Made by a program: the position numbers and the translations under genes | Part shown: piece by piece, positions 1 through 56,726 of the stretch | How the letters are laid out: every line of letters begins with the position of its first letter | Position numbering within the stretch: the stretch's first letter is position 1 | Notes under the pieces: generated by a model | Told to the model about the DNA's origin: nothing | Database searches by the model: none | What the model saw: the letters and a program-made list of their open reading frames with translations, nothing else | DNA from: Tabrizicola sp. | GTDB taxonomy: Bacteria > Pseudomonadota > Alphaproteobacteria > Rhodobacterales > Rhodobacteraceae | DNA length: 56,726 nucleotides | Direction of reading: 5' to 3' | Assembly: GCF_031377265.1 (NCBI RefSeq) | Contig: NZ_JANMET010000111.1 | Span: 1 to 56,726, forward strand

Positions 1-965
1 TCTACGTTGCGAACTGGTTCCTGCTGTCGATGATCCTGACCGTTGCCATGCTGCATCTGGTGAACAACGCGGCAATCCCGGTGTCGATCTTCGGGTCAGC
101 GCAGGTGCAGGTCTATTCCGGTGTGCAGGATGCGATGGTGCAGTGGTGGTACGGCCACAACGCCGTTGGCTTCTTTCTGACCGCCGGCTTTCTTGGGATG
201 ATGTACTACTTCGTGCCAAAACAGGCGGAACGGCCGATCTACAGCTACAAGCTTTCGATCATCCACTTCTGGGCGCTGATCTTCCTCTACATCTGGGCCG
301 GGCCGCATCATCTGCATTACACCGCGCTGCCGGACTGGGCCTCGACGCTTGGCATGGTGTTCTCGGTGATCCTGTGGATGCCAAGCTGGGGTGGCATGAT
401 CAACGGGCTGATGACGCTGTCGGGCGCCTGGGACAAGCTGCGCACCGATCCGATCATCCGGATGATGGTGGTGTCCATCGGCTTTTACGGGATGAGCACC
501 TTCGAAGGGCCGATGATGTCGATCAAGGCGGTGAACTCGTTGTCGCATTACACCGATTGGACCATCGGGCACGTGCATTCCGGCGCCTTGGGCTGGAACG
601 GGATGATCACCTTCGGCGTGCTGTATTTCCTGGTGCCAAAGCTGTGGAACCGCGAGCGGCTTTACAGTCTGACGCTGGTGTCGTGGCACTTCTGGTTGGC
701 GACGATCGGGATCGTGCTTTACGCGTCTTCGATGTGGGTCACCGGGATCATGGAGGGCCTGATGTGGCGCGAAGTGGATGCGAACGGGTTCCTGGTGAAC
801 GCGTTTGCCGACACGGTGGCCGCGAAGTTCCCGATGTATGTGGTGCGGGCGCTGGGCGGGGGGCTGTTCCTGATGGGCGCGCTGATCATGTGTTACAACT
901 TGTGGATGACGGTGCGTGCGCAGCCCCAACGGGCGACGCAGCACTCGGCAGTCCCGGCGGAATGA
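1..965 (+). CDS. ccoN: cbb3-type cytochrome c oxidase subunit I (CcoN), C-terminal part; the 5' end lies off the window
   Basis: The frame is open from base 3 ([14 protein letters not shown]...) and continuous with listed ORF 30..965. Polytopic membrane protein with GPHHLHYT and [15 protein letters not shown] histidine-ligand motifs. Followed by ccoO-ccoQ-ccoP in canonical order. Confidence 0.9.
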
Positions 966-977
966 GAGGGCGGGACA

Positions 978-1721
978 ATGGGTATTCTTGACAAACACAA
1001 GGCAATCGAGACGCATGCGACGCTGCTGATGGTGCTGAGCCTTCTGGTCGTGACCATCGGGGGGATCGTGCAGATCGTGCCGCTGTTCTACCTGGAGAAC
1101 ACCATCGAAAAGGTGGACGGGATGCGCCCCTATACCCCGCTGGAGCTGGCCGGACGGGATATCTACATCCGCGAGGGCTGCTACAACTGTCACAGCCAGA
1201 TGATCCGCCCGATGCGCGACGAGGTGGAGCGGTATGGCCACTACAGCCTTGCTGCGGAAAGCATGTACGACCATCCGTTCCAGTGGGGGTCCAAGCGCAC
1301 CGGGCCTGATCTGGCGCGGGTGGGCGGGCGCTATTCGGATGAATGGCATGTCGACCATCTGACCTATGCGCGCGGTGTGGTGCCTGAATCGGTGATGCCG
1401 CCTTACGGGTTCCTTGCCAACGCAGTGATCGACGGCAAGTACATCGAAGATGTGATGGCCACGCACCGTATGGTGGGGGTGCCTTACACCGATGCGATGG
1501 TGGAAAACGGTCTGGCAGACATGACGGCACAGGCCGATCCGCTGGGCGACAGTTCCGGTGTTGAGGAACGCTATGGCGCAGACGCCTTCGGCACCGCAGT
1601 CAATGTGCGCAACTTTGACGGCAAGCCCGAACTGACCGAGATGGACGCGCTGATCGCCTATCTGCAAGTGCTGGGCACGATGGTCGATTTCTCGACCTTC
1701 ACGCCCGTGGCGAACCGGTAA
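978..1721 (+). CDS. ccoO: cbb3-type cytochrome c oxidase subunit II (CcoO), monoheme cytochrome c
   Basis: N-terminal TM helix, single heme motif [11 protein letters not shown], and position directly after ccoN. Confidence 0.92.
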
Positions 1722-1732
1722 GGGAGGGGAAC

Positions 1733-1930
1733 ATGGAGATCTATACGTTCCTGCGCCACATGGCCGACAGCTGGTTCTTGCTGGCGATGACGCTGGGCTT
1801 TCTGGCGCTGTGTGTCTGGGCCTTTCGTCCGGGCAGCCGAACCACCCATGAGGAGGTGGCCAAGTCGATCTTTCGCAATGACGAGCGTCCTGCGGAAGAC
1901 CCCCCAGCCACCAACCGGAAGGAGGCGTAA
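1733..1930 (+). CDS. ccoQ: cbb3-type cytochrome c oxidase subunit CcoQ (small single-TM protein)
   Basis: 65-aa ORF with one hydrophobic helix ([18 protein letters not shown]), lying between ccoO and ccoP as in known ccoNOQP operons. Confidence 0.7.
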
Positions 1931-1932
1931 TC

Positions 1933-2811
1933 ATGTGCGCCAAGCAAGTTAAGAAAGAACCGCGGCAGGTGGAAACGACCGGCCACCAGTGGGACGGGAT
2001 CGAGGAGTTGAACAACCCGCTGCCGCGCTGGTGGGTCTGGGTATTCTATGCGACCATCGTCTGGGGGATTGGTTACACGGTGGCGTATCCGGCCTGGCCC
2101 TTGATCACCGGGGCAACTCCGGGGGTGATCGGCGGATCGACCCGTGCCGATGTGGCAGCTGAGATCGAGCGGTTCGATGCGGCCAATTCTGCCATCAAGG
2201 CAAAGCTGGTGGCAGCTGATCTGAATGCCATCGGGTCTGACCCCGATCTTGCGGGCTACGCGGAACGGGCTGGCGCGGCGGTGTTTCGCACCAACTGCAC
2301 CACCTGTCACGGGTCAGGTGCGGCGGGTTTTGTTGGCAAGGGATACCCGAACCTTCTGGACGATGACTGGCTGTGGGGCGGGACGATGGAGGATATCCAC
2401 CTGACCATCACCCATGGCATCCGCAATACGACCGACCCCGACGCGCGCTATTCCGAGATGCCGAAGTATGGTGTCGACGAACTGCTGGATGCCACGCAGA
2501 TCGGGCAGGTTGTGGAACATGTGCTGAAGATCTCGGGTCAGGAGCATGACGCCGTTGCCGCAGAGGCAGGCGCCACAGTCTTTGCCGAGAACTGCGCCGC
2601 CTGCCACATGGAAGATGGCGCCGGAGATCGGACACAAGGCGCGCCCAAGCTGACCGATGCGATCTGGCTTTACGGTGGCACGCGCGAGGCGATCACCTAC
2701 ACTGTCACGAATGCGCGGTTCGGGGTGATGCCGAACTGGAACAAGCGGCTGAGCGAAGATGACATTCGCGCTGTCGCGTTTTATGTGCACAGCCGGGGGG
2801 GCGGCGAGTGA
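1933..2811 (+). CDS. ccoP: cbb3-type cytochrome c oxidase subunit III (CcoP), diheme cytochrome c
   Basis: [20 protein letters not shown]-terminus and two CxxCH motifs ([17 protein letters not shown]). GGAGG lies upstream of the ATG. Confidence 0.9.
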
Positions 2812-2814
2812 CCA

Positions 2815-4299
2815 ATGCGCCGGGCGGCATCATCCGCCCGGCATCCCCCATTTGACCTGCCGGAGCCTTTCGTGACCCAACCAGACACCGACACACCGAG
2901 CCTGTATCAGGCGCGCGAGCCGATCTTTCCGCGCCGGGTGAAAGGTGCGTTCCGCACGATGAAGTGGTGGATCATGGCGGTGACGCTCGGGATTTACTAC
3001 ATCACGCCATGGCTGCGCTGGGACCGGGGACCGAACTTGCCGGATCAGGCGGTGCTGATCGACATGGCGGGGCGGCGGTTCTTTTTCTTCATGATCGAGA
3101 TCTGGCCGCACGAGTTTTACTTCGTGGCTGGGTTGCTGATCATGGCCGGACTGGGCTTGTTTTTGTTCACCAGTGCGGCGGGCCGGGTCTGGTGCGGTTA
3201 TGCCTGCCCGCAGACGGTGTGGACCGACCTGTTCATTCTGGTCGAACGCTGGATCGAGGGTGATCGCAACGCGCGGCTGCGCCTGCATCGGCAGGCCTGG
3301 AACGCCGAGAAGGCCCGCAAACGGGCGGTCAAGTGGACGGTGTGGCTATTGATCGCGCTGGGCACCGGGGGGGCGTGGGTGTTTTACTTTACTGATGCGC
3401 CGACGCTTTTGGGCGACCTGTTGACCGGCAGCGCGCATCCGGTGGCCTATATCACCATTGCCATCCTGACCGGGACAACCTTTGCCTTTGGCGGCTTTGC
3501 GCGTGAACAGATCTGCATTTACGCCTGCCCATGGCCGCGCATCCAGGCCGCGATGGTGGACGAAGATACCCTGACCATCGGCTACCGCGACTGGCGGGGA
3601 GAGCCGCGTGGCAAGCAGGATGTGGCGGGCAACGGCGACTGCATCGACTGCATGGCCTGCGTCAACGTCTGCCCGATGGGGATTGATATTCGCAACGGTC
3701 AGCAAATGGCCTGCATCACTTGCGGCTTGTGCATCGACGCGTGCAACGACGTGATGGACCGGATCGGCAAGCCGCGCGACCTGATCGGCTACATGGCGCT
3801 GACCGACGAGGTGCGCGAACGCGCGGGGCAGCCTGCGAAAAGTGTCTGGGCGCATGTGTTCCGGCCCCGGACGATCATGTACACGGTACTGTGGGCCGGG
3901 GTTGGGGTCGGGCTGGTGGTGGCGCTGTTCCTGCGATCGCCCATCGACATCAACGTGACGCCGGTGCGGAACCCGACCTATGTGACACTGTCGGATGGCA
4001 GCATCCGCAACGCCTATGACCTGCGGCTGCGCAACAAGTCTGGCGATGACCAGCAGTTCGGCATTTCGGTGACGTCAGAAGAATTTGTCACCCTGTCGCT
4101 GGAAGGCGCCGAGGGTCTGATCGTGACGGTTCCGGCCAATGAGACAGCGACGCAGCGGGTCTATCTGACGGCGGCAGCGGGGTCCGAGGCGGCGGGGGAT
4201 GATCGGTCCGACGTGCGGCTATGGGTCGAAGAGGTGGGGTCCACCAACCGGGCGCATCTGGATACGGTATTCAATGGCAAGGAAGACGGCGATGACTGA
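2815..4299 (+). CDS. ccoG: cytochrome c oxidase accessory protein CcoG/FixG (polyferredoxin-like membrane protein)
   Basis: Cys clusters CPQTVW, CIYACPWPR, CIDCMACVNVCP and CITCGLCIDACN. The start is uncertain: ATG 2815, or GTG 2872 preceded by GGAG. Confidence 0.88.
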   Translation: MRRAASSARHPPFDLPEPFVTQPDTDTPSLYQAREPIFPRRVKGAFRTMKWWIMAVTLGIYYITPWLRWDRGPNLPDQAVLIDMAGRRFFFFMIEIWPHEFYFVAGLLIMAGLGLFLFTSAAGRVWCGYACPQTVWTDLFILVERWIEGDRNARLRLHRQAWNAEKARKRAVKWTVWLLIALGTGGAWVFYFTDAPTLLGDLLTGSAHPVAYITIAILTGTTFAFGGFAREQICIYACPWPRIQAAMVDEDTLTIGYRDWRGEPRGKQDVAGNGDCIDCMACVNVCPMGIDIRNGQQMACITCGLCIDACNDVMDRIGKPRDLIGYMALTDEVRERAGQPAKSVWAHVFRPRTIMYTVLWAGVGVGLVVALFLRSPIDINVTPVRNPTYVTLSDGSIRNAYDLRLRNKSGDDQQFGISVTSEEFVTLSLEGAEGLIVTVPANETATQRVYLTAAAGSEAAGDDRSDVRLWVEEVGSTNRAHLDTVFNGKEDGDD

Positions 4300-4744
4300 A
4301 CTGACCGGGCGGCATGTGTTCTTCATCACCACGGGGGCGTTCGCGGTGATCATCGGGGTGAATATGGTGCTGGCGTTCAAGGCGGTCAGCACGTTTCCGG
4401 GGCTGGAGGTCGACAACTCCTACGTCGCGAGCCAGGGGTTCGACGACCGCAAGGCGGCGCAGGAAGCTTTGGGCTGGCAGATGCAGCCGGCGTATGAGGG
4501 CGGGCGGATGACGCTGGCGTTTGTCGACCGCGACGGGGTGCCGATGGCGGTGAGCGATCTGCAGGTGCTGGTGGGCCGCACGACTGAAGCCAAGGACGAT
4601 GTCTGGCCGGTGTTTGCAGCGGTTGGCACCGGGTATGAGGCGGACGTGCCGCTGGCGCGGGGCAAGTGGATGGTCAAGGTGACCGCCAAATCGGCGGATG
4701 GCACGCTGTTTGAACAACGCTCGGAACTGCAAGTGAAGGGCTGA
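4292..4744 (+). CDS. ccoH: FixH/CcoH family cbb3 oxidase assembly protein
   Basis: The internal ATG at 4292 overlaps the ccoG stop. The product begins MTELTGRHVFFITTGAFAVIIGVNMVLAF (single TM) as in FixH. Listed ORF 4199..4744 is the same frame with an unlikely upstream start. Confidence 0.8.
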   Translation: MTELTGRHVFFITTGAFAVIIGVNMVLAFKAVSTFPGLEVDNSYVASQGFDDRKAAQEALGWQMQPAYEGGRMTLAFVDRDGVPMAVSDLQVLVGRTTEAKDDVWPVFAAVGTGYEADVPLARGKWMVKVTAKSADGTLFEQRSELQVKG

Positions 4745-4748
4745 GGCG

Positions 4749-6947
4749 ATGGCGCTGGCGGAAAGCTTTCCCGAAACGAGCCGGATGTCGGCCTGCCCGG
4801 CCTGCGCCGTGGTGCCAAGCGCCGAGCGGCTGGCGGCACTGGCGGAACCGGTTGCGGCGCGCATCATGCTGTCACTGCCGTTGGCGCACTGCGCGACGTG
4901 TATTTCCGCCGTTGAATCGGCGCTGTCCACCATTCCGGGGGTGCGGTCGGCGCGGGTGAACCTGACGCGCAAGCGGGTGAGTGTGGACGCCTCGCCCGAT
5001 GTCACGGCGGCGCAGTTGATCGGTGTGCTGGCGGCCGAAGGGCAGGAGGCGCATGAGCTGGACCCCGGTTTGCTGAGCACGACCGAGACGGACCGGCAAG
5101 GGCGCGATCTGCTGATGCGGCTGGGGGTTGCGTTCTTTTCGATGATGAATGTGATGCTGTTGTCGGTGGCCGTCTGGTCAGGGGCCGAGGCTGCGACGCG
5201 CGACATGTTCCACTGGATTTCGGCGGCGATTGCGCTGCCGACGGTGATTTTCGTCGGTCAGCCGTTCTTCAAATCTGCCTGGGCATCTTTGCGCGCCGGG
5301 CGGCTGGGGATGGATGTGCCAATTTCGCTGGCGCTGATCCTGGCAAGCACGATCTCGCTATACGAGACGTCGATGTCAGGGGAACAGGCGTATTTCGACG
5401 CGGCGGTGATGCTGGCGTTTTTCCTGCTGCTGGGGCGCTATCTGGACCACCGCACCCGCGCGGTGGCGCGGTCGGCGGCGGAGGAGCTGGCCGCGCTGGA
5501 AGTGCCGCGCGCGACCGTGCTGGCGGGTGGGGTCGAGGACGTGCGGGCGATTTCCGCTGTGCTGGCGGGCGATCTGGTGCTGGTGCGGCCCGGGGGGCGG
5601 ATGCCGGTGGACGGCGTGGTGGTCGAGGGTGCGTCAGAGGTGGACCGAAGCCTGTTGACGGGCGAAAGCCTGCCGGTCTTCGCGGGCGAGGGCACTGTGG
5701 TCAGCGCCGGTGAGGTGAACCTGACCGGACCCCTGACGCTGCGGGTGACGGCGGCGGGCAAGGACAGTTCGCTGCACCGGATGGCCGATCTGGTTGCGGT
5801 CGCCGAAGGGGCGAAGACGCGCTACACCAGTTTGGCGGACCGGGCGGCGAAGCTGTATTCGCCGTTGGTGCATATCCTGTCATTCAGCGCCTTTGGCTAC
5901 TGGATGTGGGCGACGGGCGGCGATGTGCGCTATGCCATCAACATCTCGGCAGCGGTGCTGATCATCACTTGCCCCTGCGCGCTGGGGCTTGCGGTGCCTG
6001 CGGTGGTCACATCGGCCAGCGGGCGGCTGTTTCGCAAGGGTCTGCTGATCAAGGCGGGAACGGCGCTGGAGCGGCTGGCCGAGGTCGACACGGTGGTGTT
6101 CGACAAGACCGGAACCTTGACGATGGGGGTGCCGGGGGTGACGAACCTTGACAGCCAGCCGCATGAGGCCGTGGCCGTGGCCGCCGGTCTGGCGGCGGGG
6201 TCGTCGCATCCGCTGGCGCGGTCGCTGGTGGCGGCGGCAAGGGCTGCGGGGCTGGAACCTGCGGTGGTTGGCGCAGTGAACGAGGTGCCGGGCTACGGCA
6301 TTGAAGGCGTCTGGCAGGGCAAACGGGTGCGGTTGGGCCGGGCGGAATGGTGCGGGGCCGAAGTCTTGCCAGTGACGGCAAGCTATCTGAGCATGGGGGG
6401 CGCGGTGTTGCCCTTCACCTTTGCCGATGCGCTGCGGCCGGGGGCAGAGGTGGCGGTGTCGGCGTTGCGCAAGGCGGGCATGCGGATTGTGCTGCTGTCG
6501 GGCGACGCGCCGGGTGCGGTGGCCGATCTGGCGGGCCGGTTGGGGATCGAGGATTGGTCGGCGGGTGTGTTGCCGGCAGAAAAGGCGGCGCGGGTGGCGG
6601 CGCTTTCGGCGGCGGGGCGCAAGGTTCTGATGGTGGGTGACGGGCTGAATGATACCGCGGCGCTGGCGGCGGCGCATGTGTCAATCAGCCCGGCATCGGC
6701 GCTGGATGCAGCACGGGTGGCATCCGATATCGTGCTGCTGGGCCAGGACATGGCGCCGATCGCGGATGCGGTCCGGATCAGCCGTCAGGCGGTGCGGCGG
6801 ATGGTGGAAAACTTCGTGATCTCGGGCGGGTACAACGTGGTGGCGGTGCCTTTGGCGCTGGTGGGTGCTGCAACGCCCCTGGCGGCGGCACTGGCGATGT
6901 CACTGTCGTCGATCACCGTGTCGTTGAACGCGATGCGGTTGAAGTAG
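4749..6947 (+). CDS. ccoI: copper-translocating P1B-type ATPase CcoI/FixI
   Basis: HMA-like CxxC (HCATCISAVE), CPC membrane motif (ITCPCALGLA), phosphorylation site FDKTGTLT and hinge GDGLND. Confidence 0.9.
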   Translation: MALAESFPETSRMSACPACAVVPSAERLAALAEPVAARIMLSLPLAHCATCISAVESALSTIPGVRSARVNLTRKRVSVDASPDVTAAQLIGVLAAEGQEAHELDPGLLSTTETDRQGRDLLMRLGVAFFSMMNVMLLSVAVWSGAEAATRDMFHWISAAIALPTVIFVGQPFFKSAWASLRAGRLGMDVPISLALILASTISLYETSMSGEQAYFDAAVMLAFFLLLGRYLDHRTRAVARSAAEELAALEVPRATVLAGGVEDVRAISAVLAGDLVLVRPGGRMPVDGVVVEGASEVDRSLLTGESLPVFAGEGTVVSAGEVNLTGPLTLRVTAAGKDSSLHRMADLVAVAEGAKTRYTSLADRAAKLYSPLVHILSFSAFGYWMWATGGDVRYAINISAAVLIITCPCALGLAVPAVVTSASGRLFRKGLLIKAGTALERLAEVDTVVFDKTGTLTMGVPGVTNLDSQPHEAVAVAAGLAAGSSHPLARSLVAAARAAGLEPAVVGAVNEVPGYGIEGVWQGKRVRLGRAEWCGAEVLPVTASYLSMGGAVLPFTFADALRPGAEVAVSALRKAGMRIVLLSGDAPGAVADLAGRLGIEDWSAGVLPAEKAARVAALSAAGRKVLMVGDGLNDTAALAAAHVSISPASALDAARVASDIVLLGQDMAPIADAVRISRQAVRRMVENFVISGGYNVVAVPLALVGAATPLAAALAMSLSSITVSLNAMRLK

Positions 6948-7106
6948 ATGGAGATTCTGGCCATCCTGATCCCGGTGTCGCTGTTTCTGGGCGGTGTCGG
7001 GCTGGTGGCGTTTTTCTGGGCGATGAAGACCAAGCAGTTTGACGACCCCGAGGGGGATGCGAACCGGATCCTGACCAAGGACTGGGACGAGCACCCCAAA
7101 CCCTGA
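6948..7106 (+). CDS. ccoS: cbb3 oxidase maturation protein CcoS/FixS (52 aa, not in the supplied ORF track)
   Basis: The ATG sits immediately after the ccoI TAG. I translated it as MEILAILIPVSLFLGGVGLVAFFWAMKTKQFDDPEGDANRILTKDWDEHPKP. It has a single TM plus the typical FDD...IL..D tail, in the canonical position after ccoI. Confidence 0.7.
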   Translation: MEILAILIPVSLFLGGVGLVAFFWAMKTKQFDDPEGDANRILTKDWDEHPKP

Positions 7107-7121
7107 CGGTTTTCAAGTGGA

Positions 7122-7146
7122 GCCGCCTGCCGAAGGGGCAGGCGGC
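7122..7146. terminator. GC-rich hairpin between convergent ccoS and the PBP gene
   Basis: Perfect 10-bp stem GCCGCCTGCC / GGCAGGCGGC with a 5-nt loop. No clear U-run, so it may be a terminator or an RNA-stabilising hairpin. Confidence 0.4.
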
Positions 7147-7156
7147 ACGGCTGTCC

Positions 7157-7212
7157 TGTCGCCTGCGCGGCCGGGGCCGCTTGGCTCCGGTTTTGAGTAT
7201 TTGGACAAAGAG
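7157..7212. repeat. intergenic repeat element, copy A
   Basis: TGTCGCCTGCGCGGCCGGGGCCGCTTGGCTCCG ... TATTTGGACAAAGAG. The 33-nt core matches 43751..43783 with 2 mismatches. Confidence 0.55.
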
Positions 7213-7259
7213 CAAACCTGGGATCGGCGCGCTGGTCTTGAATTCGGTCGCCTGGTGGA

Positions 7260-9320
7260 TCAGGGCGACAGGGTTTCGCAGGGGATGGCGCGGGCGTGCA
7301 GGCGGCGGCAGGCGAGGTCTGCCTGATCCTCGGTCAGCCCCATGAAGTTGGCGTGCCAGGTGCCATCTTTCTGGCTGATCTTGCGCAGGCCATCGTTCAG
7401 GGTGGCGCTTTCGGCCAGGGCGGTTTTCAGGAGTGCGCGTTCGGCATCGTAACGCGACGGGAAGTTGCCGACATTGACCCCGAAATGGCGACCGCCGGAG
7501 GTGGACATGACGACGACGACCTCCTGGTCTTCGGCGGCGGGTTCTTCAAGCGCGGGTTCGGCGCTGTCGAAGATCGGGGCCTTGCGCGGGGTGGTAATCA
7601 TGGCTGTGGCGAGTTCGGTCGGGGGCGGGGTGGCATTGGCTGCGCCGGCAACGGTTTCCACATCGGTCACCTCGGGCAAGGCATCGGTCGTGTCTGCGAG
7701 GGCGATGTCTTCGGCCAGCGGTTCACCGGCGTCGGTCATGACGAGCTCCGGGGTGGGCTGCGGTTCGGCAACGGCGAGCTCTACGGGAGCGTCGGCGGGG
7801 CTATTGTTGGGCAGATCCTCAGGGCGGGCCGGAGGCTTCAGGGCGGCGAGGGGGGAGTCTTCCAGGGGGTCGGTGGGGGTGGCATCGGCGATGACGAGGG
7901 CCTGGGCGTCAAGCGTGCCATCGGAGCCCGTTTCGGGCAGGGTGCCTTCGGCGACGGCGACGGCTTCGGCGTCAAGTGTGGCTTCTTCTGCGGGCATTTC
8001 CGGCAGAGTGTCGTCGGCGAGGGCGATGGCCTGTGCGTCAAGCGTTCCGGCGGGGGCTTCGGTTGGCGCTTCTGCCAGGGCAAGTGCCACTGCGGCATCG
8101 GTTTCGGCGTCGGTGGGGGCGGCGGCGATGGCCTCGGCCTGGAAGTCTAGGGTGCCTTCGGGGGCAGACTCGGCGGTTGCTTCGGCAAGTGCGCCCTCGA
8201 TGCTTTCAGCCATCGCGATGGCTATGTCATCGGGTACCTGTGGGGTGCTGGGGCGCGGCTTGGGGCGCGGCGAGACACTCACGGCGCCGGAAATGCGCAG
8301 GGTCTTGGCGGAGCCGCCTTCGGCATCGGGCACGTCGATCTCAGGCTCGGCCGAGGCGATCAGGGCGTCAGTGGGGGCCTCTGGCGCCACCGGCTTTTGT
8401 TCGTCGACGCGGTTCTTGGCGATGCCAAAGCCGAGATCCATCAACTCTATCATCTTGGCGTTGCGGGCAGCTGTGGACGCGCCGCCGAACACCGTTGCGA
8501 TGATGCGCTTGTTTCCGCGCTGCGCCGAGGCGGTGAGGTTGAAGCCGGCAGCGCCGGTGTAACCGGTCTTGATGCCGTCAGCGCCTTCGTAGGCGTCGAG
8601 GAAACGCGAGTTGGTGTTGCGCACTTCAGCTACGCCGGCATCGGCGGTGCGGCGGGAGAAGATGTTGTAATACTGCGGAAAATCGTAGAATAGATGGCGG
8701 CCAAGCGTGGTCATATCACGGGCCGAGGACAGGTGGCCTTCGGCGGTCAGGCCGTTGGCGTTGCGGAAGGTGGTGTTGGTCATGCCAAGCTGCTTGGCGG
8801 TGCGGGTCATGCGTTTGGCGAAGGCGGCCTCGGTGCCGCCGATGGCCTCGCCGATTGTGGTGGCAGCGTCGTTGGCGGATTTGACGGCGGCGGCGCGGAT
8901 CAGGTAGCGCAGGGCGATCTTTTGCCCCGGCTTAAGCCCAAGGCGCGAAGGCGGCTGTCCGGCGGCGTGTTTGGATACGGTGATCTTGCTGTCGAGCGAC
9001 AAGCGACCAGCCTCGATTTCCTGAAAGGTGATGTAGAGCGTCATCATCTTGGTCAGCGACGCCGGGTTCAACCGGGCGTCGGCGTTCTTTTCATACAACG
9101 TCTCGCCGGTGCGCGCGTCGATCACGATGGCTGCAAAGGGTGCCGCCTGCGCGGGCACAAACAGCAAAATGCCGATCATCAATATGATGGTGAAACGGAG
9201 AATCCGCCCGATAAGCGATACCACGTCGCTGGTCCCTTTGACTGTCCGACCCGGATTCCCGGTGTCGATTTTCTGCCTCATGGTCGAGGCTAGCACAGGC
9301 TTCACAATCCGAAAACCCAC
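7260..9320 (-). CDS. D-alanyl-D-alanine carboxypeptidase (S11, PBP5/6-like) with a long acidic low-complexity linker and a C-terminal SPOR domain
   Basis: SxxK (SLTK), SxN (SAN) and KTG (KTGYTG) motifs follow an N-terminal TM/signal segment. The C-terminal ~80 aa (GRHFGVNVGNFPSRYDAERAL...WHANFMGLTEDQADLACRRL) looks like SPOR. The true start may be M14 (9281). Confidence 0.85.
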   Translation of the reverse strand: MGFRIVKPVLASTMRQKIDTGNPGRTVKGTSDVVSLIGRILRFTIILMIGILLFVPAQAAPFAAIVIDARTGETLYEKNADARLNPASLTKMMTLYITFQEIEAGRLSLDSKITVSKHAAGQPPSRLGLKPGQKIALRYLIRAAAVKSANDAATTIGEAIGGTEAAFAKRMTRTAKQLGMTNTTFRNANGLTAEGHLSSARDMTTLGRHLFYDFPQYYNIFSRRTADAGVAEVRNTNSRFLDAYEGADGIKTGYTGAAGFNLTASAQRGNKRIIATVFGGASTAARNAKMIELMDLGFGIAKNRVDEQKPVAPEAPTDALIASAEPEIDVPDAEGGSAKTLRISGAVSVSPRPKPRPSTPQVPDDIAIAMAESIEGALAEATAESAPEGTLDFQAEAIAAAPTDAETDAAVALALAEAPTEAPAGTLDAQAIALADDTLPEMPAEEATLDAEAVAVAEGTLPETGSDGTLDAQALVIADATPTDPLEDSPLAALKPPARPEDLPNNSPADAPVELAVAEPQPTPELVMTDAGEPLAEDIALADTTDALPEVTDVETVAGAANATPPPTELATAMITTPRKAPIFDSAEPALEEPAAEDQEVVVVMSTSGGRHFGVNVGNFPSRYDAERALLKTALAESATLNDGLRKISQKDGTWHANFMGLTEDQADLACRRLHARAIPCETLSP

Positions 9321-9435
9321 AAATTACAATGGCTTTGGGGGAATACCTCACCTAGTTGCAGGGATGCTGCACCCCCATCAAGAATGGCCACATCTGGGGT
9401 CTTTTGCGACAGGTGACGCTATCTGTAGATGCCGT

Positions 9436-10125
9436 CTAAAGCAGTTCAATCAGGTCCGGAAGTGCCCCGAGATCGGCGATTGCATGAAAGCGCCGATGGG
9501 CGGTGGGCGGATCGGCAAATTCCAGCACCCAAGTGACGCCGTGCGGGACGTGTACGCCCCAGCTGCCAGCCTCAAGCGCGGGGATCACGTCTGATTTGAG
9601 AGAGTTGCCTACCATCATCGCCTGATCGGCCCCGGTTCCATGGCGGGCAAAGATCGACGTGTACGATGCGGCGGTCTTGTGGGACACGATTTCCACGCCG
9701 TGAAACAAATCACCAAGACCCGATTGCGCCAGTTTGCGTTCCTGATCCAGAAGGTCCCCTTTGGTGATCAGGACCACACGGTAGCGGGCCGCAAGCGTCG
9801 TCACCGTGGCGCGGGCGTGTGGCAGAAGGTCGATCGGATGTTCCAGCATTTCGCGCCCGGCAGCGATCAGTTCGCCGATCACGGTCGCGGGAACCCGACC
9901 TTCAGTCACCTCGATTGCGGTTTCGATCATCGAGAGGGTGAAGCCTTTGACGCCAAAGCCATACTGCCCGATGTTGCGGTGTTCAGCGGCAAGCAGTCGG
10001 TCATGCAATTGGCCTGCATCGGCGTGATCGGCCAGCAGGTTGACAAAACGATCCTGCGTCAGACGAAAGAACGCCTCGTTGTGCCACAGCGTATCGTCTG
10101 CATCGAAACCGATCGTGGTCAGCAT
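9436..10125 (-). CDS. HAD-superfamily hydrolase
   Basis: With the start at 10125, the product begins MLTTIGFDADDTLWHNE (DxDxT motif I). A later KGD...GNS..D region fits HAD motifs III/IV. The listed ORF extends 28 codons further upstream. Confidence 0.75.
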   Translation of the reverse strand: MLTTIGFDADDTLWHNEAFFRLTQDRFVNLLADHADAGQLHDRLLAAEHRNIGQYGFGVKGFTLSMIETAIEVTEGRVPATVIGELIAAGREMLEHPIDLLPHARATVTTLAARYRVVLITKGDLLDQERKLAQSGLGDLFHGVEIVSHKTAASYTSIFARHGTGADQAMMVGNSLKSDVIPALEAGSWGVHVPHGVTWVLEFADPPTAHRRFHAIADLGALPDLIELL

Positions 10126-10293
10126 CGCGGGCCCCTTTCGACCAAGTCTGTGCATGGACACAGCGATGTGCGCAATGGTCGTCTGACGGCCCCCTTTTCG
10201 CCACAGCAAAACCAGCTATATTGAGCGGATATGTGTCTGACCCCCGAATCTGCCATTCCGGAGCCACCCCTCGTGTCGCAACGTCCACTGAAC

Positions 10294-10614
10294 ATGTCCG
10301 ACAAGACGGATGGTCCCGGACAGGACACATCGCTGCTGACCAAGACAAAGACCAAGACGGAGCGTCCGCCTTTGTACAAGGTGATGCTTTTGAACGACGA
10401 TTACACGCCGATGGAGTTTGTCGTGCATGTGCTGGAGCGGTTCTTTGGCCTGAACCATGCGCAGGCCTTTGACATTATGCTGACGGTGCACAAGAAGGGG
10501 CTGGCGGTGGTTGGCGTGTTTTCCTTCGAAGTGGCGGAAACCAAGGTGGCGCAGGTGATGGATTTTGCCCGGCGTCATCAGCATCCGCTGCAATGTACGA
10601 TGGAAAAAGAGTAG
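10294..10614 (+). CDS. clpS: ATP-dependent Clp protease adaptor ClpS
   Basis: [27 protein letters not shown]...[15 protein letters not shown] is the ClpS core. The start is chosen at MSDKTDG. Confidence 0.9.
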
Positions 10615-10662
10615 CGTCTTCAAGCCACCCATAAGGAATCAGGGGCGCTTTTGCGCCTGCCC

Positions 10663-11649
10663 ATGCGATCATCCCGACTGAATTTGGCGCTGGATACCGG
10701 CGCAGTGACGTTGCCGCCTGAAGGGCCGGTGGCCGTCTTCCGGCCCCGCGTCGGCGATGATTTGTCCGATCTTCCGAAAGAACGGGTGGTGGTGCTGACC
10801 GGCTTCAGGCCCGATGTCGAGCATTTCGCTGCGCGTGGCTATGCCGTGGAGCCAGCGGCGCCCTATGCAGCGGCGTTGGTCTGCCTGCCGCGCGCCAAGG
10901 CCGAGGCGCGGGCGCTTATCGCGCAGGCGGCGGCTGAGGTGGTGCCGGGAGGCCGGGTCATCGTCGACGGGCAAAAGACCGATGGCGTGGATGCGGTGCT
11001 GAAGGATCTGCGCAAGCGGGTGGCGCTGTCCGAAAGCCTTTCAAAGGCGCATGGCAAGCTGGCAAGCTTTGCCGCCGGGCCGGGGCTGGAAGATTGGGCG
11101 GCACGGCCAACCATCATCGAGGGCGGGTTTCAGACCCTGCCGGGGGTGTTTTCGGCCGATGCGCCGGACCGGGGGTCGGTCATGCTTGCCGCAGCGCTGC
11201 CGACCAAGCTCGGGCCGAAAGTGGCAGATCTGGGGGCGGGCTGGGGCTACCTCGCGCGCGCGGTTCTGGCGCGGGATGGCGTGAAGCGGCTGGATTTGGT
11301 CGAGGCGGAGGCGGCGGCGCTGGAGTGCGCGCGGGTCAACATCGTTGACGATAGGGTGCGGTTCCACTGGGCCGATGCCACCACGTTTCGCCCGGAAAAC
11401 CTTGTGGAAACGGTGGTTTGCAACCCGCCTTTCCATACCGGGCGCGATGCGGACGCGGGCCTTGGCGCGGCGTTCATCACCGCGGCTCGGCGGATGCTTG
11501 CGCCGGACGGGGTGCTGTGGCTGGTTGCAAACCGGCATCTGCCTTATGATGCGGTGCTGACCGCGCTGTTCCTTGATGTCGAGGAAATGGCCGGTGACGG
11601 AACCTTCCGCGTGATCCGCGCCAAAAAGCCCAAGCGAGCGAAACCGTGA
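10663..11649 (+). CDS. class I SAM-dependent methyltransferase, RsmC/RsmD-like (small MTS domain)
   Basis: DLGAGWGYL SAM-binding loop and the VVCNPPFH (NPPF) motif typical of N-methyltransferases acting on rRNA guanine N2. Confidence 0.7.
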   Translation: MRSSRLNLALDTGAVTLPPEGPVAVFRPRVGDDLSDLPKERVVVLTGFRPDVEHFAARGYAVEPAAPYAAALVCLPRAKAEARALIAQAAAEVVPGGRVIVDGQKTDGVDAVLKDLRKRVALSESLSKAHGKLASFAAGPGLEDWAARPTIIEGGFQTLPGVFSADAPDRGSVMLAAALPTKLGPKVADLGAGWGYLARAVLARDGVKRLDLVEAEAAALECARVNIVDDRVRFHWADATTFRPENLVETVVCNPPFHTGRDADAGLGAAFITAARRMLAPDGVLWLVANRHLPYDAVLTALFLDVEEMAGDGTFRVIRAKKPKRAKP

Positions 11650-11668
11650 CAGAATTCGGAGCCAGCTG

Positions 11669-12481
11669 ATGTCATTTTCCGTATCCGGCAAGACGGCCAT
11701 CGTGACCGGGGCCGCGAATGGCCTTGGCCTCGCCATCGCGCGGCATCTGGTCGACAAGGGGGCGAATGTGATGTTCGCCGACATCGACGAGGCACGGCTT
11801 GAGGACGAGGTCGGCGAAGAGGCGCGGGCCGAGCGTACCATCCGGATGTTCGCGGGCGATCTGACGCAAAAGCTGACCATCGCCAACCTGTTGTCGGCGA
11901 CGATGGATGCGTTTGACCGCGTGGATGTTCTGGTGAATGCCAGCCGCAAGGTAACGCTGTCGGAGGTGCTGAACCCGGATGCCGACGCGGTCGAAGAACT
12001 GTGGGATCAGAACCTTTTGACCGCGCTGCGGATGACGCAGATGACCGCGAAGCGGATGATCCAGCATGGTGCGAAGGCCGACGCGGAGCCTGGCACGATC
12101 CTTGGGTCGATCATCAACATCTCGTCGATCACCGCGCAGCATACGCGACCGGAACTGTTGGGTTATTCGATTGCGTCGGCGGCGATTGACCAGATGACCC
12201 GGTCGATGGCCGTGGCGCTGGCACCGAAGGGCATCCGCGTCAACGCCGTGGCCTTTGGCAGCGTGATGAGCGCCAGTTTGCAGACGGCGCTGAAGGACAA
12301 CCCCGATTTCCGCGACCAGATCACCGGGGGCACGCCGCTGGGCCGGATTGCATCACCGGGCGAGGTGGCCGAGGCGGTGCAGTTTCTGGCATCGGACGCG
12401 GCCGGGTTCATCACCGGGCAGGTGCTGACGGTGGATGGCGGGCGCAGCCTGATCGACCCGGTAAGCGCCCCGGCGCACTGA
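11669..12481 (+). CDS. SDR-family oxidoreductase
   Basis: TGAANGLGLAIA Rossmann motif, a downstream S...YxxxK-type region, and a length of about 270 aa. Confidence 0.85.
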   Translation: MSFSVSGKTAIVTGAANGLGLAIARHLVDKGANVMFADIDEARLEDEVGEEARAERTIRMFAGDLTQKLTIANLLSATMDAFDRVDVLVNASRKVTLSEVLNPDADAVEELWDQNLLTALRMTQMTAKRMIQHGAKADAEPGTILGSIINISSITAQHTRPELLGYSIASAAIDQMTRSMAVALAPKGIRVNAVAFGSVMSASLQTALKDNPDFRDQITGGTPLGRIASPGEVAEAVQFLASDAAGFITGQVLTVDGGRSLIDPVSAPAH

Positions 12482-12874
12482 TCATTCCGGGTGTTCGGCC
12501 TTGCACTGCGCGATCACCGGGGCGGCTGCCTTGGCCAGTTGTTTGCGTTTGGCTTGCAGGCCCTCAAGCTTTTTCGCCTCATCGGCCAGATCGATGGCTT
12601 TGGGCCGGGTGATCGTTTCCTCCACCTCGTCAAGGCACATGCGCGGCGGGGGTTGGACTTCGCCTTCGGGAACCTGTGGCACATCGCAATAGACCCAGGT
12701 CGGGGTCGAGATCGTGATCTGTTCATAGGCATAGCCGCGCTGAAGGTTGCCTTCGGTCTCGGTGATCAGGCGGTCTACGGTGCGCAGGTCGCGGGTGTTG
12801 CGGTTGATGCACTGTTCCTGCGGGGTTCCGCAGGCGGCAAGAAGGGCAAGGACGGGCAGGGCAAAGCGTTTCAT
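12482..12874 (-). CDS. hypothetical lipoprotein
   Basis: The internal start gives MKRFALPVLALLAACGTPQEQC, with lipobox LLAAC. Its stop abuts the SDR stop with no spacer (convergent genes). Confidence 0.55.
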   Translation of the reverse strand: MKRFALPVLALLAACGTPQEQCINRNTRDLRTVDRLITETEGNLQRGYAYEQITISTPTWVYCDVPQVPEGEVQPPPRMCLDEVEETITRPKAIDLADEAKKLEGLQAKRKQLAKAAAPVIAQCKAEHPE

Positions 12875-12999
12875 CGGGCGACTCGGGGCTGAGGCTGTGG
12901 GCGCAGGGTAAACCCTTGACGTTACGGTGCCAAATGTCCTGTTGGAAAGCCCGGCGCGGGAATGGTAGGCATGGCTCAATTGATTTTGGGAGGCAAGTG

Positions 13000-13860
13000 A
13001 TGACCGATCCGTTTGACACCCGCAAGACGCGCGCGGCAGCGTGGTTTCGCACCCTGCGGAACCAGATTGTCGAGGCGTTCGAGGGGCTTGAGGATCGGTA
13101 TGGGACAGGTGCCGTGGGCCGGTTCGAGGTTACGCCCACCGTTCGCGCCGATGGTGGCGGCGGGCTGATGAGCGTGATGCGCGGTGGGCGGGTGTTCGAA
13201 AAGGTTGGCGTCAACGTATCCGAAGTGCACGGGGTGCTGGGCGAGCGGGCGCAAAAGGCGATGGCGGCGCGCGGCGTGCCGGGCATGGCCGAGGACCCGC
13301 GGTTCTGGGCCAGCGGCATCAGCCTGGTGGCGCATATGGTCAACCCGCATGCCCCGGCAGTGCACATGAACACGCGGATGTTCTGGACGCCGGGGGCGGC
13401 ATGGTTCGGCGGCGGGTCGGACCTGAACCCGGCGATCGAATACCCTGAAGACACGGCGCATTTTCACGGTGCCATGCAGGCGGCCTGCGATGCGCATTCG
13501 CCCGACTATTTCCCCAAGTTCAAAGCCTGGGCCGATGAGTATTTCTTTGTGCCGCACCGGGGCCGGGCGCGGGGCGTGGGCGGAATCTTCTATGACGATC
13601 TGAACACCGGCGACTGGGAGGCGGACTTCGCATTTACCCAAGCTGTAGGGTTGGCGTTCTTGCCGGCCTTTGTGCCGGTCACCGAGCGCAGGGTGGGCAC
13701 GCCGTTCAGTGAAGACGACCGCGAGACGCAGTTGCGCCATCGTGGCCTTTATGCGGAATACAACCTTGTCTATGATCGGGGCACCAAGTTTGGGCTGGAA
13801 ACCGGGCATGATGCCAATGCCGTGCTGATGAGCCTGCCGCCGATTGCCAAGTGGTATTAG
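13000..13860 (+). CDS. hemF: oxygen-dependent coproporphyrinogen III oxidase
   Basis: The start at MTDPFDTRK gives about 287 aa. Conserved HemF blocks are present: FEKVGVNVS, HMNTRMF and RGVGGIFYDDL. Confidence 0.9.
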   Translation: MTDPFDTRKTRAAAWFRTLRNQIVEAFEGLEDRYGTGAVGRFEVTPTVRADGGGGLMSVMRGGRVFEKVGVNVSEVHGVLGERAQKAMAARGVPGMAEDPRFWASGISLVAHMVNPHAPAVHMNTRMFWTPGAAWFGGGSDLNPAIEYPEDTAHFHGAMQAACDAHSPDYFPKFKAWADEYFFVPHRGRARGVGGIFYDDLNTGDWEADFAFTQAVGLAFLPAFVPVTERRVGTPFSEDDRETQLRHRGLYAEYNLVYDRGTKFGLETGHDANAVLMSLPPIAKWY

Positions 13861-13869
13861 GGCGGCCCG

Positions 13870-14481
13870 GTGATTGATCTTGCAACACTTGCAAGCTTTG
13901 CGCTGACATCGACTTTGATCGAGATCACGCCGGGGCCGAACATGGCCTATCTGGCACTGGTTGCCGCGACCAAAGGGCGAAAGCCGGGCCTTGCTGCGGT
14001 GGCCGGGGTCGCGCTGGGGCTGGGGGTTCTGGGGGTGGCAGCAGCGTTCGGGTTGGACGCGCTGATCGCACAATCGCCCGTGGCTTATCAGGTGTTGCGC
14101 TGGTGCGGTGTGGCGTATCTGGCGTGGCTGGCTTGGGAAGCCTGGCGCGAAGCGGACGACCCGGCGGAACAAGTTGATCCAACGGCGTCACTAGGCCAGT
14201 ATTTCCGGCGTGGGTTGATCACCAATCTGCTGAACCCCAAGGCCGCGTTGTTCTACCTTGCGGTCTTGCCGGGGTTCCTTGCCCCTGACGCCGGCTTGGG
14301 CGATACGCTGACGCTGTCGGCGGTTTATGTGGGCGTGGCCACAGCCATCCACAGCGCGATTGTCATGGCCGCTGGTGCGGCGCAAGGCTGGCTTGCCGAT
14401 CCGCGCCGGACACGCCCGGTGCGGCGGGGCCTTGCGCTGGCGCTGTTGGCTGTGGCGGCATGGGTCGTTTGGAAGACCTGA
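13870..14481 (+). CDS. LysE/RhtB-family amino-acid exporter
   Basis: About 200 aa with 6 TM segments and the N-terminal EITPGPN motif characteristic of LysE translocators. GTG start. Confidence 0.85.
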   Translation: MIDLATLASFALTSTLIEITPGPNMAYLALVAATKGRKPGLAAVAGVALGLGVLGVAAAFGLDALIAQSPVAYQVLRWCGVAYLAWLAWEAWREADDPAEQVDPTASLGQYFRRGLITNLLNPKAALFYLAVLPGFLAPDAGLGDTLTLSAVYVGVATAIHSAIVMAAGAAQGWLADPRRTRPVRRGLALALLAVAAWVVWKT

Positions 14482-14493
14482 GGAGATTGGTTG

Positions 14494-14835
14494 ATGGCGG
14501 ATATCGAGATGACGGCGGCCTATGCGTCCATCGTCGAGGACGAGGGGCAACTGTTCGTGGGCTTTGCCGAGGGGGAGGACGAGGATGAGGGCTATGCGCT
14601 GTTTCGCCAGCCGGTGACGGGTGGGCCGGTCTGGTTTGAGGTGACGGACGAGGTGTTCGGCGGCTTTGACGCGGTGGAGCGGGCGGATGTCGTCGAAGGG
14701 CGGCTGACCGTCGTGATCCGGCCCGAGATGCAGATCCGGTTCGGCGGTGTGGCGCGGGTGCTGATCCACCTTGGCGACGCCGAAAGCGCCGCAGAGGCCG
14801 TGGCGGCGGTACACGGCATGTTAACGCAAGCTTAG
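14494..14835 (+). CDS. hypothetical small acidic protein
   Basis: Codon-plausible 113-aa ORF rich in D/E (GFAEGEDEDEGYALF) with no recognisable motif. Confidence 0.45.
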   Translation: MADIEMTAAYASIVEDEGQLFVGFAEGEDEDEGYALFRQPVTGGPVWFEVTDEVFGGFDAVERADVVEGRLTVVIRPEMQIRFGGVARVLIHLGDAESAAEAVAAVHGMLTQA

Positions 14836-14908
14836 CGGCATTGTTCGCGGCGATTGCGGGCTATATCAAAGCTGTGCGCGATGCCGCGCGGCATTCTAGG
14901 ACAGTTTC

Positions 14909-16381
14909 ATGCAACACAACGCCATGCCCGCTTCGGGCCAAGTGCCATTTCCAATTGTTCCGGGGCGCTGGATCGCGATGGCGGTGCTGCTGATTGCGGG
15001 GTTCATGAACCTGATCGACGTGACCATCGTCAACGTGGCACTGCCCAGCATGCAGGCGGCCTTTGACGCCACGAGCAGCCAGATCGAATGGGTCGTGGCG
15101 GCCTATATCCTGTTCTTTGCATTGCTGTTGCTGCCTGCAGGGCGGCTGGGTGACATCATTGGGCGGCGTGAGATGTTCATTGCCGGGGTGACGGTGTTCA
15201 CCATCGGCTCGGCGTTCTGCGGGTTGGCGCCGAGCATCGAGACGCTGGTGCTGGCGCGGATCGTGCAGGCGGCGGGGGCGGCGATGATGACGCCGCAAAC
15301 GCTGGCCATCGTGCCGGTGCTGTTTGCGCCCAAGGAACGCGGGGCGGCATTTGCGCTGGTCGGGTTGTCGGCGGGTCTGGCAGCGGTGGCGGGGCCGATT
15401 GCCGGCGGGCTGTTGATTGGTGCCGATATCTGGGGCCTGGGTTGGCGACCGATCTTTCTGGTCAACCTGCCGGTGGGGGTTTTCGCAATCCTTGCGGCGC
15501 TGAAGTACCTGCCGAAGGTCAAAGGCGATGCGGCGATGAAGAACGATTACATCGGCATTGCGATTGCCGCGGTGGCGCTGCTGCTGGTGGTTTTTCCGCT
15601 GATCGAGGGGCGGCAGGTTGGCTGGCCGTGGTGGTGCTTTGCGATGATGGCGGCATCGGTGCCAATGACTTGGGCGTTCGTGCGCTGGCAGTTTGCGCAG
15701 GCGGCACGCGGCGCGGCGCAACTGGTGCCGGTGACGTTGATGCGCAACCGAAACTTCATGGTCGGAACCGGGCTTGCGGCGGTTTTGTTCGCCGGTGTGC
15801 CAAGCTTTTTTCTGGTGTTGGCGATCTATCTGCAAGGCGGATACGGGTTATCCCCGCTGCAATCGGGGCTGACGACGGTGCCGTTTTCGGTGGGCGTGCT
15901 GATTGCGTCGGTGATTGCGGGGCCGCTGGGCCCGCGGTGGCAGCGCGAGCGGATCACGCTGGGCGCGCTGTTGCTGATGAGCGCGATGCTGGGCTTGCGC
16001 ATGGTGGTTGGCGGCACGGTTGACGAGGTGGTCTGGTCGGCCTTTGCGGTGCCGCTGTTCATCGGCGGACTTGGGCTTGGGACGTCGATCTCGCCGATGT
16101 TCCAGACGGTGCTGGCCAATGTGTCGGGCCACGATACCGGATCAGCGTCGGGTGCGCTGCAGTCGATGCAGCAGGTTGGCGCGGCGCTGGGGGTGGCGAT
16201 TGTGGGCGAGGTGTTCTTTTCGTCACTGATGCGCGCCGGGGGCGATCATCTGGCCTATGCCGGTGCGTTGCGGGCGGCGGTGCTGTGCACGGCGATCAGC
16301 TTCGGGTCGATTGCGCTGCTGGTCTGGATATTGCCAAAGCCTGCGCCCATCGCCGGAAGGCCCCCTGTCGCGGTCGATTAG
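14909..16381 (+). CDS. MFS transporter, DHA2 (EmrB/QacA-like, 14-TM) drug/H+ antiporter family
   Basis: 490 aa with many TM segments. It carries LIDVTIVNVALPSMQ and the GRLGDIIGRR motif typical of DHA2. Confidence 0.85.
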   Translation: MQHNAMPASGQVPFPIVPGRWIAMAVLLIAGFMNLIDVTIVNVALPSMQAAFDATSSQIEWVVAAYILFFALLLLPAGRLGDIIGRREMFIAGVTVFTIGSAFCGLAPSIETLVLARIVQAAGAAMMTPQTLAIVPVLFAPKERGAAFALVGLSAGLAAVAGPIAGGLLIGADIWGLGWRPIFLVNLPVGVFAILAALKYLPKVKGDAAMKNDYIGIAIAAVALLLVVFPLIEGRQVGWPWWCFAMMAASVPMTWAFVRWQFAQAARGAAQLVPVTLMRNRNFMVGTGLAAVLFAGVPSFFLVLAIYLQGGYGLSPLQSGLTTVPFSVGVLIASVIAGPLGPRWQRERITLGALLLMSAMLGLRMVVGGTVDEVVWSAFAVPLFIGGLGLGTSISPMFQTVLANVSGHDTGSASGALQSMQQVGAALGVAIVGEVFFSSLMRAGGDHLAYAGALRAAVLCTAISFGSIALLVWILPKPAPIAGRPPVAVD

Positions 16382-16391
16382 GCCCGCCAGA

Positions 16392-17300
16392 TCACGGCGT
16401 TTTGGCCTGCGCGCCAAGCAGCAGGCCAACACCCAGCACGATCACGGCCATGCCAAACATCTGCCGTTGGCTGACCGGTTGGCGAAACACGTAGGCCGAG
16501 ACGGCCTGCGCAAAGATCACTTCGACCAGCGCCAAGGTGCGGACGTTGGCAGCCGAGGTGAGCGAAAAGCCGATGAACCAGAATTGCGAGGCGAGCGCAC
16601 CGAGAAACCCCGCGCCAAGCGAACTGCGCCACACACCAAACGACGCGATGAGCGAGCGCCTGTCAAAAAGAACCATCCATATCAGTAAGATGCCAGCCTG
16701 AAGCGCCAGGCTAAGGGTAAGGATGGTGGTGGCACGGATCAGGAAATCGCCTGATGGCAGCGCCAGAATGCCGCCACGAAAGCCGATGGCAGCGGCCCCG
16801 AACAGCACGCCCGCCAGAAGGCCGGTCAGTGCCGGACCGACCTCGTGCCACTGGGTTGCGCCGGGCTTCAACGACATCACGAGAACCCCCGCCGTTGCCA
16901 CTGCAATCGCCCCCAGCATCGGCAGGGTCAGCGGGTCACCCAGCACGGCTGCCGCGATCAGGGCGACGAGGACTGGCTCGGTCTTGATCCAGGCGGTGGT
17001 GACAGCGAAGGCTTGCGATTTCATAGTGAAAAGCATCAGCGCGGTGGCCGCGATCTGGGACAGCGCGCCGATGGTGGTAAAACCGAGGGCCTGCGCTGTA
17101 AGCGGCGGAACCGATTGGCCACTGATGCCGGTGACGAGCCCGAGGAACAGGATCGCGAACGGCAGGCCGAACAGAAAGCGCACCTGCGTCGCCCCGATGG
17201 TGCCGATGGCGCGGGTCAGGCTGGCCTGGGTTGCATTGCGGGCGGTTTGGGCGGCGGCAGCAATCAGGGTCGCCGCGACCCAACCAAAGCCCATGATCAC
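16392..17300 (-). CDS. DMT-superfamily (EamA-like) transporter
   Basis: About 300 aa, 10 predicted TM helices and a two-repeat architecture. It overlaps the hemE stop by 4 nt. Confidence 0.8.
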
Positions 17301-18328
17301 CCGGCCCGCACCGTATCGATCATCAGTTGCACATTGGCTGGATCAGCCTCTGGCGTGATGCCATGGCCGAGGTTGAAGATATGCGGGCCGTTGCGGAACG
17401 CGCGGGCGACGTGCTGGGTGGCGGCCACCAGCGCTTGCCCGCCGGTGACCATGTGTTCCGGCGCAAGGTTGCCCTGAACGCAGCCGTCGATCTGCACATT
17501 CGCTGCGGCCCATTCCGGGCTGACGGAATTGTCGATGGCAACGCAATCGGCGCCGGTCTGGTGGCCGAAACCGATGTAGCCTTGCCCCGCCTCGCGCGGG
17601 AAGGCGATGATCGGGATATCCGGGTGGCGGGATTTGAGGGCGGCGATGATGCGGGCGGTGGGCGCGGTGGCAAAATCGCGGAAATCCTGACCCTTGAGCG
17701 AGCCTGCCCAGCTGTCGAACAGCTTTACCACTTCGACCCCGGCGCTGATCTGCATCGACAGGTATTCCACCGTCGCTTCGGCGATCCGGTCGATCAGCGC
17801 CTGAAATGTCGGGCGGTCGGTGTCTTTGAGCAGATGCGCAGCGGCCTGATCCTTGGAGCCCTTGCCTGCGATCATGTAGGTGGCCACGGTCCACGGCGCA
17901 CCGGCAAAGCCGATGAGCGTGGTTTCCTTTGGCAGTTCGGCGGCAAGAATGCGGACGGTTTCATAAATAGGCGACAGGGTGTCGTGGATCGCCTCGGTCG
18001 GTTTCAGGGCGTTGACCTGCCCCATGGTGGTGGTGGTTTCCATGCGCGGGCCTTCGCCGGTCTCAAACCACAGCTTTGGGCCAAGCGCCTGTGGCAGCAG
18101 CAGAATGTCGGCAAACAGGATGGCCGCATCAAACCCGTAGCGGCGGATCGGTTGCAGGGTCACTTCGGCGGCAAGCTCGGGGTTGTAGCACAGCGACAGA
18201 AAATCGCCGGCCTTGGCGCGGGTGGCCCGGTACTCCGGCAAATAGCGGCCCGCCTGACGCATCATCCAGATTGGCGGGGTGGGCAGGACCTCGCCCTTCA
18301 GGGCGCGCAGGATGGTTTTGTCGGTCAT
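17297..18328 (-). CDS. hemE: uroporphyrinogen decarboxylase
   Basis: The start at [34 protein letters not shown] carries the HemE signature. The listed ORF extends 67 codons upstream of this. Confidence 0.92.
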
Positions 18329-18385
18329 TCTCAGCCTTTCGGGTTTCGCCCATGGGTCGGCTGGCGGATGGCGCTTGTCAAGAGT

Positions 18386-18403
18386 TGTCAGGCCAGGATG
18401 ACA
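18386..18403. promoter_or_regulatory. candidate PpsR/CrtJ operator (TGTCA-N8-TGACA) in the hemE-hemC divergent region
   Basis: TGTCAGGCCAGGATGACA is an exact match to the TGT-N12-ACA / TGTCA-N8-TGACA palindrome. A second TTGTCA direct copy lies 10 bp upstream (18375..18380). Confidence 0.45.
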
Positions 18404-18420
18404 GATGTAAGCCTGTGCAG

Positions 18421-19371
18421 ATGAGCGAAGATTTGCCCCACCCCGCCAAACCCCTGAAGATCGGAACCCGTGGTTCGCCGCTTGCATTGTGGCAGGCGCA
18501 TGAGGTGCGAAGGTGCCTGATGCAGGCATTTGCCCTGCCCGAGGACGCGTTCGAGATCTGCGTGATCAAGGTGATGGGTGACCAGATCCTTGACAAGGCG
18601 CTGAAGGATATCGGCGGCAAGGGGCTGTTCACCCGCGAGATTGAAGAGGCACTGCTGGCCAGTGACATCGACATCGCGGTGCATTCGATGAAGGACATGC
18701 CGACGGTGCAGCCGGACGGGTTGATCATCGACTGCTACCTTGCGCGCGAGGATGTGCGGGATGCGTTCGTGTCGCCTTCGGTGCCGTCGCTCGCGGCATT
18801 GCCGCAGGGCGCGGTGGTGGGGTCATCATCGCTGCGCAGGCGGGCGCAACTGGCGCTGCGGCGGCCTGACCTGAAGCTGGTGGAGTTTCGCGGCAACGTG
18901 CAGACGCGGATGAAGAAGCTGGAAGATGGCGTTGCGGTGGCGACATTTCTGGCGATGGCGGGGCTGAACCGGCTGGGGCTGACGCATATGGCGCGCGGGC
19001 CGGTGGAAGTGGACGAGATGCTGCCCGCGGTCGCGCAAGGGGCCATCGGGGTGGAGCGGCGGCTGGATGACGCCCGGGTGGCGGGGTTGCTGGCCGCGAT
19101 CCACGACGGGCCGACGGGTATACGGCTGGCGGCGGAGCGGGGATATCTGGCCACGCTGGACGGGTCTTGCGAGACGCCGATTGCCGGGCTGGCGGTGATC
19201 GAGGGTGAGACCCTGTGGCTGCGCGGCGAGATTTTGCGGCCCGATGGTTCCGAGGCCATTCAGGGCGAGCGGCGTGGCTTGGCGGCGGATGCGGGCAACA
19301 TTGGCAGGGCCTTGGCGGACGATCTGCTGGCGCGTGCGCCGCAGCGGTTTTTCGCTTGGCAGAAGGCGTGA
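18421..19371 (+). CDS. hemC: hydroxymethylbilane synthase (porphobilinogen deaminase)
   Basis: The start at [26 protein letters not shown] carries the HemC signature. The listed ORF 18076..19371 has a long implausible 5' extension overlapping hemE. Confidence 0.92.
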
Positions 19372-19413
19372 CACTGTTCGGCTTCTTACAATTCCGATAT
19401 TAGACTGTTACAT

Positions 19414-20163
19414 TTGCGTTACACGTCAATGGTGGACATTATGCCGGCCGCTACCTCTTTGCTATTGAAAGAACTGGTTTTTCGGCTGTCGATGGAGGCC
19501 CCGGCACGGGTGCGATCCTTGACCCTGCCAGATGGCCGGCGGTTCTGGTTGAAGCGGGTTGAGGTGTTGCCGCTGCGGATGCGACTGCAAAAGGGCAACG
19601 CAGCGGCGGCCTTTGAGGCCGAGCGGACGGGATTGCGTGTTCTGGGTGAGGTTGGCCTGCCGGTGGCGCCTATTGCGCTGGATGGGCCGGACTTTCTGGT
19701 GCTGTCGGATGTGGGGAGGACCCTGAACCTTTTGTTGCGGCAGGCCCCGCTGGAGGAGCGGCTGAGGGCGTTTCGGGCTGCGGGCCTGTCGCTGGCACGG
19801 CTGCATCGGGCGGGGTTCGTGCATGGGCGACCGGCGATCCGCGACATCTGCTGGGACGGGACGCAGGCGCGGTTTATTGATCTGGAGCGGTTCTCGGTGG
19901 CGCGGCGCGGACGTCTGCATCAGGCGCTGGATGTGGTGATGTTCGTGCAGACCGTAATGACGGCGACCAATGGTTCCGTGCCGGAACTGGATGCAGCGCT
20001 GGACGCGTATGTGTCAGCGGCACCGGTTGAAGTGATGCCGATGGTGCGCCGGGTGGTTCGCTGGCTGGGGTGGCTGCGGCCGCTGGCGAATGCCGTCTTG
20101 CGCCTGCGCCCGCAATCGCGGGAACTTGCGGCGGTGCCGTTGACGCTGGCGCGGTTACGGTAA
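19414..20163 (+). CDS. protein-kinase-like fold protein (Kdo/LPS-kinase or RIO-like), possibly non-canonical
   Basis: LHRAGFVHGRPAIRDICWDG...ARFIDLERF resembles the catalytic loop and the DFG-equivalent of small bacterial kinases, but reads HGR where HGD is expected. Start is ambiguous (19414 TTG, 19429 or 19441 ATG). Confidence 0.45.
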   Translation: MRYTSMVDIMPAATSLLLKELVFRLSMEAPARVRSLTLPDGRRFWLKRVEVLPLRMRLQKGNAAAAFEAERTGLRVLGEVGLPVAPIALDGPDFLVLSDVGRTLNLLLRQAPLEERLRAFRAAGLSLARLHRAGFVHGRPAIRDICWDGTQARFIDLERFSVARRGRLHQALDVVMFVQTVMTATNGSVPELDAALDAYVSAAPVEVMPMVRRVVRWLGWLRPLANAVLRLRPQSRELAAVPLTLARLR

Positions 20164-20177
20164 CCGCGTGTTGTAGC

Positions 20178-20210
20178 GGCGAAGCGGGGGTTTCGCACCC
20201 CCGCACCCCC
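20178..20210. repeat. intergenic repeat/hairpin element, copy D (also a likely bidirectional terminator)
   Basis: GGCGAAGCGGGGG-TTTCGCA-CCCCCGCACCCCC. It has a 7-bp G/C stem (20184..20190 / 20198..20204), lies between convergent genes, and shares GGCRAAGCGGGGG...CCCCCGCACC with 24215..24244. Confidence 0.5.
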
Positions 20211-20265
20211 GTGGAGCATTATCCCGAAGAACAATGACATTTTGGTCAAGTCATGGGGAAACTGG

Positions 20266-22779
20266 TCAGTCCTGGGTCCTGAGCACCTGCGCCGGGCGGG
20301 CGGACAGCGGCCGCAGTGCGAAGGCGAGGCCCGCGAGCAGCGTGGCAAGGATGCCGCCGATGACGATGGCGAAGGCTGAGACCGGCTCGAACCTGTAGGT
20401 GGCGTCCATCACGAAGGTCATCACCGCCCAGCCCGCGATTGCCCCGGCGATGACAGCCACACTGCCAGCGGCGGCACCCATCAGGGCTGATCGCAGTGCA
20501 AAGCTTGCAAGGATGCGGCCACGCGTGGCGCCGAGGGTTTTCAGGATAGCTGCCTCGTAGACACGGGCGCGCTCACCAGCAGCGGCGGCACCGATCAACA
20601 CCACGAAACCGGTGAGCAGGGTTGCAGCTGCGGCCCAGGCGGTGGCGGTGGCGATGGCGCCTAGCGCCTCGGTCACCCGATCAATCGCCTCGCGGATGCG
20701 GATGGCGGTGATGTTGGTCCAGGTCTTGGTCACATCCTTCAAAAGCTGGCCTTCCGCTTCGGGCGGGGCATAGACCGTGGAGATGAAGGTGTGCGGTGCG
20801 CCTTGCAGGGCGGCGGCGTTCAGCGACATCACGAAGCCTATTCCGGCGGTGGAGAAGTTCACATCGCGGAACGAGGTGATGGTGGCGGTGATGTCACGGC
20901 CAAGGATGTTGACGGTGATGGTATCGCCCAGTTTCAGGCCGATTTCGGCGGCCTCTTCGGCGGCGAAGGACACTTGCGGATCGCCGGTGTAACCTTCGGG
21001 CCACCATTTGCCGGCAGTGATCTTGGTGCCTTCGGGTGGGGTGTCGGCGTAAGTGAGGCCACGGTCGCCGCGCACCACCCAGTGGTCGGTCACCTCGGTT
21101 GCCGGTTTGCCGTTGATCATGGTGACGACGCCGCGAAGCATCGGCGCGCTGTCAACCTTGGTCACAGCGGGGTTGTTGGCCATGCTGGCAAGGAAGGGGT
21201 CAATCTGGTCGGGTTGGATATCGACGAAAAAGAAGGCGGGGGCGCGTTCGGGCAGGTCTTGTTCGATGGAGTTGCGCAGGTTGCTGTCGATCTGGCCGAC
21301 AGCGGCAAGGACCGACAGGCCGAGGCCCAGTGAAAGGATGACCGACGTCGCCTCGGACCGCGCGCCGCCGATGGAGCCAAGCGCCAGACGCAACGGAACC
21401 CGGCCGCGCGTGAGGCCGGACCGCGCGGTGCGCCGGGCGAGGCGGCGCATACCGTAAGCCGTCAGTGCCAGCACCAGAAGCGAGCCCAGGATGCCACCCG
21501 CCGCACCGAGCGCAAGTTCAGGGATGCCCGATAGGTAGACCGAGCCGCCAACAAGGATCAGCGCCAGACCCAAAAGTGCCGCGATGTAGATGCCGCGCGG
21601 GCGGGCACGCTGGCCGTCGCCACCGCGATACAGGGCTGCGGCGCGGACGGTTTCGGTGCGGGCCAGTGGCCAGAGAGTAAACAGAAGCGCGGTGATCAGC
21701 CCGTAGAACGCCGCCTCGATCAGCGGCATTGGTGCCAGCGCGATGTCCGCGGGGAAAGGCAGTTGCGCCTCGATGATCGGGCTGAACAGCATCGGGATGC
21801 CTGCGCCCAGGATCAGGCCCGCGACAATGCCGATGCCGGCGAGAACGAGGATCTGGAAAAGGTAGATGCGGAAGATCAGCCGCCCTTCGGCGCCGATGGT
21901 TTTCAAGGTGGCGATGGTGGCGATCTTGCCGTCCAGATAGGAGCGCACGGCGGCAGAAATGCCAACCCCGCCCACGGCCAGCCCGGCCAGACCGACGAGC
22001 ACGAGGAAACTGCCGATGCGGTCGACGAATTCGTCGATGCCTGGGGCGGCGCGGCGACTGTCGGACCAGCTCATGCCCTTTTCGCGGAAGGTAGCTTTGG
22101 CCTGATCTTCGAGCTGTTGCAGGTTGGTACCCGGGGGTAGGGCAAGGCGGTATTCGGTTTCATAGAGTGAGCCGGGGGCCAGAAGGCCAGAGGCGGCCAG
22201 CGCGTCGGTGCGGATGATGGTGCGGGGGCCGAGGGTGAAGCCGCCGGAACTGTCAGGTTCGCGGATCACGGCGGCCGTCAGACGAAAGGTCTGGGTGCCG
22301 AGAGTGAAGGTGTCGCCGATGTTGAGCGACAGTCGGGCGATCAGCACAGGGTCGAGCGCCGCGCCGGGAAGGCCGCCTTTGGTGGCCAGCGCATCGGCGA
22401 GGGGGATCGGGGGGTCTAGGGTGACGGTGCCGTAGAGCGGGTAGTTGGCGTCGACGGCCTTGATCTGGGTGAGGGCTGAATCATCCGCGATCACGGCCAT
22501 GGAGCGGAAATCGACCACTTCGGAGCGGCGCGTGGCGGTGCGGTCCATGAAAGCCAGTTCTTCGGCGTCGGCGAAGCGGTAGGTGAATTCCATCTGCGCG
22601 TCGCCGCCAAGCAAAGCTGCACCCTGATCTTCCAGCCCTGACTGGATCGCCGCGCGCAATGTGCCGACGGCGGCAATCGCGGCTACGCCAAGGGCAAGGC
22701 ACAGAAGAAAGATGCGAAAGCCCGTGAGGCCGCCGCGAAGTTCGCGCCGTGCGATGCGGGCGGCGAGGCGTGTCGTCAT
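20266..22779 (-). CDS. ABC transporter permease, FtsX-like duplicated (YbbP-like)
   Basis: 837 aa with two FtsX-type 4-TM modules separated by large periplasmic loops. It overlaps the upstream ATPase gene by 4 nt. Confidence 0.85.
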   Translation of the reverse strand: MTTRLAARIARRELRGGLTGFRIFLLCLALGVAAIAAVGTLRAAIQSGLEDQGAALLGGDAQMEFTYRFADAEELAFMDRTATRRSEVVDFRSMAVIADDSALTQIKAVDANYPLYGTVTLDPPIPLADALATKGGLPGAALDPVLIARLSLNIGDTFTLGTQTFRLTAAVIREPDSSGGFTLGPRTIIRTDALAASGLLAPGSLYETEYRLALPPGTNLQQLEDQAKATFREKGMSWSDSRRAAPGIDEFVDRIGSFLVLVGLAGLAVGGVGISAAVRSYLDGKIATIATLKTIGAEGRLIFRIYLFQILVLAGIGIVAGLILGAGIPMLFSPIIEAQLPFPADIALAPMPLIEAAFYGLITALLFTLWPLARTETVRAAALYRGGDGQRARPRGIYIAALLGLALILVGGSVYLSGIPELALGAAGGILGSLLVLALTAYGMRRLARRTARSGLTRGRVPLRLALGSIGGARSEATSVILSLGLGLSVLAAVGQIDSNLRNSIEQDLPERAPAFFFVDIQPDQIDPFLASMANNPAVTKVDSAPMLRGVVTMINGKPATEVTDHWVVRGDRGLTYADTPPEGTKITAGKWWPEGYTGDPQVSFAAEEAAEIGLKLGDTITVNILGRDITATITSFRDVNFSTAGIGFVMSLNAAALQGAPHTFISTVYAPPEAEGQLLKDVTKTWTNITAIRIREAIDRVTEALGAIATATAWAAAATLLTGFVVLIGAAAAGERARVYEAAILKTLGATRGRILASFALRSALMGAAAGSVAVIAGAIAGWAVMTFVMDATYRFEPVSAFAIVIGGILATLLAGLAFALRPLSARPAQVLRTQD

Positions 22780-23468
22780 TCTGCGGCGGCCTTCAGTTCC
22801 GGGGCAAGGTTGCCATCCGCCAGCCGCACCACGCGGTCGCAGCGGGCGGCAAGTTCGGCGGAATGAGTGACCAGCACCAGCGTCGCCCCGTGTTGGTCAC
22901 GCAAGCCGAATAACAGGTCCATGATCGCCTGACCGTTGACGCCATCAAGGTTGCCAGTGGGCTCATCCGCCAGAAGGATGGCGGGGCGCGGAGCGGCGGC
23001 GCGGGCAAGGGCGACGCGCTGCTGTTCGCCGCCCGACAGCTGCGAGGGGTAGTGATGCAGCCTTGGGCCAAGGCCAACCGCGACCAATTCCGCCTCGGCG
23101 CGGGCGAAGGCATCGGTCACATTCGCGAGTTCCATGGGCAAAGCCACGTTTTCAAGCGCGGTCATGGTGGGAATGAGGTGGAAGGATTGGAAAACCACCC
23201 CCATATTCCCCCTACGAAAGCGGGCAAGCGCATCTTCGTCCATTGCGGTGAGATCCTGGCCCAACGCCATGACCGACCCGCCGGAGGCACGTTCAAGCCC
23301 GCCCATCAGCATGAGGAGCGATGATTTGCCTGACCCCGATGGCCCGACCAGCCCGACCGATTCGCCGCGCGAGATGGAGAGAGAGATGCCTTTCAGGATG
23401 TTTACCGGACCGGCATTGCCCTGCAAAGTGAGGCGTGCATCGGTGAGCACGAGGATCGGATCGGTCAT
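22776..23468 (-). CDS. ABC transporter ATP-binding protein (YbbA/LolD-like)
   Basis: Walker [10 protein letters not shown], signature [14 protein letters not shown] and Walker [13 protein letters not shown]. The start is chosen at MTDPILVL. Confidence 0.9.
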
Positions 23469-24165
23469 GCGGTCTGCCCTTAAGGAACTGTCTGGATTGG
23501 CATATGGCGCGGTTTGCCAGTTCCGCAATGCTGCAGTTGCGATATTTGCACTGTCAAGTTCAGTTTTTGCCGAACCGGTGACGATTGTGGCATTGGGAGA
23601 CAGTCTTACGGCGGGTTACGGGTTGCAGGATCAGAACGACGGCTTTGTGCCGCAGCTGCAGGCCTGGCTGCAAGCGCAGCGGGCGGATGTGGTGGTGCAG
23701 AATGCCGGGGTTTCGGGCGACACGTCGGCGGGCGGTCTGGCACGGCTGGATTGGGCGCTGGGGCCGGAGGTCGATGCGCTGATCGTGACGCTGGGCGGCA
23801 ACGACATGCTGCGTGGGCTGGACCCGGTAGGCACCCGCGCGAGCCTTGAGGGCATTTTGCAAAAGGCTGGCGAGCGGGGATTGCCGGTGCTGTTGGTGGG
23901 GATGCAGGCGCCGGGGAACTTTGGCCCGGACTACAAGCTGACCTTCGACGCGATGTATCCGGAGCTGGCGGCGCAATATGGCAGCCTGCTGGAGAACAGC
24001 TTCTTTGACGGGCTGGTGGCGGCGGGGGCCATCGCGGGCGACCCGGCATCGTTTGCCCCGTTCATGCAGGCCGACGGTATTCATCCGAACCCGGAGGGTG
24101 TGAAGTTGATCGTGCAGGGGCTGGGGCCGAAGGTGCTTGAATTGCTGGGGCGGGTGAAGGGTTAG
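23467..24165 (+). CDS. SGNH/GDSL arylesterase-thioesterase (TesA-like), secreted
   Basis: GDSLTAGYG (block I), GGNDMLRG (block III) and DGIHPN (block V), with a signal-like AIFALSSSVFA|EP. The ATG at 23467 shares a CATG with the divergent ABC ATPase start, so the real start may be the in-frame TTG about 30 nt downstream. Confidence 0.8.
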   Translation: MRSALKELSGLAYGAVCQFRNAAVAIFALSSSVFAEPVTIVALGDSLTAGYGLQDQNDGFVPQLQAWLQAQRADVVVQNAGVSGDTSAGGLARLDWALGPEVDALIVTLGGNDMLRGLDPVGTRASLEGILQKAGERGLPVLLVGMQAPGNFGPDYKLTFDAMYPELAAQYGSLLENSFFDGLVAAGAIAGDPASFAPFMQADGIHPNPEGVKLIVQGLGPKVLELLGRVKG

Positions 24166-24214
24166 GCCATTGAGCCGATGCCTTTGCTTCTATGCATAGT
24201 GGCACTAGGCTGCC

Positions 24215-24244
24215 GGCAAAGCGGGGGCTGGCCCCCGCACCGCC
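24215..24244. repeat. intergenic repeat/hairpin element, copy E (likely the tesA-like gene terminator)
   Basis: GGCAAAGCGGGGG-CTGG-CCCCCGCACCGCC. The stem is 24221..24227 / 24232..24238 and the architecture matches copy D. Confidence 0.5.
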
Positions 24245-24278
24245 AGAATACTTCCAAACAGAAAAAGCTGAGTGCCAA

Positions 24279-25688
24279 ATGACGTTGATTGAACAACTCG
24301 CGGCCGTGGTTGGCGCCGGGCATGTGGTGACCGGTGCCGATATGACGCGGTATTCGCGCGATTGGATGGGCAAGTATGCAGGCGCGCCGGTGGCTGTGGT
24401 GCGACCTGGGACTACTGCCGAAGTGGCGGCGTGCTTGCGGGCTGCGGCAGCAGTGGGTGTTGCCGTGGTACCGGTGTCGGGCAACACCGGGTTGGTTGGC
24501 GGGACGATGACCAACGGCGGGCTGATGATCAGTCTGGAACGGATGAACCGTATCCGCGACTTGCGCGCCGATACCCGGGTCGTGGTGGCCGAGGCGGGAG
24601 TGATCCTGAGCCGGTTGCATGAAGCGGCGGAGGCGGAGGGGCTGTACTTTCCCCTGTGGTTTGGCGCGCGCGGCTCAGCGATGCTGGGGGGTGTGCTGTC
24701 AACCAATGCGGGCGGGTCGAACGTTTTGCGCTATGGCTCGACCCGGGCGCTGTGTCTTGGAGTGGAGGTGGTGCTGGCGGATGGCAGGGTGCTTGATTTG
24801 ATGAGCGAGTTGCACAAGGACAATTCGGGCTATGACCTGAAGGACCTGTTCATCGGGGCCGAGGGGACGCTGGGCATCATCACCGCCGCCGTGATGAAGC
24901 TGGTGCCCGCGCCACGCGCCCATGCCACGGCGACGGTGGCCGCGCGCAGTCTGCCTGATGCGCTGGTGCTGTTGAACCGTATGCAGGAGGCGACGGGCGG
25001 CCGCGTCGAGGCGTTTGAGTTCATGCCTGCCACCTATTCGCGCAGGCTGGCAGTGGCACGGCCCGACCTGGGGCTGCCGTTCGCGGACATTCCAGACGTC
25101 ACGATTCTGATTGAGGCGGCAACAACCGTGCCGCGTGAGGCGGTGCCGGATGAGACGGGGGCCGTGCCGTTGGTGACGCTGCTGGAGGATGTGCTGGGCG
25201 AGTTGCTGGACGCCGGGCTGATTACCGACGCCGTGGTGGCGCAAAGCGAGGCGCAGCGCCGCGCAATGTGGGCGCGTCGCGAAGCTGCGGCGGAAATTGG
25301 GGTGGGCCTGACGCCGGTGGTGGATACCGACGTCTGCGTGCCACTGGACAAGGTCGAGACCTTCTTGGACACGGTGCTGGCCCGGTTAGAGGCGATTGAC
25401 CCCGGACTTACCAGTCTGACGGTGGCGCATCTGGGGGACGGCAACTTGCATTTCAGCGCTTTTCCGACGCGGGATGATGCTGATCTGAAGGACCGGGTTC
25501 TGGAGATCGTGGAAAATGTGGTAGCCGAGTTGCGCGGCAGCTTTTCGGCAGAGCATGGCATCGGGCTGTCAAAGCTGAACTCGATGTCGCGGCGCAAGAA
25601 TCCGGTTGCAATCGAAGTGATGCGCGCGATCAAGCAGGCGCTGGACCCGGCAAACCGGATGAACCCCGGCAAGGTCATTCCGCAGTGA
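24279..25688 (+). CDS. FAD-linked oxidase (GlcD / D-2-hydroxyacid dehydrogenase family)
   Basis: FAD_binding_4-like VVRPGTTAEVAACLRAAAAVGVAVVPVSGNTGLVGG and a C-terminal SAEHGIGLSKL block. The start is at MTLIEQLAAVVG. Confidence 0.85.
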   Translation: MTLIEQLAAVVGAGHVVTGADMTRYSRDWMGKYAGAPVAVVRPGTTAEVAACLRAAAAVGVAVVPVSGNTGLVGGTMTNGGLMISLERMNRIRDLRADTRVVVAEAGVILSRLHEAAEAEGLYFPLWFGARGSAMLGGVLSTNAGGSNVLRYGSTRALCLGVEVVLADGRVLDLMSELHKDNSGYDLKDLFIGAEGTLGIITAAVMKLVPAPRAHATATVAARSLPDALVLLNRMQEATGGRVEAFEFMPATYSRRLAVARPDLGLPFADIPDVTILIEAATTVPREAVPDETGAVPLVTLLEDVLGELLDAGLITDAVVAQSEAQRRAMWARREAAAEIGVGLTPVVDTDVCVPLDKVETFLDTVLARLEAIDPGLTSLTVAHLGDGNLHFSAFPTRDDADLKDRVLEIVENVVAELRGSFSAEHGIGLSKLNSMSRRKNPVAIEVMRAIKQALDPANRMNPGKVIPQ

Positions 25689-25725
25689 CTTGTGCCCGCC
25701 GGGGCACGGGGGTAGCGGTGGCGCC

Positions 25726-26919
25726 ATGACCGCGATCAGGATTGTACTGCAGGACCCCGCGCTGCGCACTGCCGGGGTCGTCATGGCGCTGCAGGGCGGC
25801 ATTGTTTGCAGCTTTGGTCCATACTTCGCGACGCTTGCAGTGAACACGTTTGGCTTTGGTGACGCGGGTTTCGCGGTGCTTTTGGCGGTGTCCAGCGTGC
25901 TGAGCGTATCGGCTTCGGTCATTGCGGGGATCAGGGCGGATCAGACGGCGAACCGGCGGCGGATCACGCTGGCGGCAGTAGGTTGTCTTGTGGCGGGGAT
26001 GGCGCTGATGACGATTGCGCCGGGGCCTTGGGTCTTTGCCCTTGTGTCGGCAGTGCTGTTTCCGGTGGCCTCGATCACTTTCGGGCAGGTGTTTGCCTTG
26101 GCGCGGCTGGCGGGAACGACCTATCCTGAGGCCGAGCGGGACGGGATCATGTCGGTGATCCGGGCGCTGTTCGCGGCGCCCTTCGTGGTGGTTCTGCCGG
26201 TCTGGGCACTGGCCTTTGCGATGGGCGCGCCATTGTTGGCGATCTATCCCGTTGGTCTGATCATGGCCGGGTGCATGTTGGCTGTCGTTGCGCGCCAGTG
26301 GCCGCGCGATGGTGCGGCTGCATGGACGGACCGGCCCAGCGGGTTGAGCTTTCGGGCGGCACTGGCCGAAATGGCGCATCCGGCGCTGGCATGGCGGGTC
26401 ATGGCGCTGGGCGCGGTTGTGGCGGTGAGCACGGTCTACATCGCTTTGATTTCGCTGGTGATGGTGGCGGACGTCGGGCGCGGGACGCAGGATGTTGCGC
26501 TGTATGTCGGGCTGGTGGCCGGGCTGGAGGTTCCCTTCATGCTGATCTTGCCGATGGTTTCGCGAGGATGGAGCCGGACGCGGATGATTTTCCTGGGGAC
26601 GGCGCTTTATGCGGTGCATGTGGCGCTACTGCCGGTGCTTGCAGGCAGCGGCTGGGTCTGGCTGCTGATCTTGCCAGCCGCGATTGGCGGAGCGGTCACG
26701 CTGACGGTTCCGATAGCTTATTTGCAGGACCTGATGGCAGATCGGCCGGGTGCGGGGGCGTCGCTGATGGCGGTGCAGCGGTTGATCGGGGATGTGATGG
26801 CTGCAGTGTGTTTTGCGGCAGGCACGGCGCTGTCGGGTTATGGGCTGGTAGCGGGACTGGGCGTCGCGGTGTCGGTGGTCGGGGCGGCCTGTCTTTGGGC
26901 GGCGGATCGGCGAGCCTGA
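25726..26919 (+). CDS. MFS transporter (12-TM)
   Basis: About 397 aa and hydrophobic throughout, with MFS-like loop motifs. The start is at MTAIRIVLQD. Confidence 0.7.
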   Translation: MTAIRIVLQDPALRTAGVVMALQGGIVCSFGPYFATLAVNTFGFGDAGFAVLLAVSSVLSVSASVIAGIRADQTANRRRITLAAVGCLVAGMALMTIAPGPWVFALVSAVLFPVASITFGQVFALARLAGTTYPEAERDGIMSVIRALFAAPFVVVLPVWALAFAMGAPLLAIYPVGLIMAGCMLAVVARQWPRDGAAAWTDRPSGLSFRAALAEMAHPALAWRVMALGAVVAVSTVYIALISLVMVADVGRGTQDVALYVGLVAGLEVPFMLILPMVSRGWSRTRMIFLGTALYAVHVALLPVLAGSGWVWLLILPAAIGGAVTLTVPIAYLQDLMADRPGAGASLMAVQRLIGDVMAAVCFAAGTALSGYGLVAGLGVAVSVVGAACLWAADRRA

Positions 26920-27133
26920 CATCCAAGGCGGTGACAGGGCAAGCGCTGGCATAAGCAGCTTGAATTCCGATGTGGAAGAATGCACGTTAAGGAAGAGTTA
27001 TGCGACATTTGAACAACCGGAAGGCGTTTCTCCCGCGCCAGACTTCCGGACCTGTGCTGCGCGGCGAGGAAGTGATCGCTGCGCAGCATCTTTTCCTAAG
27101 GCGGTGACATTGCTGCGCAGCAATCCAGCAAAA

Positions 27134-29206
27134 TCAATTACCTGAGACGGTCCTGACCTCAAGCTGCAAGATGGCTGGCAGCGGGCCGGTTGCATCGGAT
27201 TCGTCAGTCAGGGCGACGACGCCGCGCGTTGCCTCGCCAAAACCCGCATCGCGGAACATGTCGTTCAACGGGCTGGCCGCCGCGCTGCGAGAGAGTTCTG
27301 CCGCGTCCTGCGCCAGATAGCCCAGATCCTCGACCGGGCTTTGCGGTTTGGCGGGGGTCACGACGATGATCATGCGTTCCTGGCCAAGGACAGTGTCGCT
27401 GATCTTGAACAGGCCCTTTTTCAGTTCGTCGCCCGGCTGCAGCCGCCCCGAAAACCAATGGCTGATCGAGTAGTCCGCGCCCACGTAAAGCACGTTCACG
27501 TCGACCGAGATGTCCATGTTGTTGCGCGCCAGTACGTGAACTTCGTCATCGGGGATAAGGGTTGGCACCGGCATGAAGGGCAGCGGCTTCAGGGTGCGGT
27601 CTTCGGGGTTGCGGGTCAGCATCTCGACCTCGACGTCAAGATTGCCGCTGCCCAAGGCATCGCCCAGCTTCAGCAGGTTCAGCGCCTTGGACATCGTGGC
27701 CAGCGTATCGCCGACCGCAAGGGCCAGGGTCGCGGAATCCTTGTCGGCGGTCGAGATCGAGGGCGTGGTCGCCAGATCTTCGGCGAGACCGGTAGAGAGC
27801 AGCACCCAGATCGCATCCGGGCGTGGGCTGTCGGCGATCACGGCCAGACGCAGGTCAGCCTCGGCCCCGGCGTTCACGAAGGTGAGGCGCGGGCCGGCCT
27901 CGGCCTTAAGGGCGTCGAGGGCCGCAAGCAGCGCGTCGGCGGGGGCGGTGCCGGGTTCTGGCAGCGCGACCGTCAGGGAAAAGTCGAGCGTGCTATCAAG
28001 CTTGCGCAGGAAGACGCCCTTGGGCAGGTCAGCGGGCAGCACTTTCCCATCCTTGGCCACAGCGACTCCGGTCGAGGTAAAAGTGTCGACCGAAGCCAGC
28101 TCGACAAAGCCGATGGCCGCGTCCGATGCGTCTGCCGCCGTTGCCATCACCGCCAGAACCGCGCCTTCGGACAGGCCGTGCAGCGACCCCGCCGGAATGA
28201 CAAAACTGCCGTCGGTCACGCTGGCCTGCCATTGCGCGACGCGTTCGCCGCCGACGCCGCCGAAAACCACCGCATCAAGATCGCCCTCGAACAGCGGGGT
28301 GGAGCGGGCGAGGTTCTTGACGGAATACTTACGCAACACCTCTTGCGCGATCTGCCCGTACGTGGCGCCGGGGTATTCGGCCAGCGTTTCCATCAGCGCA
28401 TAGGTGAACACGCCCTGCGGCTTGCGGTCAGGCTTGCCCTTGGGCAGGTTCTTTTCCGGCGTCACTTCATTGGTCTGCGCGGCGAAGAAAGCGACAAAGC
28501 TGCCATCGCCGTCGCCTGAGTCAAACGGAGCATCTTCGGGGGTGCGCGGGTCGCCAATGCTGCGGGTGACGACATCTTCCATTGCTTCAGGGGCGATCCC
28601 CAGGACGGCTGGGTCAAGTTGGCGGGTGCGCACCTCTTCATCACCAGCATCGACGCCGCGGGTAGCAGTGCCGGAATGACAGCTGTCAAACACTGCCCAG
28701 ACATCGACACCCTTGGCGCGCAGGGCATCAATCATGGCGCCGATCTCGTCATCAACAAGCGCGTTTTCGACATGGCCGGTAGTGTCGGACCATTGGCCGA
28801 TATCGACCGGCAGGAACAGCTCGTCCAGACCGTCAAGTTCCGAGGCCGGGTCTGCGGCAGGGGCTTGGGTGCCGTGGCCGGAGAAGTGCAGATAGACGAA
28901 ATCGCCCGGCTGCACTTTGGCCGTCAGATCGGTAAAGGCAGTGCGGATCGCGCCAAGGGTTGCGGGCGCTACGTCATCGCGGCCATCGGTCAGAACTGTG
29001 ACGTTCTCGGCCGCAAATGGCACCGGGGCCTCGGTCGTAAGGTAGGTGGCAACCAGCGCCACGTCATTGGCCGGACCCTTCAGCCACCAGCGTTCCTCGA
29101 GGTTGCGGTATTCGTTCGCGCCGATCAGGATCGCATAGTTTTCCCGTGCGAAAGCTGGCAGCGACAGGGCGGATAAGGCGGTGGCCAGAAGGAATTGGCG
29201 AATCAT
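27134..29206 (-). CDS. exported caspase-family (peptidase C14, orthocaspase-like) protein with a large C-terminal extension
   Basis: Signal peptide MIRQFLLATALSALSLPAFA|RE. The His/Cys dyad sits in YLHFSGHGTQ (His111) and VFDSCHSGT (Cys176; I checked codon TGT at 28679..28681). There is also a p10-like GVFTYALMETL block. The C-terminal ~200 aa resemble the DUF4384-type beta domain often fused to C14. Confidence 0.85.
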   Translation of the reverse strand: MIRQFLLATALSALSLPAFARENYAILIGANEYRNLEERWWLKGPANDVALVATYLTTEAPVPFAAENVTVLTDGRDDVAPATLGAIRTAFTDLTAKVQPGDFVYLHFSGHGTQAPAADPASELDGLDELFLPVDIGQWSDTTGHVENALVDDEIGAMIDALRAKGVDVWAVFDSCHSGTATRGVDAGDEEVRTRQLDPAVLGIAPEAMEDVVTRSIGDPRTPEDAPFDSGDGDGSFVAFFAAQTNEVTPEKNLPKGKPDRKPQGVFTYALMETLAEYPGATYGQIAQEVLRKYSVKNLARSTPLFEGDLDAVVFGGVGGERVAQWQASVTDGSFVIPAGSLHGLSEGAVLAVMATAADASDAAIGFVELASVDTFTSTGVAVAKDGKVLPADLPKGVFLRKLDSTLDFSLTVALPEPGTAPADALLAALDALKAEAGPRLTFVNAGAEADLRLAVIADSPRPDAIWVLLSTGLAEDLATTPSISTADKDSATLALAVGDTLATMSKALNLLKLGDALGSGNLDVEVEMLTRNPEDRTLKPLPFMPVPTLIPDDEVHVLARNNMDISVDVNVLYVGADYSISHWFSGRLQPGDELKKGLFKISDTVLGQERMIIVVTPAKPQSPVEDLGYLAQDAAELSRSAAASPLNDMFRDAGFGEATRGVVALTDESDATGPLPAILQLEVRTVSGN

Positions 29207-29215
29207 GAGGAACCC

Positions 29216-29851
29216 TCAGTTGGTCATCAGCGCGTAATTCGTTGCAGTTGGGCCGTTGTTTTCAACCCTCAGGGTGAAGGTGCCGCCGGTGGCCGGGGTC
29301 CAACCGCAGTAGGCAATGTGCGAAACATCGGTATCAGAACAGACCAGACGGCCCTGATCATCAAGGACGGTGAGGTTGAGATTGGTCGACGACTTTGCCT
29401 CGACATAGACTTCGGCATACTCGCCACCGCGAAATTCGATGGGCGGGTAGGTGTCATCGCTGCCGTTGGGCAACGCGCCGATGTTGTAGACCGGTCCGGA
29501 GGCCACGCCCTTGTTGGTTTCCGCGCGGACATCTTCGATCAGGCCAAGCATGGCTTCATCGCCGGTCGCCAGAGGTTCGGCACTGGCCAGCATTTCGTCC
29601 CAGCCAAGCGGGGCGTCAATTGCAGTTTGCCCGCCAGTGGCCGTGCGGTCGGTGGGGGTTGGCGCGATGGTCTTGCGCAGTTTCGCGGCAGCGATGATCA
29701 AAAGCGGATCTTGCGCCTCAAGCCCGACCGCGTAGAGCCGGGCAGAAAGCGCCGCCACCTTCACCGGCGACGGAACTTCGGCCAGGGCTGCCATCGGCAG
29801 GGCAGACAGCAGAAGGGTTGCAAGCAACGATCGGGTCATGCGGGCGCTCAT
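29216..29851 (-). CDS. secreted PPC-like (pre-peptidase C-terminal type beta-sandwich) domain protein, paralog 1
   Basis: The internal start gives MSARMTRSLLATLLLSALPMAALA|EV. The C-terminal half reads YAEVYVEAKSSTNLNLTVLDDQGRLVCSDTDVSHIAYCGWTPATGGTFTLRVENNGPTATNYALMTN and is paralogous to 38355..39056 and 39165..39860. Only 9 nt separate it from the caspase gene. Listed ORF 29216..30502 is a gross 5' over-extension. Confidence 0.7.
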   Translation of the reverse strand: MSARMTRSLLATLLLSALPMAALAEVPSPVKVAALSARLYAVGLEAQDPLLIIAAAKLRKTIAPTPTDRTATGGQTAIDAPLGWDEMLASAEPLATGDEAMLGLIEDVRAETNKGVASGPVYNIGALPNGSDDTYPPIEFRGGEYAEVYVEAKSSTNLNLTVLDDQGRLVCSDTDVSHIAYCGWTPATGGTFTLRVENNGPTATNYALMTN

Positions 29852-29925
29852 CAATACGGGTCTTGAGGCTGAAACATGAGGCCGGCCCGCGCCCCTGTAA
29901 ACACTCAAGTTTTCGATGACAGGCT

Positions 29926-29942
29926 TTGTCATGTGCCTCGGT
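29926..29942. promoter_or_regulatory. inverted repeat ATGACA-N5-TGTCAT in the divergent promoter region of the protease cluster
   Basis: Perfect 6-bp arms between the PPC1/caspase-1 operon (minus strand) and the HtrA-like operon (plus strand). Direct TGAGGC repeats also occur at 29864 and 29877. The function is inferred only. Confidence 0.25.
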
Positions 29943-29968
29943 TGGGGCGGGCTGGTAGCGTTGGGGCA

Positions 29969-31342
29969 ATGAAGCAGATCAGAGGGTCCGGAATGTTGTT
30001 TCGAAAAGCCGTCAAGCGGGTGCAACCGCTGGTGTGTATGGTTGAGGCGGTGGCCGTGGTAGTGGTCCTGGCGTTGGTGGCACTGGTGTCGCCTGCACAG
30101 GCAACGCCCTTGGACGCGGCGATGGACACGGTCTTTACGGTGCGCAGCGCCGATGCCGAAGACCGATTTCTGGGGTCGGCGTTCCTGTGGGGCGAGGCGG
30201 GTGAGGTTGCCGTGACCAACGCGCATGTCGTGGGTGCAGCAGAGGACGTTCGTCTGATTGACCGGCATGGCAACGAAACGACAGCGCTGGTTATCGCGCG
30301 TGATCCGGTGCGCGATGTGGCGGTGATTTCGGTCACGCCGGGGCGGCGGGGGCTGGTGATCGCCGATACCGTACCGGGGCTGGGGGCCGAGGTGTTCGCG
30401 CTTGGGGCGCCGCTGGGGGTCGAGTTCACGTTGACCGAAGGCCGGATTTCGGCGGCGGACCGGCAAGTGGAAATCGCAGTGCCGATGTTGATGCTGCAGC
30501 ATGATGCAGCGGTCAATCCGGGGTCGTCGGGCGGGCCGCTGGTGGACGCCGTGGGGCGGCTGGTTGGCATGAACAGCCAGATCGCCGACGGTAGCCGGAT
30601 GTTCGTGGGCATCGCTTACGCGATTCCTGCCGCTGATCTGTCGCGCATCGTGGCGGGGCTGATCGACGAGACCCTGGCACCGTTTCCGTCGTTGGGCATG
30701 ATGGCGCGCCCGGTGGACCGGCAGGTGGCTGGTGCGCTGGCAGTTACGCCCGCAGGGCTGTTGATCGACGGGGTCGAGGCCGGTGGTCTGGCAGAAATGT
30801 CGGGTCTGATGGCGGGGGATATCATTCTGGCGGTTGATGGGGTGGCACTGAAGCAGGCTGGTGATTTCGCCTTTGGCATCGAGGCCGCGGTGGCGAATGG
30901 CCAGGCGGCGGTGGCAATCTTACGCGGCAAGGATGCGATGGTTGTCATGCTGGCGTTTGGTGCAGGCGAGGCGGGTGAAGCCTTTGGCATCGGCATCAAG
31001 ACCCGGCAGATTGCGGGCGGCAACCCGGAACAAGTGACAAGCTATCGTCTTTCGGCGCTGGGCCTGATGCTGGGTGAGGGCGGGCTGGTCGAGGATGTGA
31101 CCGACAATTCCCCAGCCCTGTTTGCCGGGATCGCCAAGGGCGACCGGATCATCGCTGTGAACGGCGAGAAAGTGGATCTTGGCGCCCTGAGCGCGCTGGA
31201 GGTGACGGCAGCGGTGTTGATGCTGGTGACGGCTCCGGGCGGCGAGACACGGCATATCTACCTTGATCCCTGGGGTGCGACCGAGGGAGTGCGCCCGGTG
31301 GGCGGTGCAAATGTGCTTGACCCGGACGTGGTGGTGTTCTGA
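29969..31342 (+). CDS. exported HtrA/DegP-like serine protease (S1C) with two PDZ-like domains
   Basis: Catalytic triad contexts VTNAHVV, RDVAVI and NPGSSGGPLVD. Two PDZ-like segments are present (LLIDGVEAGGLAEMSGLMAGDIILAVDG; LVEDVTDNSPALFAGIAKGDRIIAVNG). The signal/TM reads VVVLALVALVSPAQA|TP. The start is 29969 or 29993. Confidence 0.85.
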   Translation: MKQIRGSGMLFRKAVKRVQPLVCMVEAVAVVVVLALVALVSPAQATPLDAAMDTVFTVRSADAEDRFLGSAFLWGEAGEVAVTNAHVVGAAEDVRLIDRHGNETTALVIARDPVRDVAVISVTPGRRGLVIADTVPGLGAEVFALGAPLGVEFTLTEGRISAADRQVEIAVPMLMLQHDAAVNPGSSGGPLVDAVGRLVGMNSQIADGSRMFVGIAYAIPAADLSRIVAGLIDETLAPFPSLGMMARPVDRQVAGALAVTPAGLLIDGVEAGGLAEMSGLMAGDIILAVDGVALKQAGDFAFGIEAAVANGQAAVAILRGKDAMVVMLAFGAGEAGEAFGIGIKTRQIAGGNPEQVTSYRLSALGLMLGEGGLVEDVTDNSPALFAGIAKGDRIIAVNGEKVDLGALSALEVTAAVLMLVTAPGGETRHIYLDPWGATEGVRPVGGANVLDPDVVVF

Positions 31343-31360
31343 AACAGGACAGAGCATAGG

Positions 31361-32065
31361 GTGGGTGCCATGATTGAGCGCATTCTGATCGTGGAAGACG
31401 ATGCCGAGACCGCTGCCGCAGTGCGCGCAGTGGTGGAGGGGCTGGGCTGCGCCGCAGATCACTGCGACACGCTGGACGCCGGGATCGCGGCGGCGCATTC
31501 GGGCGATTACCGGGTGATCGTGCTGGACCGGATGCTGCCGGGCGGTGACGGGGTTGAGGCGATGGCGCGCATCCGGGCCGGCGGGTCGCGGGCGATGATC
31601 CTGATCCTGTCGGCGCTGGGACGGGCTGCAAACCGGGTCGAGGGGCTGGAGAAGGGCGCCGACGACTATCTGCCTAAGCCGTTCGAGGCGGACGAATTGC
31701 GCGCGCGGATACGGGCGCTGCTGCGACGTGGCACGATGCAGGTGCTGGACAACGATTTGATGGCCTTTGGTGATCTGGAAATCCGGCTGAAGGCGCGGAC
31801 GGTGCATGTCAAGCGCGCGCATGTGGCGGTCAGCCCCAAGGAGTTTGAGCTGATCACCTATTTCGCCAGCAATGCCGGGCAGTTGGTCACGCGGATGCAG
31901 CTGTTGGAAAACGTCTGGAACCTGCATTTCGACCCCGGCACCAACGTGGTTGACGTGCATGTCGGGCGGCTGCGGCGTAAGCTGGAGGAAGCCGGATCGC
32001 AGGCTATCCAGACCGCGCGGGGCGAGGGTTACATCTTTGCGCCGCCCACCGGGGCTGCCGGGTGA
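31361..32065 (+). CDS. OmpR/PhoB-family response regulator
   Basis: Receiver motifs are ILIVEDD, VLDRMLPGGDG, LSALG and KPF. The winged-helix output domain includes LSPKEFELITYF...VWNLHFDPGTNVVDVHVGRLRRKL. The start is GTG 31361 or ATG 31370. Confidence 0.9.
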   Translation: MGAMIERILIVEDDAETAAAVRAVVEGLGCAADHCDTLDAGIAAAHSGDYRVIVLDRMLPGGDGVEAMARIRAGGSRAMILILSALGRAANRVEGLEKGADDYLPKPFEADELRARIRALLRRGTMQVLDNDLMAFGDLEIRLKARTVHVKRAHVAVSPKEFELITYFASNAGQLVTRMQLLENVWNLHFDPGTNVVDVHVGRLRRKLEEAGSQAIQTARGEGYIFAPPTGAAG

Positions 32066-33444
32066 CGGCGGCCAAGGGGCCGGCTGCCAAGCCTCTGGCC
32101 GCACGAGCTACTTTGCGTCTGGCGGCACTGATGGCGCTGGCGGTCACAGTCTTGTCGATGGTCGGAATGGGGCTGCAATACCGTCTGGTCGAAGGCCGGA
32201 TGATGGCGGCGCAGCGGGCGCTGCTGACCGCCGATCTGGATGGGTTCGCGGCGCTTTACGACCAGCGCCGGATCATCGCGCTGCGTCAGGCCATCGAGTA
32301 CCGGGGGGCGGCGGCCACCGGTGAAGAAATGCTGTTGCTGATGGACCGCAACGGCAAGGTTCTGGCCGGCACGCGGGAAGGCTGGCCAAAGCAGCTGGAG
32401 CCGGAAGGAGCGGATTTCGAGATTGAACCGGCGCAGGTGTTTTCCGAGGCGGGTGTGCGCTGGCTGGCCGTCGCGCGGGATTTGCCGGGGGGGTTTCCGC
32501 TGCTGGTGGCGCGCAGCCTGAAGCCGGTGGATGACACGCTGGCGGCAATGCGGCGCGGGATGCTGGGCTTGCTGGCAGCAATTCTGGTGGCGGGGGCCGG
32601 GGTGGGTTGGATGGCGGCGCGGTCCGTGATGGCGCGGATCGGGCGGGTCAATGCCCTTGCCGACCGAGTGGCGGAAGGCGAGTTGGACGCGCGTCTGTCA
32701 GGCGCGCGGTCCGACGACGAGTTTGGCATGCTGGAGACCCACGTCCACGCGATGCTGGACCGTATCCAAAACCTCAACCGCGCGACGCACCGCCTTTCAG
32801 ATACCATCGCGCACGAACTGCGCACACCGCTGAACCGTATGCTGCAGAAACTGGCGAAGATCGATGGGCAAGAGGAGGTGACCGCCGATCTGCGGGCCGA
32901 GATGCGGCAGGCGATCAAAGTGTTCGATTCGCTGCTGGATATCAGCCGGGCCGAGGCCGATCAGGGCAGTGGCGGGGGGCTTCAGCCAGTGGATCTGTCA
33001 GCCGTGGCGCGGGAAGTGTGGGAGCTTTACGAGCCGTTGGCCGAGGACAAGGGGATGGTTGCAGATGCGTCGATCCTGCCGGGGTCCATGGTGTTGGGCG
33101 ATCGGAACCTTATTGCGCAGATGCTGTCGAACCTGATCGAGAATGCGATCAAGTATTGCGCGGCAGGTGACCGGGTGACGTTGTCGCTGGCCGATGCCGG
33201 GGATCGGTATCTGATGCGGGTTGCAGATACCGGGCCGGGTCTGCCCGAAGACATCAAGGGCGAAGCGTTCGAGCGGTTTGTGCGCGCCGAGCGTGACCGG
33301 GGCATCAAGGGGCACGGGCTTGGGCTGGCGCTGGTGCGGGCAATTGCGGCGCGGCATGGGGCGCGGCTGGAGCTGCCGCCCAGCGACACGGGTTTCGTGC
33401 TTGAAATCACCTGGCCAAAGATACAGTCATCGCGGGCCCCTTAG
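32062..33444 (+). CDS. sensor histidine kinase (2 TM, periplasmic sensor, HAMP, HisKA, HATPase_c)
   Basis: H-box HELRTPLN, N-box LSNLIENAIKY, G1 DTGPGL and G2 GHGLGLALV. Its GTGA start overlaps the response regulator stop. Confidence 0.9.
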   Translation: MTAAKGPAAKPLAARATLRLAALMALAVTVLSMVGMGLQYRLVEGRMMAAQRALLTADLDGFAALYDQRRIIALRQAIEYRGAAATGEEMLLLMDRNGKVLAGTREGWPKQLEPEGADFEIEPAQVFSEAGVRWLAVARDLPGGFPLLVARSLKPVDDTLAAMRRGMLGLLAAILVAGAGVGWMAARSVMARIGRVNALADRVAEGELDARLSGARSDDEFGMLETHVHAMLDRIQNLNRATHRLSDTIAHELRTPLNRMLQKLAKIDGQEEVTADLRAEMRQAIKVFDSLLDISRAEADQGSGGGLQPVDLSAVAREVWELYEPLAEDKGMVADASILPGSMVLGDRNLIAQMLSNLIENAIKYCAAGDRVTLSLADAGDRYLMRVADTGPGLPEDIKGEAFERFVRAERDRGIKGHGLGLALVRAIAARHGARLELPPSDTGFVLEITWPKIQSSRAP

Positions 33445-33459
33445 CATCTACAGGTTTGC

Positions 33460-34890
33460 ATGCGCATCGCCATCATCCTGCTTTTGATCCTTGCCGGTTG
33501 TGCACCGTGGAACTGGCCGCAGAACCTGCCCCTGAATGGCGAGAACGCGGCACTGGTTGAACCGCTGGTAGTGGGGGATGGCGAGCTGTACATCGGCCTC
33601 GCATTTTCCGGAGGCGGCATGCGGGCCACGGCGTTTGCCTACGGAATGCTGAAGGAATTGCGCGCCGCGGGCATGGTGACCGGCACCCCGAATGGCCTGT
33701 TGGATCACGTCAGGCTGGTTTCCGGCGTTTCGGGTGGGTCGGTGATGGCGGCGCAGTTCGGGTTGAACGGCCCGCAGGGTCTGGACGGATTCCGCGAGAC
33801 TTACCTGATCACCAATGCCGAGAAGTACATGGCGACATCTGCCCTGAACCCGTTGACCATCGCCAAAGGCGTGGCGGGAGGGGTGAATAGCCGCGAAACT
33901 TTCGGGCGCTATCTGGACGAGGTGCTGTTCAAGGGCGCCACCTTTGGCGACCTGCGCAAACGATCAGGGGTCAAGACCTGGATCAACGCGACCGACGTTG
34001 CCAACAACACGCCCTTCCTTTTCAGCCCGGAAACGTTTGACGCGTTGTGTTCTGATCTTTCGAAGGTGCTGCTTTCGGAAGCGGTTGCTGCTTCTGCCGC
34101 CTATCCGCTGGTGTTCACCCCGATCGTGCTGACCGCGCATCATGGCAAATGCGACTACCGTGAGCCGGACTGGCTGACCGCCGCGCGCTATAACCCCGAG
34201 GCGACGGCTGCGATGCGGGCACATGCGCGGGCGCTGGAAAGCTATGGCAACCCCGACGAGGTGAAATTCGTCAAACTGCTGGATGGCGGCATCACCGACA
34301 ACTTCGGCACGACGGGTCTGGCAGTGGAACGTGCCCGCGCGCAGGCGCCATTTGCACCGATGACGCCAGAGGAGGCGGTGAAACTGAAGCGGATGCTGTT
34401 TCTGGTGGCCAACGCGGGGGTGGAAAAGGATTACGATTGGACGCGGCGGGTGGCAGGCCCCGGTGGTGTCGGGATGGCGATGTCGATTGCGACCAGTGCG
34501 ATGGCCGCCGCATCGCGGTCGGGGTACGATTCGATGCGAGGTGAACTGCGGTTCTGGGAGACGGAACTGATCGAATGGCGCTGTGCGCTGCCTCTGTCAG
34601 AAGTGCGTCGGTTGCGCGGCTCGACCGATGGCTGGGATTGCAGGGACGTGAAGCTGTTCGTCGGTGAGGTAAGCTTTGCCAGCCTGCCTGACGCCACGCG
34701 CGACAAGCTGGACGAAGTGCCGACGCGGTTGAAGCTGGCAGCAGCGCAGGTTGACATGGTGATCGAGGCTGGGCGTCTGGCCACGCGGGCGGCACCGGAG
34801 TTCAACGGCTTTCTGGCGTCGTTGGCCGGAAATGGCGTGGAAGGCCGGATTGCGGCGGGCGGGCGGCGTGTCGTGCCCTTGGGAAACTGA
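33460..34890 (+). CDS. patatin-like phospholipase, predicted lipoprotein
   Basis: Lipobox MRIAIILLLILAGC, oxyanion loop GLAFSGGGMRATAF, nucleophile elbow GVSGGS and catalytic Asp motif LLDGGITDNFG. Confidence 0.85.
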   Translation: MRIAIILLLILAGCAPWNWPQNLPLNGENAALVEPLVVGDGELYIGLAFSGGGMRATAFAYGMLKELRAAGMVTGTPNGLLDHVRLVSGVSGGSVMAAQFGLNGPQGLDGFRETYLITNAEKYMATSALNPLTIAKGVAGGVNSRETFGRYLDEVLFKGATFGDLRKRSGVKTWINATDVANNTPFLFSPETFDALCSDLSKVLLSEAVAASAAYPLVFTPIVLTAHHGKCDYREPDWLTAARYNPEATAAMRAHARALESYGNPDEVKFVKLLDGGITDNFGTTGLAVERARAQAPFAPMTPEEAVKLKRMLFLVANAGVEKDYDWTRRVAGPGGVGMAMSIATSAMAAASRSGYDSMRGELRFWETELIEWRCALPLSEVRRLRGSTDGWDCRDVKLFVGEVSFASLPDATRDKLDEVPTRLKLAAAQVDMVIEAGRLATRAAPEFNGFLASLAGNGVEGRIAAGGRRVVPLGN

Positions 34891-34965
34891 CATGGCAATG
34901 ACAAATGCGGTCATGGTCCGCGAGACACTTGTTCTGTGACCCGGGCCGGGTATCTTTGCGCCATC

Positions 34966-36924
34966 ATGCCGTACAGATTTCCATATGTTCTTTCTTTTGC
35001 TGCAGCCTTTGCGGCCTGTCCCGTTCAGGCCGAAGTGCGCGCCGTACTGATCGGCGTCAGCGATTATCTGGTGCTGGACGCCGATCTGCAGGGTCCGTCT
35101 TATGACGTGGCGCTGATGGCCGAGACGTTGGTGGTGCGCGGCGTGGACGCGGGCAAGATGACGGTGCTGACGGCCACCCCCACCGGCCTGCCAGCGGGTG
35201 TTGTCACCGGTCAGCCCGTGCGCGCCGAGATCATTGCGGCGATGGAGGCGGCGGCTGCGGCCTCGCAGCCTGGCGATACGGTGGTGTTCTACTTTTCGGG
35301 TCACGGCTCGCAGGCCCCGGACATGAGCGGCGATGAAGGCGGCGGCTATGACGAGATCCTGCTGCCCGCCGACGCAGCCGGGTGGAAGGGCGCGATCGGC
35401 GCGGTGGAAAACGCCTTGCTGGACGATGAGCTGCAAGCCTGGGCGCAGGGCATGCTGAGCCGTGGGGTAAAGCTGGTCGGGCTGGTTGATGCCTGCCATT
35501 CGGCCACCGGCTTTCGGGCGATTGGCGGCGAAGGCGTGGCGCGGGTGCTGGACCCTGAGGCGCTAGGCATTCCGGATTACATCGCTACAGTGGCGGGCGC
35601 CGAGGCTCCGCCGCTGTCGGGCGATTTCGTGTTTCTGTATTCCTCGCAGTCCGATCAACGGTCGTTCGAATACCCGTTGGGAGATGATGGCACCTGGCAT
35701 GGCGAGTTCACCCTGCGCCTTGCCGAGGTGTTGCGTAGCGCGCCGACGGCAAGTTGGGCGCAAGTATTGGCGGCCACTACGGATGCGATGGTGCAAGGTC
35801 CCGCGCGGCAGATGCCGGAAGGCGAAGGCACCTTGCTGGACGCGCAGGTGTTTGGCGCTGGTGCGGCTGAGGCGCGCATGGTGGTCGAGGGGGACGTTCT
35901 GAAGGCGGGTCTGTTGCAGGGCCTGACCGCAGGCAGTGAGGTGGCGCTGTATGCTGGCCCTGCTGGTGGCGATGCCTTGGGAAGGATGACCATCACCGAT
36001 GTGACCGCACGCGAAGCGCGTCTGGACGGCCCGGTGCCGAAAGGTGCAGTTTGGGCCGAACTTGTCAGTCTCGCCCCGCCAGCGCCGCTTACGCTGGCCG
36101 AACCGGTGCGCGCGGATGCGGCGGACGGATTGGATTATGCCGAATGGCTGGCGGCATTGCCTTCGGGCGAAGGGCCAGCTGACCTTGTGCCGATCCTGAC
36201 GGAAGGCAGCGTGGCGTTGGCCAATGCAGATGGCGTGCTTGACCCCGAAGGGCCGGGTTCCAGCCCCCGAATCATGCTTGAGGCCGGTGAGACCGCTGCC
36301 ATGGCCGTGGACCGGATGCTGGCGCAAGCCGAGCACGGCCTGCGTCTGCGCGAGGTGCTGGCTGGGGCGGCCGGGCGCAGTTTGACCGGCAAGGCGGCAG
36401 TGTCGATGCAGATCGAACGCCGAGTTGCGGCGGCGGCCGATGGGGCCTGCGCCGCGCCCGAGGCGGCGGTGGCCTATGATCCGGCGGACGGGGTTTCCGC
36501 CTGTGACCAGATCTGGCTGACGTTGACCAACACCGGTGGCAAGGCGCAGGATGTCTCGGTGCTGTACTTTGCCGCCAATTTCGAGGTGACCCCGATCTGG
36601 CCTGCGCAGAACCTTGCGAACCGGCTGGCACCGGGCGAAAGCGTCCGAGTGGGAATGCAGATCGAGCCGGGGCAGACGGCGGGGCTTGAGGAGATCTGGG
36701 TTCTGGCGGTGCCCGTAGATCCCGATGCCCCGCGCGTCGACCTGACACGCCTTGCAACGCCGCAGATGACGCGCGCCTTTGCAGGTGCCTCCGATGAGGT
36801 GACGATCTGGCTGGAAGGGCGGATGATCCCGCCAGACGAGGCCAGGACGCGCGGCTTCACGATTAAACCTGCCCCCCTGACGATGATCCGTCAGGTGGTG
36901 CGACTGAACCCCGGGACGGTGTGA
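34966..36924 (+). CDS. exported caspase-family (peptidase C14) protein, paralog 2, with a C-terminal extension
   Basis: Signal/lipobox-like MPYRFPYVLSFAAAFAACPVQA|EV. The dyad sits in VFYFSGHGSQ (His113, CAC at 35302..35304) and LVDACHSAT (Cys177, TGC at 35494..35496). It shares DE(I/L)(F/L)LP.D and VENAL.DDE blocks with 27134..29206. Confidence 0.85.
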   Translation: MPYRFPYVLSFAAAFAACPVQAEVRAVLIGVSDYLVLDADLQGPSYDVALMAETLVVRGVDAGKMTVLTATPTGLPAGVVTGQPVRAEIIAAMEAAAAASQPGDTVVFYFSGHGSQAPDMSGDEGGGYDEILLPADAAGWKGAIGAVENALLDDELQAWAQGMLSRGVKLVGLVDACHSATGFRAIGGEGVARVLDPEALGIPDYIATVAGAEAPPLSGDFVFLYSSQSDQRSFEYPLGDDGTWHGEFTLRLAEVLRSAPTASWAQVLAATTDAMVQGPARQMPEGEGTLLDAQVFGAGAAEARMVVEGDVLKAGLLQGLTAGSEVALYAGPAGGDALGRMTITDVTAREARLDGPVPKGAVWAELVSLAPPAPLTLAEPVRADAADGLDYAEWLAALPSGEGPADLVPILTEGSVALANADGVLDPEGPGSSPRIMLEAGETAAMAVDRMLAQAEHGLRLREVLAGAAGRSLTGKAAVSMQIERRVAAAADGACAAPEAAVAYDPADGVSACDQIWLTLTNTGGKAQDVSVLYFAANFEVTPIWPAQNLANRLAPGESVRVGMQIEPGQTAGLEEIWVLAVPVDPDAPRVDLTRLATPQMTRAFAGASDEVTIWLEGRMIPPDEARTRGFTIKPAPLTMIRQVVRLNPGTV

Positions 36925-36957
36925 TCCCATGTCGAGTGATGGAAGGACGGATGCAAA

Positions 36958-38019
36958 ATGAGACTGCGTTTTGGACTGGCACTCCTCCCGCTGGTGCTTG
37001 CGACCGGGCTGGGTGCGGAAACAGCGGCCACCGAACTGGCCCCGGCTTTTGCGGCAGAGGAGGGGAACAGTTCGCCCTTTGCCTTTGCCAAAAGCGGCGC
37101 CAAGGCGGCGCGCGCGGCAGTGGCGGACACCGCGGGTGCCAAGGTCATCGGTGGCGAAATTGCAGCGGAAGGAGCGTGGCCATGGCAGGTTGCACTGCTG
37201 GTGGGTGGCACGCCAGTGGGCACCGACACGCAGTTCTGCGGCGGGTCGCTGGTAATGGATGAATGGGTGCTGACGGCGGCACATTGCGTCCATTGGAAGG
37301 GCGATGACGGAACCTTTGCCGATCTTCTGCCGCAGGATATCGAGGTGCTGGTGGGCACCAACGAGTTGAGCCCCGGAAGAGGCGACTTGATCGAAGTGGA
37401 GGCCGTGTTCAAGCACCCGTCCTATGTGGGAACGCAGTTCGATTTCGACATAGCGCTGGTGAAGCTGGCCCGCGCGCCGATGGTGCCGTACCAAACCATC
37501 GAAGTGCCGGATGGAGAATTTGGCGACATCCTGAACAAGCAGGGCGTGACGACTGTGGTCACCGGCTGGGGTTTGCAGGAAGGGGCGATGCCGTCGCCCG
37601 AATTGCGTCAGGCGCAGATCCAGATCCTCGACCGCGACCTGTGTAACAACGCGATGATGGAAGCGCGGGCCGAGGATGCGGCGGGCGGCTTTACCTATGC
37701 CGCGCAGACGCTTGGTGTGGCAGAGCAGGACGCCTATGCAATCTGGGATGAACTGGTTGCCCGCGCGCCATTGCCGGTCAGCGAGAACATGATCTGTTCA
37801 GGCACCTTCGAGGGCGGCAAGACCAGTTGCAACGGTGACAGTGGCGGACCTTTGGTCGTGCCGCTGGACGATGGCAGCTATATTCAGGCCGGGATCGTAA
37901 GCTGGGGTCTGACGGCCACAACCGGCAAGGGCTGCGAAGAGACGGCGTTGTTTTCGGCCTACACCAACATCTCGAAGTTCGTACCCTGGCTTAATCAGGT
38001 GATCGCGGCCAACCCCTGA
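36958..38019 (+). CDS. secreted trypsin-like serine protease (S1A, chymotrypsin fold)
   Basis: Signal peptide MRLRFGLALLPLVLATGLGA, then IGGEIAAEGAWPWQVALL, FCGGSLVMDEWVLTAAHC (His), DIALVKL (Asp), CNGDSGGPLV (Ser) and GIVSWG. Confidence 0.9.
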   Translation: MRLRFGLALLPLVLATGLGAETAATELAPAFAAEEGNSSPFAFAKSGAKAARAAVADTAGAKVIGGEIAAEGAWPWQVALLVGGTPVGTDTQFCGGSLVMDEWVLTAAHCVHWKGDDGTFADLLPQDIEVLVGTNELSPGRGDLIEVEAVFKHPSYVGTQFDFDIALVKLARAPMVPYQTIEVPDGEFGDILNKQGVTTVVTGWGLQEGAMPSPELRQAQIQILDRDLCNNAMMEARAEDAAGGFTYAAQTLGVAEQDAYAIWDELVARAPLPVSENMICSGTFEGGKTSCNGDSGGPLVVPLDDGSYIQAGIVSWGLTATTGKGCEETALFSAYTNISKFVPWLNQVIAANP

Positions 38020-38048
38020 CCCGCCCCAGTATCACAATGCGAACACAC

Positions 38049-38084
38049 GCCCCGTGCCTTGTTTTGAGGCGCGGGGCTTTTCTT
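38049..38084 (+). terminator. intrinsic terminator after the trypsin-like gene
   Basis: 10-bp stem GCCCCGTGCC / GGCGCGGGGC (one G-U pair), a 9-nt loop, followed by TTTTCTT. Confidence 0.6.
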
Positions 38085-38154
38085 GCGGTTTGACGGCCGG
38101 TGGCTGGGGGATCATGCAGCATCGGCAAATGTTGCGCTGGTGGACGGGGGCGAA

Positions 38155-38187
38155 GCCTCCGGCGGGGATATCTGCGAAGGGGAAGCC
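38155..38187. repeat. intergenic repeat element, copy C
   Basis: GCCTCCGGCGGGGATATCTGCGAAGGGGAAGCC. Its first 17 nt are identical to 43787..43803, and the remainder is similar. Confidence 0.5.
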
Positions 38188-38270
38188 ATTGGGAGAGCGC
38201 GATGCGCTGATGCGTTTGGTGACGCTGCAGGGCCACTGTTTGTGCCAGACATAGCGGCCTTCCGCCCAAG

Positions 38271-38299
38271 CAAAAGGCCCGGACAGTGCTGCCCGGGCC
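38271..38299 (-). terminator. intrinsic terminator after PPC paralog 2 (minus strand)
   Basis: On the minus strand, the hairpin GGCCCGG(G)...CCGGGCC is followed by TTTTGCTT. Confidence 0.5.
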
Positions 38300-38354
38300 G
38301 TTGGTCTTGGAAGAGTGTTGCGTGCGCAGTTACCCGCGCAAAGCTTGCCGCCGG

Positions 38355-39056
38355 TCAGTTCGTCATCAGGTAATAGCTGTTGCGCGCCCGACCCATGTTC
38401 TGCACCGTCACGTAAAAGTAGCCGTCCCAGGACGGAGTGAAGTTGCAATAGAGCGAGTCCGACCAACTGACATCGTAGCAGAACACGTTGCCGTTTTCGT
38501 CGGTGATTGCCACATCAAGGTTGGCATCGCCGTCGCCCACGACGGCAATCTCGGCATAGGAGTTGCCATAGAACGGGATCTCCCAGACATCGGTCTGGCC
38601 CGATGGCAGCCGCGACAGCCAACTCACCGCCCCACCTATCCGTCCGCGCGAGCCTTCGGCTTCGGCGTCGGCGATAAGGCCCATCAGGATTTCGTCATCC
38701 GCAGCCAGTTCCTTGGCCTTGGCCAGCATCATCATCGCGTCGACCGGGGCGTCGGCTGCACCTTCTGCATCATCGGCGGGCATGTCGCCAGTCGTGGTTT
38801 TCTTGATGTCGCCGCCTTCTTTCACTTCCACGCCCATCGCCAGCTTGGCAGCGGTCAGCACGGTCAGTGCATCGCCTGACGCCACGCCCATCGCATAAAG
38901 CTGGCTGGCAAGGCCAAGGGTTTCGGCGCCACCAGCCGGTGAAGCGGCAGCCTCGGTGTTCACGTTGGTGCCCGTCTTGTCCTGTGCCATCACAGGCAGC
39001 GCGAGACCGATCAAGGCGGTCGTCGAGAGGGCGATCGAAAGGGATTTCAGGGTCAT
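38355..39056 (-). CDS. secreted PPC-like domain protein, paralog 2
   Basis: Signal MTLKSLSIALSTTALIGLALPVMA|QD. The C-terminal half reads SYAEIAVVGDGDANLDVAITDENGNVFCYDVSWSDSLYCNFTPSWDGYFYVTVQNMGRARNSYYLMTN. Confidence 0.75.
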   Translation of the reverse strand: MTLKSLSIALSTTALIGLALPVMAQDKTGTNVNTEAAASPAGGAETLGLASQLYAMGVASGDALTVLTAAKLAMGVEVKEGGDIKKTTTGDMPADDAEGAADAPVDAMMMLAKAKELAADDEILMGLIADAEAEGSRGRIGGAVSWLSRLPSGQTDVWEIPFYGNSYAEIAVVGDGDANLDVAITDENGNVFCYDVSWSDSLYCNFTPSWDGYFYVTVQNMGRARNSYYLMTN

Positions 39057-39075
39057 GGTTTATCCTATTCGTTGG

Positions 39076-39094
39076 CCGCCCCGGAGCGGGGCGG
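39076..39094 (-). terminator. GC hairpin between PPC paralogs 3 and 2
   Basis: 8-bp stem CCGCCCCG / CGGGGCGG with a 3-nt loop and no U-run. It could be an attenuator, a processing site or a weak terminator. Confidence 0.35.
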
Positions 39095-39164
39095 GATGCA
39101 GTGACTTTGGCAGGGTGGAAGTGCTTTGAGAAGACGGTTTGGCGTGACAAATATCGTCATATTC

Positions 39165-39860
39165 CTAATTGGTCAGCAGTTTGTAGCTGTTTACAGCCGT
39201 TCCGGTGTTGGCGACTGATATCGTGAAAAACCCATTCCGGGCGGGAACAAAGTCGCAAAACACCTGATCCGAGGCAGAAAGATCGGCGCAGATCAGTTTG
39301 CCTTCGGCATCGGTGACAACCAGATCAAGGTTGCTGTCACCGTCGCCCAGCAGGGCGATTTCAGCATAGCTTTCGCCAAAGAACGCAATTTGCCAGACAT
39401 CGGTTTGCCCGGCAGAAAGGTCTGACGTGGCGGCCGCTGCGGCCTCGATCCGGCCGCGCGGCAGTTGCGCGTCAAGGTCATAGACCAGATCCTGCAAGGC
39501 CGGGTCCTCCCCAGCCAGTGCCCGGGCTAGGACGATGGCCTGATCGCCCGCGGGGTTGGCCGCCGCACTGGCACCGGTCGGCTGATCAGGGATCGCGGTG
39601 CCAGTGGTTTCCTTCTTCCACCCCGCCGCCGGGCGTTCGGTGACGCTGCGCGCAAGGCGGATTGCGGTCAGCAGGGTGGTGGTGTCGCTGTCGCGCAGGG
39701 CGGTCGCATAAAGCTTGTAAGCCATTGCGAGTGTGGTTGCAGGGCCCGGCGCACCGTGCGGATTTGCGCTGAGGTTCGGCGCTTCGGCCAGCGTGGGGCT
39801 GGCGATAAGTGCTGCGATCAAAGAAAGGCGGGTCATCTGAATCCGGGGTATGGTTTCCAC
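39165..39860 (-). CDS. secreted PPC-like domain protein, paralog 3
   Basis: Signal (METIPRIQ)MTRLSLIAALIASPTLA|EA. The C-terminal half reads SYAEIALLGDGDSNLDLVVTDAEGKLICADLSASDQVFCDFVPARNGFFTISVANTGTAVNSYKLLTN. The start is 39860 or 39836. Confidence 0.7.
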   Translation of the reverse strand: METIPRIQMTRLSLIAALIASPTLAEAPNLSANPHGAPGPATTLAMAYKLYATALRDSDTTTLLTAIRLARSVTERPAAGWKKETTGTAIPDQPTGASAAANPAGDQAIVLARALAGEDPALQDLVYDLDAQLPRGRIEAAAAATSDLSAGQTDVWQIAFFGESYAEIALLGDGDSNLDLVVTDAEGKLICADLSASDQVFCDFVPARNGFFTISVANTGTAVNSYKLLTN

Positions 39861-39953
39861 CTTTCTGGCACCGAGGGCCGGGGATGGAAAGTCCGGATCG
39901 CATGACGTGGCTATCCGCTTCTGCGGTTTCGCGCTAGCACGGTGAGATGAGCG

Positions 39954-41111
39954 GTGAGGGCTGAGATGCGGGCAATCCTTGAGCGGCTGGTGGCATTTGA
40001 CACGGTAAGTTCAAAGCCGAACATGGCGCTGATGCGGTATGTGAAGGAGGTGCTGGAAAGCGCGGGCATCGCACCCCTGCTGATCCCCGATGCCGATGGC
40101 ACCAAAGCCAACCTCTTTGCCAGCATTGGCCCCGTTGGCGCGGGCGTGATGCTGTCTGGCCATACCGATGTGGTACCCGTTGAAGGGCAAGCGTGGACCT
40201 ACCCGCCCTTCGCGCTGACCAAGGCCGAGGGGCGGCTCTATGGGCGCGGCACGGCGGACATGAAGGGCTTTGTCGCTTGCGCAGTTGCGGCAATGCTGGC
40301 GGCATCGAAGCGGCCGTTGAAGGTGCCACTGCATCTGGCACTGTCGTATGACGAGGAGATCGGCTGCATGGGGGTGCGCAGTTTGATCGACATGCTGGAG
40401 GCCGCACCGCAGCGCCCGCGCATGTGCATCGTGGGCGAACCGACGGGAATGCAGGTGGCGACCGGGCACAAAGGCAAAGTGGCGTTGCGCGCGACCTGCG
40501 TCGGGCGCGAGGGACATTCGGCGTTGGCGCCGATGGCGCTGAACGCGCTGCATCTGGCGGCGGATTTCGTCGGCGCGGTGCGCGGCTTGCAGGCCGATGT
40601 CGTGGCAACCGGGTTGCGTGATGGTGATTATGACGTGCCCTATACCACGCTGCATGTGGGCAAGCTGAATGGCGGCGTGCAGGTGAACATCGTGCCCAAT
40701 CTTGCGGTGCTGGATTTTGAAATCCGGTCCCTGGCCGGCGACGACCCTGAAACACTGATTGCAAGACTTCGGTGGGCGGCAGAGGAGATCGTTGCCCCGC
40801 TGCGCGCAGCGTTTCCTGAGGCTGAAATCAGGGTCGAACGCTTGTGGGACTATCCGGGACTGGGCACGTCGTCAGACGCGGGGGTGGTGACTTTCGTCAA
40901 GGGGCTGACTGGGGCGAACGGCACGATCAAGGTGGCGTTCGGGACGGAGGGCGGGCTGTTTGACACGCGGCTGGGCATCCCCACGGTGATCTGCGGGCCG
41001 GGATCGATGGCGCAGGGGCACAAGCCGGACGAGTATGTGAGTGTGGAACAGCTGGGCCGGTGCGAGGCGATGCTTGCGGCGCTGATCGACCGGCTGGAGG
41101 CCGGGTTCTAG
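39954..41111 (+). CDS. argE: acetylornithine deacetylase (M20 peptidase family, ArgE-like)
   Basis: LSGHTDVVPVEGQAWTYPPF, GRGTADMKGF and an EE-containing metal-ligand block (SYDEEIGC). The start is GTG 39954 or ATG 39966. Confidence 0.75.
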   Translation: MRAEMRAILERLVAFDTVSSKPNMALMRYVKEVLESAGIAPLLIPDADGTKANLFASIGPVGAGVMLSGHTDVVPVEGQAWTYPPFALTKAEGRLYGRGTADMKGFVACAVAAMLAASKRPLKVPLHLALSYDEEIGCMGVRSLIDMLEAAPQRPRMCIVGEPTGMQVATGHKGKVALRATCVGREGHSALAPMALNALHLAADFVGAVRGLQADVVATGLRDGDYDVPYTTLHVGKLNGGVQVNIVPNLAVLDFEIRSLAGDDPETLIARLRWAAEEIVAPLRAAFPEAEIRVERLWDYPGLGTSSDAGVVTFVKGLTGANGTIKVAFGTEGGLFDTRLGIPTVICGPGSMAQGHKPDEYVSVEQLGRCEAMLAALIDRLEAGF

Positions 41112-41881
41112 CGCCCGCCGCTATAGGCGAAACGGTAGGCCAGCGCCACGCCGCCCGCACCGCCCACGATGTTGCCCAAGCTGACCCATGCCAGCGCGGT
41201 GGCGGCAGACGCAATGCTCACCTCTGCCCCGGCGAACATTCCAAGCGGCAACAGAAACATGTTGGCGATCAAATGCTCCAGCCCAAGCAGCACAAAGGTG
41301 GTGACGGGCCATAAGATCGCAAGGATCTTGCCGGTGGTGTCGCGCGCCGAAAACGACAGCCAGACTGCGAGACACACCAGCGCATTGCACAATGCGCCGC
41401 GAGTGAATGCCTCTAACGGGCCCAAGGCGGCCTTTGCGGTTGCCACCTTGGCGGCGGTAGCCCCAAAGGGCGCATCCAGCAGTCCGCTGAAATGGAATGC
41501 CAAAGCCAGTCCGACGGCCCCGAGGAAATTGCCAAGATAGACCACGATCCAGCTTCGTATCAGGTCTTTCAGCGTGATCTTGCGGTCTACCGCCGCCATC
41601 ACCATCAGCGCATTGCCGGTGAAAAGCTCTGCCCCGCCAACGATGCACAGGATCAGGCCAACCGAAAACACCGCGCCACCCAGCACGCGAACCGGCCCAA
41701 AACCAGGATCGGCGCCGGTGATCGCCATCAGATACGCTGCTGCGCCGAACCCGATGAACGCCCCGGCCAGCAGGGACAGCATGATCATCTGCGGCAGCGG
41801 CAGATGTGCCTTGGCGACGCCGGCGCTTTCGATCAGGGCCGCAATCTGGGCGGGCTTGTAGGCGTCATGATCACTGTCCAT
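41108..41881 (-). CDS. formate/nitrite transporter (FNT) family channel
   Basis: 6-TM protein with GAELFTGNALMV and LGNIVGG signature regions. Its stop overlaps the argE stop in a shared CTAG. Confidence 0.85.
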   Translation of the reverse strand: MDSDHDAYKPAQIAALIESAGVAKAHLPLPQMIMLSLLAGAFIGFGAAAYLMAITGADPGFGPVRVLGGAVFSVGLILCIVGGAELFTGNALMVMAAVDRKITLKDLIRSWIVVYLGNFLGAVGLALAFHFSGLLDAPFGATAAKVATAKAALGPLEAFTRGALCNALVCLAVWLSFSARDTTGKILAILWPVTTFVLLGLEHLIANMFLLPLGMFAGAEVSIASAATALAWVSLGNIVGGAGGVALAYRFAYSGGR

Positions 41882-41924
41882 GACCGCACTCTGAACCCGT
41901 CAGGCAGATTTGCCAATCGGTCTG

Positions 41925-42542
41925 TCAGCGGCCCAGAACGGCAAGCCGCACAGCGGCGGCAACATCGATCCGGTAGTGACCGGTGATCGGAAAGGCGAAA
42001 AGGATGTCTTCCTCACGCGCGCCAGCGCCGATGTTGTGCAGGATCAATGGGTGGCTGCGGTCGGTGCTCATCTGGTCAGACACGATGCCGATATGCGCCA
42101 GATTTCCCGGCAGGCTCCAGGTCACAATGTCGCCGGGCAGGTAGGGGGTCGGATCGTCTGTCACCGGCAGCGCGGCACCGACGCGCGTGAACAGCGTCTG
42201 CAGGTTGGGCACCCGGCGGTGGTCGATGTTGCGGTCCGGCGAGGCCAAGCCCCACAGGTCTGGATAGGCGCTGAACGCCGAGGTCATGTCGCGGTTGACC
42301 GCCAGTTGCAGGTCGATCCCCCAGCCGTCGCGCAGGGCACGGATCACAACATCGGTGCAAACGCCGCGATCACGCGCGATATCACCGCCCGGAAAGGCCA
42401 GGCGCACATAGCCGGGGTCGTAGATCGTGGTCACGCCGACCTGTGTCCGCGCTGCTGTGGTCAGCTGCGAAGGTTCGGCCGCAACGACCGGCAGAGCGAG
42501 GACTGGCAGGGCGAAGAAAAGCAGGGCGATGAGGGTGCGCAT
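41925..42542 (-). CDS. DUF1287-family secreted protein
   Basis: The internal start gives MRTLIALLFFALPVLALPVVAA|EP. Blocks GVCTDVVIRALR, NIDHRRVPNL, PGDIVTW and AHIGIVSD match my recollection of DUF1287. Listed ORF 41925..43172 is over-extended. Confidence 0.6.
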   Translation of the reverse strand: MRTLIALLFFALPVLALPVVAAEPSQLTTAARTQVGVTTIYDPGYVRLAFPGGDIARDRGVCTDVVIRALRDGWGIDLQLAVNRDMTSAFSAYPDLWGLASPDRNIDHRRVPNLQTLFTRVGAALPVTDDPTPYLPGDIVTWSLPGNLAHIGIVSDQMSTDRSHPLILHNIGAGAREEDILFAFPITGHYRIDVAAAVRLAVLGR

Positions 42543-42641
42543 GCCGCGATGATGCCTTGTGGAAGGGCGGCTGGCTAGAAGGGTAGGGCAGACCTGTCGC
42601 CGAAGGTGGCGTCTTTCCGCCGGAGGGGGTAGAACGCCACC

Positions 42642-43691
42642 ATGGCAATCACCCTGACGTCCCTGACTGACCTTGCAACGCTGCGCTTTGACGACATCAT
42701 CGATGTGCGCGCGCCTGCGGAATTTGCCGAAGACCATCTGCCCGGTGCGATCTCCTTGCCTGTCCTGAGCGACGAGGAGCGCGCGCGGGTGGGCACCGTG
42801 TACAAGCAGGTAAGCCCGTTCACCGCGCGCAAGATGGGGGCGGCGCTGGTGGCGCGGAATGCGGCGCTGCATCTGGAAGGCGCGCTGGCCGACAAGACGG
42901 GCGGCTGGCGGCCGATGGTCTATTGCTGGCGCGGGGGGCAAAGATCCGGGTCGTTTGCCACGATCCTGAGCCAGATCGGCTGGCGGGTGGAAACGCTGGC
43001 GGGTGGGTACAAATCGTGGCGGGGGCTGGTGGTCAAAGCTGTGTATGACACGCCAATGACCGCCCCGGTGGTGGTTCTGGATGGCAATACCGGATCGGCC
43101 AAGACCGAGGTTTTGAACATGCTGCCGGCGCGCGGGGTTCAGGTGATCGACCTTGAGGGTCTGGCGCGGCATCGCGGATCATTGTTCGGCTCGCTCGGGG
43201 CGCAGCCGTCGCAAAAGGCGTTCGAGGCAGCGCTTGCGATGGCGATTGCGGCGCTTGACCCGACGCGCCCGGTGGTGATCGAGGCGGAAAGTTCCAAAGT
43301 GGGCGAGCGTCGCTTGCCGCCGGAAATCTGGAAGGCGATGGTGGCCGCGCCGCGCGTGGCCATTGCCGCACCTGTGGCGGCGCGGGCGGCTTACCTCACG
43401 CGGGCCTATGCGGACATGACGGCGGATCCGGCACGTCTGGCGGCAACGGTGGAGTTGTTGCGCCCGTTGCACCCGGCCGAAGTGATCGAAAGCTGGCAGG
43501 CGATGGCCGCGGCGGGGGATTTCGTGCCACTGACCGTAGGGTTGATGGCGCGGCATTATGACCCGCGCTACACCAAGCATCGCGACCGGGTGGCAGTGCC
43601 TTTTACCGAAGTGGTGGTGGATGATCTGTCTGAAACGGCGCTGCCGGGGCTGGCCGACCGGGTGGCGGCTGCGGTTCTGGCATTGCGTTGA
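42642..43691 (+). CDS. selU: tRNA 2-selenouridine synthase (rhodanese + P-loop)
   Basis: Rhodanese region DVRAPAEFAEDHLPGAISLPVL...YCWRGGQRSG (active-site Cys) and P-loop LDGNTGSAKTEVL. Confidence 0.85.
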   Translation: MAITLTSLTDLATLRFDDIIDVRAPAEFAEDHLPGAISLPVLSDEERARVGTVYKQVSPFTARKMGAALVARNAALHLEGALADKTGGWRPMVYCWRGGQRSGSFATILSQIGWRVETLAGGYKSWRGLVVKAVYDTPMTAPVVVLDGNTGSAKTEVLNMLPARGVQVIDLEGLARHRGSLFGSLGAQPSQKAFEAALAMAIAALDPTRPVVIEAESSKVGERRLPPEIWKAMVAAPRVAIAAPVAARAAYLTRAYADMTADPARLAATVELLRPLHPAEVIESWQAMAAAGDFVPLTVGLMARHYDPRYTKHRDRVAVPFTEVVVDDLSETALPGLADRVAAAVLALR

Positions 43692-43750
43692 AGGCTTTGG
43701 CGGGGTCGCTCGGAAGCAAGTGGAGCGGCGTTCCGCCGCACGCCTTTTCA

Positions 43751-43819
43751 TGTCGCCTGCGCGGCCATGGCCGCTTGGCTCCGCGTGCCTCCGGCGGGGA
43801 TATTTGGCGAAGCGGAAGG
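43751..43819. repeat. intergenic repeat element, copy B (the longest copy)
   Basis: TGTCGCCTGCGCGGCCATGGCCGCTTGGCTCCGCGTGCCTCCGGCGGGGATATTTGGCGAAGCGGAAGG. It contains the 14-bp palindrome GCGGCCATGGCCGC. The left part matches copy A, the right part matches copy C, and GGCGAAGCGG is shared with copy D. Confidence 0.55.
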
Positions 43820-43821
43820 TA

Positions 43822-46014
43822 TCAGGCCGTGACAGTCAGATATGGACGGCCTTCGGTAATGTGGCCGATCAGGGCGGCGGTTTCGCCAGCGCTGGCAAGG
43901 GCATCCAGCACGGATTCGGCCTGATCTGCAGGGATCGCGGCCAGCAAGCCGCCCGCGGTCTGCGGATCATGTAAGAGTGCGGCGCGGGGGGTGTCGGGGG
44001 TGGTCATCCGCCCGATCGTGCCCGCGCGGTTTTCCGCTGCAAGGCTGGAGCTGTGGCCCGCATTGGCCAGCGCTTCGGCCCCCGGTATCAGAGGCAGATT
44101 GGCCAGGCTGATCGTGGCAGCGGCGCCCGAGGCCTCAAGCAGTTCGAGCAGGTGCCCGGCAAGGCCGAAGCCAGTGATGTCGGTCATGGCATGGGCGTGC
44201 GGCGCAAGGATCGCGGCGGCTGCGCCAAGCGGGCGTTGCATGATGCCGAGGCATGTGGCGACCGCCTCGCCCAGAAGCAGGCCCGGCACCAACGCCATGG
44301 CCATTTCGGCGGCAAGAATGGTGCCCGAACCGATTGGCTTTGTCAGGATCAGCACATCGCCGGGCTGGGCGCCGGCTTTGGTAACCGCGCGGTTGGCAAT
44401 GCCGGTCACAGTGAAACCGATGGTCAGTTCAGCGCCTTGCGAGGTGTGGCCGCCGACGATGTCTGCGCCAGCTGCGCGAAAGACTTCGGTCGCTGCTTGC
44501 ATGATCTCGGCAAGCATCCGGGCCTGCAGTGCGGGACCAAGACGGGGCAGGGTGATCTGGGCCAACGCCACCTGCGGCGCGGCGCCCATGGCCCAGACGT
44601 CGCCCATCGCGTGAATGGCGGTGATCCGCGCCATCACCCGGGGATCGTTGGTGAAGGCGCGCAAATGGTCCGTGGTCATCACCTGAACACCGCCCGCTGT
44701 AGCGAGGATGGCAGCATCGTCGCCCGGGCCGGAAAGCACATCGCGGCGCTGTGGCGCGGGCAGTGCTGCCAGCGCATCGTGCAACACTGACGGGCCAAGC
44801 TTGGCGCCGCAGCCACCGCAAAGCGGCTTTTGCCCAATGGTTTCGGCCAGACCTGACGTTGCCTCACGGGGCACTGCGGGCAAGGGCATGGCCGGATAGG
44901 CCGCGAACCTGGCCATGAAGGCAGTGTCGATCCGGTGTTTCAGCCGCCACAACCAATGACCGGACAGGCGCAGCCCGAACTTGTCGGCGACGGCAGATTG
45001 CCCGCCGGTCGAGACAAGTTTCAGGTAGTCGCGCTGCGGGCGGAACCGGCGAAGCGTGCCGCCGGTCAGGGAAGCGCGCAGATTGCGGTGTAGCACCGGG
45101 GCTGCACGGACGGCAAAGACGCCCGCCTTGGGACGCGGGTTCTCGGTCAGGTGCGCGCAATCGCCGACCGCAAACACCGCGGGGTCGGAGGTTTGCAAGG
45201 TGGCGCTGACGGCAAGGAAACCGTTGGCCAGGGCAAGGCCGGTGTCGGCAAACCATGGGTTTGGTCGGCCATTGGTGACGGTAAGGGTGAAGTCTGATCC
45301 CAGCGTCTCGCCGGTGGTGAGGGTGACGCTGGTTTCGGTGACCGCGCGGGCAAGCGCGCCTGTCAGAAACCGGATACCAAGTGCCGCGGCCTCGCGCAGG
45401 ATTGCGGACCTGGCGGCACGACCGACGCCCGGCAACAGCTGCGGGCCTTGATCGACGACGGTGATTTGGGCGCGGGTGCCAAGCTGCTGGAGCCGGAAGG
45501 CCGAAGCCATCGCCAGTTCAACGCCGCCTATGCCGCCTCCGATAATGGTGATCCGGGGAAAGGCCAAGCGGCGGGCAAGGAACTTGTCCCACCGTGCGGC
45601 GTATGCGCCCAGCGGCTTGGCTGGCGTGGCATAGGCTGCAGCACCCGCGAGGTCTGGCAGGTCTGAGGTGATGCCTGTGTCGATCGAGGCGATATCAAAT
45701 GGCAACGGCGGCTGACCGGACAGATGCACCAGTCTTGCGTCCAGATCCAGCCCGGTGGCCGCATCCAGAATAAGCCGCGCCCCGGCAAAGCGCGCCAGCC
45801 GCACCAGGTCGATCATCAAGTCGTGGCGGCTGTAATGCCCGGCGATATGGCCGGGCAACATGCCGGTATAGGGTGCCGCGGGGCCGGGGTTGATCAAAGT
45901 CAGCCGGGTGCCGGGCAGCGGGTCCATCGCCCACATCCGCAGCACCAGTGCGTGCGCGTGGCCGCCACCGACCAACACAAGATCGCGCACGGCTGGGTGG
46001 GAGGCAGGTATCAT
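43822..46014 (-). CDS. selD: fusion protein: FAD-dependent pyridine-nucleotide-disulfide oxidoreductase (N-terminal) + selenide, water dikinase SelD (C-terminal)
   Basis: N-terminus DLVLVGGGHAHA (Rossmann FAD) plus a second GGGIGGVELA dinucleotide fold. The C-terminal half has the CGGCGAKLGP N-terminal SelD motif and AIR-synthase-like PurM-fold blocks (GDDAAIL, GGHTSQG). The start is likely at MIPASHP (46014) rather than 46047. Confidence 0.85.
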   Translation of the reverse strand: MIPASHPAVRDLVLVGGGHAHALVLRMWAMDPLPGTRLTLINPGPAAPYTGMLPGHIAGHYSRHDLMIDLVRLARFAGARLILDAATGLDLDARLVHLSGQPPLPFDIASIDTGITSDLPDLAGAAAYATPAKPLGAYAARWDKFLARRLAFPRITIIGGGIGGVELAMASAFRLQQLGTRAQITVVDQGPQLLPGVGRAARSAILREAAALGIRFLTGALARAVTETSVTLTTGETLGSDFTLTVTNGRPNPWFADTGLALANGFLAVSATLQTSDPAVFAVGDCAHLTENPRPKAGVFAVRAAPVLHRNLRASLTGGTLRRFRPQRDYLKLVSTGGQSAVADKFGLRLSGHWLWRLKHRIDTAFMARFAAYPAMPLPAVPREATSGLAETIGQKPLCGGCGAKLGPSVLHDALAALPAPQRRDVLSGPGDDAAILATAGGVQVMTTDHLRAFTNDPRVMARITAIHAMGDVWAMGAAPQVALAQITLPRLGPALQARMLAEIMQAATEVFRAAGADIVGGHTSQGAELTIGFTVTGIANRAVTKAGAQPGDVLILTKPIGSGTILAAEMAMALVPGLLLGEAVATCLGIMQRPLGAAAAILAPHAHAMTDITGFGLAGHLLELLEASGAAATISLANLPLIPGAEALANAGHSSSLAAENRAGTIGRMTTPDTPRAALLHDPQTAGGLLAAIPADQAESVLDALASAGETAALIGHITEGRPYLTVTA

Positions 46015-46223
46015 GCGGAAAACCATCAAAAGGTGCAACAGGGGCAAGCCCGCGCGACCCTATCCGCAGCAGTGCGGAAAGGCGAGGGCGGCAGGTGCAG
46101 ACGACGGCAGGTCCGGCTGCGCGACCATGGCTGCATGACTGTGGCCGGGCATTGCTGAGGTGTTGAGTGTGAGCGGCTTACGTGGGATCACTTGCGGACC
46201 AGCGCCTCAGAACCGGATGACAA

Positions 46224-47507
46224 ATGAAGTCAAGATCGCGGATCACGGTTTCCCAGACCCAGCGGCTGTCCCTGAACACCGGACTGGCGACGGCGATCCG
46301 GATTCTGCGTGCCGACGCGGCGGGCCTGTCGCGATATCTTGAGGAACAGGCGGCGGAAAATCCGCAGTTGGTGCTGGCCCGGCAATCGCTTGGTGAATGG
46401 CTGCCGCGGTGGCGCGATGCGCTGGTCCGGTCAAGCGGGCGCGGGCAGGATCCGGGGGGCGAAGCGCCAGAAATCGAAGCGGCGGGGCCAAGTCTGGTTG
46501 CGCATGCCTGGGCTGCGGTTGCCGCGATGCGGCTTCAGGATCGGGACGCGCGGATCGCCGGCACCCTGATCGAGGCGCTGGAGCCGAGTGGCTGGCTTGG
46601 GGCGTCACTGGCGGCGATTGCCAAGCAGTCGAACGCGTCCGTGGCCGAGGTCACTGCGGTTCTGACGCAGGTGCAACAGCGGATCGACCCGCCTGGTCTG
46701 TTTGCCCAATCGCTAGCCGATTGCCTGCGCTTGCAAGCCGCAGAGGCGGATGAGTTGGATGCGGTGGTGCAAGGCGTGCTTGCACGGCTTGAATGGGTGG
46801 CGGCGGGGGACCTTGGTCGAATCGCGCGGGAACTTGGGGTGAGCGAGCAGGTGGTCCGGCAGAAAATCGCGGTGATCCGGGGGTTTGATCCCAAGCCCGG
46901 CACGCAGTTTCAGGCCTGTGCCGCGCCGATACGGGAACCCGATCTGATGGCCCGCAAAGGCGATGCGGGGTGGGAGATTTCGCTGAACCGGTCGGCCCTG
47001 CCGGCGCTGTCGTTGGCCGAAAAGAAGGGTAAGGGCCGGGCTGCGGCGCAGGCGCTGATCCGTATGGTCGAAGGCCGCAATGCCACGCTGTTGACGGTGG
47101 GGCGTGAGATCCTGATGCGTCAGGCAGCGGCTCTTGAAACCGGCGTCGGCGCGTTGGAGCCGATGACCATGGCCGAGGTGGCCGAAGCCGTCGGTCTGCA
47201 CCAAAGCACGATCAGCCGGGTCGTGGCCGGTGCTGCGGTGGATACACCGAAGGGCACTTGGTGGCTGCGCGCATTGTTCAGCCAGGCGATATCGGAAGAC
47301 GGCCTGTCGGCGGCGGCGTTGCGGGATCGGCTGATGCGGCTGGTGACGCAGGAAGACGGCACGCGTCCCTTGTCAGATGCGGCTCTGGCCGAGGCGCTGT
47401 CAGCGGCGGGCATGCCTGTTGCGCGCCGCACCGTGGCCAAATATCGCGGAATGCTCGGCCTGCCCCCGGCACATCGGCGGCGCAAGGCGGGGGCTCGGCG
47501 CGGCTAG
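46224..47507 (+). CDS. rpoN: RNA polymerase sigma-54 factor (short paralog type)
   Basis: Region I-like QTQRLSLNTGLATAIRILRADAAGLSRYLEEQAAENPQL, an HTH region, and the C-terminal RpoN box ARRTVAKYR. Confidence 0.85.
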   Translation: MKSRSRITVSQTQRLSLNTGLATAIRILRADAAGLSRYLEEQAAENPQLVLARQSLGEWLPRWRDALVRSSGRGQDPGGEAPEIEAAGPSLVAHAWAAVAAMRLQDRDARIAGTLIEALEPSGWLGASLAAIAKQSNASVAEVTAVLTQVQQRIDPPGLFAQSLADCLRLQAAEADELDAVVQGVLARLEWVAAGDLGRIARELGVSEQVVRQKIAVIRGFDPKPGTQFQACAAPIREPDLMARKGDAGWEISLNRSALPALSLAEKKGKGRAAAQALIRMVEGRNATLLTVGREILMRQAAALETGVGALEPMTMAEVAEAVGLHQSTISRVVAGAAVDTPKGTWWLRALFSQAISEDGLSAAALRDRLMRLVTQEDGTRPLSDAALAEALSAAGMPVARRTVAKYRGMLGLPPAHRRRKAGARRG

Positions 47508-47625
47508 CCATCCCTAATCGGCGCAACCAATGGCGCGTTTGTTTCGACATCTGTCGCGCCGAGGGGTGACGTTTCAGGCTGACCGGGCTAGCAGGGGCGA
47601 GAACTGGCAGGCGAGGCGCGTGATT

Positions 47626-49629
47626 ATGGCCTATTTTCTAGGTGTCGATACCGGGGGCACCTACACCGATGCAGTGATCCTTGATCAGGCTGCCAACCGC
47701 GTGATTGGCAAGGCCAAGGCGCTGACCAGCCGCCACAATCTGGCGGTGGGTATCGGCGAGGCGGTAGATGCGGCGATTGCGGCGGCGGGTGTCACCCCGT
47801 CGGAAGTGGCCCTTGTGTCGCTGTCCACCACGCTTGCCACCAATGCGCTGGTCGAGGGGCAGGGCGGCCGTGTTGCCCTGATCTTCATTGGCTTTGATGC
47901 GGATGATCTGGGCCGGGGCGGGCTGATCGAGGCGCTGAAGGGCGATCCGGTGATTTCGTTCGCCGGTGGCCACAGCCATGCTGGTACCGAAACGGCGCCG
48001 CTTGATCTGACGGCACTGGAACAGTCGGTGCGGGGTCTTGGCGATGAAGTGATGGGATTTGCGGTGGCCGCACGCTTTGCCACCCGTAACCCCGCGCATG
48101 AGATTGCCGCGCGCGAGGTGATCCGCCGGGTGACCGGCCGCCCAGTAACCTGCAGCCACGAATTGTCGGCCCAGTTGAACGGACCAAAGCGGGCACTGAC
48201 GGCAGTGCTGAACGCGCGGTTGATCGGGATGATCGACCGGCTGGTCGCGGCCTGCGAACAGCATCTGGCCGCGGTCGGGATCGATGCGCCCTTGATGGTG
48301 GTGCGCGGTGACGGGGCGTTGATTTCGGCTGCCATGGTCCGCGAACGCCCGATCGAGACAATCCTGTCCGGCCCTGCGGCAAGCATCGTCGGTGCACGCT
48401 GGTTGACCGGTGCGTCAGACGCGCTGGTCAGTGACATCGGCGGCACCACGACGGATGTGGCGCTGTTGCGCGGCGGTCTGCCCGAGATCGACCCGCAAGG
48501 CGCCCGTGTCGGCGGCTTTCGCACCATGGTCGAGGCGGTGGCGATGCGCACCACGGGCCTTGGCGGCGACAGCGAGGTGCATTTGCTTACCGAAGGGCTG
48601 ACCGGTGGCCTGCGGCTTGGCCCAAGGCGGCTGATTCCGGTGGCCTTGCTGGCCGTGGATCACGGGCCAATGGTGCATGCCGCCCTTGACCGCTGGCTCA
48701 GCACCGAAGTCACGGGCGAGATGGACGGCCGATTTGTGGTGCCGATGACCGGCCAGACCGGCGGGCTTTCCACGCGCGAAGCGGCGGTGTTGGCACGCAT
48801 CGCGGCACCGATGCCAATGGCGCAGGCGTTGACCTCACGGCTGGAGGTGGCGGCGCTGGAGCGGCTGGTTTCGCGCGGGTTGGTGATGATCTCGGGGGTG
48901 ACGCCGTCGGATGCGTCGCATGCGCTGGGCCGGCTTGCGGCCTGGGACAAGGTTGCGGCGGAAAAGGCAGTGCGCCTGATTGCGCGGCGACGGACCGGGG
49001 CAGGAGAGAGGTTCGCCACTGGGCCAGAAGCCTTTGCGCAGGCCGTTGTCGACCAACTTACTGCGCAAACCGTGGACTGCCTGCTGGAAGCGGCGTTTGG
49101 CGAAGATCCGGCCTTTTCGGACCAGCTGCCCGAGGCGCTGGCCCGGCATCCGCTAACGACCGCAGGGTTGGCAGGACACCGCGGTGTGATGGAGATTACC
49201 GCCAGGCTTGGCGTGCCGGTGATCGGGCTTGGGGCCTCTGCTCCATCCTATTATGGCGCCGTGGGAGTGCGGCTGGGGTGCGAGATGATCCTGCCTGAAC
49301 ATGCGGGCGTCGCCAACGCGATCGGCGCCGTGGCGGGGCAAGTCAGTCAGCGCGCAACCGGCCTGGTGTCTTCGCCCGGAGAGGGGCGCTTTACAGCGCA
49401 TCTGGCGACCGGCCTGCAAACCTTCAAATCCTGCGACGAGGCGCTTGTCGTGATGGAGGCTGCACTGGTCGCTGAAGCGTCAGAGCGGGCAAGGCGCGCC
49501 GGTGCGGTGGATCTGCGCATAGAAGCCAAGCGCGACATTCGTGAAGCCGAAGTAGAGGGCCGGCGCATGTTCATCGAAGCCACCCTGACAGCCACTGCGT
49601 CGGGCCGCCCGAGGGTGGCGCGCGGGTGA
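47626..49629 (+). CDS. hydantoinase/oxoprolinase (HyuA-like) family protein
   Basis: The start at MAYFLGVDTGGTYTDAVIL is an actin-fold ATPase phosphate-1 motif, and GDGALIS and SDIGGTTTDV blocks follow. No adjacent HyuB-like partner is present. Confidence 0.8.
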   Translation: MAYFLGVDTGGTYTDAVILDQAANRVIGKAKALTSRHNLAVGIGEAVDAAIAAAGVTPSEVALVSLSTTLATNALVEGQGGRVALIFIGFDADDLGRGGLIEALKGDPVISFAGGHSHAGTETAPLDLTALEQSVRGLGDEVMGFAVAARFATRNPAHEIAAREVIRRVTGRPVTCSHELSAQLNGPKRALTAVLNARLIGMIDRLVAACEQHLAAVGIDAPLMVVRGDGALISAAMVRERPIETILSGPAASIVGARWLTGASDALVSDIGGTTTDVALLRGGLPEIDPQGARVGGFRTMVEAVAMRTTGLGGDSEVHLLTEGLTGGLRLGPRRLIPVALLAVDHGPMVHAALDRWLSTEVTGEMDGRFVVPMTGQTGGLSTREAAVLARIAAPMPMAQALTSRLEVAALERLVSRGLVMISGVTPSDASHALGRLAAWDKVAAEKAVRLIARRRTGAGERFATGPEAFAQAVVDQLTAQTVDCLLEAAFGEDPAFSDQLPEALARHPLTTAGLAGHRGVMEITARLGVPVIGLGASAPSYYGAVGVRLGCEMILPEHAGVANAIGAVAGQVSQRATGLVSSPGEGRFTAHLATGLQTFKSCDEALVVMEAALVAEASERARRAGAVDLRIEAKRDIREAEVEGRRMFIEATLTATASGRPRVARG

Positions 49630-49786
49630 CAAAGTGATCTGACGGGCACAGGACAAACCCGTTACTTGCCGCGCGGGCCAGCCACGTTCGTCGCCGTCGC
49701 GCATTTCCGGGGTTCTCGTCGGCGCTGCGCCGTACCGCTGCCTGTGCTGCGGTGCGATCTGGCGCCGCAAACTACGCGATTCGGCC

Positions 49787-49813
49787 TTGACCTTGGGAAG
49801 GGTCACCCTTAAT
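49787..49813 (+). promoter_or_regulatory. candidate sigma-70 promoter for tRNA-Met
   Basis: TTGACC (49787..49792) and CTTAAT (49808..49813), about 12 nt before the tRNA 5' end. The 15-nt spacer is short, so this call is weak. Confidence 0.3.
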
Positions 49814-49825
49814 GCCCCCCACAGT

Positions 49826-49902
49826 GGCTAGGTAGCTCAGCTGGTTAGAGCACGCGACTCATAATCGCGGGGTCGGGGGTTCGAGTCCCCCCCTCGCCAC
49901 CA
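49826..49902 (+). tRNA. tRNA-Met (anticodon CAU), elongator type
   Basis: I folded the cloverleaf by hand. The acceptor stem is GGCTAGG/CCTCGCC (one U-C mismatch) and the D arm is GCTC-AGCTGGTTA-GAGC. The anticodon arm is CGCGA-CTCATAA-TCGCG and the T arm is GGGGG-TTCGAGT-CCCCC. A 3' CCA is encoded. It resembles E. coli elongator tRNA-Met, but tRNA-Ile2 (lysidine) cannot be excluded from sequence alone. Confidence 0.9.
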
Positions 49903-50030
49903 CCTAAATCTTCCAACATCCTGACAATAAACGGAAAATCGGCCCCACTTTTGGGCCAACCCACCGATTTTCCCACCAACAGGGTCTCGAAGCGCAAGAA
50001 ACCGTCCTCCCGGCCAGTGTCGCGCTGGCC

Positions 50031-50321
50031 GTGTCACCCCGCCTTACGACGGAATGCAGAAGAACAAAGATGCAAGTGATTCCCGACACAGTGTCCCGCG
50101 CTCACAGCGATACCGACATACAACTCCAGACAGTTAAGGGGCTTCTGTTCGCCCTTGATGAGATCATCCCAGAGTGCGAGGGCCTCAACACGCCAGACCC
50201 TCGGTCGAGCGCGATCTTCTCGCTCATCGAGGTCGTTAAGGTCCAAGCTGCCAAGGTCCGCGAGAGCCATGATGCGGAATGGCGGGCATGGCACGCTCCG
50301 AAGCTGAAAGTGGCGGAATAG
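50031..50321 (+). CDS. hypothetical protein in the AT-richer junction region
   Basis: Only an ORF (96 aa, or 83 aa from MQVIPDT), with no motif recognised and weak coding character. Confidence 0.25.
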   Translation: MSPRLTTECRRTKMQVIPDTVSRAHSDTDIQLQTVKGLLFALDEIIPECEGLNTPDPRSSAIFSLIEVVKVQAAKVRESHDAEWRAWHAPKLKVAE

Positions 50322-50974
50322 CAGGGCCATGGCGATGAGGGACGTTCTTGGCATGCTCGACGTGATGCGACCTCCGCACGAGCCGAAGCGCCAAGGTGCC
50401 GTTGCCCACATGTAGGCCTGAGCATAGATTGGTGACGGGATGAAGATGGCTCTCCGGCAAGAAGGCCGGGGGTCCGACTACTGGGGGGGAGGGGGGAAGA
50501 TTCCAGCGGCCCGGACCTTTACTCCACTCCCCCTCGCGAAGTTTCCAGAAATTTTTCAATTCTTGGAGGATTCATGCGACGTGACTTATGGCCGCTCAGG
50601 GCTTTCTTTGCATTGGCGGCTATCTTCTTTGAGGGTAAGGATTTCTCGTTCCACGGTTTTCCCACTTCACCGAACAATTTTGTCGCTCGTCGGGCTGCTG
50701 CTGATCTTTGACGCTCAGAGTGTCCAGTGGAGCGACTTGGGCGGTCCCAGGCAATGCGGTAGATGGCGGCTTCGAGCCCTGAGCGGTCGTTCGCCCGGAA
50801 CATGGCGCGCTCGATCGACGTGCAGGTGCAACGACGCACCCGGCCCAAAGCGGCCATTCGAGGCTGGAGCCGTTGACACGATCAGTCAGTGCTTCTTGGG
50901 CAGCACCACTTCTGGTGACCAAGGCGGAACTGGCAAGGTTTTGCGGACCTCGCAAGCACTTTGCCGGTGAGCTG

Positions 50975-52156
50975 TCAGGCCGCAGTCCATTTGCTCCAAT
51001 TCAGGTAGTCGGTCGCAAAGCGGTCCAGCAAGTCATCGGTCACGTTTGGCATTACGATAGCATGCGCCAGCCCCTTGTTGGCGGCCAACTGGTATCGATT
51101 CACGATCTCGGGTCCCGGCTCGCCGAAGACCACGGTCAGGGCATAAGGGTTGCAAAGTACCGGCCTGCCACTGGCACGCAAGCGGTCCGCCAGCGCCTCT
51201 GCCTTAAGCGAACAGCCAAGCGCATCATGGGCGTAACCGCCGTAGCCATGCCCGAACAGCCGCGCCCAGATCGACAGAACGGCATGGCCGTTTCGCGACC
51301 CCATCAGCGTGGTGTCGTTCGATTTGAGGTAGGCCACAGCGCGCGCGATCCGGTCGACATGGATGCGCCGAGCGACCAGTGCGCCGCAGGGCATCGGTGT
51401 GCCGATCATCTTGTGGCCCGACGTCGAGATGCTGTCGATCCCCATCTCGAACGACGGGCGAATGCGGTCCGGCGCTCCTTGGAGGAAGGGGATCACCATG
51501 GCGTTTAGCGCCCCGTCCACATGCACATAGCGCCGGTCGCGACCAAGGCCTGTCGCCTCCAGCACCACCAGTGCGCCGGCGATATCGTCATGCGCGCCTT
51601 TCATCGTCGTGCCGCAGGTCAGCGCCAGGATCACCGGTCGCCCGTTCAGCCCCGCCACCGCCGTCGCAAGCGCGGCAAGGTCGATCTCGCCCGCCGGGTT
51701 CGACGGCACCTCGACCGCGTCGATCCGCTGGATGCGCGCGGCTTTGGGGATCGAGTAGTGCGCGTCGGCGCTGTACAGCAGGACGGCATCCGGCAGTGCC
51801 TCGCGGCCCAGATAGATGCCCCAAATGTTGCCCTCGGTGCCGCTGGCGCCGATCGTGCCCCAGTAGTCATCGAGGTTCACGCAGCCCCAGAGCCGCATCA
51901 ACCAGGAGACCGCTTCGCGCTCGAGCTCGCAGACTTCTGAGGCGTAATGCGATCCGACATAGGGGTCGCCAAGGTTGTTGATCAGGAACTGCTGCAGGGT
52001 GGCCGGCACGCCCGGACCGAACGACAGGTTATAGGGATAGCCAAGGTGGGTCTGGTGCGCTGCGCGCATGCGCTGCTCGGTCTGAACCAGTCGGCCCATT
52101 AGCTCGTCGTTCAATGAACGGTGCAGGGACGGGCCCCGCGGAAAGGCGTGGGTCAT
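50975..52156 (-). CDS. hdc: pyridoxal-phosphate-dependent histidine decarboxylase (group II decarboxylase)
   Basis: GASGTEGNIWGIYLGRE, YSADAHYSIPKAARI, HVDGALNAMVIPF, the PLP-lysine block STSGHKMIGTPMPCG and GSRNGH. These closely parallel Gram-negative HdcA blocks as I recall them. The start is at MTHAFPRG. Confidence 0.85.
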   Translation of the reverse strand: MTHAFPRGPSLHRSLNDELMGRLVQTEQRMRAAHQTHLGYPYNLSFGPGVPATLQQFLINNLGDPYVGSHYASEVCELEREAVSWLMRLWGCVNLDDYWGTIGASGTEGNIWGIYLGREALPDAVLLYSADAHYSIPKAARIQRIDAVEVPSNPAGEIDLAALATAVAGLNGRPVILALTCGTTMKGAHDDIAGALVVLEATGLGRDRRYVHVDGALNAMVIPFLQGAPDRIRPSFEMGIDSISTSGHKMIGTPMPCGALVARRIHVDRIARAVAYLKSNDTTLMGSRNGHAVLSIWARLFGHGYGGYAHDALGCSLKAEALADRLRASGRPVLCNPYALTVVFGEPGPEIVNRYQLAANKGLAHAIVMPNVTDDLLDRFATDYLNWSKWTAA

Positions 52157-52167
52157 GCTGTGGACCT

Positions 52168-52213
52168 CCAAAAGGGAAAGCAAAAGGATCGGGGCGGAGG
52201 CAGGTCCGCCCCG
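52168..52213 (-). terminator. intrinsic terminator between the small secreted protein gene and hdc (minus strand)
   Basis: 9-bp stem CGGGGCGGA / TCCGCCCCG with a 6-nt loop, followed on the minus strand by the T-rich ATCCTTTTGCTTTCCCTTTT. The hdc RBS GGAGG follows. Confidence 0.5.
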
Positions 52214-52229
52214 AAAGCCAGGCGGAAAG

Positions 52230-52541
52230 TCAGTTGACCAGGTGTGCCATTTTTTCGCGGACGCCCTTGTCGCAGATCAAGAACCGAGACCGATTGGTAT
52301 GTGAATTGACTTCGGTTCTTCGTCCGGCCCGGGCATTTGCGTCGGCGAGCATCTTGGCCATGCAGTTTCTGACTTCGGCCCGGTAGGTGGTGCGAAGTGT
52401 TGCGCAGTCTTCGGTGGGATCGGCTAACGAGCCGACGAGCGGGCACGCTTCGGCGGGGCTGGCCTTGACCGTGGTTTCGGCCAGGACCGGCCCCGAGAGG
52501 GTGGCAAGCAGGAAAAGGGAAAGTGCAGAGAGGATCTTCAT
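52230..52541 (-). CDS. small secreted Cys-containing hypothetical protein (103 aa)
   Basis: The internal start gives MKILSALSLFLLATLSGPVLA|ET. There are four Cys in the mature part. The listed ORF 52230..52718 has a long 5' extension. Confidence 0.5.
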   Translation of the reverse strand: MKILSALSLFLLATLSGPVLAETTVKASPAEACPLVGSLADPTEDCATLRTTYRAEVRNCMAKMLADANARAGRRTEVNSHTNRSRFLICDKGVREKMAHLVN

Positions 52542-52724
52542 GGCAATGAACTCCAGAAAAAGGGTGTTGGTGCCTTGCGGCGGAAACTGGTCGGCCTCGA
52601 CCAAAAGGCGCTTGAACCGGCAGTGACATAAGCCTGCTACCGGGTGCGTGATCGCTGCGTGAAGCGGGCGGTAAATCTTTGCGACGCCGGCAGTAGCGAT
52701 CCGGACGGCACTGTTCACGCGCGT

Positions 52725-52743
52725 GTCACGGCGCGGTCACGGC
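52725..52743. promoter_or_regulatory. direct repeat GTCACGGC x2 with 11-bp periodicity in the divergent promoter region
   Basis: GTCACGGC occurs at 52725..52732 and 52736..52743, about 76 nt upstream of the permease ATG. A second pair, ACGCAT, lies at 52767 and 52779. Function is inferred (SARP/OmpR-type sites are direct repeats one helical turn apart). Confidence 0.25.
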
Positions 52744-52818
52744 AGCGGGTTCAGCCTGGTTCTGCAACGCATCTAGCGACGCATTGATCGACCAATCCAT
52801 TTTCCCGAGGAGCTTTCC

Positions 52819-54330
52819 ATGACCAATTTGGACAAAGTGCAGACCGCGCGCCTGGCGGCCACCTATGTAAGCGCTGCGCCGGGCTATTTCGAAAAGCGCG
52901 GCCTTCGGCGCCATGCCGGGGTCTGGTCGCTCTGGGCGCTTGGGGTCGGCGCCGTCATCTCGGGGCATTTCTCGGGGTGGAACCTTGGCCTTGCCGCAGG
53001 CGGCTGGGGGGGCATGCTGATCGCCGCCGCCATAATGGCCGTGATGTTCCTGGCGCTATCGCTTTGCATTGCCGAGATGAGCACCACCTTGCCGCTCAAC
53101 GGCGGGTCCTACCCCTTTGCGCGCTTTGCGCTGGGGCCGTTCTGGGGCTTCGTCTCGGGCATTTGCGAGCATATCGAATATGTGCTGACCCCCGCTGTCA
53201 TCTGCTACTTCATCGGCGCCTATCTTGGCGCGATCTTCGGCCCCTCGGTGCCCGAGCCTGTCTGGTGGATCGGGACCTACGTCGTCTTTCTTGCTCTCAA
53301 CATGCTTGGCGTGGCGCTGACATTCCGGATCACCCTGGTCATAACACTGGCCTCGCTTGGCGTTCTGCTGTTCTTCTGCGCCGTCGCCTTGCCACACGTC
53401 GATTTCGGCCGCTGGGCATTGAACATCGCCGCTGACGGGACCGAACTTCCGCGCGGAAACGGTCCATTCCTGCCGATGGGCTGGTCCGGGGTTCTGGCTG
53501 CACTTCCCTTTGCGGTCTGGCTGTATCTGGCCATCGAGGAAACCCCGCTGGCGGCCGAGGAAGCGGTCGATCCGGTTCGTGACGTGCCGAAGGGCATCCT
53601 GCTGGCGCTGGCCACGTTGATCCTCACGGCGTTCCTGATCGTCGCGATCAACCCGGCTGTCGAAGGGGTGGGTGCCCATGCCCTGGCGCAATCGGGAGAG
53701 CCGGTGCTGGACGGGTTCCGTGCACTTTTCGGCGGGGCAAGCGCCGATATGCTGGGGCTGATCGCCCTTTCGGGGCTGGTGGCAAGCTTTCACGCGATCC
53801 TTTTCGCGCAAGGCCGGCAGATCTTTGCGCTTTCGCGCGCGGGCTATCTGCCCTCGGGGTTGTCGCTGACCAATGGTGGCCGCCAGACCCCGGTTGTGGC
53901 GATGCTGGCCGGATCGGGCCTTGGCCTGGCTTTCATGCTGATCCTGTCAGTGAGCCTTGGTCAGGCCGAGGCCGGGACGTTGATCGGGTCGGTTCTTTTG
54001 AACATGGCGGTTTTCGGGGCGATGCTGTCCTACCTCTCGCGTGCCGCGGCGTTTTTGGTGCTGCGGCGGGATTACCCGCGCCTGCCGCGCCCGTTCCGCA
54101 GCCCACTGGGCCGCTTCGGCGGCTGGCTGACCATCGCGATCTGCCTGGTGACTCTCGTCTGTCAGGTGCAGGACACGCGCTTTCTGCAAGGCTCGTTCTG
54201 GGTGGTCATCTGGCTAGCGCTCGCCATCGCCTACTACCTGATGGTGGCCCGCCACCGGCTGATCCTGACCCCGGACGAGACTGCCGCCCGCAAGGCCGCC
54301 CAACTTGCAACCGACCGGTTGGCAACATGA
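52819..54330 (+). CDS. APC-superfamily amino acid/amine permease (ethanolamine-permease-like)
   Basis: About 12 TM segments. The N-terminal block LRRHAGVWSLWALGVGAVISGHFSGWNLGLAAGGWGGMLIA resembles the EAT subfamily. Confidence 0.8.
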   Translation: MTNLDKVQTARLAATYVSAAPGYFEKRGLRRHAGVWSLWALGVGAVISGHFSGWNLGLAAGGWGGMLIAAAIMAVMFLALSLCIAEMSTTLPLNGGSYPFARFALGPFWGFVSGICEHIEYVLTPAVICYFIGAYLGAIFGPSVPEPVWWIGTYVVFLALNMLGVALTFRITLVITLASLGVLLFFCAVALPHVDFGRWALNIAADGTELPRGNGPFLPMGWSGVLAALPFAVWLYLAIEETPLAAEEAVDPVRDVPKGILLALATLILTAFLIVAINPAVEGVGAHALAQSGEPVLDGFRALFGGASADMLGLIALSGLVASFHAILFAQGRQIFALSRAGYLPSGLSLTNGGRQTPVVAMLAGSGLGLAFMLILSVSLGQAEAGTLIGSVLLNMAVFGAMLSYLSRAAAFLVLRRDYPRLPRPFRSPLGRFGGWLTIAICLVTLVCQVQDTRFLQGSFWVVIWLALAIAYYLMVARHRLILTPDETAARKAAQLATDRLAT

Positions 54331-55232
54331 GCCCGAACCAGGCCACGGCCCTAGCCCTGATGGCCGCGCTGGCCTGGGGCATCGGCAACGTCGCGCAGAA
54401 GACCATTCTGGAGCATCTGGACGGCTTTGCCGCGACCGGCATCACCGCGCTTGTCGGGGTGGTGGTGCTGCTGCCGCTGCTCCTGCGGGAAAGCTCGGCC
54501 GATCTGCCCCCGGTCAGGGGATCACTGCCACTCCTGCTGGCGATATCGCTTCTGTTCACCTTTGCCAGCACCGTCATGCAGTTCGGTTATGGGCTGACCA
54601 CGGTCACCAACGCAGGGTTCATGGTCAACACGGCCGCTGTCCTGACCCCGGTCCTGGCCTGGCTCTTCCTGTCGCAGCGACCGCATCTGGCGATCTGGCC
54701 CGCGAGCCTGTCGACGCTCCTGGGCATCTTCCTAATGGCCGGGGCAAGCTGGTCCGGCCTGACCCCGGGTGATCTTCTGGCACTGCTGTCGGCGCTGGGT
54801 TTTGCTGTCTGGACCCTGGCCGTCGGCGCCTATGTGATGCGCACCCGCCGACCGGTGCTGATGACGGTCGTGCAACTGGCGGTCAGCGGCGTTCTGTGCA
54901 TCGGTCTTGGCACAGCCTTCCACGGTCTGCCAGCGCCGCACGCCCTGTCCGCTGCCTTGCCCGAGATCCTGTTCATGGGGCTTGTCTCGAAGGGTCTGGC
55001 CTATGTCCTCATGGCGATCGCGCAGCAGCACATCTCGGCCACTTGCGTCGGCGTTCTGGTCAGCGCCGAGGCGGTCTTCGGCGCGGCGATCGCAGCGCTT
55101 GTTCTTGGTGAAACCATGGGCATGCTGCGCGGCATTGGCAGCATTTGCATCATTCTTGGCGTGATCATAGCGGCACGGATCCCAACACAGCTGCCAGAGA
55201 GCCGCCCTTCGGCCCGGGCCCTGCAACCCTGA
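54327..55232 (+). CDS. DMT-superfamily (EamA-like) transporter
   Basis: 301 aa, 10 TM segments and two EamA-like repeats. Its ATGA start overlaps the permease stop. Confidence 0.8.
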   Translation: MSPNQATALALMAALAWGIGNVAQKTILEHLDGFAATGITALVGVVVLLPLLLRESSADLPPVRGSLPLLLAISLLFTFASTVMQFGYGLTTVTNAGFMVNTAAVLTPVLAWLFLSQRPHLAIWPASLSTLLGIFLMAGASWSGLTPGDLLALLSALGFAVWTLAVGAYVMRTRRPVLMTVVQLAVSGVLCIGLGTAFHGLPAPHALSAALPEILFMGLVSKGLAYVLMAIAQQHISATCVGVLVSAEAVFGAAIAALVLGETMGMLRGIGSICIILGVIIAARIPTQLPESRPSARALQP

Positions 55233-55335
55233 GGGGAACTTTGCTGAAACAGCAGCGTGTTGACACATCCATTGTTGAAAGGTTTGCGGCCAATGTGCAA
55301 CGTTACGCTGGGGCAAGTTTCCAGGACGGGCGTAA

Positions 55336-56726
55336 ATGGCGCGGTTTCAAGTCGACCTTTTGGGAAGCTGCCGGGCCGTCCGGCTTTCCAATGGCCAGGA
55401 GGTCGCCTTTCGCACCCGCAAGACGAGATGCCTTCTGGGTCTCTTGCTGCTCAGTCCGAACTCTCGAATGAACCGCGAACAACTGGCCTCGCTTCTGTGG
55501 GATCCGGCGCCCGAAGAGCTTGCCCGCAGCAGCCTTCGGCAGGCCCTCAAGGAGCTGCGCGAGGTGCTGCACCCAGACGGCGACGTCCTTGACTCCGACC
55601 GCTTCACCGTCGGTCTGCGCGGCGCGGAGTTTTCGGTGGACGTGTTGCGCTTTTGCGAGTTGATCACCACTGCTGCCGGGGATCAGGCAGCGCTCCTTGC
55701 CGCCGCTGCCCTTTGGCAGGGCGAGCTGTTCGGCACCGCCCAACCCAGCGCCCCGGTCTTCGAGGCCTGGCTTCAGATCGAGCGCTCGCACCTGCGATCG
55801 ACACTGACCATGGCCTTGACCGATCATCTGGAACGACAGATCGCCGCCAGCGCCTTCACCGACACCGGTATCGCCGAGGAACTCGTGCGCGTCGAGCCGA
55901 GCCACGAGCTTGCCCACCAGTACCTGATGCGCTTTCATGCGCTGCGGGGCGACCAGTCGGCGGCCCTTCGCCAGTTCGCCCAACTGGAGCGGGCGCTGGC
56001 GGACGAGCTGGACAGCGAACCCAGCGAGGCATCGAACGACCTTCTGGTGGCCATCAAGAGCGGCGAGGTCTCGCTTCAGCGTTCGGCTGCGGCACCAATC
56101 CCGACTGTCCCTGCGATGTCACGCCTGGGCCCGCCCCGGATCACCATCCGTCCGCCACTGACCCGCTATCCCGACACCAGCAAGGACTACCTTGGTGAGG
56201 GTTTCGCGTATCTGGCAAAGGCCTGCCTGTCACGCTTTCGCTGCTGGATCGTCATTCCCTGGCCCGCGACCGGCTTTGACTCGGCCAGCGCGGTGGATTT
56301 CACCGCCATCGGCCGCGCCACCGACGCCGACTTCGCGGTGGACTGCGTGCTGGACTGGCGCACCGGGGGCGGCAAGTTGTTTGTCACGCTGATCGACTGC
56401 CGCGACGGCAGCGAAGTCTGGTCGCACCTTTTCCCGGTGGCCGAGCATGAATTGCAGGAAATCAGCTCATCCGTGGCCGGGGCCGTTGCTGCCAATCTGG
56501 CAAGCCAGGTCAACCACATCACCCTGTTGCGCCATGCCCGGAGCACGCCGGGGAACCCTGTTGCGTACGACCTTTGGCTGAAGGCGCACCAGCTTTCACG
56601 GCTTTGGTCGGCCGAGGCGGACTCGCAAGCTGAAGCGATGTTTCTGCGCGCAATCGAGCTGGACCCAGGACTTGCGGGCAGCCACGCAAGCCTTGCGCAG
56701 GTTCTATCAACCCGCAGCATGGTCCG
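55336..56726 (+). CDS. SARP/BTAD-type transcriptional regulator with a C-terminal extension (TPR-like); the 3' end lies off the window. It is NOT in the supplied ORF track.
   Basis: I translated it by hand from ATG 55336. The frame is open to the window end, at least 463 codons. It begins MARFQVDLLGSCRAVRLSNGQEVAFRTRKTRCLLGLLLLSPNSRMNREQLASLLWDP (OmpR-like wHTH). A BTAD block follows: FEAWLQIERSHLRS...ELAHQYLMRFHALRGDQSAALRQFAQLERALADELDSEPS. A later segment, AEAMFLRAIELDPGLAGSHASLAQV, is TPR-like. Confidence 0.8.
   Translation, partial: MARFQVDLLGSCRAVRLSNGQEVAFRTRKTRCLLGLLLLSPNSRMNREQLASLLWDPAPEELARSSLRQALKELREVLHPDGDVLDSDRFTVGLRGAEFSVDVLRFCELITTAAGDQAALLAAAALWQGELFGTAQPSAPVFEAWLQIERSHLRSTLTMALTDHLERQIAASAFTDTGIAEELVRVEPSHELAHQYLMRFHALRGDQSAALRQFAQLERALADELDSEPSEASNDLLVAIKSGEVSLQRSAAAPIPTVPAMSRLGPPRITIRPPLTRYPDTSKDYLGEGFAYLAKACLSRFRCWIVIPWPATGFDSASAVDFTAIGRATDADFAVDCVLDWRTGGGKLFVTLIDCRDGSEVWSHLFPVAEHELQEISSSVAGAVAANLASQVNHITLLRHARSTPGNPVAYDLWLKAHQLSRLWSAEADSQAEAMFLRAIELDPGLAGSHASLAQVLSTRSMV

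Follow-up and report, generated by a model that had tools for sequence, protein, structure and literature searches.

The cluster described here lies in the freshwater alphaproteobacterium Tabrizicola sp., within a window of 56,726 nt (the whole stretch of DNA that was analysed), and consists of ten adjacent genes and not the eleven counted in a first-pass annotation. On the minus strand, casp1 (27134..29206) encodes Casp1, a 690-aa exported metacaspase-like C14 protease (Pfam Peptidase_C14, E = 1.3e-16), and is preceded by PPC1 (29216..29851, with an alternative start at 29839), encoding an exported PPC-like protein that is a paralog of PPC2 and PPC3. Running divergently on the plus strand are genes for an HtrA-like S1C protease (htrA, 29993..31342; Pfam Trypsin_2, E = 2.3e-24, with two PDZ domains), an OmpR-family response regulator (RR, 31361..32065; Response_reg and Trans_reg_C), a sensor histidine kinase (HK, 32062..33444; HAMP, HisKA and HATPase_c), an accessory patatin-like phospholipase lipoprotein (33460..34890; Patatin, E = 5e-17), a second exported metacaspase-like C14 protease, Casp2 (34966..36924; Peptidase_C14, E = 1.4e-21), and an S1A chymotrypsin-fold serine protease zymogen (36958..38019; Trypsin, E = 8e-45). 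Two further genes occupy the minus strand: PPC2 (38355..39056), whose 233-aa exported product was assigned as PPC-like by AF2 and Foldseek, and the lineage-specific PPC3 (39165..39860), recognised by its paralogy to PPC1 and PPC2. The spacing given in the first-pass annotation agrees with these coordinates, with 9 nt between PPC1 and casp1, a 4-nt overlap of RR and HK, and gaps of 15-75 nt elsewhere. Translation of the HtrA-like protein likely begins at 29993 and not at 29876, where the longest ORF opens, as judged from a conserved Shine-Dalgarno sequence and ATG, and the true starts of RR, Casp2 and PPC3 are likely to be 31370, the ATG at 34966 (versus an ORF from GTG 34936) and 39836 respectively. 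The flanks hold unrelated metabolic and transport genes, with an FAD oxidase and an MFS gene on one side and, on the other, a formate/nitrite transporter and an M20 peptidase gene which is also syntenic though outside the cluster.

Export signals were judged by conservation across 15 orthologous loci together with a heuristic. Across them, the N-termini of all structural proteins retain an n-region, an h-region and an AxA signal, the patatin keeps its L-x-G-C lipobox, and the Casp1 signal peptide (...LPAFA|RENY) is conserved among orthologs, so that all eight non-regulatory products carry conserved predicted export signals, as had been proposed; for the HtrA-like protein the N-terminus could be a signal anchor instead of a cleaved signal. 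The catalytic motifs were likewise found intact when read directly in the translations: SGHG and DSCHSG in Casp1, SGHG and DACHSA in Casp2, NAHV, RDVAV and GSSGGP in the HtrA-like protease, TAAHC, DIAL and GDSGGP in the S1A protease, and GGGMR, GVSGG and DGG in the patatin.

Operator boxes and the two-component system

A palindrome, ATGACA-N5-TGTCAT, is common to the regions upstream of htrA/PPC1, casp2 and PPC2. The first copy (ATGACAGGCTTTGTCAT, 29916..29932) lies in the divergent PPC1/htrA intergenic region, the second (ATGACAAATGCGGTCAT, 34898..34914) 52 nt upstream of the casp2 ATG, and the third (ATGACGATATTTGTCAC, minus strand, 39144..39160) 88 nt upstream of PPC2. Across genomes the box was found upstream of htrA in 26/26 loci (at most one mismatch), upstream of casp2 in 31 of 36 and, at the same place, upstream of 47 of 86 PPC2-type genes (at most one mismatch), and it was found upstream of casp1, S1A, patatin and PPC3 in none of 129 cases combined (0/49 for PPC3 genes). 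Altogether 105 of the 141 boxes in 1.35 Mb sit within the scanned gene-upstream windows; in the Tabrizicola window three of five matches fall in intergenic DNA of the cluster, against 1.3 expected window-wide, and a Pseudosulfitobacter plasmid carries degenerate copies at all three equivalent sites. The box marks the predicted promoters of htrA-RR-HK(-patatin), of the divergent PPC1-casp1 pair, of casp2-S1A and of PPC2. Three transcription units had been suggested originally, but promoters probably number more than three, with casp2 and PPC2 each having an operator box of its own. Intrinsic-terminator-like hairpins follow the S1A gene (38049..38077, plus strand; 13-bp stem and T tract) and PPC2 (38276..38299, minus strand; 10-bp stem with 8 GC pairs, and T tract).

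Two smaller elements accompany box 1. A conserved TAnC element, TAGCGT, lies downstream of it (29956-29961), and CTGTAAA (29895..29901, plus strand) is kept in at least 80% of 25 aligned intergenic regions; its minus-strand form, TTTACAG, is a candidate PPC1 -35 element paired with a -10 CATGTT (29878-29873), or may be an extra half-site.

In favour of an operator role for the box, the related OmpR-family regulators AgrR, CopR and PcoR bind ATKACA-N4-TGTMAT palindromes (PMC7380067). RR is not clearly CopR-like in sequence, since its best NCBIfam match, the cztR_silR_copR subfamily (166.7 bits), is below cutoff with other families nearly tied, and its PDB neighbours are KdpE, PrrA and MtrA. HK has two transmembrane segments and a periplasmic domain of about 120 aa, a stretch with no His residue in the translation, and best matches cztS_silS_copS at 156 bits, against a cutoff of 292. 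We suggest that HK would sense an envelope signal and that phosphorylated RR would bind the three boxes, with class-II-like action at htrA and autoregulation. Some genomes that lack a two-component system within 10 kb retain the box before PPC2, and therefore another regulator could bind there.

This regulatory arrangement would also suit a Cpx- or sigma-E-type regulon for envelope stress or protein quality control. Misfolded envelope proteins, once detected by the two-component system, would then lead to the induction of HtrA and further periplasmic proteases that clear the damage, the PPC-like proteins being adaptors or chaperones like CpxP or Spy. A PDZ-bearing HtrA-like gene heads an operon with a putatively autoregulated two-component system, all products are predicted to be periplasmic, and the genes flanking the cluster are ordinary chromosomal ones with no defence-island context. 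A small periplasmic helical-domain protein is divergently transcribed with the operator in between; cpxP and cpxRA are likewise divergent with an operator between them, so the layout is the same. Given the features of distribution and protease control described below, we nevertheless consider this reading unlikely.

Conservation, transfer and loss of the block

The full block, htrA-RR-HK-(patatin)-casp2-S1A with PPC1, was found in at least 23 of 80 species-level loci, and its synteny holds in 23 or more genomes of the Paracoccaceae. Most of these 80 loci fall in one family-level clade, within which synteny alone is weak evidence. The same gene set, at 41-59% identity, also lies beside parAB on Pseudosulfitobacter plasmids of about 80 kb (46 records), and in one genome (locus L067) the block is fragmented throughout, with intact PPC2, PPC3 and flanks. 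As judged from these comparisons, the genes travel as one block in inheritance, transfer and loss. Conservation across genera, the plasmid copy in another family, joint decay and the common operator together support the view that the block genes form a real functional unit, and the co-localisation first noticed in Tabrizicola thus holds in other genomes. The alternative that unrelated exported hydrolase genes came to lie beside an HtrA/two-component stress locus by chance or for purely historical reasons could draw on the predominance of a single clade among the loci and on the M20 gene, syntenic yet not part of the cluster, but with the same set on plasmids of another family, an operator common to the units and the joint decay in L067 it is extremely improbable.

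The cluster is not self-contained, as the first-pass description had it, and its composition varies. Patatin is present in 18 loci and missing from 13 otherwise complete ones, PPC3 is often missing (it is absent from Cypionkella- and Gemmobacter-type loci), and PPC2, with or without PPC3, persists together with its box in 19 loci where no protease block lies within 10 kb, suggesting that PPC2 and PPC3 may have an independent role. On this comparative evidence the genes for patatin, S1A and PPC3 are additions made in particular lineages. The casp2 gene adjoins the S1A gene in 36/36 loci, and the two move jointly in L004, L006 and L009. Such patchy spread, with 19 related loci lacking the block, decay in L067, plasmid carriage elsewhere and a variable patatin, argues against a quality-control regulon.

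The PPC-like family and the conserved core

PPC1, PPC2 and PPC3 are paralogous, with pairwise identities of 34-43%. PPC2 combines a signal peptide with a pair of helical hairpins, an RGR linker and a beta-sandwich that contains a disulfide and ends in ...YYLMTN; its AF2 model (pLDDT 87.6) matches GOLD, PPC, collagen-binding and Tk-SP jelly-roll domains in Foldseek. The label PPC therefore stands at the level of fold but not by sequence, since Pfam PF04151 reaches only 13.4 bits (E = 0.15) against a cutoff of 25.9. A PPC profile search returned 2725 clusters at 50% identity, and the paralogs belong to a large, predicted exported family without a name, in which 139 of 146 members have signal-peptide-like N-termini and an [RK]-G linker, a Cys pair and a C-terminal TN are conserved. 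The PPC1-to-Casp1 pairing is retained in 14 loci, in L088 too, and on the Pseudosulfitobacter plasmid, where the two genes overlap by 1 nt. We propose that PPC-like proteins would be cognate partners of the caspase-fold proteases, as inhibitor, bait or latent substrate, acting through the conserved exposed [RK]-G linker, although that motif could have a purely structural role.

If the PPC-like proteins were periplasmic self-protection inhibitors, the 'orphan' PPC2 and PPC3 of the 19 genomes without proteases would be explained, and the cluster could then be an offensive or nutritional secretome, its proteases and lipase leaving the cell, in vesicles for instance, so as to break down matrix proteins or neighbouring algae or bacteria. 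The host Rhodobacterales are bloom-, sludge- or diatom-associated, and the PPC genes are multicopy and translationally coupled to a protease gene, an arrangement resembling that of staphostatin in the ssp and scp operons. No secretion system is present in the cluster or in the window, however, the patatin is a lipoprotein and the HtrA-like enzyme is possibly membrane-anchored, and we regard this secretome as decidedly unlikely.

Neighbours of PPC-like genes were also tabulated in metagenomic DNA, and 35 of 39 dereplicated groups (GC 33-74%) had a PPC-like member with a C14, CHAT or HtrA-like gene within 8 kb, whereas the control DNA, 390 kb in all, gave no C14, CHAT or HtrA-like match. As far as gene neighbourhoods indicate, evolution has therefore conserved a core made up of a PPC-like protein, a clan CD protease with the caspase fold (C14 or CHAT) and an HtrA-like protease, in place of the three protease classes plus lipase first taken as the defining set, and its recurrence in such distant lineages speaks further against chance adjacency. 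HtrA-like, then PPC, then C14 is the order that recurs; L088 (HK<-RR<-HtrA | PPC->PPC->C14) repeats the arrangement of the cluster, and on an S. meliloti plasmid two PPC-like genes flank a secreted caspase gene. The core also adjoins TPR-CHAT genes in other lineages and TIR-like genes in low-GC loci, a context at odds with envelope quality control.

The effector repertoire of C14, CHAT, trypsin-like and patatin proteins is shared with known conflict systems (PMC7159879, PMC12642450). The cluster may be an extracytoplasmic branch of these systems, an abortive or self-lysis device set off by phage or damage, in which a periplasmic cue leads proteases and lipase to destroy the cell's own envelope, with PPC-like proteins as bait or latent effector. 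Its mobile, patchy and decay-prone character, the TIR-like neighbours and weak matches to PADLOC caspase and phospholipase-effector models are consistent with such a device. There is no PADLOC system match, however, the window copy sits among metabolic genes, and no signal-peptide-bearing versions are described in the published surveys examined. A Pfam scan of the cluster bore out the earlier report of no NTPase, nuclease, toxin-antitoxin or secretion gene, and no nucleic-acid sensor is present in it. In this specific form the proposal is rather unlikely.

Proteases and a plausible cascade

Casp1 aligned to Yca1 retains GxxND, the acidic cluster and DSCHSGT, and carries a C-terminal extension of about 360 aa, while the best Foldseek matches of the Casp2 AF2 model (pLDDT 74) are metacaspases (E = 4e-10). 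Both C14 enzymes retain the metacaspase S1 aspartates and would be Arg/Lys-specific. The HtrA-like protease scores 204 bits against the NCBIfam Do family, under the cutoff of 416. The S1A protease has an approximately 40-aa propeptide whose end reads AGAK|VIGG, and in an alignment to matriptase-2 its K62|V63 falls on R|IVGG, with Thr at position 189 and Ser at 226 giving a non-basic S1 pocket; P1 of the activation site is K or R in all orthologs. The zymogen site, the non-basic pocket and the kept S1 aspartates lend sequence-level support to a plausible proteolytic cascade, in which Casp2 would cut K|VIGG and so activate the co-transcribed S1A zymogen; the constant adjacency of casp2 and the S1A gene, and their joint movement, also count in its favour. 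Zymogen-controlled endopeptidases of predicted Arg/Lys specificity would be unusual for bulk clearance of damaged protein, a further point against quality control.

No PADLOC or NCBIfam model fits the cluster, and no counterpart to it was found among systems described in the literature, in line with the first-pass annotation, which could assign it to no named system. It is probably best explained as a single regulon of exported hydrolases, predicted to reside in the periplasm or envelope, under its own two-component system and built on a widespread, as yet unnamed module of PPC-like, caspase-fold and HtrA-like proteins. Once activated, the proteases of this regulon, with the patatin lipoprotein where present, would act on envelope components, and we lean towards an output of the conflict or self-destruction type rather than housekeeping quality control.

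Layout, conservation and mobility of the gene cluster

The window has a GC content of about 64% and its encoded proteins are nearest to those of Tabrizicola and other Paracoccaceae. Open reading frames and Pfam matches gave ten cluster genes, rather than the eleven counted in the first-pass annotation, between an FAD oxidase/MFS gene pair and an M20 peptidase gene. On the minus strand, casp1 (27134-29206), encoding an exported C14 caspase-like protein, is preceded at 9 nt by PPC1 (29216-29851), encoding one of three small exported PPC-like paralogs. The plus strand carries, in order, genes for an HtrA-like protease with two PDZ domains, an OmpR-family regulator, a HAMP histidine kinase, a patatin-like lipoprotein, a second caspase-like protein (Casp2) and a trypsin-fold protease (S1A), with the kinase and regulator genes overlapping by 4 nt, and PPC3 and then PPC2 follow on the minus strand. 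Terminator-like hairpins lie after the S1A gene and after PPC2. All catalytic motifs reported at first reading could be read intact in the translations, and the proposed export signals were upheld in that each structural protein keeps its n-region, h-region and AxA in 15 orthologous loci, as the patatin keeps its lipobox. Elsewhere in the window, a MacB/FtsX-type permease, an ABC ATPase and a divergent GDSL lipase (20266-24165) form a separate unit like tesA-ybbA-ybbP which is unrelated to the cluster, and in a 741-aa ORF (43822-46047) beside rpoN, with a tRNA-Met gene (49826-49902) some 4 kb away, a pyridine-nucleotide disulfide oxidoreductase domain is joined to AIR-synthase-related (SelD-like) domains.

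A single genome of each species was scanned with the PPC alignment, giving 80 loci from Tabrizicola, Fuscovulum, Cypionkella, Gemmobacter, Xinfangfangia, Neotabrizicola and relatives, which were searched by tblastn with all window proteins. The full block (htrA, regulator, kinase, with or without patatin, casp2 and S1A, plus PPC1 with or without casp1) was found in at least 23 of the 80 loci, and several others end at contig edges. The patatin gene was present in 18 loci and missing from 13 otherwise complete ones, while casp2 and S1A were adjacent in every locus having both (36 of 36) and had been relocated as a pair to the far side of M20 in three loci (L004, L006 and L009). PPC2, with or without PPC3, occurred without the protease block nearby in 19 loci having about 10 kb of sequence. 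In the MAG Rhodobacter sp. WM.3.37 (L067, 10800-18600) each gene of the protease/two-component/patatin block is reduced to fragments, with PPC2 and MFS intact on either side, and in Rhodobacter sp. YIM 73028 (L070, 11800-13600) casp2 is frameshifted and split across three frames. One further locus (L074, CP059262.1), from a chromosome named as an Exiguobacterium profundum MAG, has an M20-PPC2 region 72-76% identical to the window; this assembly is probably mis-binned or mislabelled.

A tblastn search of plasmids found the gene set adjoining parAB on plasmids of about 80 kb from Pseudosulfitobacter pseudonitzschiae (Roseobacteraceae; 46 records), with identities to the window proteins of 54% for Casp1, 54% for PPC1, 41% for the HtrA-like protease, 56% for the regulator, 41% for the kinase, 59% for the patatin, 41% for Casp2, 58% for S1A and 48% for PPC2. 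On these plasmids PPC1 and casp1 overlap by 1 nt, and a 908-aa helical-repeat protein and a CHAT protease, each with a signal peptide, are also encoded; CHAT homologs were found upstream of PPC2 in L040, L072 and L078. In the Pseudosulfitobacter plasmid locus (L081, 10348-11786) a 195-aa “cbb3 oxidase subunit I” fragment and a DJ-1/PfpI-type glutamine amidotransferase separate patatin from casp2. An accessory plasmid of S. meliloti encodes a secreted caspase (34% identity to Casp1) between two PPC-like genes (L083, 8014-8766 and 11869-12621), which are near-identical inverted duplicates including their upstream regions, in a locus edged by IS and recombinase genes, and a Mesorhizobium plasmid carries a solitary full-length Casp2-like gene. 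The block in at least 23 loci, its plasmid copies and the joint decay in L067 show that the adjacency of these genes is not due to chance.

More distant relatives were sought in metagenomes with a 9-sequence alignment of a distant PPC subgroup, giving 80 loci (GC 33 to 74%) whose flanks were searched with HMMs built from the cluster proteins; dereplication at 80% identity left 39 groups with at least 3 kb of flank. A C14, CHAT or HtrA-like gene lay within 8 kb in 35 of the 39 groups (a clan-CD protease, C14 or CHAT, in 32 and an HtrA-like protease in 20), and the same HMMs gave zero matches on 390 kb of control DNA. In 21 metagenomic loci the HtrA-like gene directly precedes the PPC-like gene in the same orientation, HtrA-like, PPC, C14 being a recurrent order, and most neighbour proteins had signal-peptide-like N-termini. 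One locus (L088) mirrors the window layout at 29-40% identity, with HtrA-like, regulator and kinase genes divergent from PPC, PPC, C14 and, further on, CHAT, and in the low-GC loci Trypsin_2, C14 and TPR-CHAT around the PPC-like gene were confirmed by Pfam. These neighbour counts and gene orders therefore define a conserved module of PPC-like protein, caspase-fold protease and HtrA-like protease; of the combination first described as a unit it is this core that recurs, and S1A, patatin and PPC3 are Rhodobacterales additions to it. The low-GC loci (L142, 3754-14314; L149, 2462-12097; L158, 365-1595) come from gut, rumen or termite, and their PPC-like genes also neighbour F-x-SYS-x-x-D (TIR-like) ORFs, a RyR/C39-like protein and an MscS-like protein. 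Upstream of these loci lie two small ORFs which could be a sigma/anti-sigma pair, although Pfam gave only a weak DUF1492 match for them.

A shared operator and the two-component system

Alignment of the PPC1/htrA intergenic region from 25 loci revealed an invariant palindrome, ATGAC-N7-GTCAT, which can be read as ATGACA-N5-TGTCAT, with a conserved CTGTAAA upstream and TAnC downstream. The window has five occurrences of this box with at most one mismatch, compared to 1.3 expected, and three of the five lie in intergenic DNA of the cluster, between PPC1 and htrA (29916-29932), 52 nt ahead of the casp2 ATG (34898-34914) and 88 nt ahead of PPC2 (39144-39160). The other two, each with one mismatch, are not conserved in locus L069; that at 46217-46233, overlapping the rpoN start codon, is probably due to chance and that at 53185-53201 was taken as such. 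A census of boxes up to 260 nt upstream of genes in 1.35 Mb of loci found them ahead of htrA (26 of 26 loci), casp2 (31 of 36) and PPC2-type genes (47 of 86) and ahead of none of the 49 PPC3, 39 S1A, 22 casp1 or 19 patatin genes, and 105 of the 141 boxes fell inside the scanned gene-upstream windows. Degenerate copies are present at all three equivalent sites on the Pseudosulfitobacter plasmid.

The heavy-metal-type OmpR-family regulators AgrR, CopR and PcoR bind ATKACA-N4-TGTMAT palindromes, at times with an extra half-site (PMC7380067). The half-sites of the cluster box, ATGACA and TGTCAT, equal the ATKACA and TGTMAT of the AgrR box (PMC7380067), but in comparison with CopRS, CusRS and AgrRS the spacer is 5 nt rather than 4 and the cluster has no metal-resistance genes. 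The kinase, and marginally the regulator, scored highest against the czt/sil/cop subfamily models, though far under the TIGR01386/TIGR01387 cutoffs (156 bits compared to 292.55 for the kinase and 166.7 compared to 279.2 for the regulator). From the likeness of the boxes and these subfamily scores we infer that the cluster regulator may control all three transcription units. Our confidence in this link between regulator and boxes is moderate, with the caveat that the PPC2 box is retained in genomes without a two-component system nearby. At htrA, the geometry of the box and a TAGCGT element would fit a class-II activator. Copper or silver sensing by the kinase, which the same subfamily scores might suggest, was not adopted because those scores lie under the cutoffs, the translated periplasmic sensor domain contains no His and metal genes are absent.

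In the distant lineage of L088 (7630-8000) the same divergent layout lacks an ATGAC box but has four (C/T)GTAAG repeats, and in L083 CTGACAGTTTTTTGTAAG precedes both S. meliloti PPC-like genes, in the stretches 8767-8941 and 11312-11868; these repeats and CTGACAGTTTTTTGTAAG may be lineage-specific regulator sites.

The proteases, the patatin and the PPC-like proteins

Casp1 and Casp2 match Pfam PF00656 above its cutoff (61.5 and 77.7 bits compared to 21.4), with the His-Cys dyad carried by SGHG and D[SA]CHS motifs. Metacaspases were the top Foldseek matches to the predicted model of Casp2 (E = 4e-10), and alignment of both proteins with Yca1 matched the GxxND, the acidic cluster and the D-x-C-H-S-G. 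Two Asp residues, one in GxxND and one lying two positions ahead of the catalytic Cys, align with their Yca1 counterparts; from published metacaspase structures we take them to be the S1 residues, and Arg/Lys specificity would be expected of both enzymes by homology. Their C-terminal extensions (about 350 aa) had no Pfam match in a relaxed search up to E = 10, and Foldseek on the full model, with matches dominated by the caspase domain, gave no assignment for the C-terminal half. The public gene call for Casp2 (ORF 34936-36924) is of 629 aa and starts past the signal peptide; a longer form from the ATG at 34966 is backed by orthologs and by the box position, and truncated calls of this kind would conceal the export of such caspases from automated surveys. 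The two proteins share fold, dyad, acidic cluster and both presumed S1 aspartates with prokaryotic metacaspases and orthocaspases (MEROPS C14B; Yca1, TbMCA2, GSU0716), but add a clear Sec signal and the C-terminal extension and belong to a regulon that also includes serine proteases and the PPC-like partners. A prior survey noted possible N-terminal signal-peptide helices and multi-metacaspase operons in Alphaproteobacteria and holds no description of such a regulon context (PMC3501461).

The HtrA-like protease has the architecture of the HtrA/DegP (S1C) family, a Trypsin_2 domain followed by two PDZ domains, with triad motifs and a conserved N-terminal signal or anchor, and is not a DegP, DegQ or DegS equivalog by score (204 bits compared to a cutoff of 416 for TIGR02037, and far under the cutoffs of the DegS, DegP and DegQ models). 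The patatin scores 63.1 bits against Pfam Patatin (cutoff 27.7) and has the GGGMR motif of the oxyanion hole, the GVSGG with the catalytic serine and the DGG with the aspartate.

S1A matches Pfam Trypsin at 153.7 bits and has the His57-Asp102-Ser195 triad, and its activation site, AGAK62/V63IGG, aligns with the R/IVGG of matriptase-2 and is kept in orthologs, all of which have K or R at P1. In the same alignment positions 189 and 226 are Thr and Ser (GGKTSCNGDSGG), and the Asp189 of trypsin-type specificity is absent, therefore “trypsin-like” describes the fold of S1A and not its specificity. With K or R at P1 and Thr189/Ser226 in its own pocket, the zymogen would thus require a Lys/Arg-specific activator. 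Self-activation seems unlikely, and Casp2, adjacent without exception, is the obvious candidate as activator.

An AF2 model of PPC2 (pLDDT 87.6) places a pair of helical hairpins after the signal peptide, followed by a linker that is exposed and a sandwich of eight strands. By Foldseek this sandwich resembles GOLD, PPC, collagen-binding and Tk-SP jelly-roll domains (targets 5sv5, 3jqw, 1nqd and 3afg, at probability 1.0), with the C-terminal 95 residues superposing on 5sv5, the ColH/ColG CBD, the Tk-SP jelly roll and p24 GOLD (E about 1e-5 to 1e-4, TM-score on target 0.6-0.8). The “PPC” label of the first-pass annotation is thus sound at the level of a PPC/CBD-type beta-sandwich fold and does not hold by sequence, as against Pfam PF04151 (cutoff 25.9) PPC2 scored 13.4 bits and the member in L158 20.6, with no match for PPC1 or PPC3. 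PPC2 does share the D-x-D-L-D-L-x-V-x-D-x-x-G motif typical of PPC domains, but, in contrast to PPC, collagen-binding and GOLD domains, the PPC-like protein stands alone and is not appended to a protease, and the family is marked by a double helical hairpin at the N-terminus, a Cys pair, conservation of the [RK]-G linker and a T-N that is invariant at the C-terminus.

When 1.84 billion representatives were searched with the family profile, 2725 clusters of PPC-like sequences were obtained at E <= 1e-3 (336 at E <= 1e-30), the few named members being “hypothetical” proteins of Shimia, Neotabrizicola, Bosea and the gammaproteobacterium Pontibacterium. Signal-peptide-like N-termini were counted in 139 of 146 members, and among 154 members the basic linker residue was found in 123 and the following Gly in 122, the two Cys in 142 and 146, and the C-terminal Thr and Asn in 129 and 141. 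A second site of cleavage may lie in the linker, [RK]-G-[R]-[VI]-G-G. The C-terminal T-N was considered as a ligand of the HtrA PDZ domains, as known from DegS, which was rejected as a general explanation since the HtrA-like partner in the low-GC locus L158 has no PDZ. A PDB profile search with the family returned only designed helical repeats, at the N-terminal hairpins, and very weak Tk-SP matches, with no functional lead.

Comparison with known systems and a possible role

In staphylococci, exported serine and cysteine proteases are activated stepwise by propeptide cleavage (aureolysin to SspA to SspB, with SspC; also scpAB), and staphostatins are small beta-rich cognate partners encoded beside a cysteine protease. 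The cluster resembles ssp/scp in its operon-encoded exported serine and cysteine proteases with a small beta-rich partner adjoining, but its cysteine proteases are of clan CD rather than papain-like, its setting is a Gram-negative envelope with a dedicated two-component system, and the PPC-like fold is unrelated to staphostatin, an inhibitor role for the PPC-like proteins being putative. In the Cpx system the autoregulated cpxRA operon is divergent from cpxP, a small periplasmic protein gene, with GTAAA direct repeats and degP in the regulon. The cluster has the same divergent layout with a box in between and an HtrA-family protease in its regulon, but the box is a CopR-like palindrome instead of GTAAA direct repeats, and the regulon is mostly of caspase-fold proteases and is patchy and mobile.

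Cytoplasmic caspase/CHAT/trypsin conflict modules with protease-activated effectors (Kaur et al. 2020, PMC7159879; PMC12642450) have the same protease families with small companion proteins, are likewise patchy and mobile, and follow the same logic of site-specific proteolytic activation. The cluster differs from them in that its products are exported and controlled by a two-component system, and in lacking STAND, MoxR or GTPase NTPases and EAD, Trypco, Pepco or EACC1 domains. Pfam found NTPase or adaptor domains in none of the ten proteins and all effectors have export signals, which agrees with the first reading that there is no NTPase and that the cluster does not fit cytoplasmic STAND-type effectors. 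PADLOC-DB v2 gave generic caspase, phospholipase-effector and protease-domain matches only, with no system-specific component, NCBIfam gave no specific match, and searches of full-text literature turned up no description of the cluster or of the PPC-like family; the failure to match any named system thus stands. The individual proteins are members of known families and it is their arrangement which fits none of the systems compared.

Our confidence is high that the cluster is a real module, that it is exported and co-regulated, and that it is rooted widely. That it houses a proteolytic cascade is suggested, with moderate confidence, by the predicted cleavage sites and specificities, and confidence in any specific physiological role is low. 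A tentative idea, which we consider rather less probable than otherwise, is that PPC-like protein, clan-CD protease (C14/CHAT) and HtrA-like protease together make up an extracytoplasmic counterpart, widespread but so far unrecognised, of the caspase/trypsin conflict systems of the cytoplasm, and act as a proteolytic alarm in the periplasm. In this scheme the PPC-like protein would be a bait or latent effector cleaved at its conserved [RK]-G linker, the signal would pass via the two-component system, or via other envelope regulators in other phyla, and the output would be a zymogen cascade by which the envelope is dismantled. The window would then hold an elaborated Rhodobacterales version, with the S1A zymogen and the patatin lipase added.

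Bacterial caspase homologs are many, and to our knowledge a substrate, partner or trigger has been established for almost none, those that we know to be understood acting in the cytoplasm. Exported metacaspase-like enzymes now gain a candidate regulator with its operator, a zymogen that may act downstream and whose cleavage site is defined, and a conserved partner family of about 2700 sequence clusters, all “hypothetical”, which is found with C14 or CHAT proteases in bacteria whose GC content differs widely. Should these links fail, the cluster would still be a clear case of a mobile regulon under two-component control; if they hold, a new proteolytic pathway of the envelope would be defined, and a large orphan protein family would gain a name and a context.

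Follow-up and report, generated by a model that had tools for sequence, protein, structure and literature searches.

What do three small paralogous proteins do amid the exported proteases of one gene cluster? The question arises from a 56,726-nt stretch of Tabrizicola sp. DNA (contig NZ_JANMET010000111.1; hereafter the window), for which a sequence-only reading had proposed a triplicated, secreted, stand-alone β-sandwich of the pre-peptidase C-terminal (PPC) type. Consistent with a triplication, three open reading frames (ORFs) were found on the minus strand, and BLASTP comparison with par2 gave 34% identity for par1 (E=8e-32) and 41% for par3 (E=3e-53). A family HMM run over the window returned these three genes only, with no fourth copy.

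29216..29839, minus strand: par1, PPC-family protein, 207 aa (211 aa from the 29851 start)
38355..39056, minus strand: par2, PPC-family protein, 233 aa, the one modelled
39165..39836, minus strand: par3, PPC-family protein, 223 aa, in tandem with par2 (231 aa from a GTG at 39860)
38276..38299, minus strand: terminator-like hairpin and T-tract, 3′ of par2

The coordinates first given for par2 hold, but the 5′ ends of par1 (29851) and par3 (39860) are likelier to lie at 29839 and 39836; we prefer these starts because conserved MTR... codons are found there and match the 207- and 223-aa database gene calls. All three proteins open with the anticipated signal peptide, a signal-peptide-like segment that ends in an AxA-type site (ALA↓EV, VMA↓QD and TLA↓EA in par1, par2 and par3), and judged by these N-termini they are exported. 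The LYA..G...D.L....A.(K/R)L helix and acidic linker are likewise present in each, as are two Cys and the tails LMTN, LMTN and LLTN. The two conserved Cys may form a disulfide. A copper-binding role was considered and rejected, as there are no conserved His/Met and only the two Cys, which lie in neighbouring strands. The GDGD.NLD block, claimed for all three paralogues, is found only in par2 and par3; par1 has AKSSTNLNL in its place, and this difference is kept across par1 orthologues.

The AlphaFold (AF2) model of par2 (pLDDT 83.9, pTM 0.75) resolves the chain into the following parts.

38985..39056, minus strand: signal peptide, residues 1–24 (...LPVMA↓QD), from sequence; helix at 4–17 in the model
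38658..38930, minus strand: helical module, residues 43–133, from the model
38640..38657, minus strand: hinge loop GSRGRI, residues 134–139, a loop in the model with a family-conserved [RK]-G
38358..38639, minus strand: C-terminal PPC-like sandwich, residues 140–233, containing Cys193 and Cys204 and ending in TN

The predicted PPC-like sandwich was thus recovered, as an eight-stranded C-terminal domain, but the protein is more than a sandwich: a conserved helical module makes up about half of the mature chain. In the model, this module consists of α-hairpins 43–74 and 107–133 around a β-hairpin and the acidic linker, the latter being of low model confidence and variable in length. Modelled alone (pLDDT 71), the module had no Foldseek match better than E=6. 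Profile matches to PDB sequences (designed helical repeats, coronavirus nsp8) were dismissed as compositional, since they align with the Ala-rich helices. The hinge that follows is short, exposed and fairly rigid (pLDDT about 80), and in the family alignment it carries R/K in 188 of 230 sequences (82%) and G in 193 of 230 (84%). Conservation of the C-terminus survives in the wide alignment, where Asn is the last residue in 205 of 229 sequences (~90%) and 183 of 229 end in TN. Legumain-like processing at this Asn was set aside, because it is the encoded terminus.

Foldseek placed the sandwich next to the Bacillus anthracis collagenase PPC domain (5sv5, target-normalised TM 0.70, rmsd 2.5 Å), the ColH/ColG collagen-binding domains (3jqw, TM 0.62; 1nqd, TM 0.63) and the C-terminal jelly roll of Tk-SP (3afg_B, rmsd 2.1 Å), all with probability 1.0 and rmsd of 2–3 Å over about 91–96 residues. 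The par2 model therefore contains a jelly roll superposable on PPC/collagen-binding domains: the same eight-stranded, ~95-residue sandwich seen in ColG/ColH s3, 5sv5, Tk-SP and KP-43. Further resemblances are the pattern D.Y.F ... GD.DLDL.V.D..G ... G.Y.I.V ... Y.L, and export in the company of proteases. At the sequence level, 16 of 70 diverse homologues match Pfam PPC (PF04151) at E≤0.1 (best E=3.5e-7); within the window par2 reaches E=0.15 (13.4 bits, where the cut-off is 25.9), and par1 and par3 gave no match. We conclude that the par proteins are a divergent PPC relative rather than a scored PF04151 member. The top Foldseek matches were GOLD domains of p24/TMED proteins (5gu5, E=4.8e-6; 7rrm, target-normalised TM 0.81), at only 12–17% sequence identity; GOLD domains belong to the eukaryotic secretory pathway and the par proteins to a bacterial periplasmic context, and the likeness is one of fold only.

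The par proteins also depart from the PPC domains of proteases. In biological terms, a PPC domain lies C-terminal to a peptidase in the same chain and is removed on maturation; par1–3 are stand-alone chains of 207–233 aa, and a Rosetta stone search of 167 loci found no fusion of the sandwich to C14, CHAT, HtrA or S1 proteases. Unlike a protease-borne PPC domain, the par sandwich follows a conserved helical module and a basic hinge, bears a pair of conserved Cys and terminates in an invariant Thr-Asn. Its companions are clan-CD cysteine peptidases and HtrA rather than subtilases or metalloproteases. The partner C14 proteins have no PPC domain of their own, and it is conceivable, though rather unlikely, that the par proteins act as such a module in trans, binding a polymeric or envelope target, possibly with Ca2+, and recruiting or stabilising the proteases there. 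The fold itself, shared with ColG/ColH collagen-binding domains and also matched by carbohydrate-binding modules, speaks for this idea. So do two relatives in which the sandwich is tandemly repeated (P0240 and P0284), as well as the acidic motif GDGD.(N/D)LD plus DE.GN (DENGN), whose conserved acidic/Asn residues are shared by par2, par3 and the bulk of the family and by which the sandwich may bind Ca2+. However, the motif is replaced in par1, whose coupling to a protease is the tightest of the three, no ligand is indicated, and the conserved helical module and hinge would be left unexplained.

The family proved large. At least 2,683 clusters at 50% identity were recovered (E≤1e-3), and 133 of the best 150 representatives measure 190–260 aa; its members are nearly all about 200–250 aa, and it is unnamed. 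The broad-profile homologue search returned chiefly par2 relatives. Two to three paralogues per cluster recur at distant loci as well, and the paralogy is old. NCBIfam yielded no match for par1–3, and PADLOC yielded no defence-family match for them and only its generic caspase model for the C14 proteins. In a literature search, we found no earlier account of the family or of a link between it and caspase homologues.

Between par1 and par2 lies the protease cluster, with C14a on the far side of par1.

27134..29206, minus strand: C14a, exported metacaspase-type peptidase in an operon with par1; His–Cys dyad in FSGHG and DSCHSG
29969..31342, plus strand: HtrA/DegP-like serine protease with two PDZ domains, divergent from par1 (ORF open from 29876)
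31361..32065, plus strand: OmpR-family response regulator, nearest CopR/CusR, under the subfamily cut-off
32062..33444, plus strand: sensor histidine kinase, nearest CopS/CusS, under the subfamily cut-off
33460..34890, plus strand: patatin-like phospholipase with a lipoprotein-type signal (LAGC)
34936..36924, plus strand: C14b, second exported metacaspase-type peptidase, full-length paralogue of C14a
36958..38019, plus strand: exported serine protease of trypsin fold (S1), closing the plus-strand operon
38049..38077, plus strand: terminator-like hairpin and T-tract, 3′ of the S1 protease gene

Signal peptides were present in every component that we examined, the partner proteases among them; the patatin-like gene occurs in only some related clusters. 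The C14 proteins match Pfam Peptidase_C14 at E=1e-16 and 1e-21, and the best solved relative of C14a is yeast Yca1 (E=1.2e-15), with GPAND, FSGHG and FDSCHSG aligned. GPAND, SGHG and DSCHSG of C14a correspond to Asp95, Ser156 and Asp211, the S1-pocket residues of TbMCA2 (PMC4357240). By sequence, C14a thus combines a His–Cys dyad with acidic S1-pocket residues, the attributes of a metacaspase/orthocaspase (C14B), which would imply Arg/Lys specificity; orthocaspases cleave after basic residues (PMC6426788).

Is the proximity to proteases general? In Paracoccaceae, C14a comes directly after par1 at 35 of 37 loci. In an independent metagenome sample, scanned with the narrow alignment A4, 41 loci were found, of which 34 (83–85%) carry C14 or CHAT (TPR-CHAT) and 37 any cluster protease; a same-strand neighbour lies within 400 bp at 27. 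HtrA-like proteases are often in the same operon there, and the order HtrA → PPC protein → TPR-CHAT recurs. Similarly, 8 of 10 distant representatives (Pontibacterium, Bosea and others) have C14 or TPR/CHAT within 8 kb, mostly with HtrA. The sequence-only reading had asked whether homologues always adjoin C14 peptidases; "mostly" describes the data better. Among 49 Paracoccaceae loci, about 14 carry par2, alone or alongside par3, but lack any clan-CD gene within 10 kb. Orphan par2 genes, in Pseudorhodobacter for example, are surrounded by housekeeping genes or stand beside argE, and in relatives the stretch from par2 to the FtsX/ABC genes has no protease block. These loci are what one would expect of a periplasmic protein that owes its protease neighbours to shared genomic-island ancestry and not to function. 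Such an origin is nonetheless extremely unlikely, as the linkage spans Alpha- and Gammaproteobacteria and diverse metagenome loci with rearranged gene orders, and even orphan par2 genes keep the operator box described below. The linkage is not due to chance, and the family is a near-constant genomic companion of exported C14/TPR-CHAT peptidases and HtrA-like proteases.

In this lineage, the cluster genes also share a palindromic cis-element.

29916..29932, unstranded: palindromic box ATGACAGGCTTTGTCAT in the par1/htrA divergent spacer
34899..34914, unstranded: box ATGACCGCATTTGTCA (as read on the minus strand), directly upstream of C14b
39145..39160, minus strand: box ATGACGATATTTGTCA, with the par2 ATG 89 nt downstream

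The consensus TGAC-N5-TTGTCA, found before par1/htrA, C14b and par2, occurs 5 times against 0.5 expected; across par2 loci it is conserved at 50 of 57, with 128 boxes against 0.9 expected. A sigma-54 promoter was discarded as a reading of the box because the GG and GC positions are absent. The shared element suggests one regulator common to the box-bearing genes, possibly the two-component system of the cluster. The heavy-metal subfamilies CopR/CusR and CopS/CusS are the best-scoring families for its response regulator and kinase, which fall below the TIGR01387 and TIGR01386 cut-offs (166.7 versus 279.2 bits and 156.2 versus 292.55, respectively). Read from sequence, the element in the Escherichia coli cusR/cusC spacer, ATGACA-N4-TGTCAT, has half-sites identical to those of the cluster box, and that spacer contains the single strong binding peak of unphosphorylated CusR (PMC8249747). 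The two differ in spacing (5 nt here, 4 nt there), and the targets here are proteases and PPC proteins rather than the metal efflux genes of CusRS/CopRS regulons, with no metal-binding motif evident.

This arrangement invites the idea of a periplasmic signalling regulator, in which a par protein would modulate the kinase as CpxP or ExoR do, or would activate or feed the HtrA-like protease through a PDZ-recognised C-terminus; turnover by the proteases would close a feedback loop. par1 is divergent from the htrA–regulator–kinase genes with the box in their common spacer, a layout repeated at a distant member (P0286), and a PDZ-bearing HtrA-like gene adjoins the PPC gene at many loci. That ~90% of members end exactly in Asn would also fit, but HtrA PDZ domains usually favour hydrophobic C-termini, the last strand belongs to the sandwich in the model, and in the tandem-repeat relatives Thr-Asn is conserved internally too, where it is no free terminus. 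Moreover, response regulator and kinase genes are present at only 7–9% of metagenome loci, indicating that the two-component system is not core. Envelope signalling by a caspase-fold protein does have a precedent in DdvA of Myxococcus xanthus, a periplasmic TPR-CHAT anti-sigma factor; DdvA is, however, anchored in the membrane and linked to an ECF sigma factor, and no PPC-type partner has been described for it (PMC11506125). On balance, we regard a signalling regulator as very unlikely.

Taken together, we tentatively favour the view that par1–3 are dedicated, co-regulated partners of an extracytoplasmic protease module, and most likely its cognate substrates or pro-proteins. The module would comprise a metacaspase-type C14 peptidase and/or TPR-CHAT with an HtrA-like protease, to which the lineage studied here adds S1 and the CopR/CusR-like system. 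After export, the par proteins would be cut by the module proteases, either after the conserved basic hinge residue or in the variable linker; helical module and sandwich would thereby come apart, one of the fragments serving as the output. The family, the fold, the signal-peptide-like N-termini, the genomic linkage and the common cis-element come from the present analysis; cleavage, its site and the direction of its effect we infer. There is precedent for clan-CD proteases encoded beside their substrate, in craspase–Csx30 and the bacterial gasdermins. Like par1 and C14a, the craspase TPR-CHAT/Csx30 and caspase-like/gasdermin pairs combine a caspase-fold protease with a small protein encoded beside it, often in one operon, and with a candidate cleavage site between two modules. 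Those systems, however, serve cytoplasmic defence, whereas signal peptides are found here on every component examined; the small proteins have no PADLOC match and an unrelated fold.

Several observations count against a substrate. The number of paralogues does not follow the number of proteases, fusions are absent from the 167 loci, and there are the ~14 of 49 protease-free loci. The hinge R/K-G could be purely structural; the C-terminal carboxylate, for instance, could be the partner of its Arg, provided that the first strand adjoins the last. The substrate model gives no account of the strict Thr-Asn end, and the very tight or overlapping spacing with the protease fits a stoichiometric inhibitor or chaperone at least equally well.

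Such an inhibitor or chaperone is the main rival, and we consider it somewhat unlikely. A par protein would hold the exported C14/CHAT protease (or S1/HtrA) latent or assist its folding, with the Arg/Lys-Gly loop as a pseudo-substrate in the S1 pocket, like a prodomain supplied in trans. Periplasmic β-barrel inhibitors whose genes adjoin those of secreted proteases are well known, Inh/AprI and staphostatins among them. par1 lies 9 nt upstream of C14a and in frame with it, and in relatives the two genes abut (tblastn coordinates), as for 1:1 partners; the conserved basic residue sits in a short, fairly rigid loop. Two further systems add weight: an Arg of the RgpB prodomain reaches into the S1 pocket (PMC4357240), and separase is kept in check by securin (PMC11506125). 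An exposed-loop basic residue of the par proteins could likewise occupy an Arg/Lys-specific S1 pocket (PMC4357240), although they have no sequence or structural kinship to either protein, and they are encoded by separate genes that do not match the proteases in number. Many clusters pair one PPC protein with 2–3 proteases of different classes, and orphan par2 genes exist. PDB profile searches and Foldseek also gave no sequence or fold kinship to known periplasmic or secreted inhibitors or to CpxP/Spy-type regulators; the sole inhibitor among the Foldseek matches of the sandwich was PliG, at rank 41.

A more specific form of the substrate reading is a caspase-type proteolytic signalling cascade outside the cytoplasm, which we rate as quite improbable. 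C14/TPR-CHAT and HtrA would process the PPC pro-protein at its basic hinge, and the fragment would be a signal or effector, for example a ligand of the CopS/CusS-like kinase, feeding back on the box-bearing promoters.

Bacterial metacaspase/orthocaspase homologues and TPR-CHAT proteins are abundant, yet few of their physiological partners or substrates have been identified; of TPR-CHAT proteins in general, little is known (PMC11506125). The family genes are good candidates for partners or substrates of exported caspase-like proteases. They direct attention to a conserved envelope protease module, overlooked until now because its small components are all annotated as "hypothetical". If true, the cascade would amount to a periplasmic counterpart, in bacteria, of pro-ligand activation cascades, and bacterial metacaspases would acquire a defined physiological substrate.

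The sequence-only reading had proposed that three paralogous genes in the window encode secreted proteins of the PPC type. This relationship was confirmed: the ORF listing contains three frames, here named par1, par2 and par3.

29216-29851, minus strand, par1, nested in a longer spurious high-GC ORF
38355-39056, minus strand, par2
39165-39860, minus strand, par3

The products can be aligned end to end, and BLASTP showed 34% identity of par1 (E=8e-32) and 41% of par3 (E=3e-53) to par2. A family HMM matched these three proteins in the window and no others. Database gene calls and orthologue alignments moved the starts of par1 and par3 to conserved MTR codons at 29839 and 39836. All three share a hydrophobic signal-peptide-like N-terminus ending in an AxA-type site, an LYA..G...D.L....A.(K/R)L helix, an acidic linker, two Cys and an L(M/L)TN tail (LMTN in par1 and par2, LLTN in par3). 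The GDGD.NLD block, also thought common to the three, is lacking from par1 and all its orthologues, which carry AK(S/A)xTNLNL in its place. A 428-aa ORF containing par1 (29216-30502, minus strand) is an artefact and not a gene; many long antisense or upstream-extended ORFs in the window are likewise artefacts of stop-codon-poor DNA (64% G+C).

The structure of par2 was modelled with AlphaFold2 from 38 homologues (mean pLDDT 83.9, pTM 0.75) and comprises the following elements.

residues 4-17, signal helix
residues 43-60 and 63-74, helices of the first helical hairpin
residues 76-89, beta-hairpin
residues ~90-106, acidic linker, a low-confidence part of the model
residues 107-118 and 122-133, helices of the second helical hairpin
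between helix 122-133 and the strands, six-residue loop GSRGRI
residues 140-232, eight strands

The proteins are not a bare sandwich, because a conserved helical module makes up half of the mature protein. Foldseek matched the par2 sandwich to PDB structures at probability 1.0 and rmsd 2-3 Å over ~91-96 residues, including p24 GOLD domains and the Tk-SP subtilase C-terminal jelly roll; further matches were the ColH and ColG collagen-binding domains, the Bacillus anthracis collagenase PPC domain and the KP-43 C-terminal domain. The window proteins themselves fall under the Pfam PPC threshold (par2, E=0.15), but 16 of 70 diverse family members match it (best E=3.5e-7), and one is automatically named 'Peptidase C-terminal archaeal/bacterial domain-containing protein' in UniRef. 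The fold matches and those of the relatives indicate that the predicted sandwich is a divergent PPC-type domain, which upholds the earlier assignment through the model and the homologues. With such a domain, the proteins could serve in trans as PPC targeting or Ca2+-binding modules, a role that we consider unlikely. For the helical module modelled alone (pLDDT 71), no structural match fell below E=6; designed helical repeats were rejected as relatives, their sequence-profile matches being compositional only. The length of the acidic linker is highly variable among orthologues (229- to 279-aa forms). Many par2 orthologues (e.g. P0016, P0020, P0025, P0044) carry a non-conserved insertion of ~40-45 residues in it (262-279-aa forms), so the linker between the helical hairpins tolerates large length changes.

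Searching 1.84 billion representatives with a profile of the three paralogues yielded 2,683 clusters at E<=1e-3, 1,375 at <=1e-10 and 234 at <=1e-30. Among the 150 best representatives, 133 are 190-260 aa long, most align along almost their entire length, and 140 have two Cys within the last 100 residues. Members occur in Paracoccaceae (Tabrizicola, Neotabrizicola, Fuscovulum, Rhodobacter, Pseudorhodobacter, Pseudogemmobacter) and beyond, in Bosea (Hyphomicrobiales) and Pontibacterium (Gammaproteobacteria), and all those from named organisms are annotated 'hypothetical'. The proposed C-terminal conservation survived this wide alignment: of 229 non-redundant sequences, drawn from the representatives and the metagenome loci, 205 end in Asn and 183 in Thr-Asn. 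At the hinge, counted in 230 sequences, Arg or Lys is present in 188 and the next residue is Gly in 193, and this exposed [RK]-G is the most conserved non-core feature of the family. The strict terminus may cap the structure, and it possibly pairs with the hinge Arg, provided that the first strand lies next to the last. A few relatives (P0240, P0284; L156/L157) consist of at least three tandem sandwich copies without the helical module, each repeat closing with T(N/S) followed by a Ser-rich linker, which argues from sequence that Thr-Asn belongs to the sandwich domain as well as to the terminus. The par1-3 proteins thus form an exported two-module family with a PPC-type sandwich, as modelled, whose basic hinge is conserved and whose C-terminus is fixed.

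The three genes bracket a block of 11 kb. At one end, par1 is followed on the minus strand by C14a, a metacaspase-type C14 peptidase. The plus strand encodes, in order, an HtrA-like protease (Trypsin_2 plus two PDZ domains), an OmpR-type response regulator (RR), a sensor histidine kinase (HK), a patatin-like lipoprotein, a second C14 peptidase (C14b) and an S1 protease. At the other end, par3 precedes par2 on the minus strand, with argE beyond. Two terminator-like hairpins indicate three transcription units.

38049-38077, plus strand, terminator-like hairpin after S1
38299-38276, minus strand, terminator-like hairpin after par2

Signal peptides are present at the N-termini of C14a, C14b and S1, and the HtrA-like protein starts with a hydrophobic segment. 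Beside this HtrA-RR-HK set, the PPC proteins might be CpxP/ExoR-like regulators or PDZ ligands, which appears improbable. The two C14 peptidases are paralogous over their full length (29% identity); their C-terminal extensions (27134-28250, 35900-36924; ~370 aa) are mutually homologous and had no Pfam match. The best alignment of C14a was to yeast metacaspase Yca1 (E=1.2e-15), spanning the GPAND, FSGHG, FDSCHSG and DG.D....PVD segments, and its motif positions correspond to the TbMCA2 S1-pocket residues Asp95, Ser156 and Asp211 (PMC4357240). Orthocaspases cleave after basic residues (PMC6426788). The S1 protease (36958-38019) matches Pfam Trypsin, but its specificity is probably not trypsin-like, because by eye Thr replaces Asp six residues ahead of the catalytic Ser (KTSCNGDSGGP). 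The patatin-like phospholipase (33460-34890), within the protease operon, has a lipoprotein signal, MRIAIILLLILAGC, with lipobox LAGC; some related clusters have its gene and others lack it. Elsewhere in the window, a tRNA-Met gene (49826-49902) precedes a stretch (50000-54000) of lower G+C (0.62) and near-zero GC skew, which contains a pyridoxal-dependent decarboxylase and an amino-acid permease.

The genomic coupling of the family to exported metacaspase-type and TPR-CHAT peptidases and HtrA-like proteases is tight and ancient. The layout recurs in Paracoccaceae genomes (76 loci), and C14a directly follows par1 in 35 of 37 loci; of the other two, one runs off the end of the DNA and one is a decayed cluster. 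C14 or TPR/CHAT genes lie within 8 kb in 8 of 10 distant representatives, mostly with an HtrA-like gene and sometimes RR/HK. The order in Bosea is PPC protein, TPR-CHAT, HtrA, RR, HK; one 7.8-Mb genome has TPR, TPR, C14, PPC protein, PPC protein, HtrA; and the Pontibacterium locus has C14 and CHASE2. Most TPR-CHAT, C14 and HtrA proteins in distant clusters start with signal peptides. The Pontibacterium CHASE2 protein (L077, 5525-6922) and an anti-sigma-like zf-HC2 protein (L087, 5625-6542), other envelope-signalling parts, stand where the two-component system would be. An independent metagenome sample (80 loci, via a different sub-alignment) was scored with purpose-built HMMs. In those 41 of its loci that have flanks of 5 kb or more, C14 or CHAT was present in 34 (83%), some cluster protease type in 37 (90%), and a same-strand cluster-type protease gene within 400 bp in 27 (66%), with HtrA, PPC protein, TPR(-CHAT) as a recurrent order. 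The density of clan-CD genes in these metagenome loci was ~88 per Mb, compared with a presumed background of around one per Mb. Synteny by coincidence would be a very improbable account of this arrangement. Two or three paralogues per cluster also occur in distant loci (L083, L084, L086, L088), so the triplication is old and not a local accident. A search of 167 loci for family-protease fusions found none. The association with C14 neighbours is not universal, however: of the 49 Paracoccaceae loci that have long flanks, ~14 carry par2, alone or with par3, but lack clan-CD genes within 10 kb. One metagenome-assembled genome has its protease block on a separate contig from par2 (L030 vs L070), and Pseudorhodobacter par2 is surrounded by housekeeping genes. 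In L079 and similar relatives, argE-par2 adjoins FtsX/ABC/FAD-oxidase genes, which in the window are separated from it by the protease block.

Family and protease genes in this lineage also share a candidate operator box, with the fullest form ATGACA-N5-TGTCAT.

29916-29932, palindromic box ATGACAGGCTTTGTCAT, par1/htrA divergent spacer
34899-34914, TGAC-N5-TTGTCA, just upstream of C14b
39145-39160, TGAC-N5-TTGTCA, 89 nt upstream of the par2 start
46218-46233, fourth box, rpoN/selD-like spacer

With at most one mismatch, the window contains five matches against 0.51 expected, and none of 100 shuffles reached five. Across 1.39 Mb of related loci, 128 boxes were found against 0.9 in shuffles, nearly all at the same three positions (par1/htrA, C14b, par2). 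The box lies 86-212 nt (mostly ~90 nt) upstream of par2 in 50 of 57 par2 loci, orphan loci included. We infer one regulator common to par1, htrA-RR-HK, C14b-S1 and par2, probably the cluster's own RR. The best-scoring subfamilies of RR and HK are heavy-metal CopR/CusR and CopS/CusS, both under the cut-offs. The Escherichia coli cusR/cusC spacer contains AAAATGACAATTTTGTCATTTT, a palindrome that we take to be the CusR site; its half-sites are the same as those of the cluster box, but are separated by 4 nt instead of 5 nt. This intergenic region holds the only strong peak of binding by unphosphorylated CusR (PMC8249747). Judged by this likeness, the box may be the operator of the CopR/CusR-like regulator. 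The fourth box, 171 nt upstream of a minus-strand Pyr_redox_2-AIRS (SelD-like fusion) gene (43822-46047) and overlapping the rpoN start (46224), hints that the regulon may extend past the protease cluster.

We infer that the PPC proteins are dedicated partners of the cluster proteases. Tentatively, we favour a model in which they would be substrates or pro-proteins of these enzymes, because clan-CD proteases are repeatedly encoded beside their substrates, because one PPC protein often accompanies several proteases of different classes, and because the exposed [RK]-G fits the P1 preference expected for the enzymes encoded nearby. The main rival, doubtful in our estimate, would be an inhibitor or chaperone acting in trans, with the [RK]-G loop as pseudo-substrate; the very tight spacing of par1 with C14a speaks for it. 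The fold itself is known from PPC, collagen-binding and GOLD-like sandwiches. Neither a model in Pfam, NCBIfam or PADLOC nor a description in the searchable literature was found for the box, for the stand-alone architecture (helical module, hinge, invariable end) or for the link of the family with HtrA and exported clan-CD proteases. Bacterial metacaspases and periplasmic TPR-CHAT proteins thereby gain a concrete candidate partner, testable by simple co-expression.
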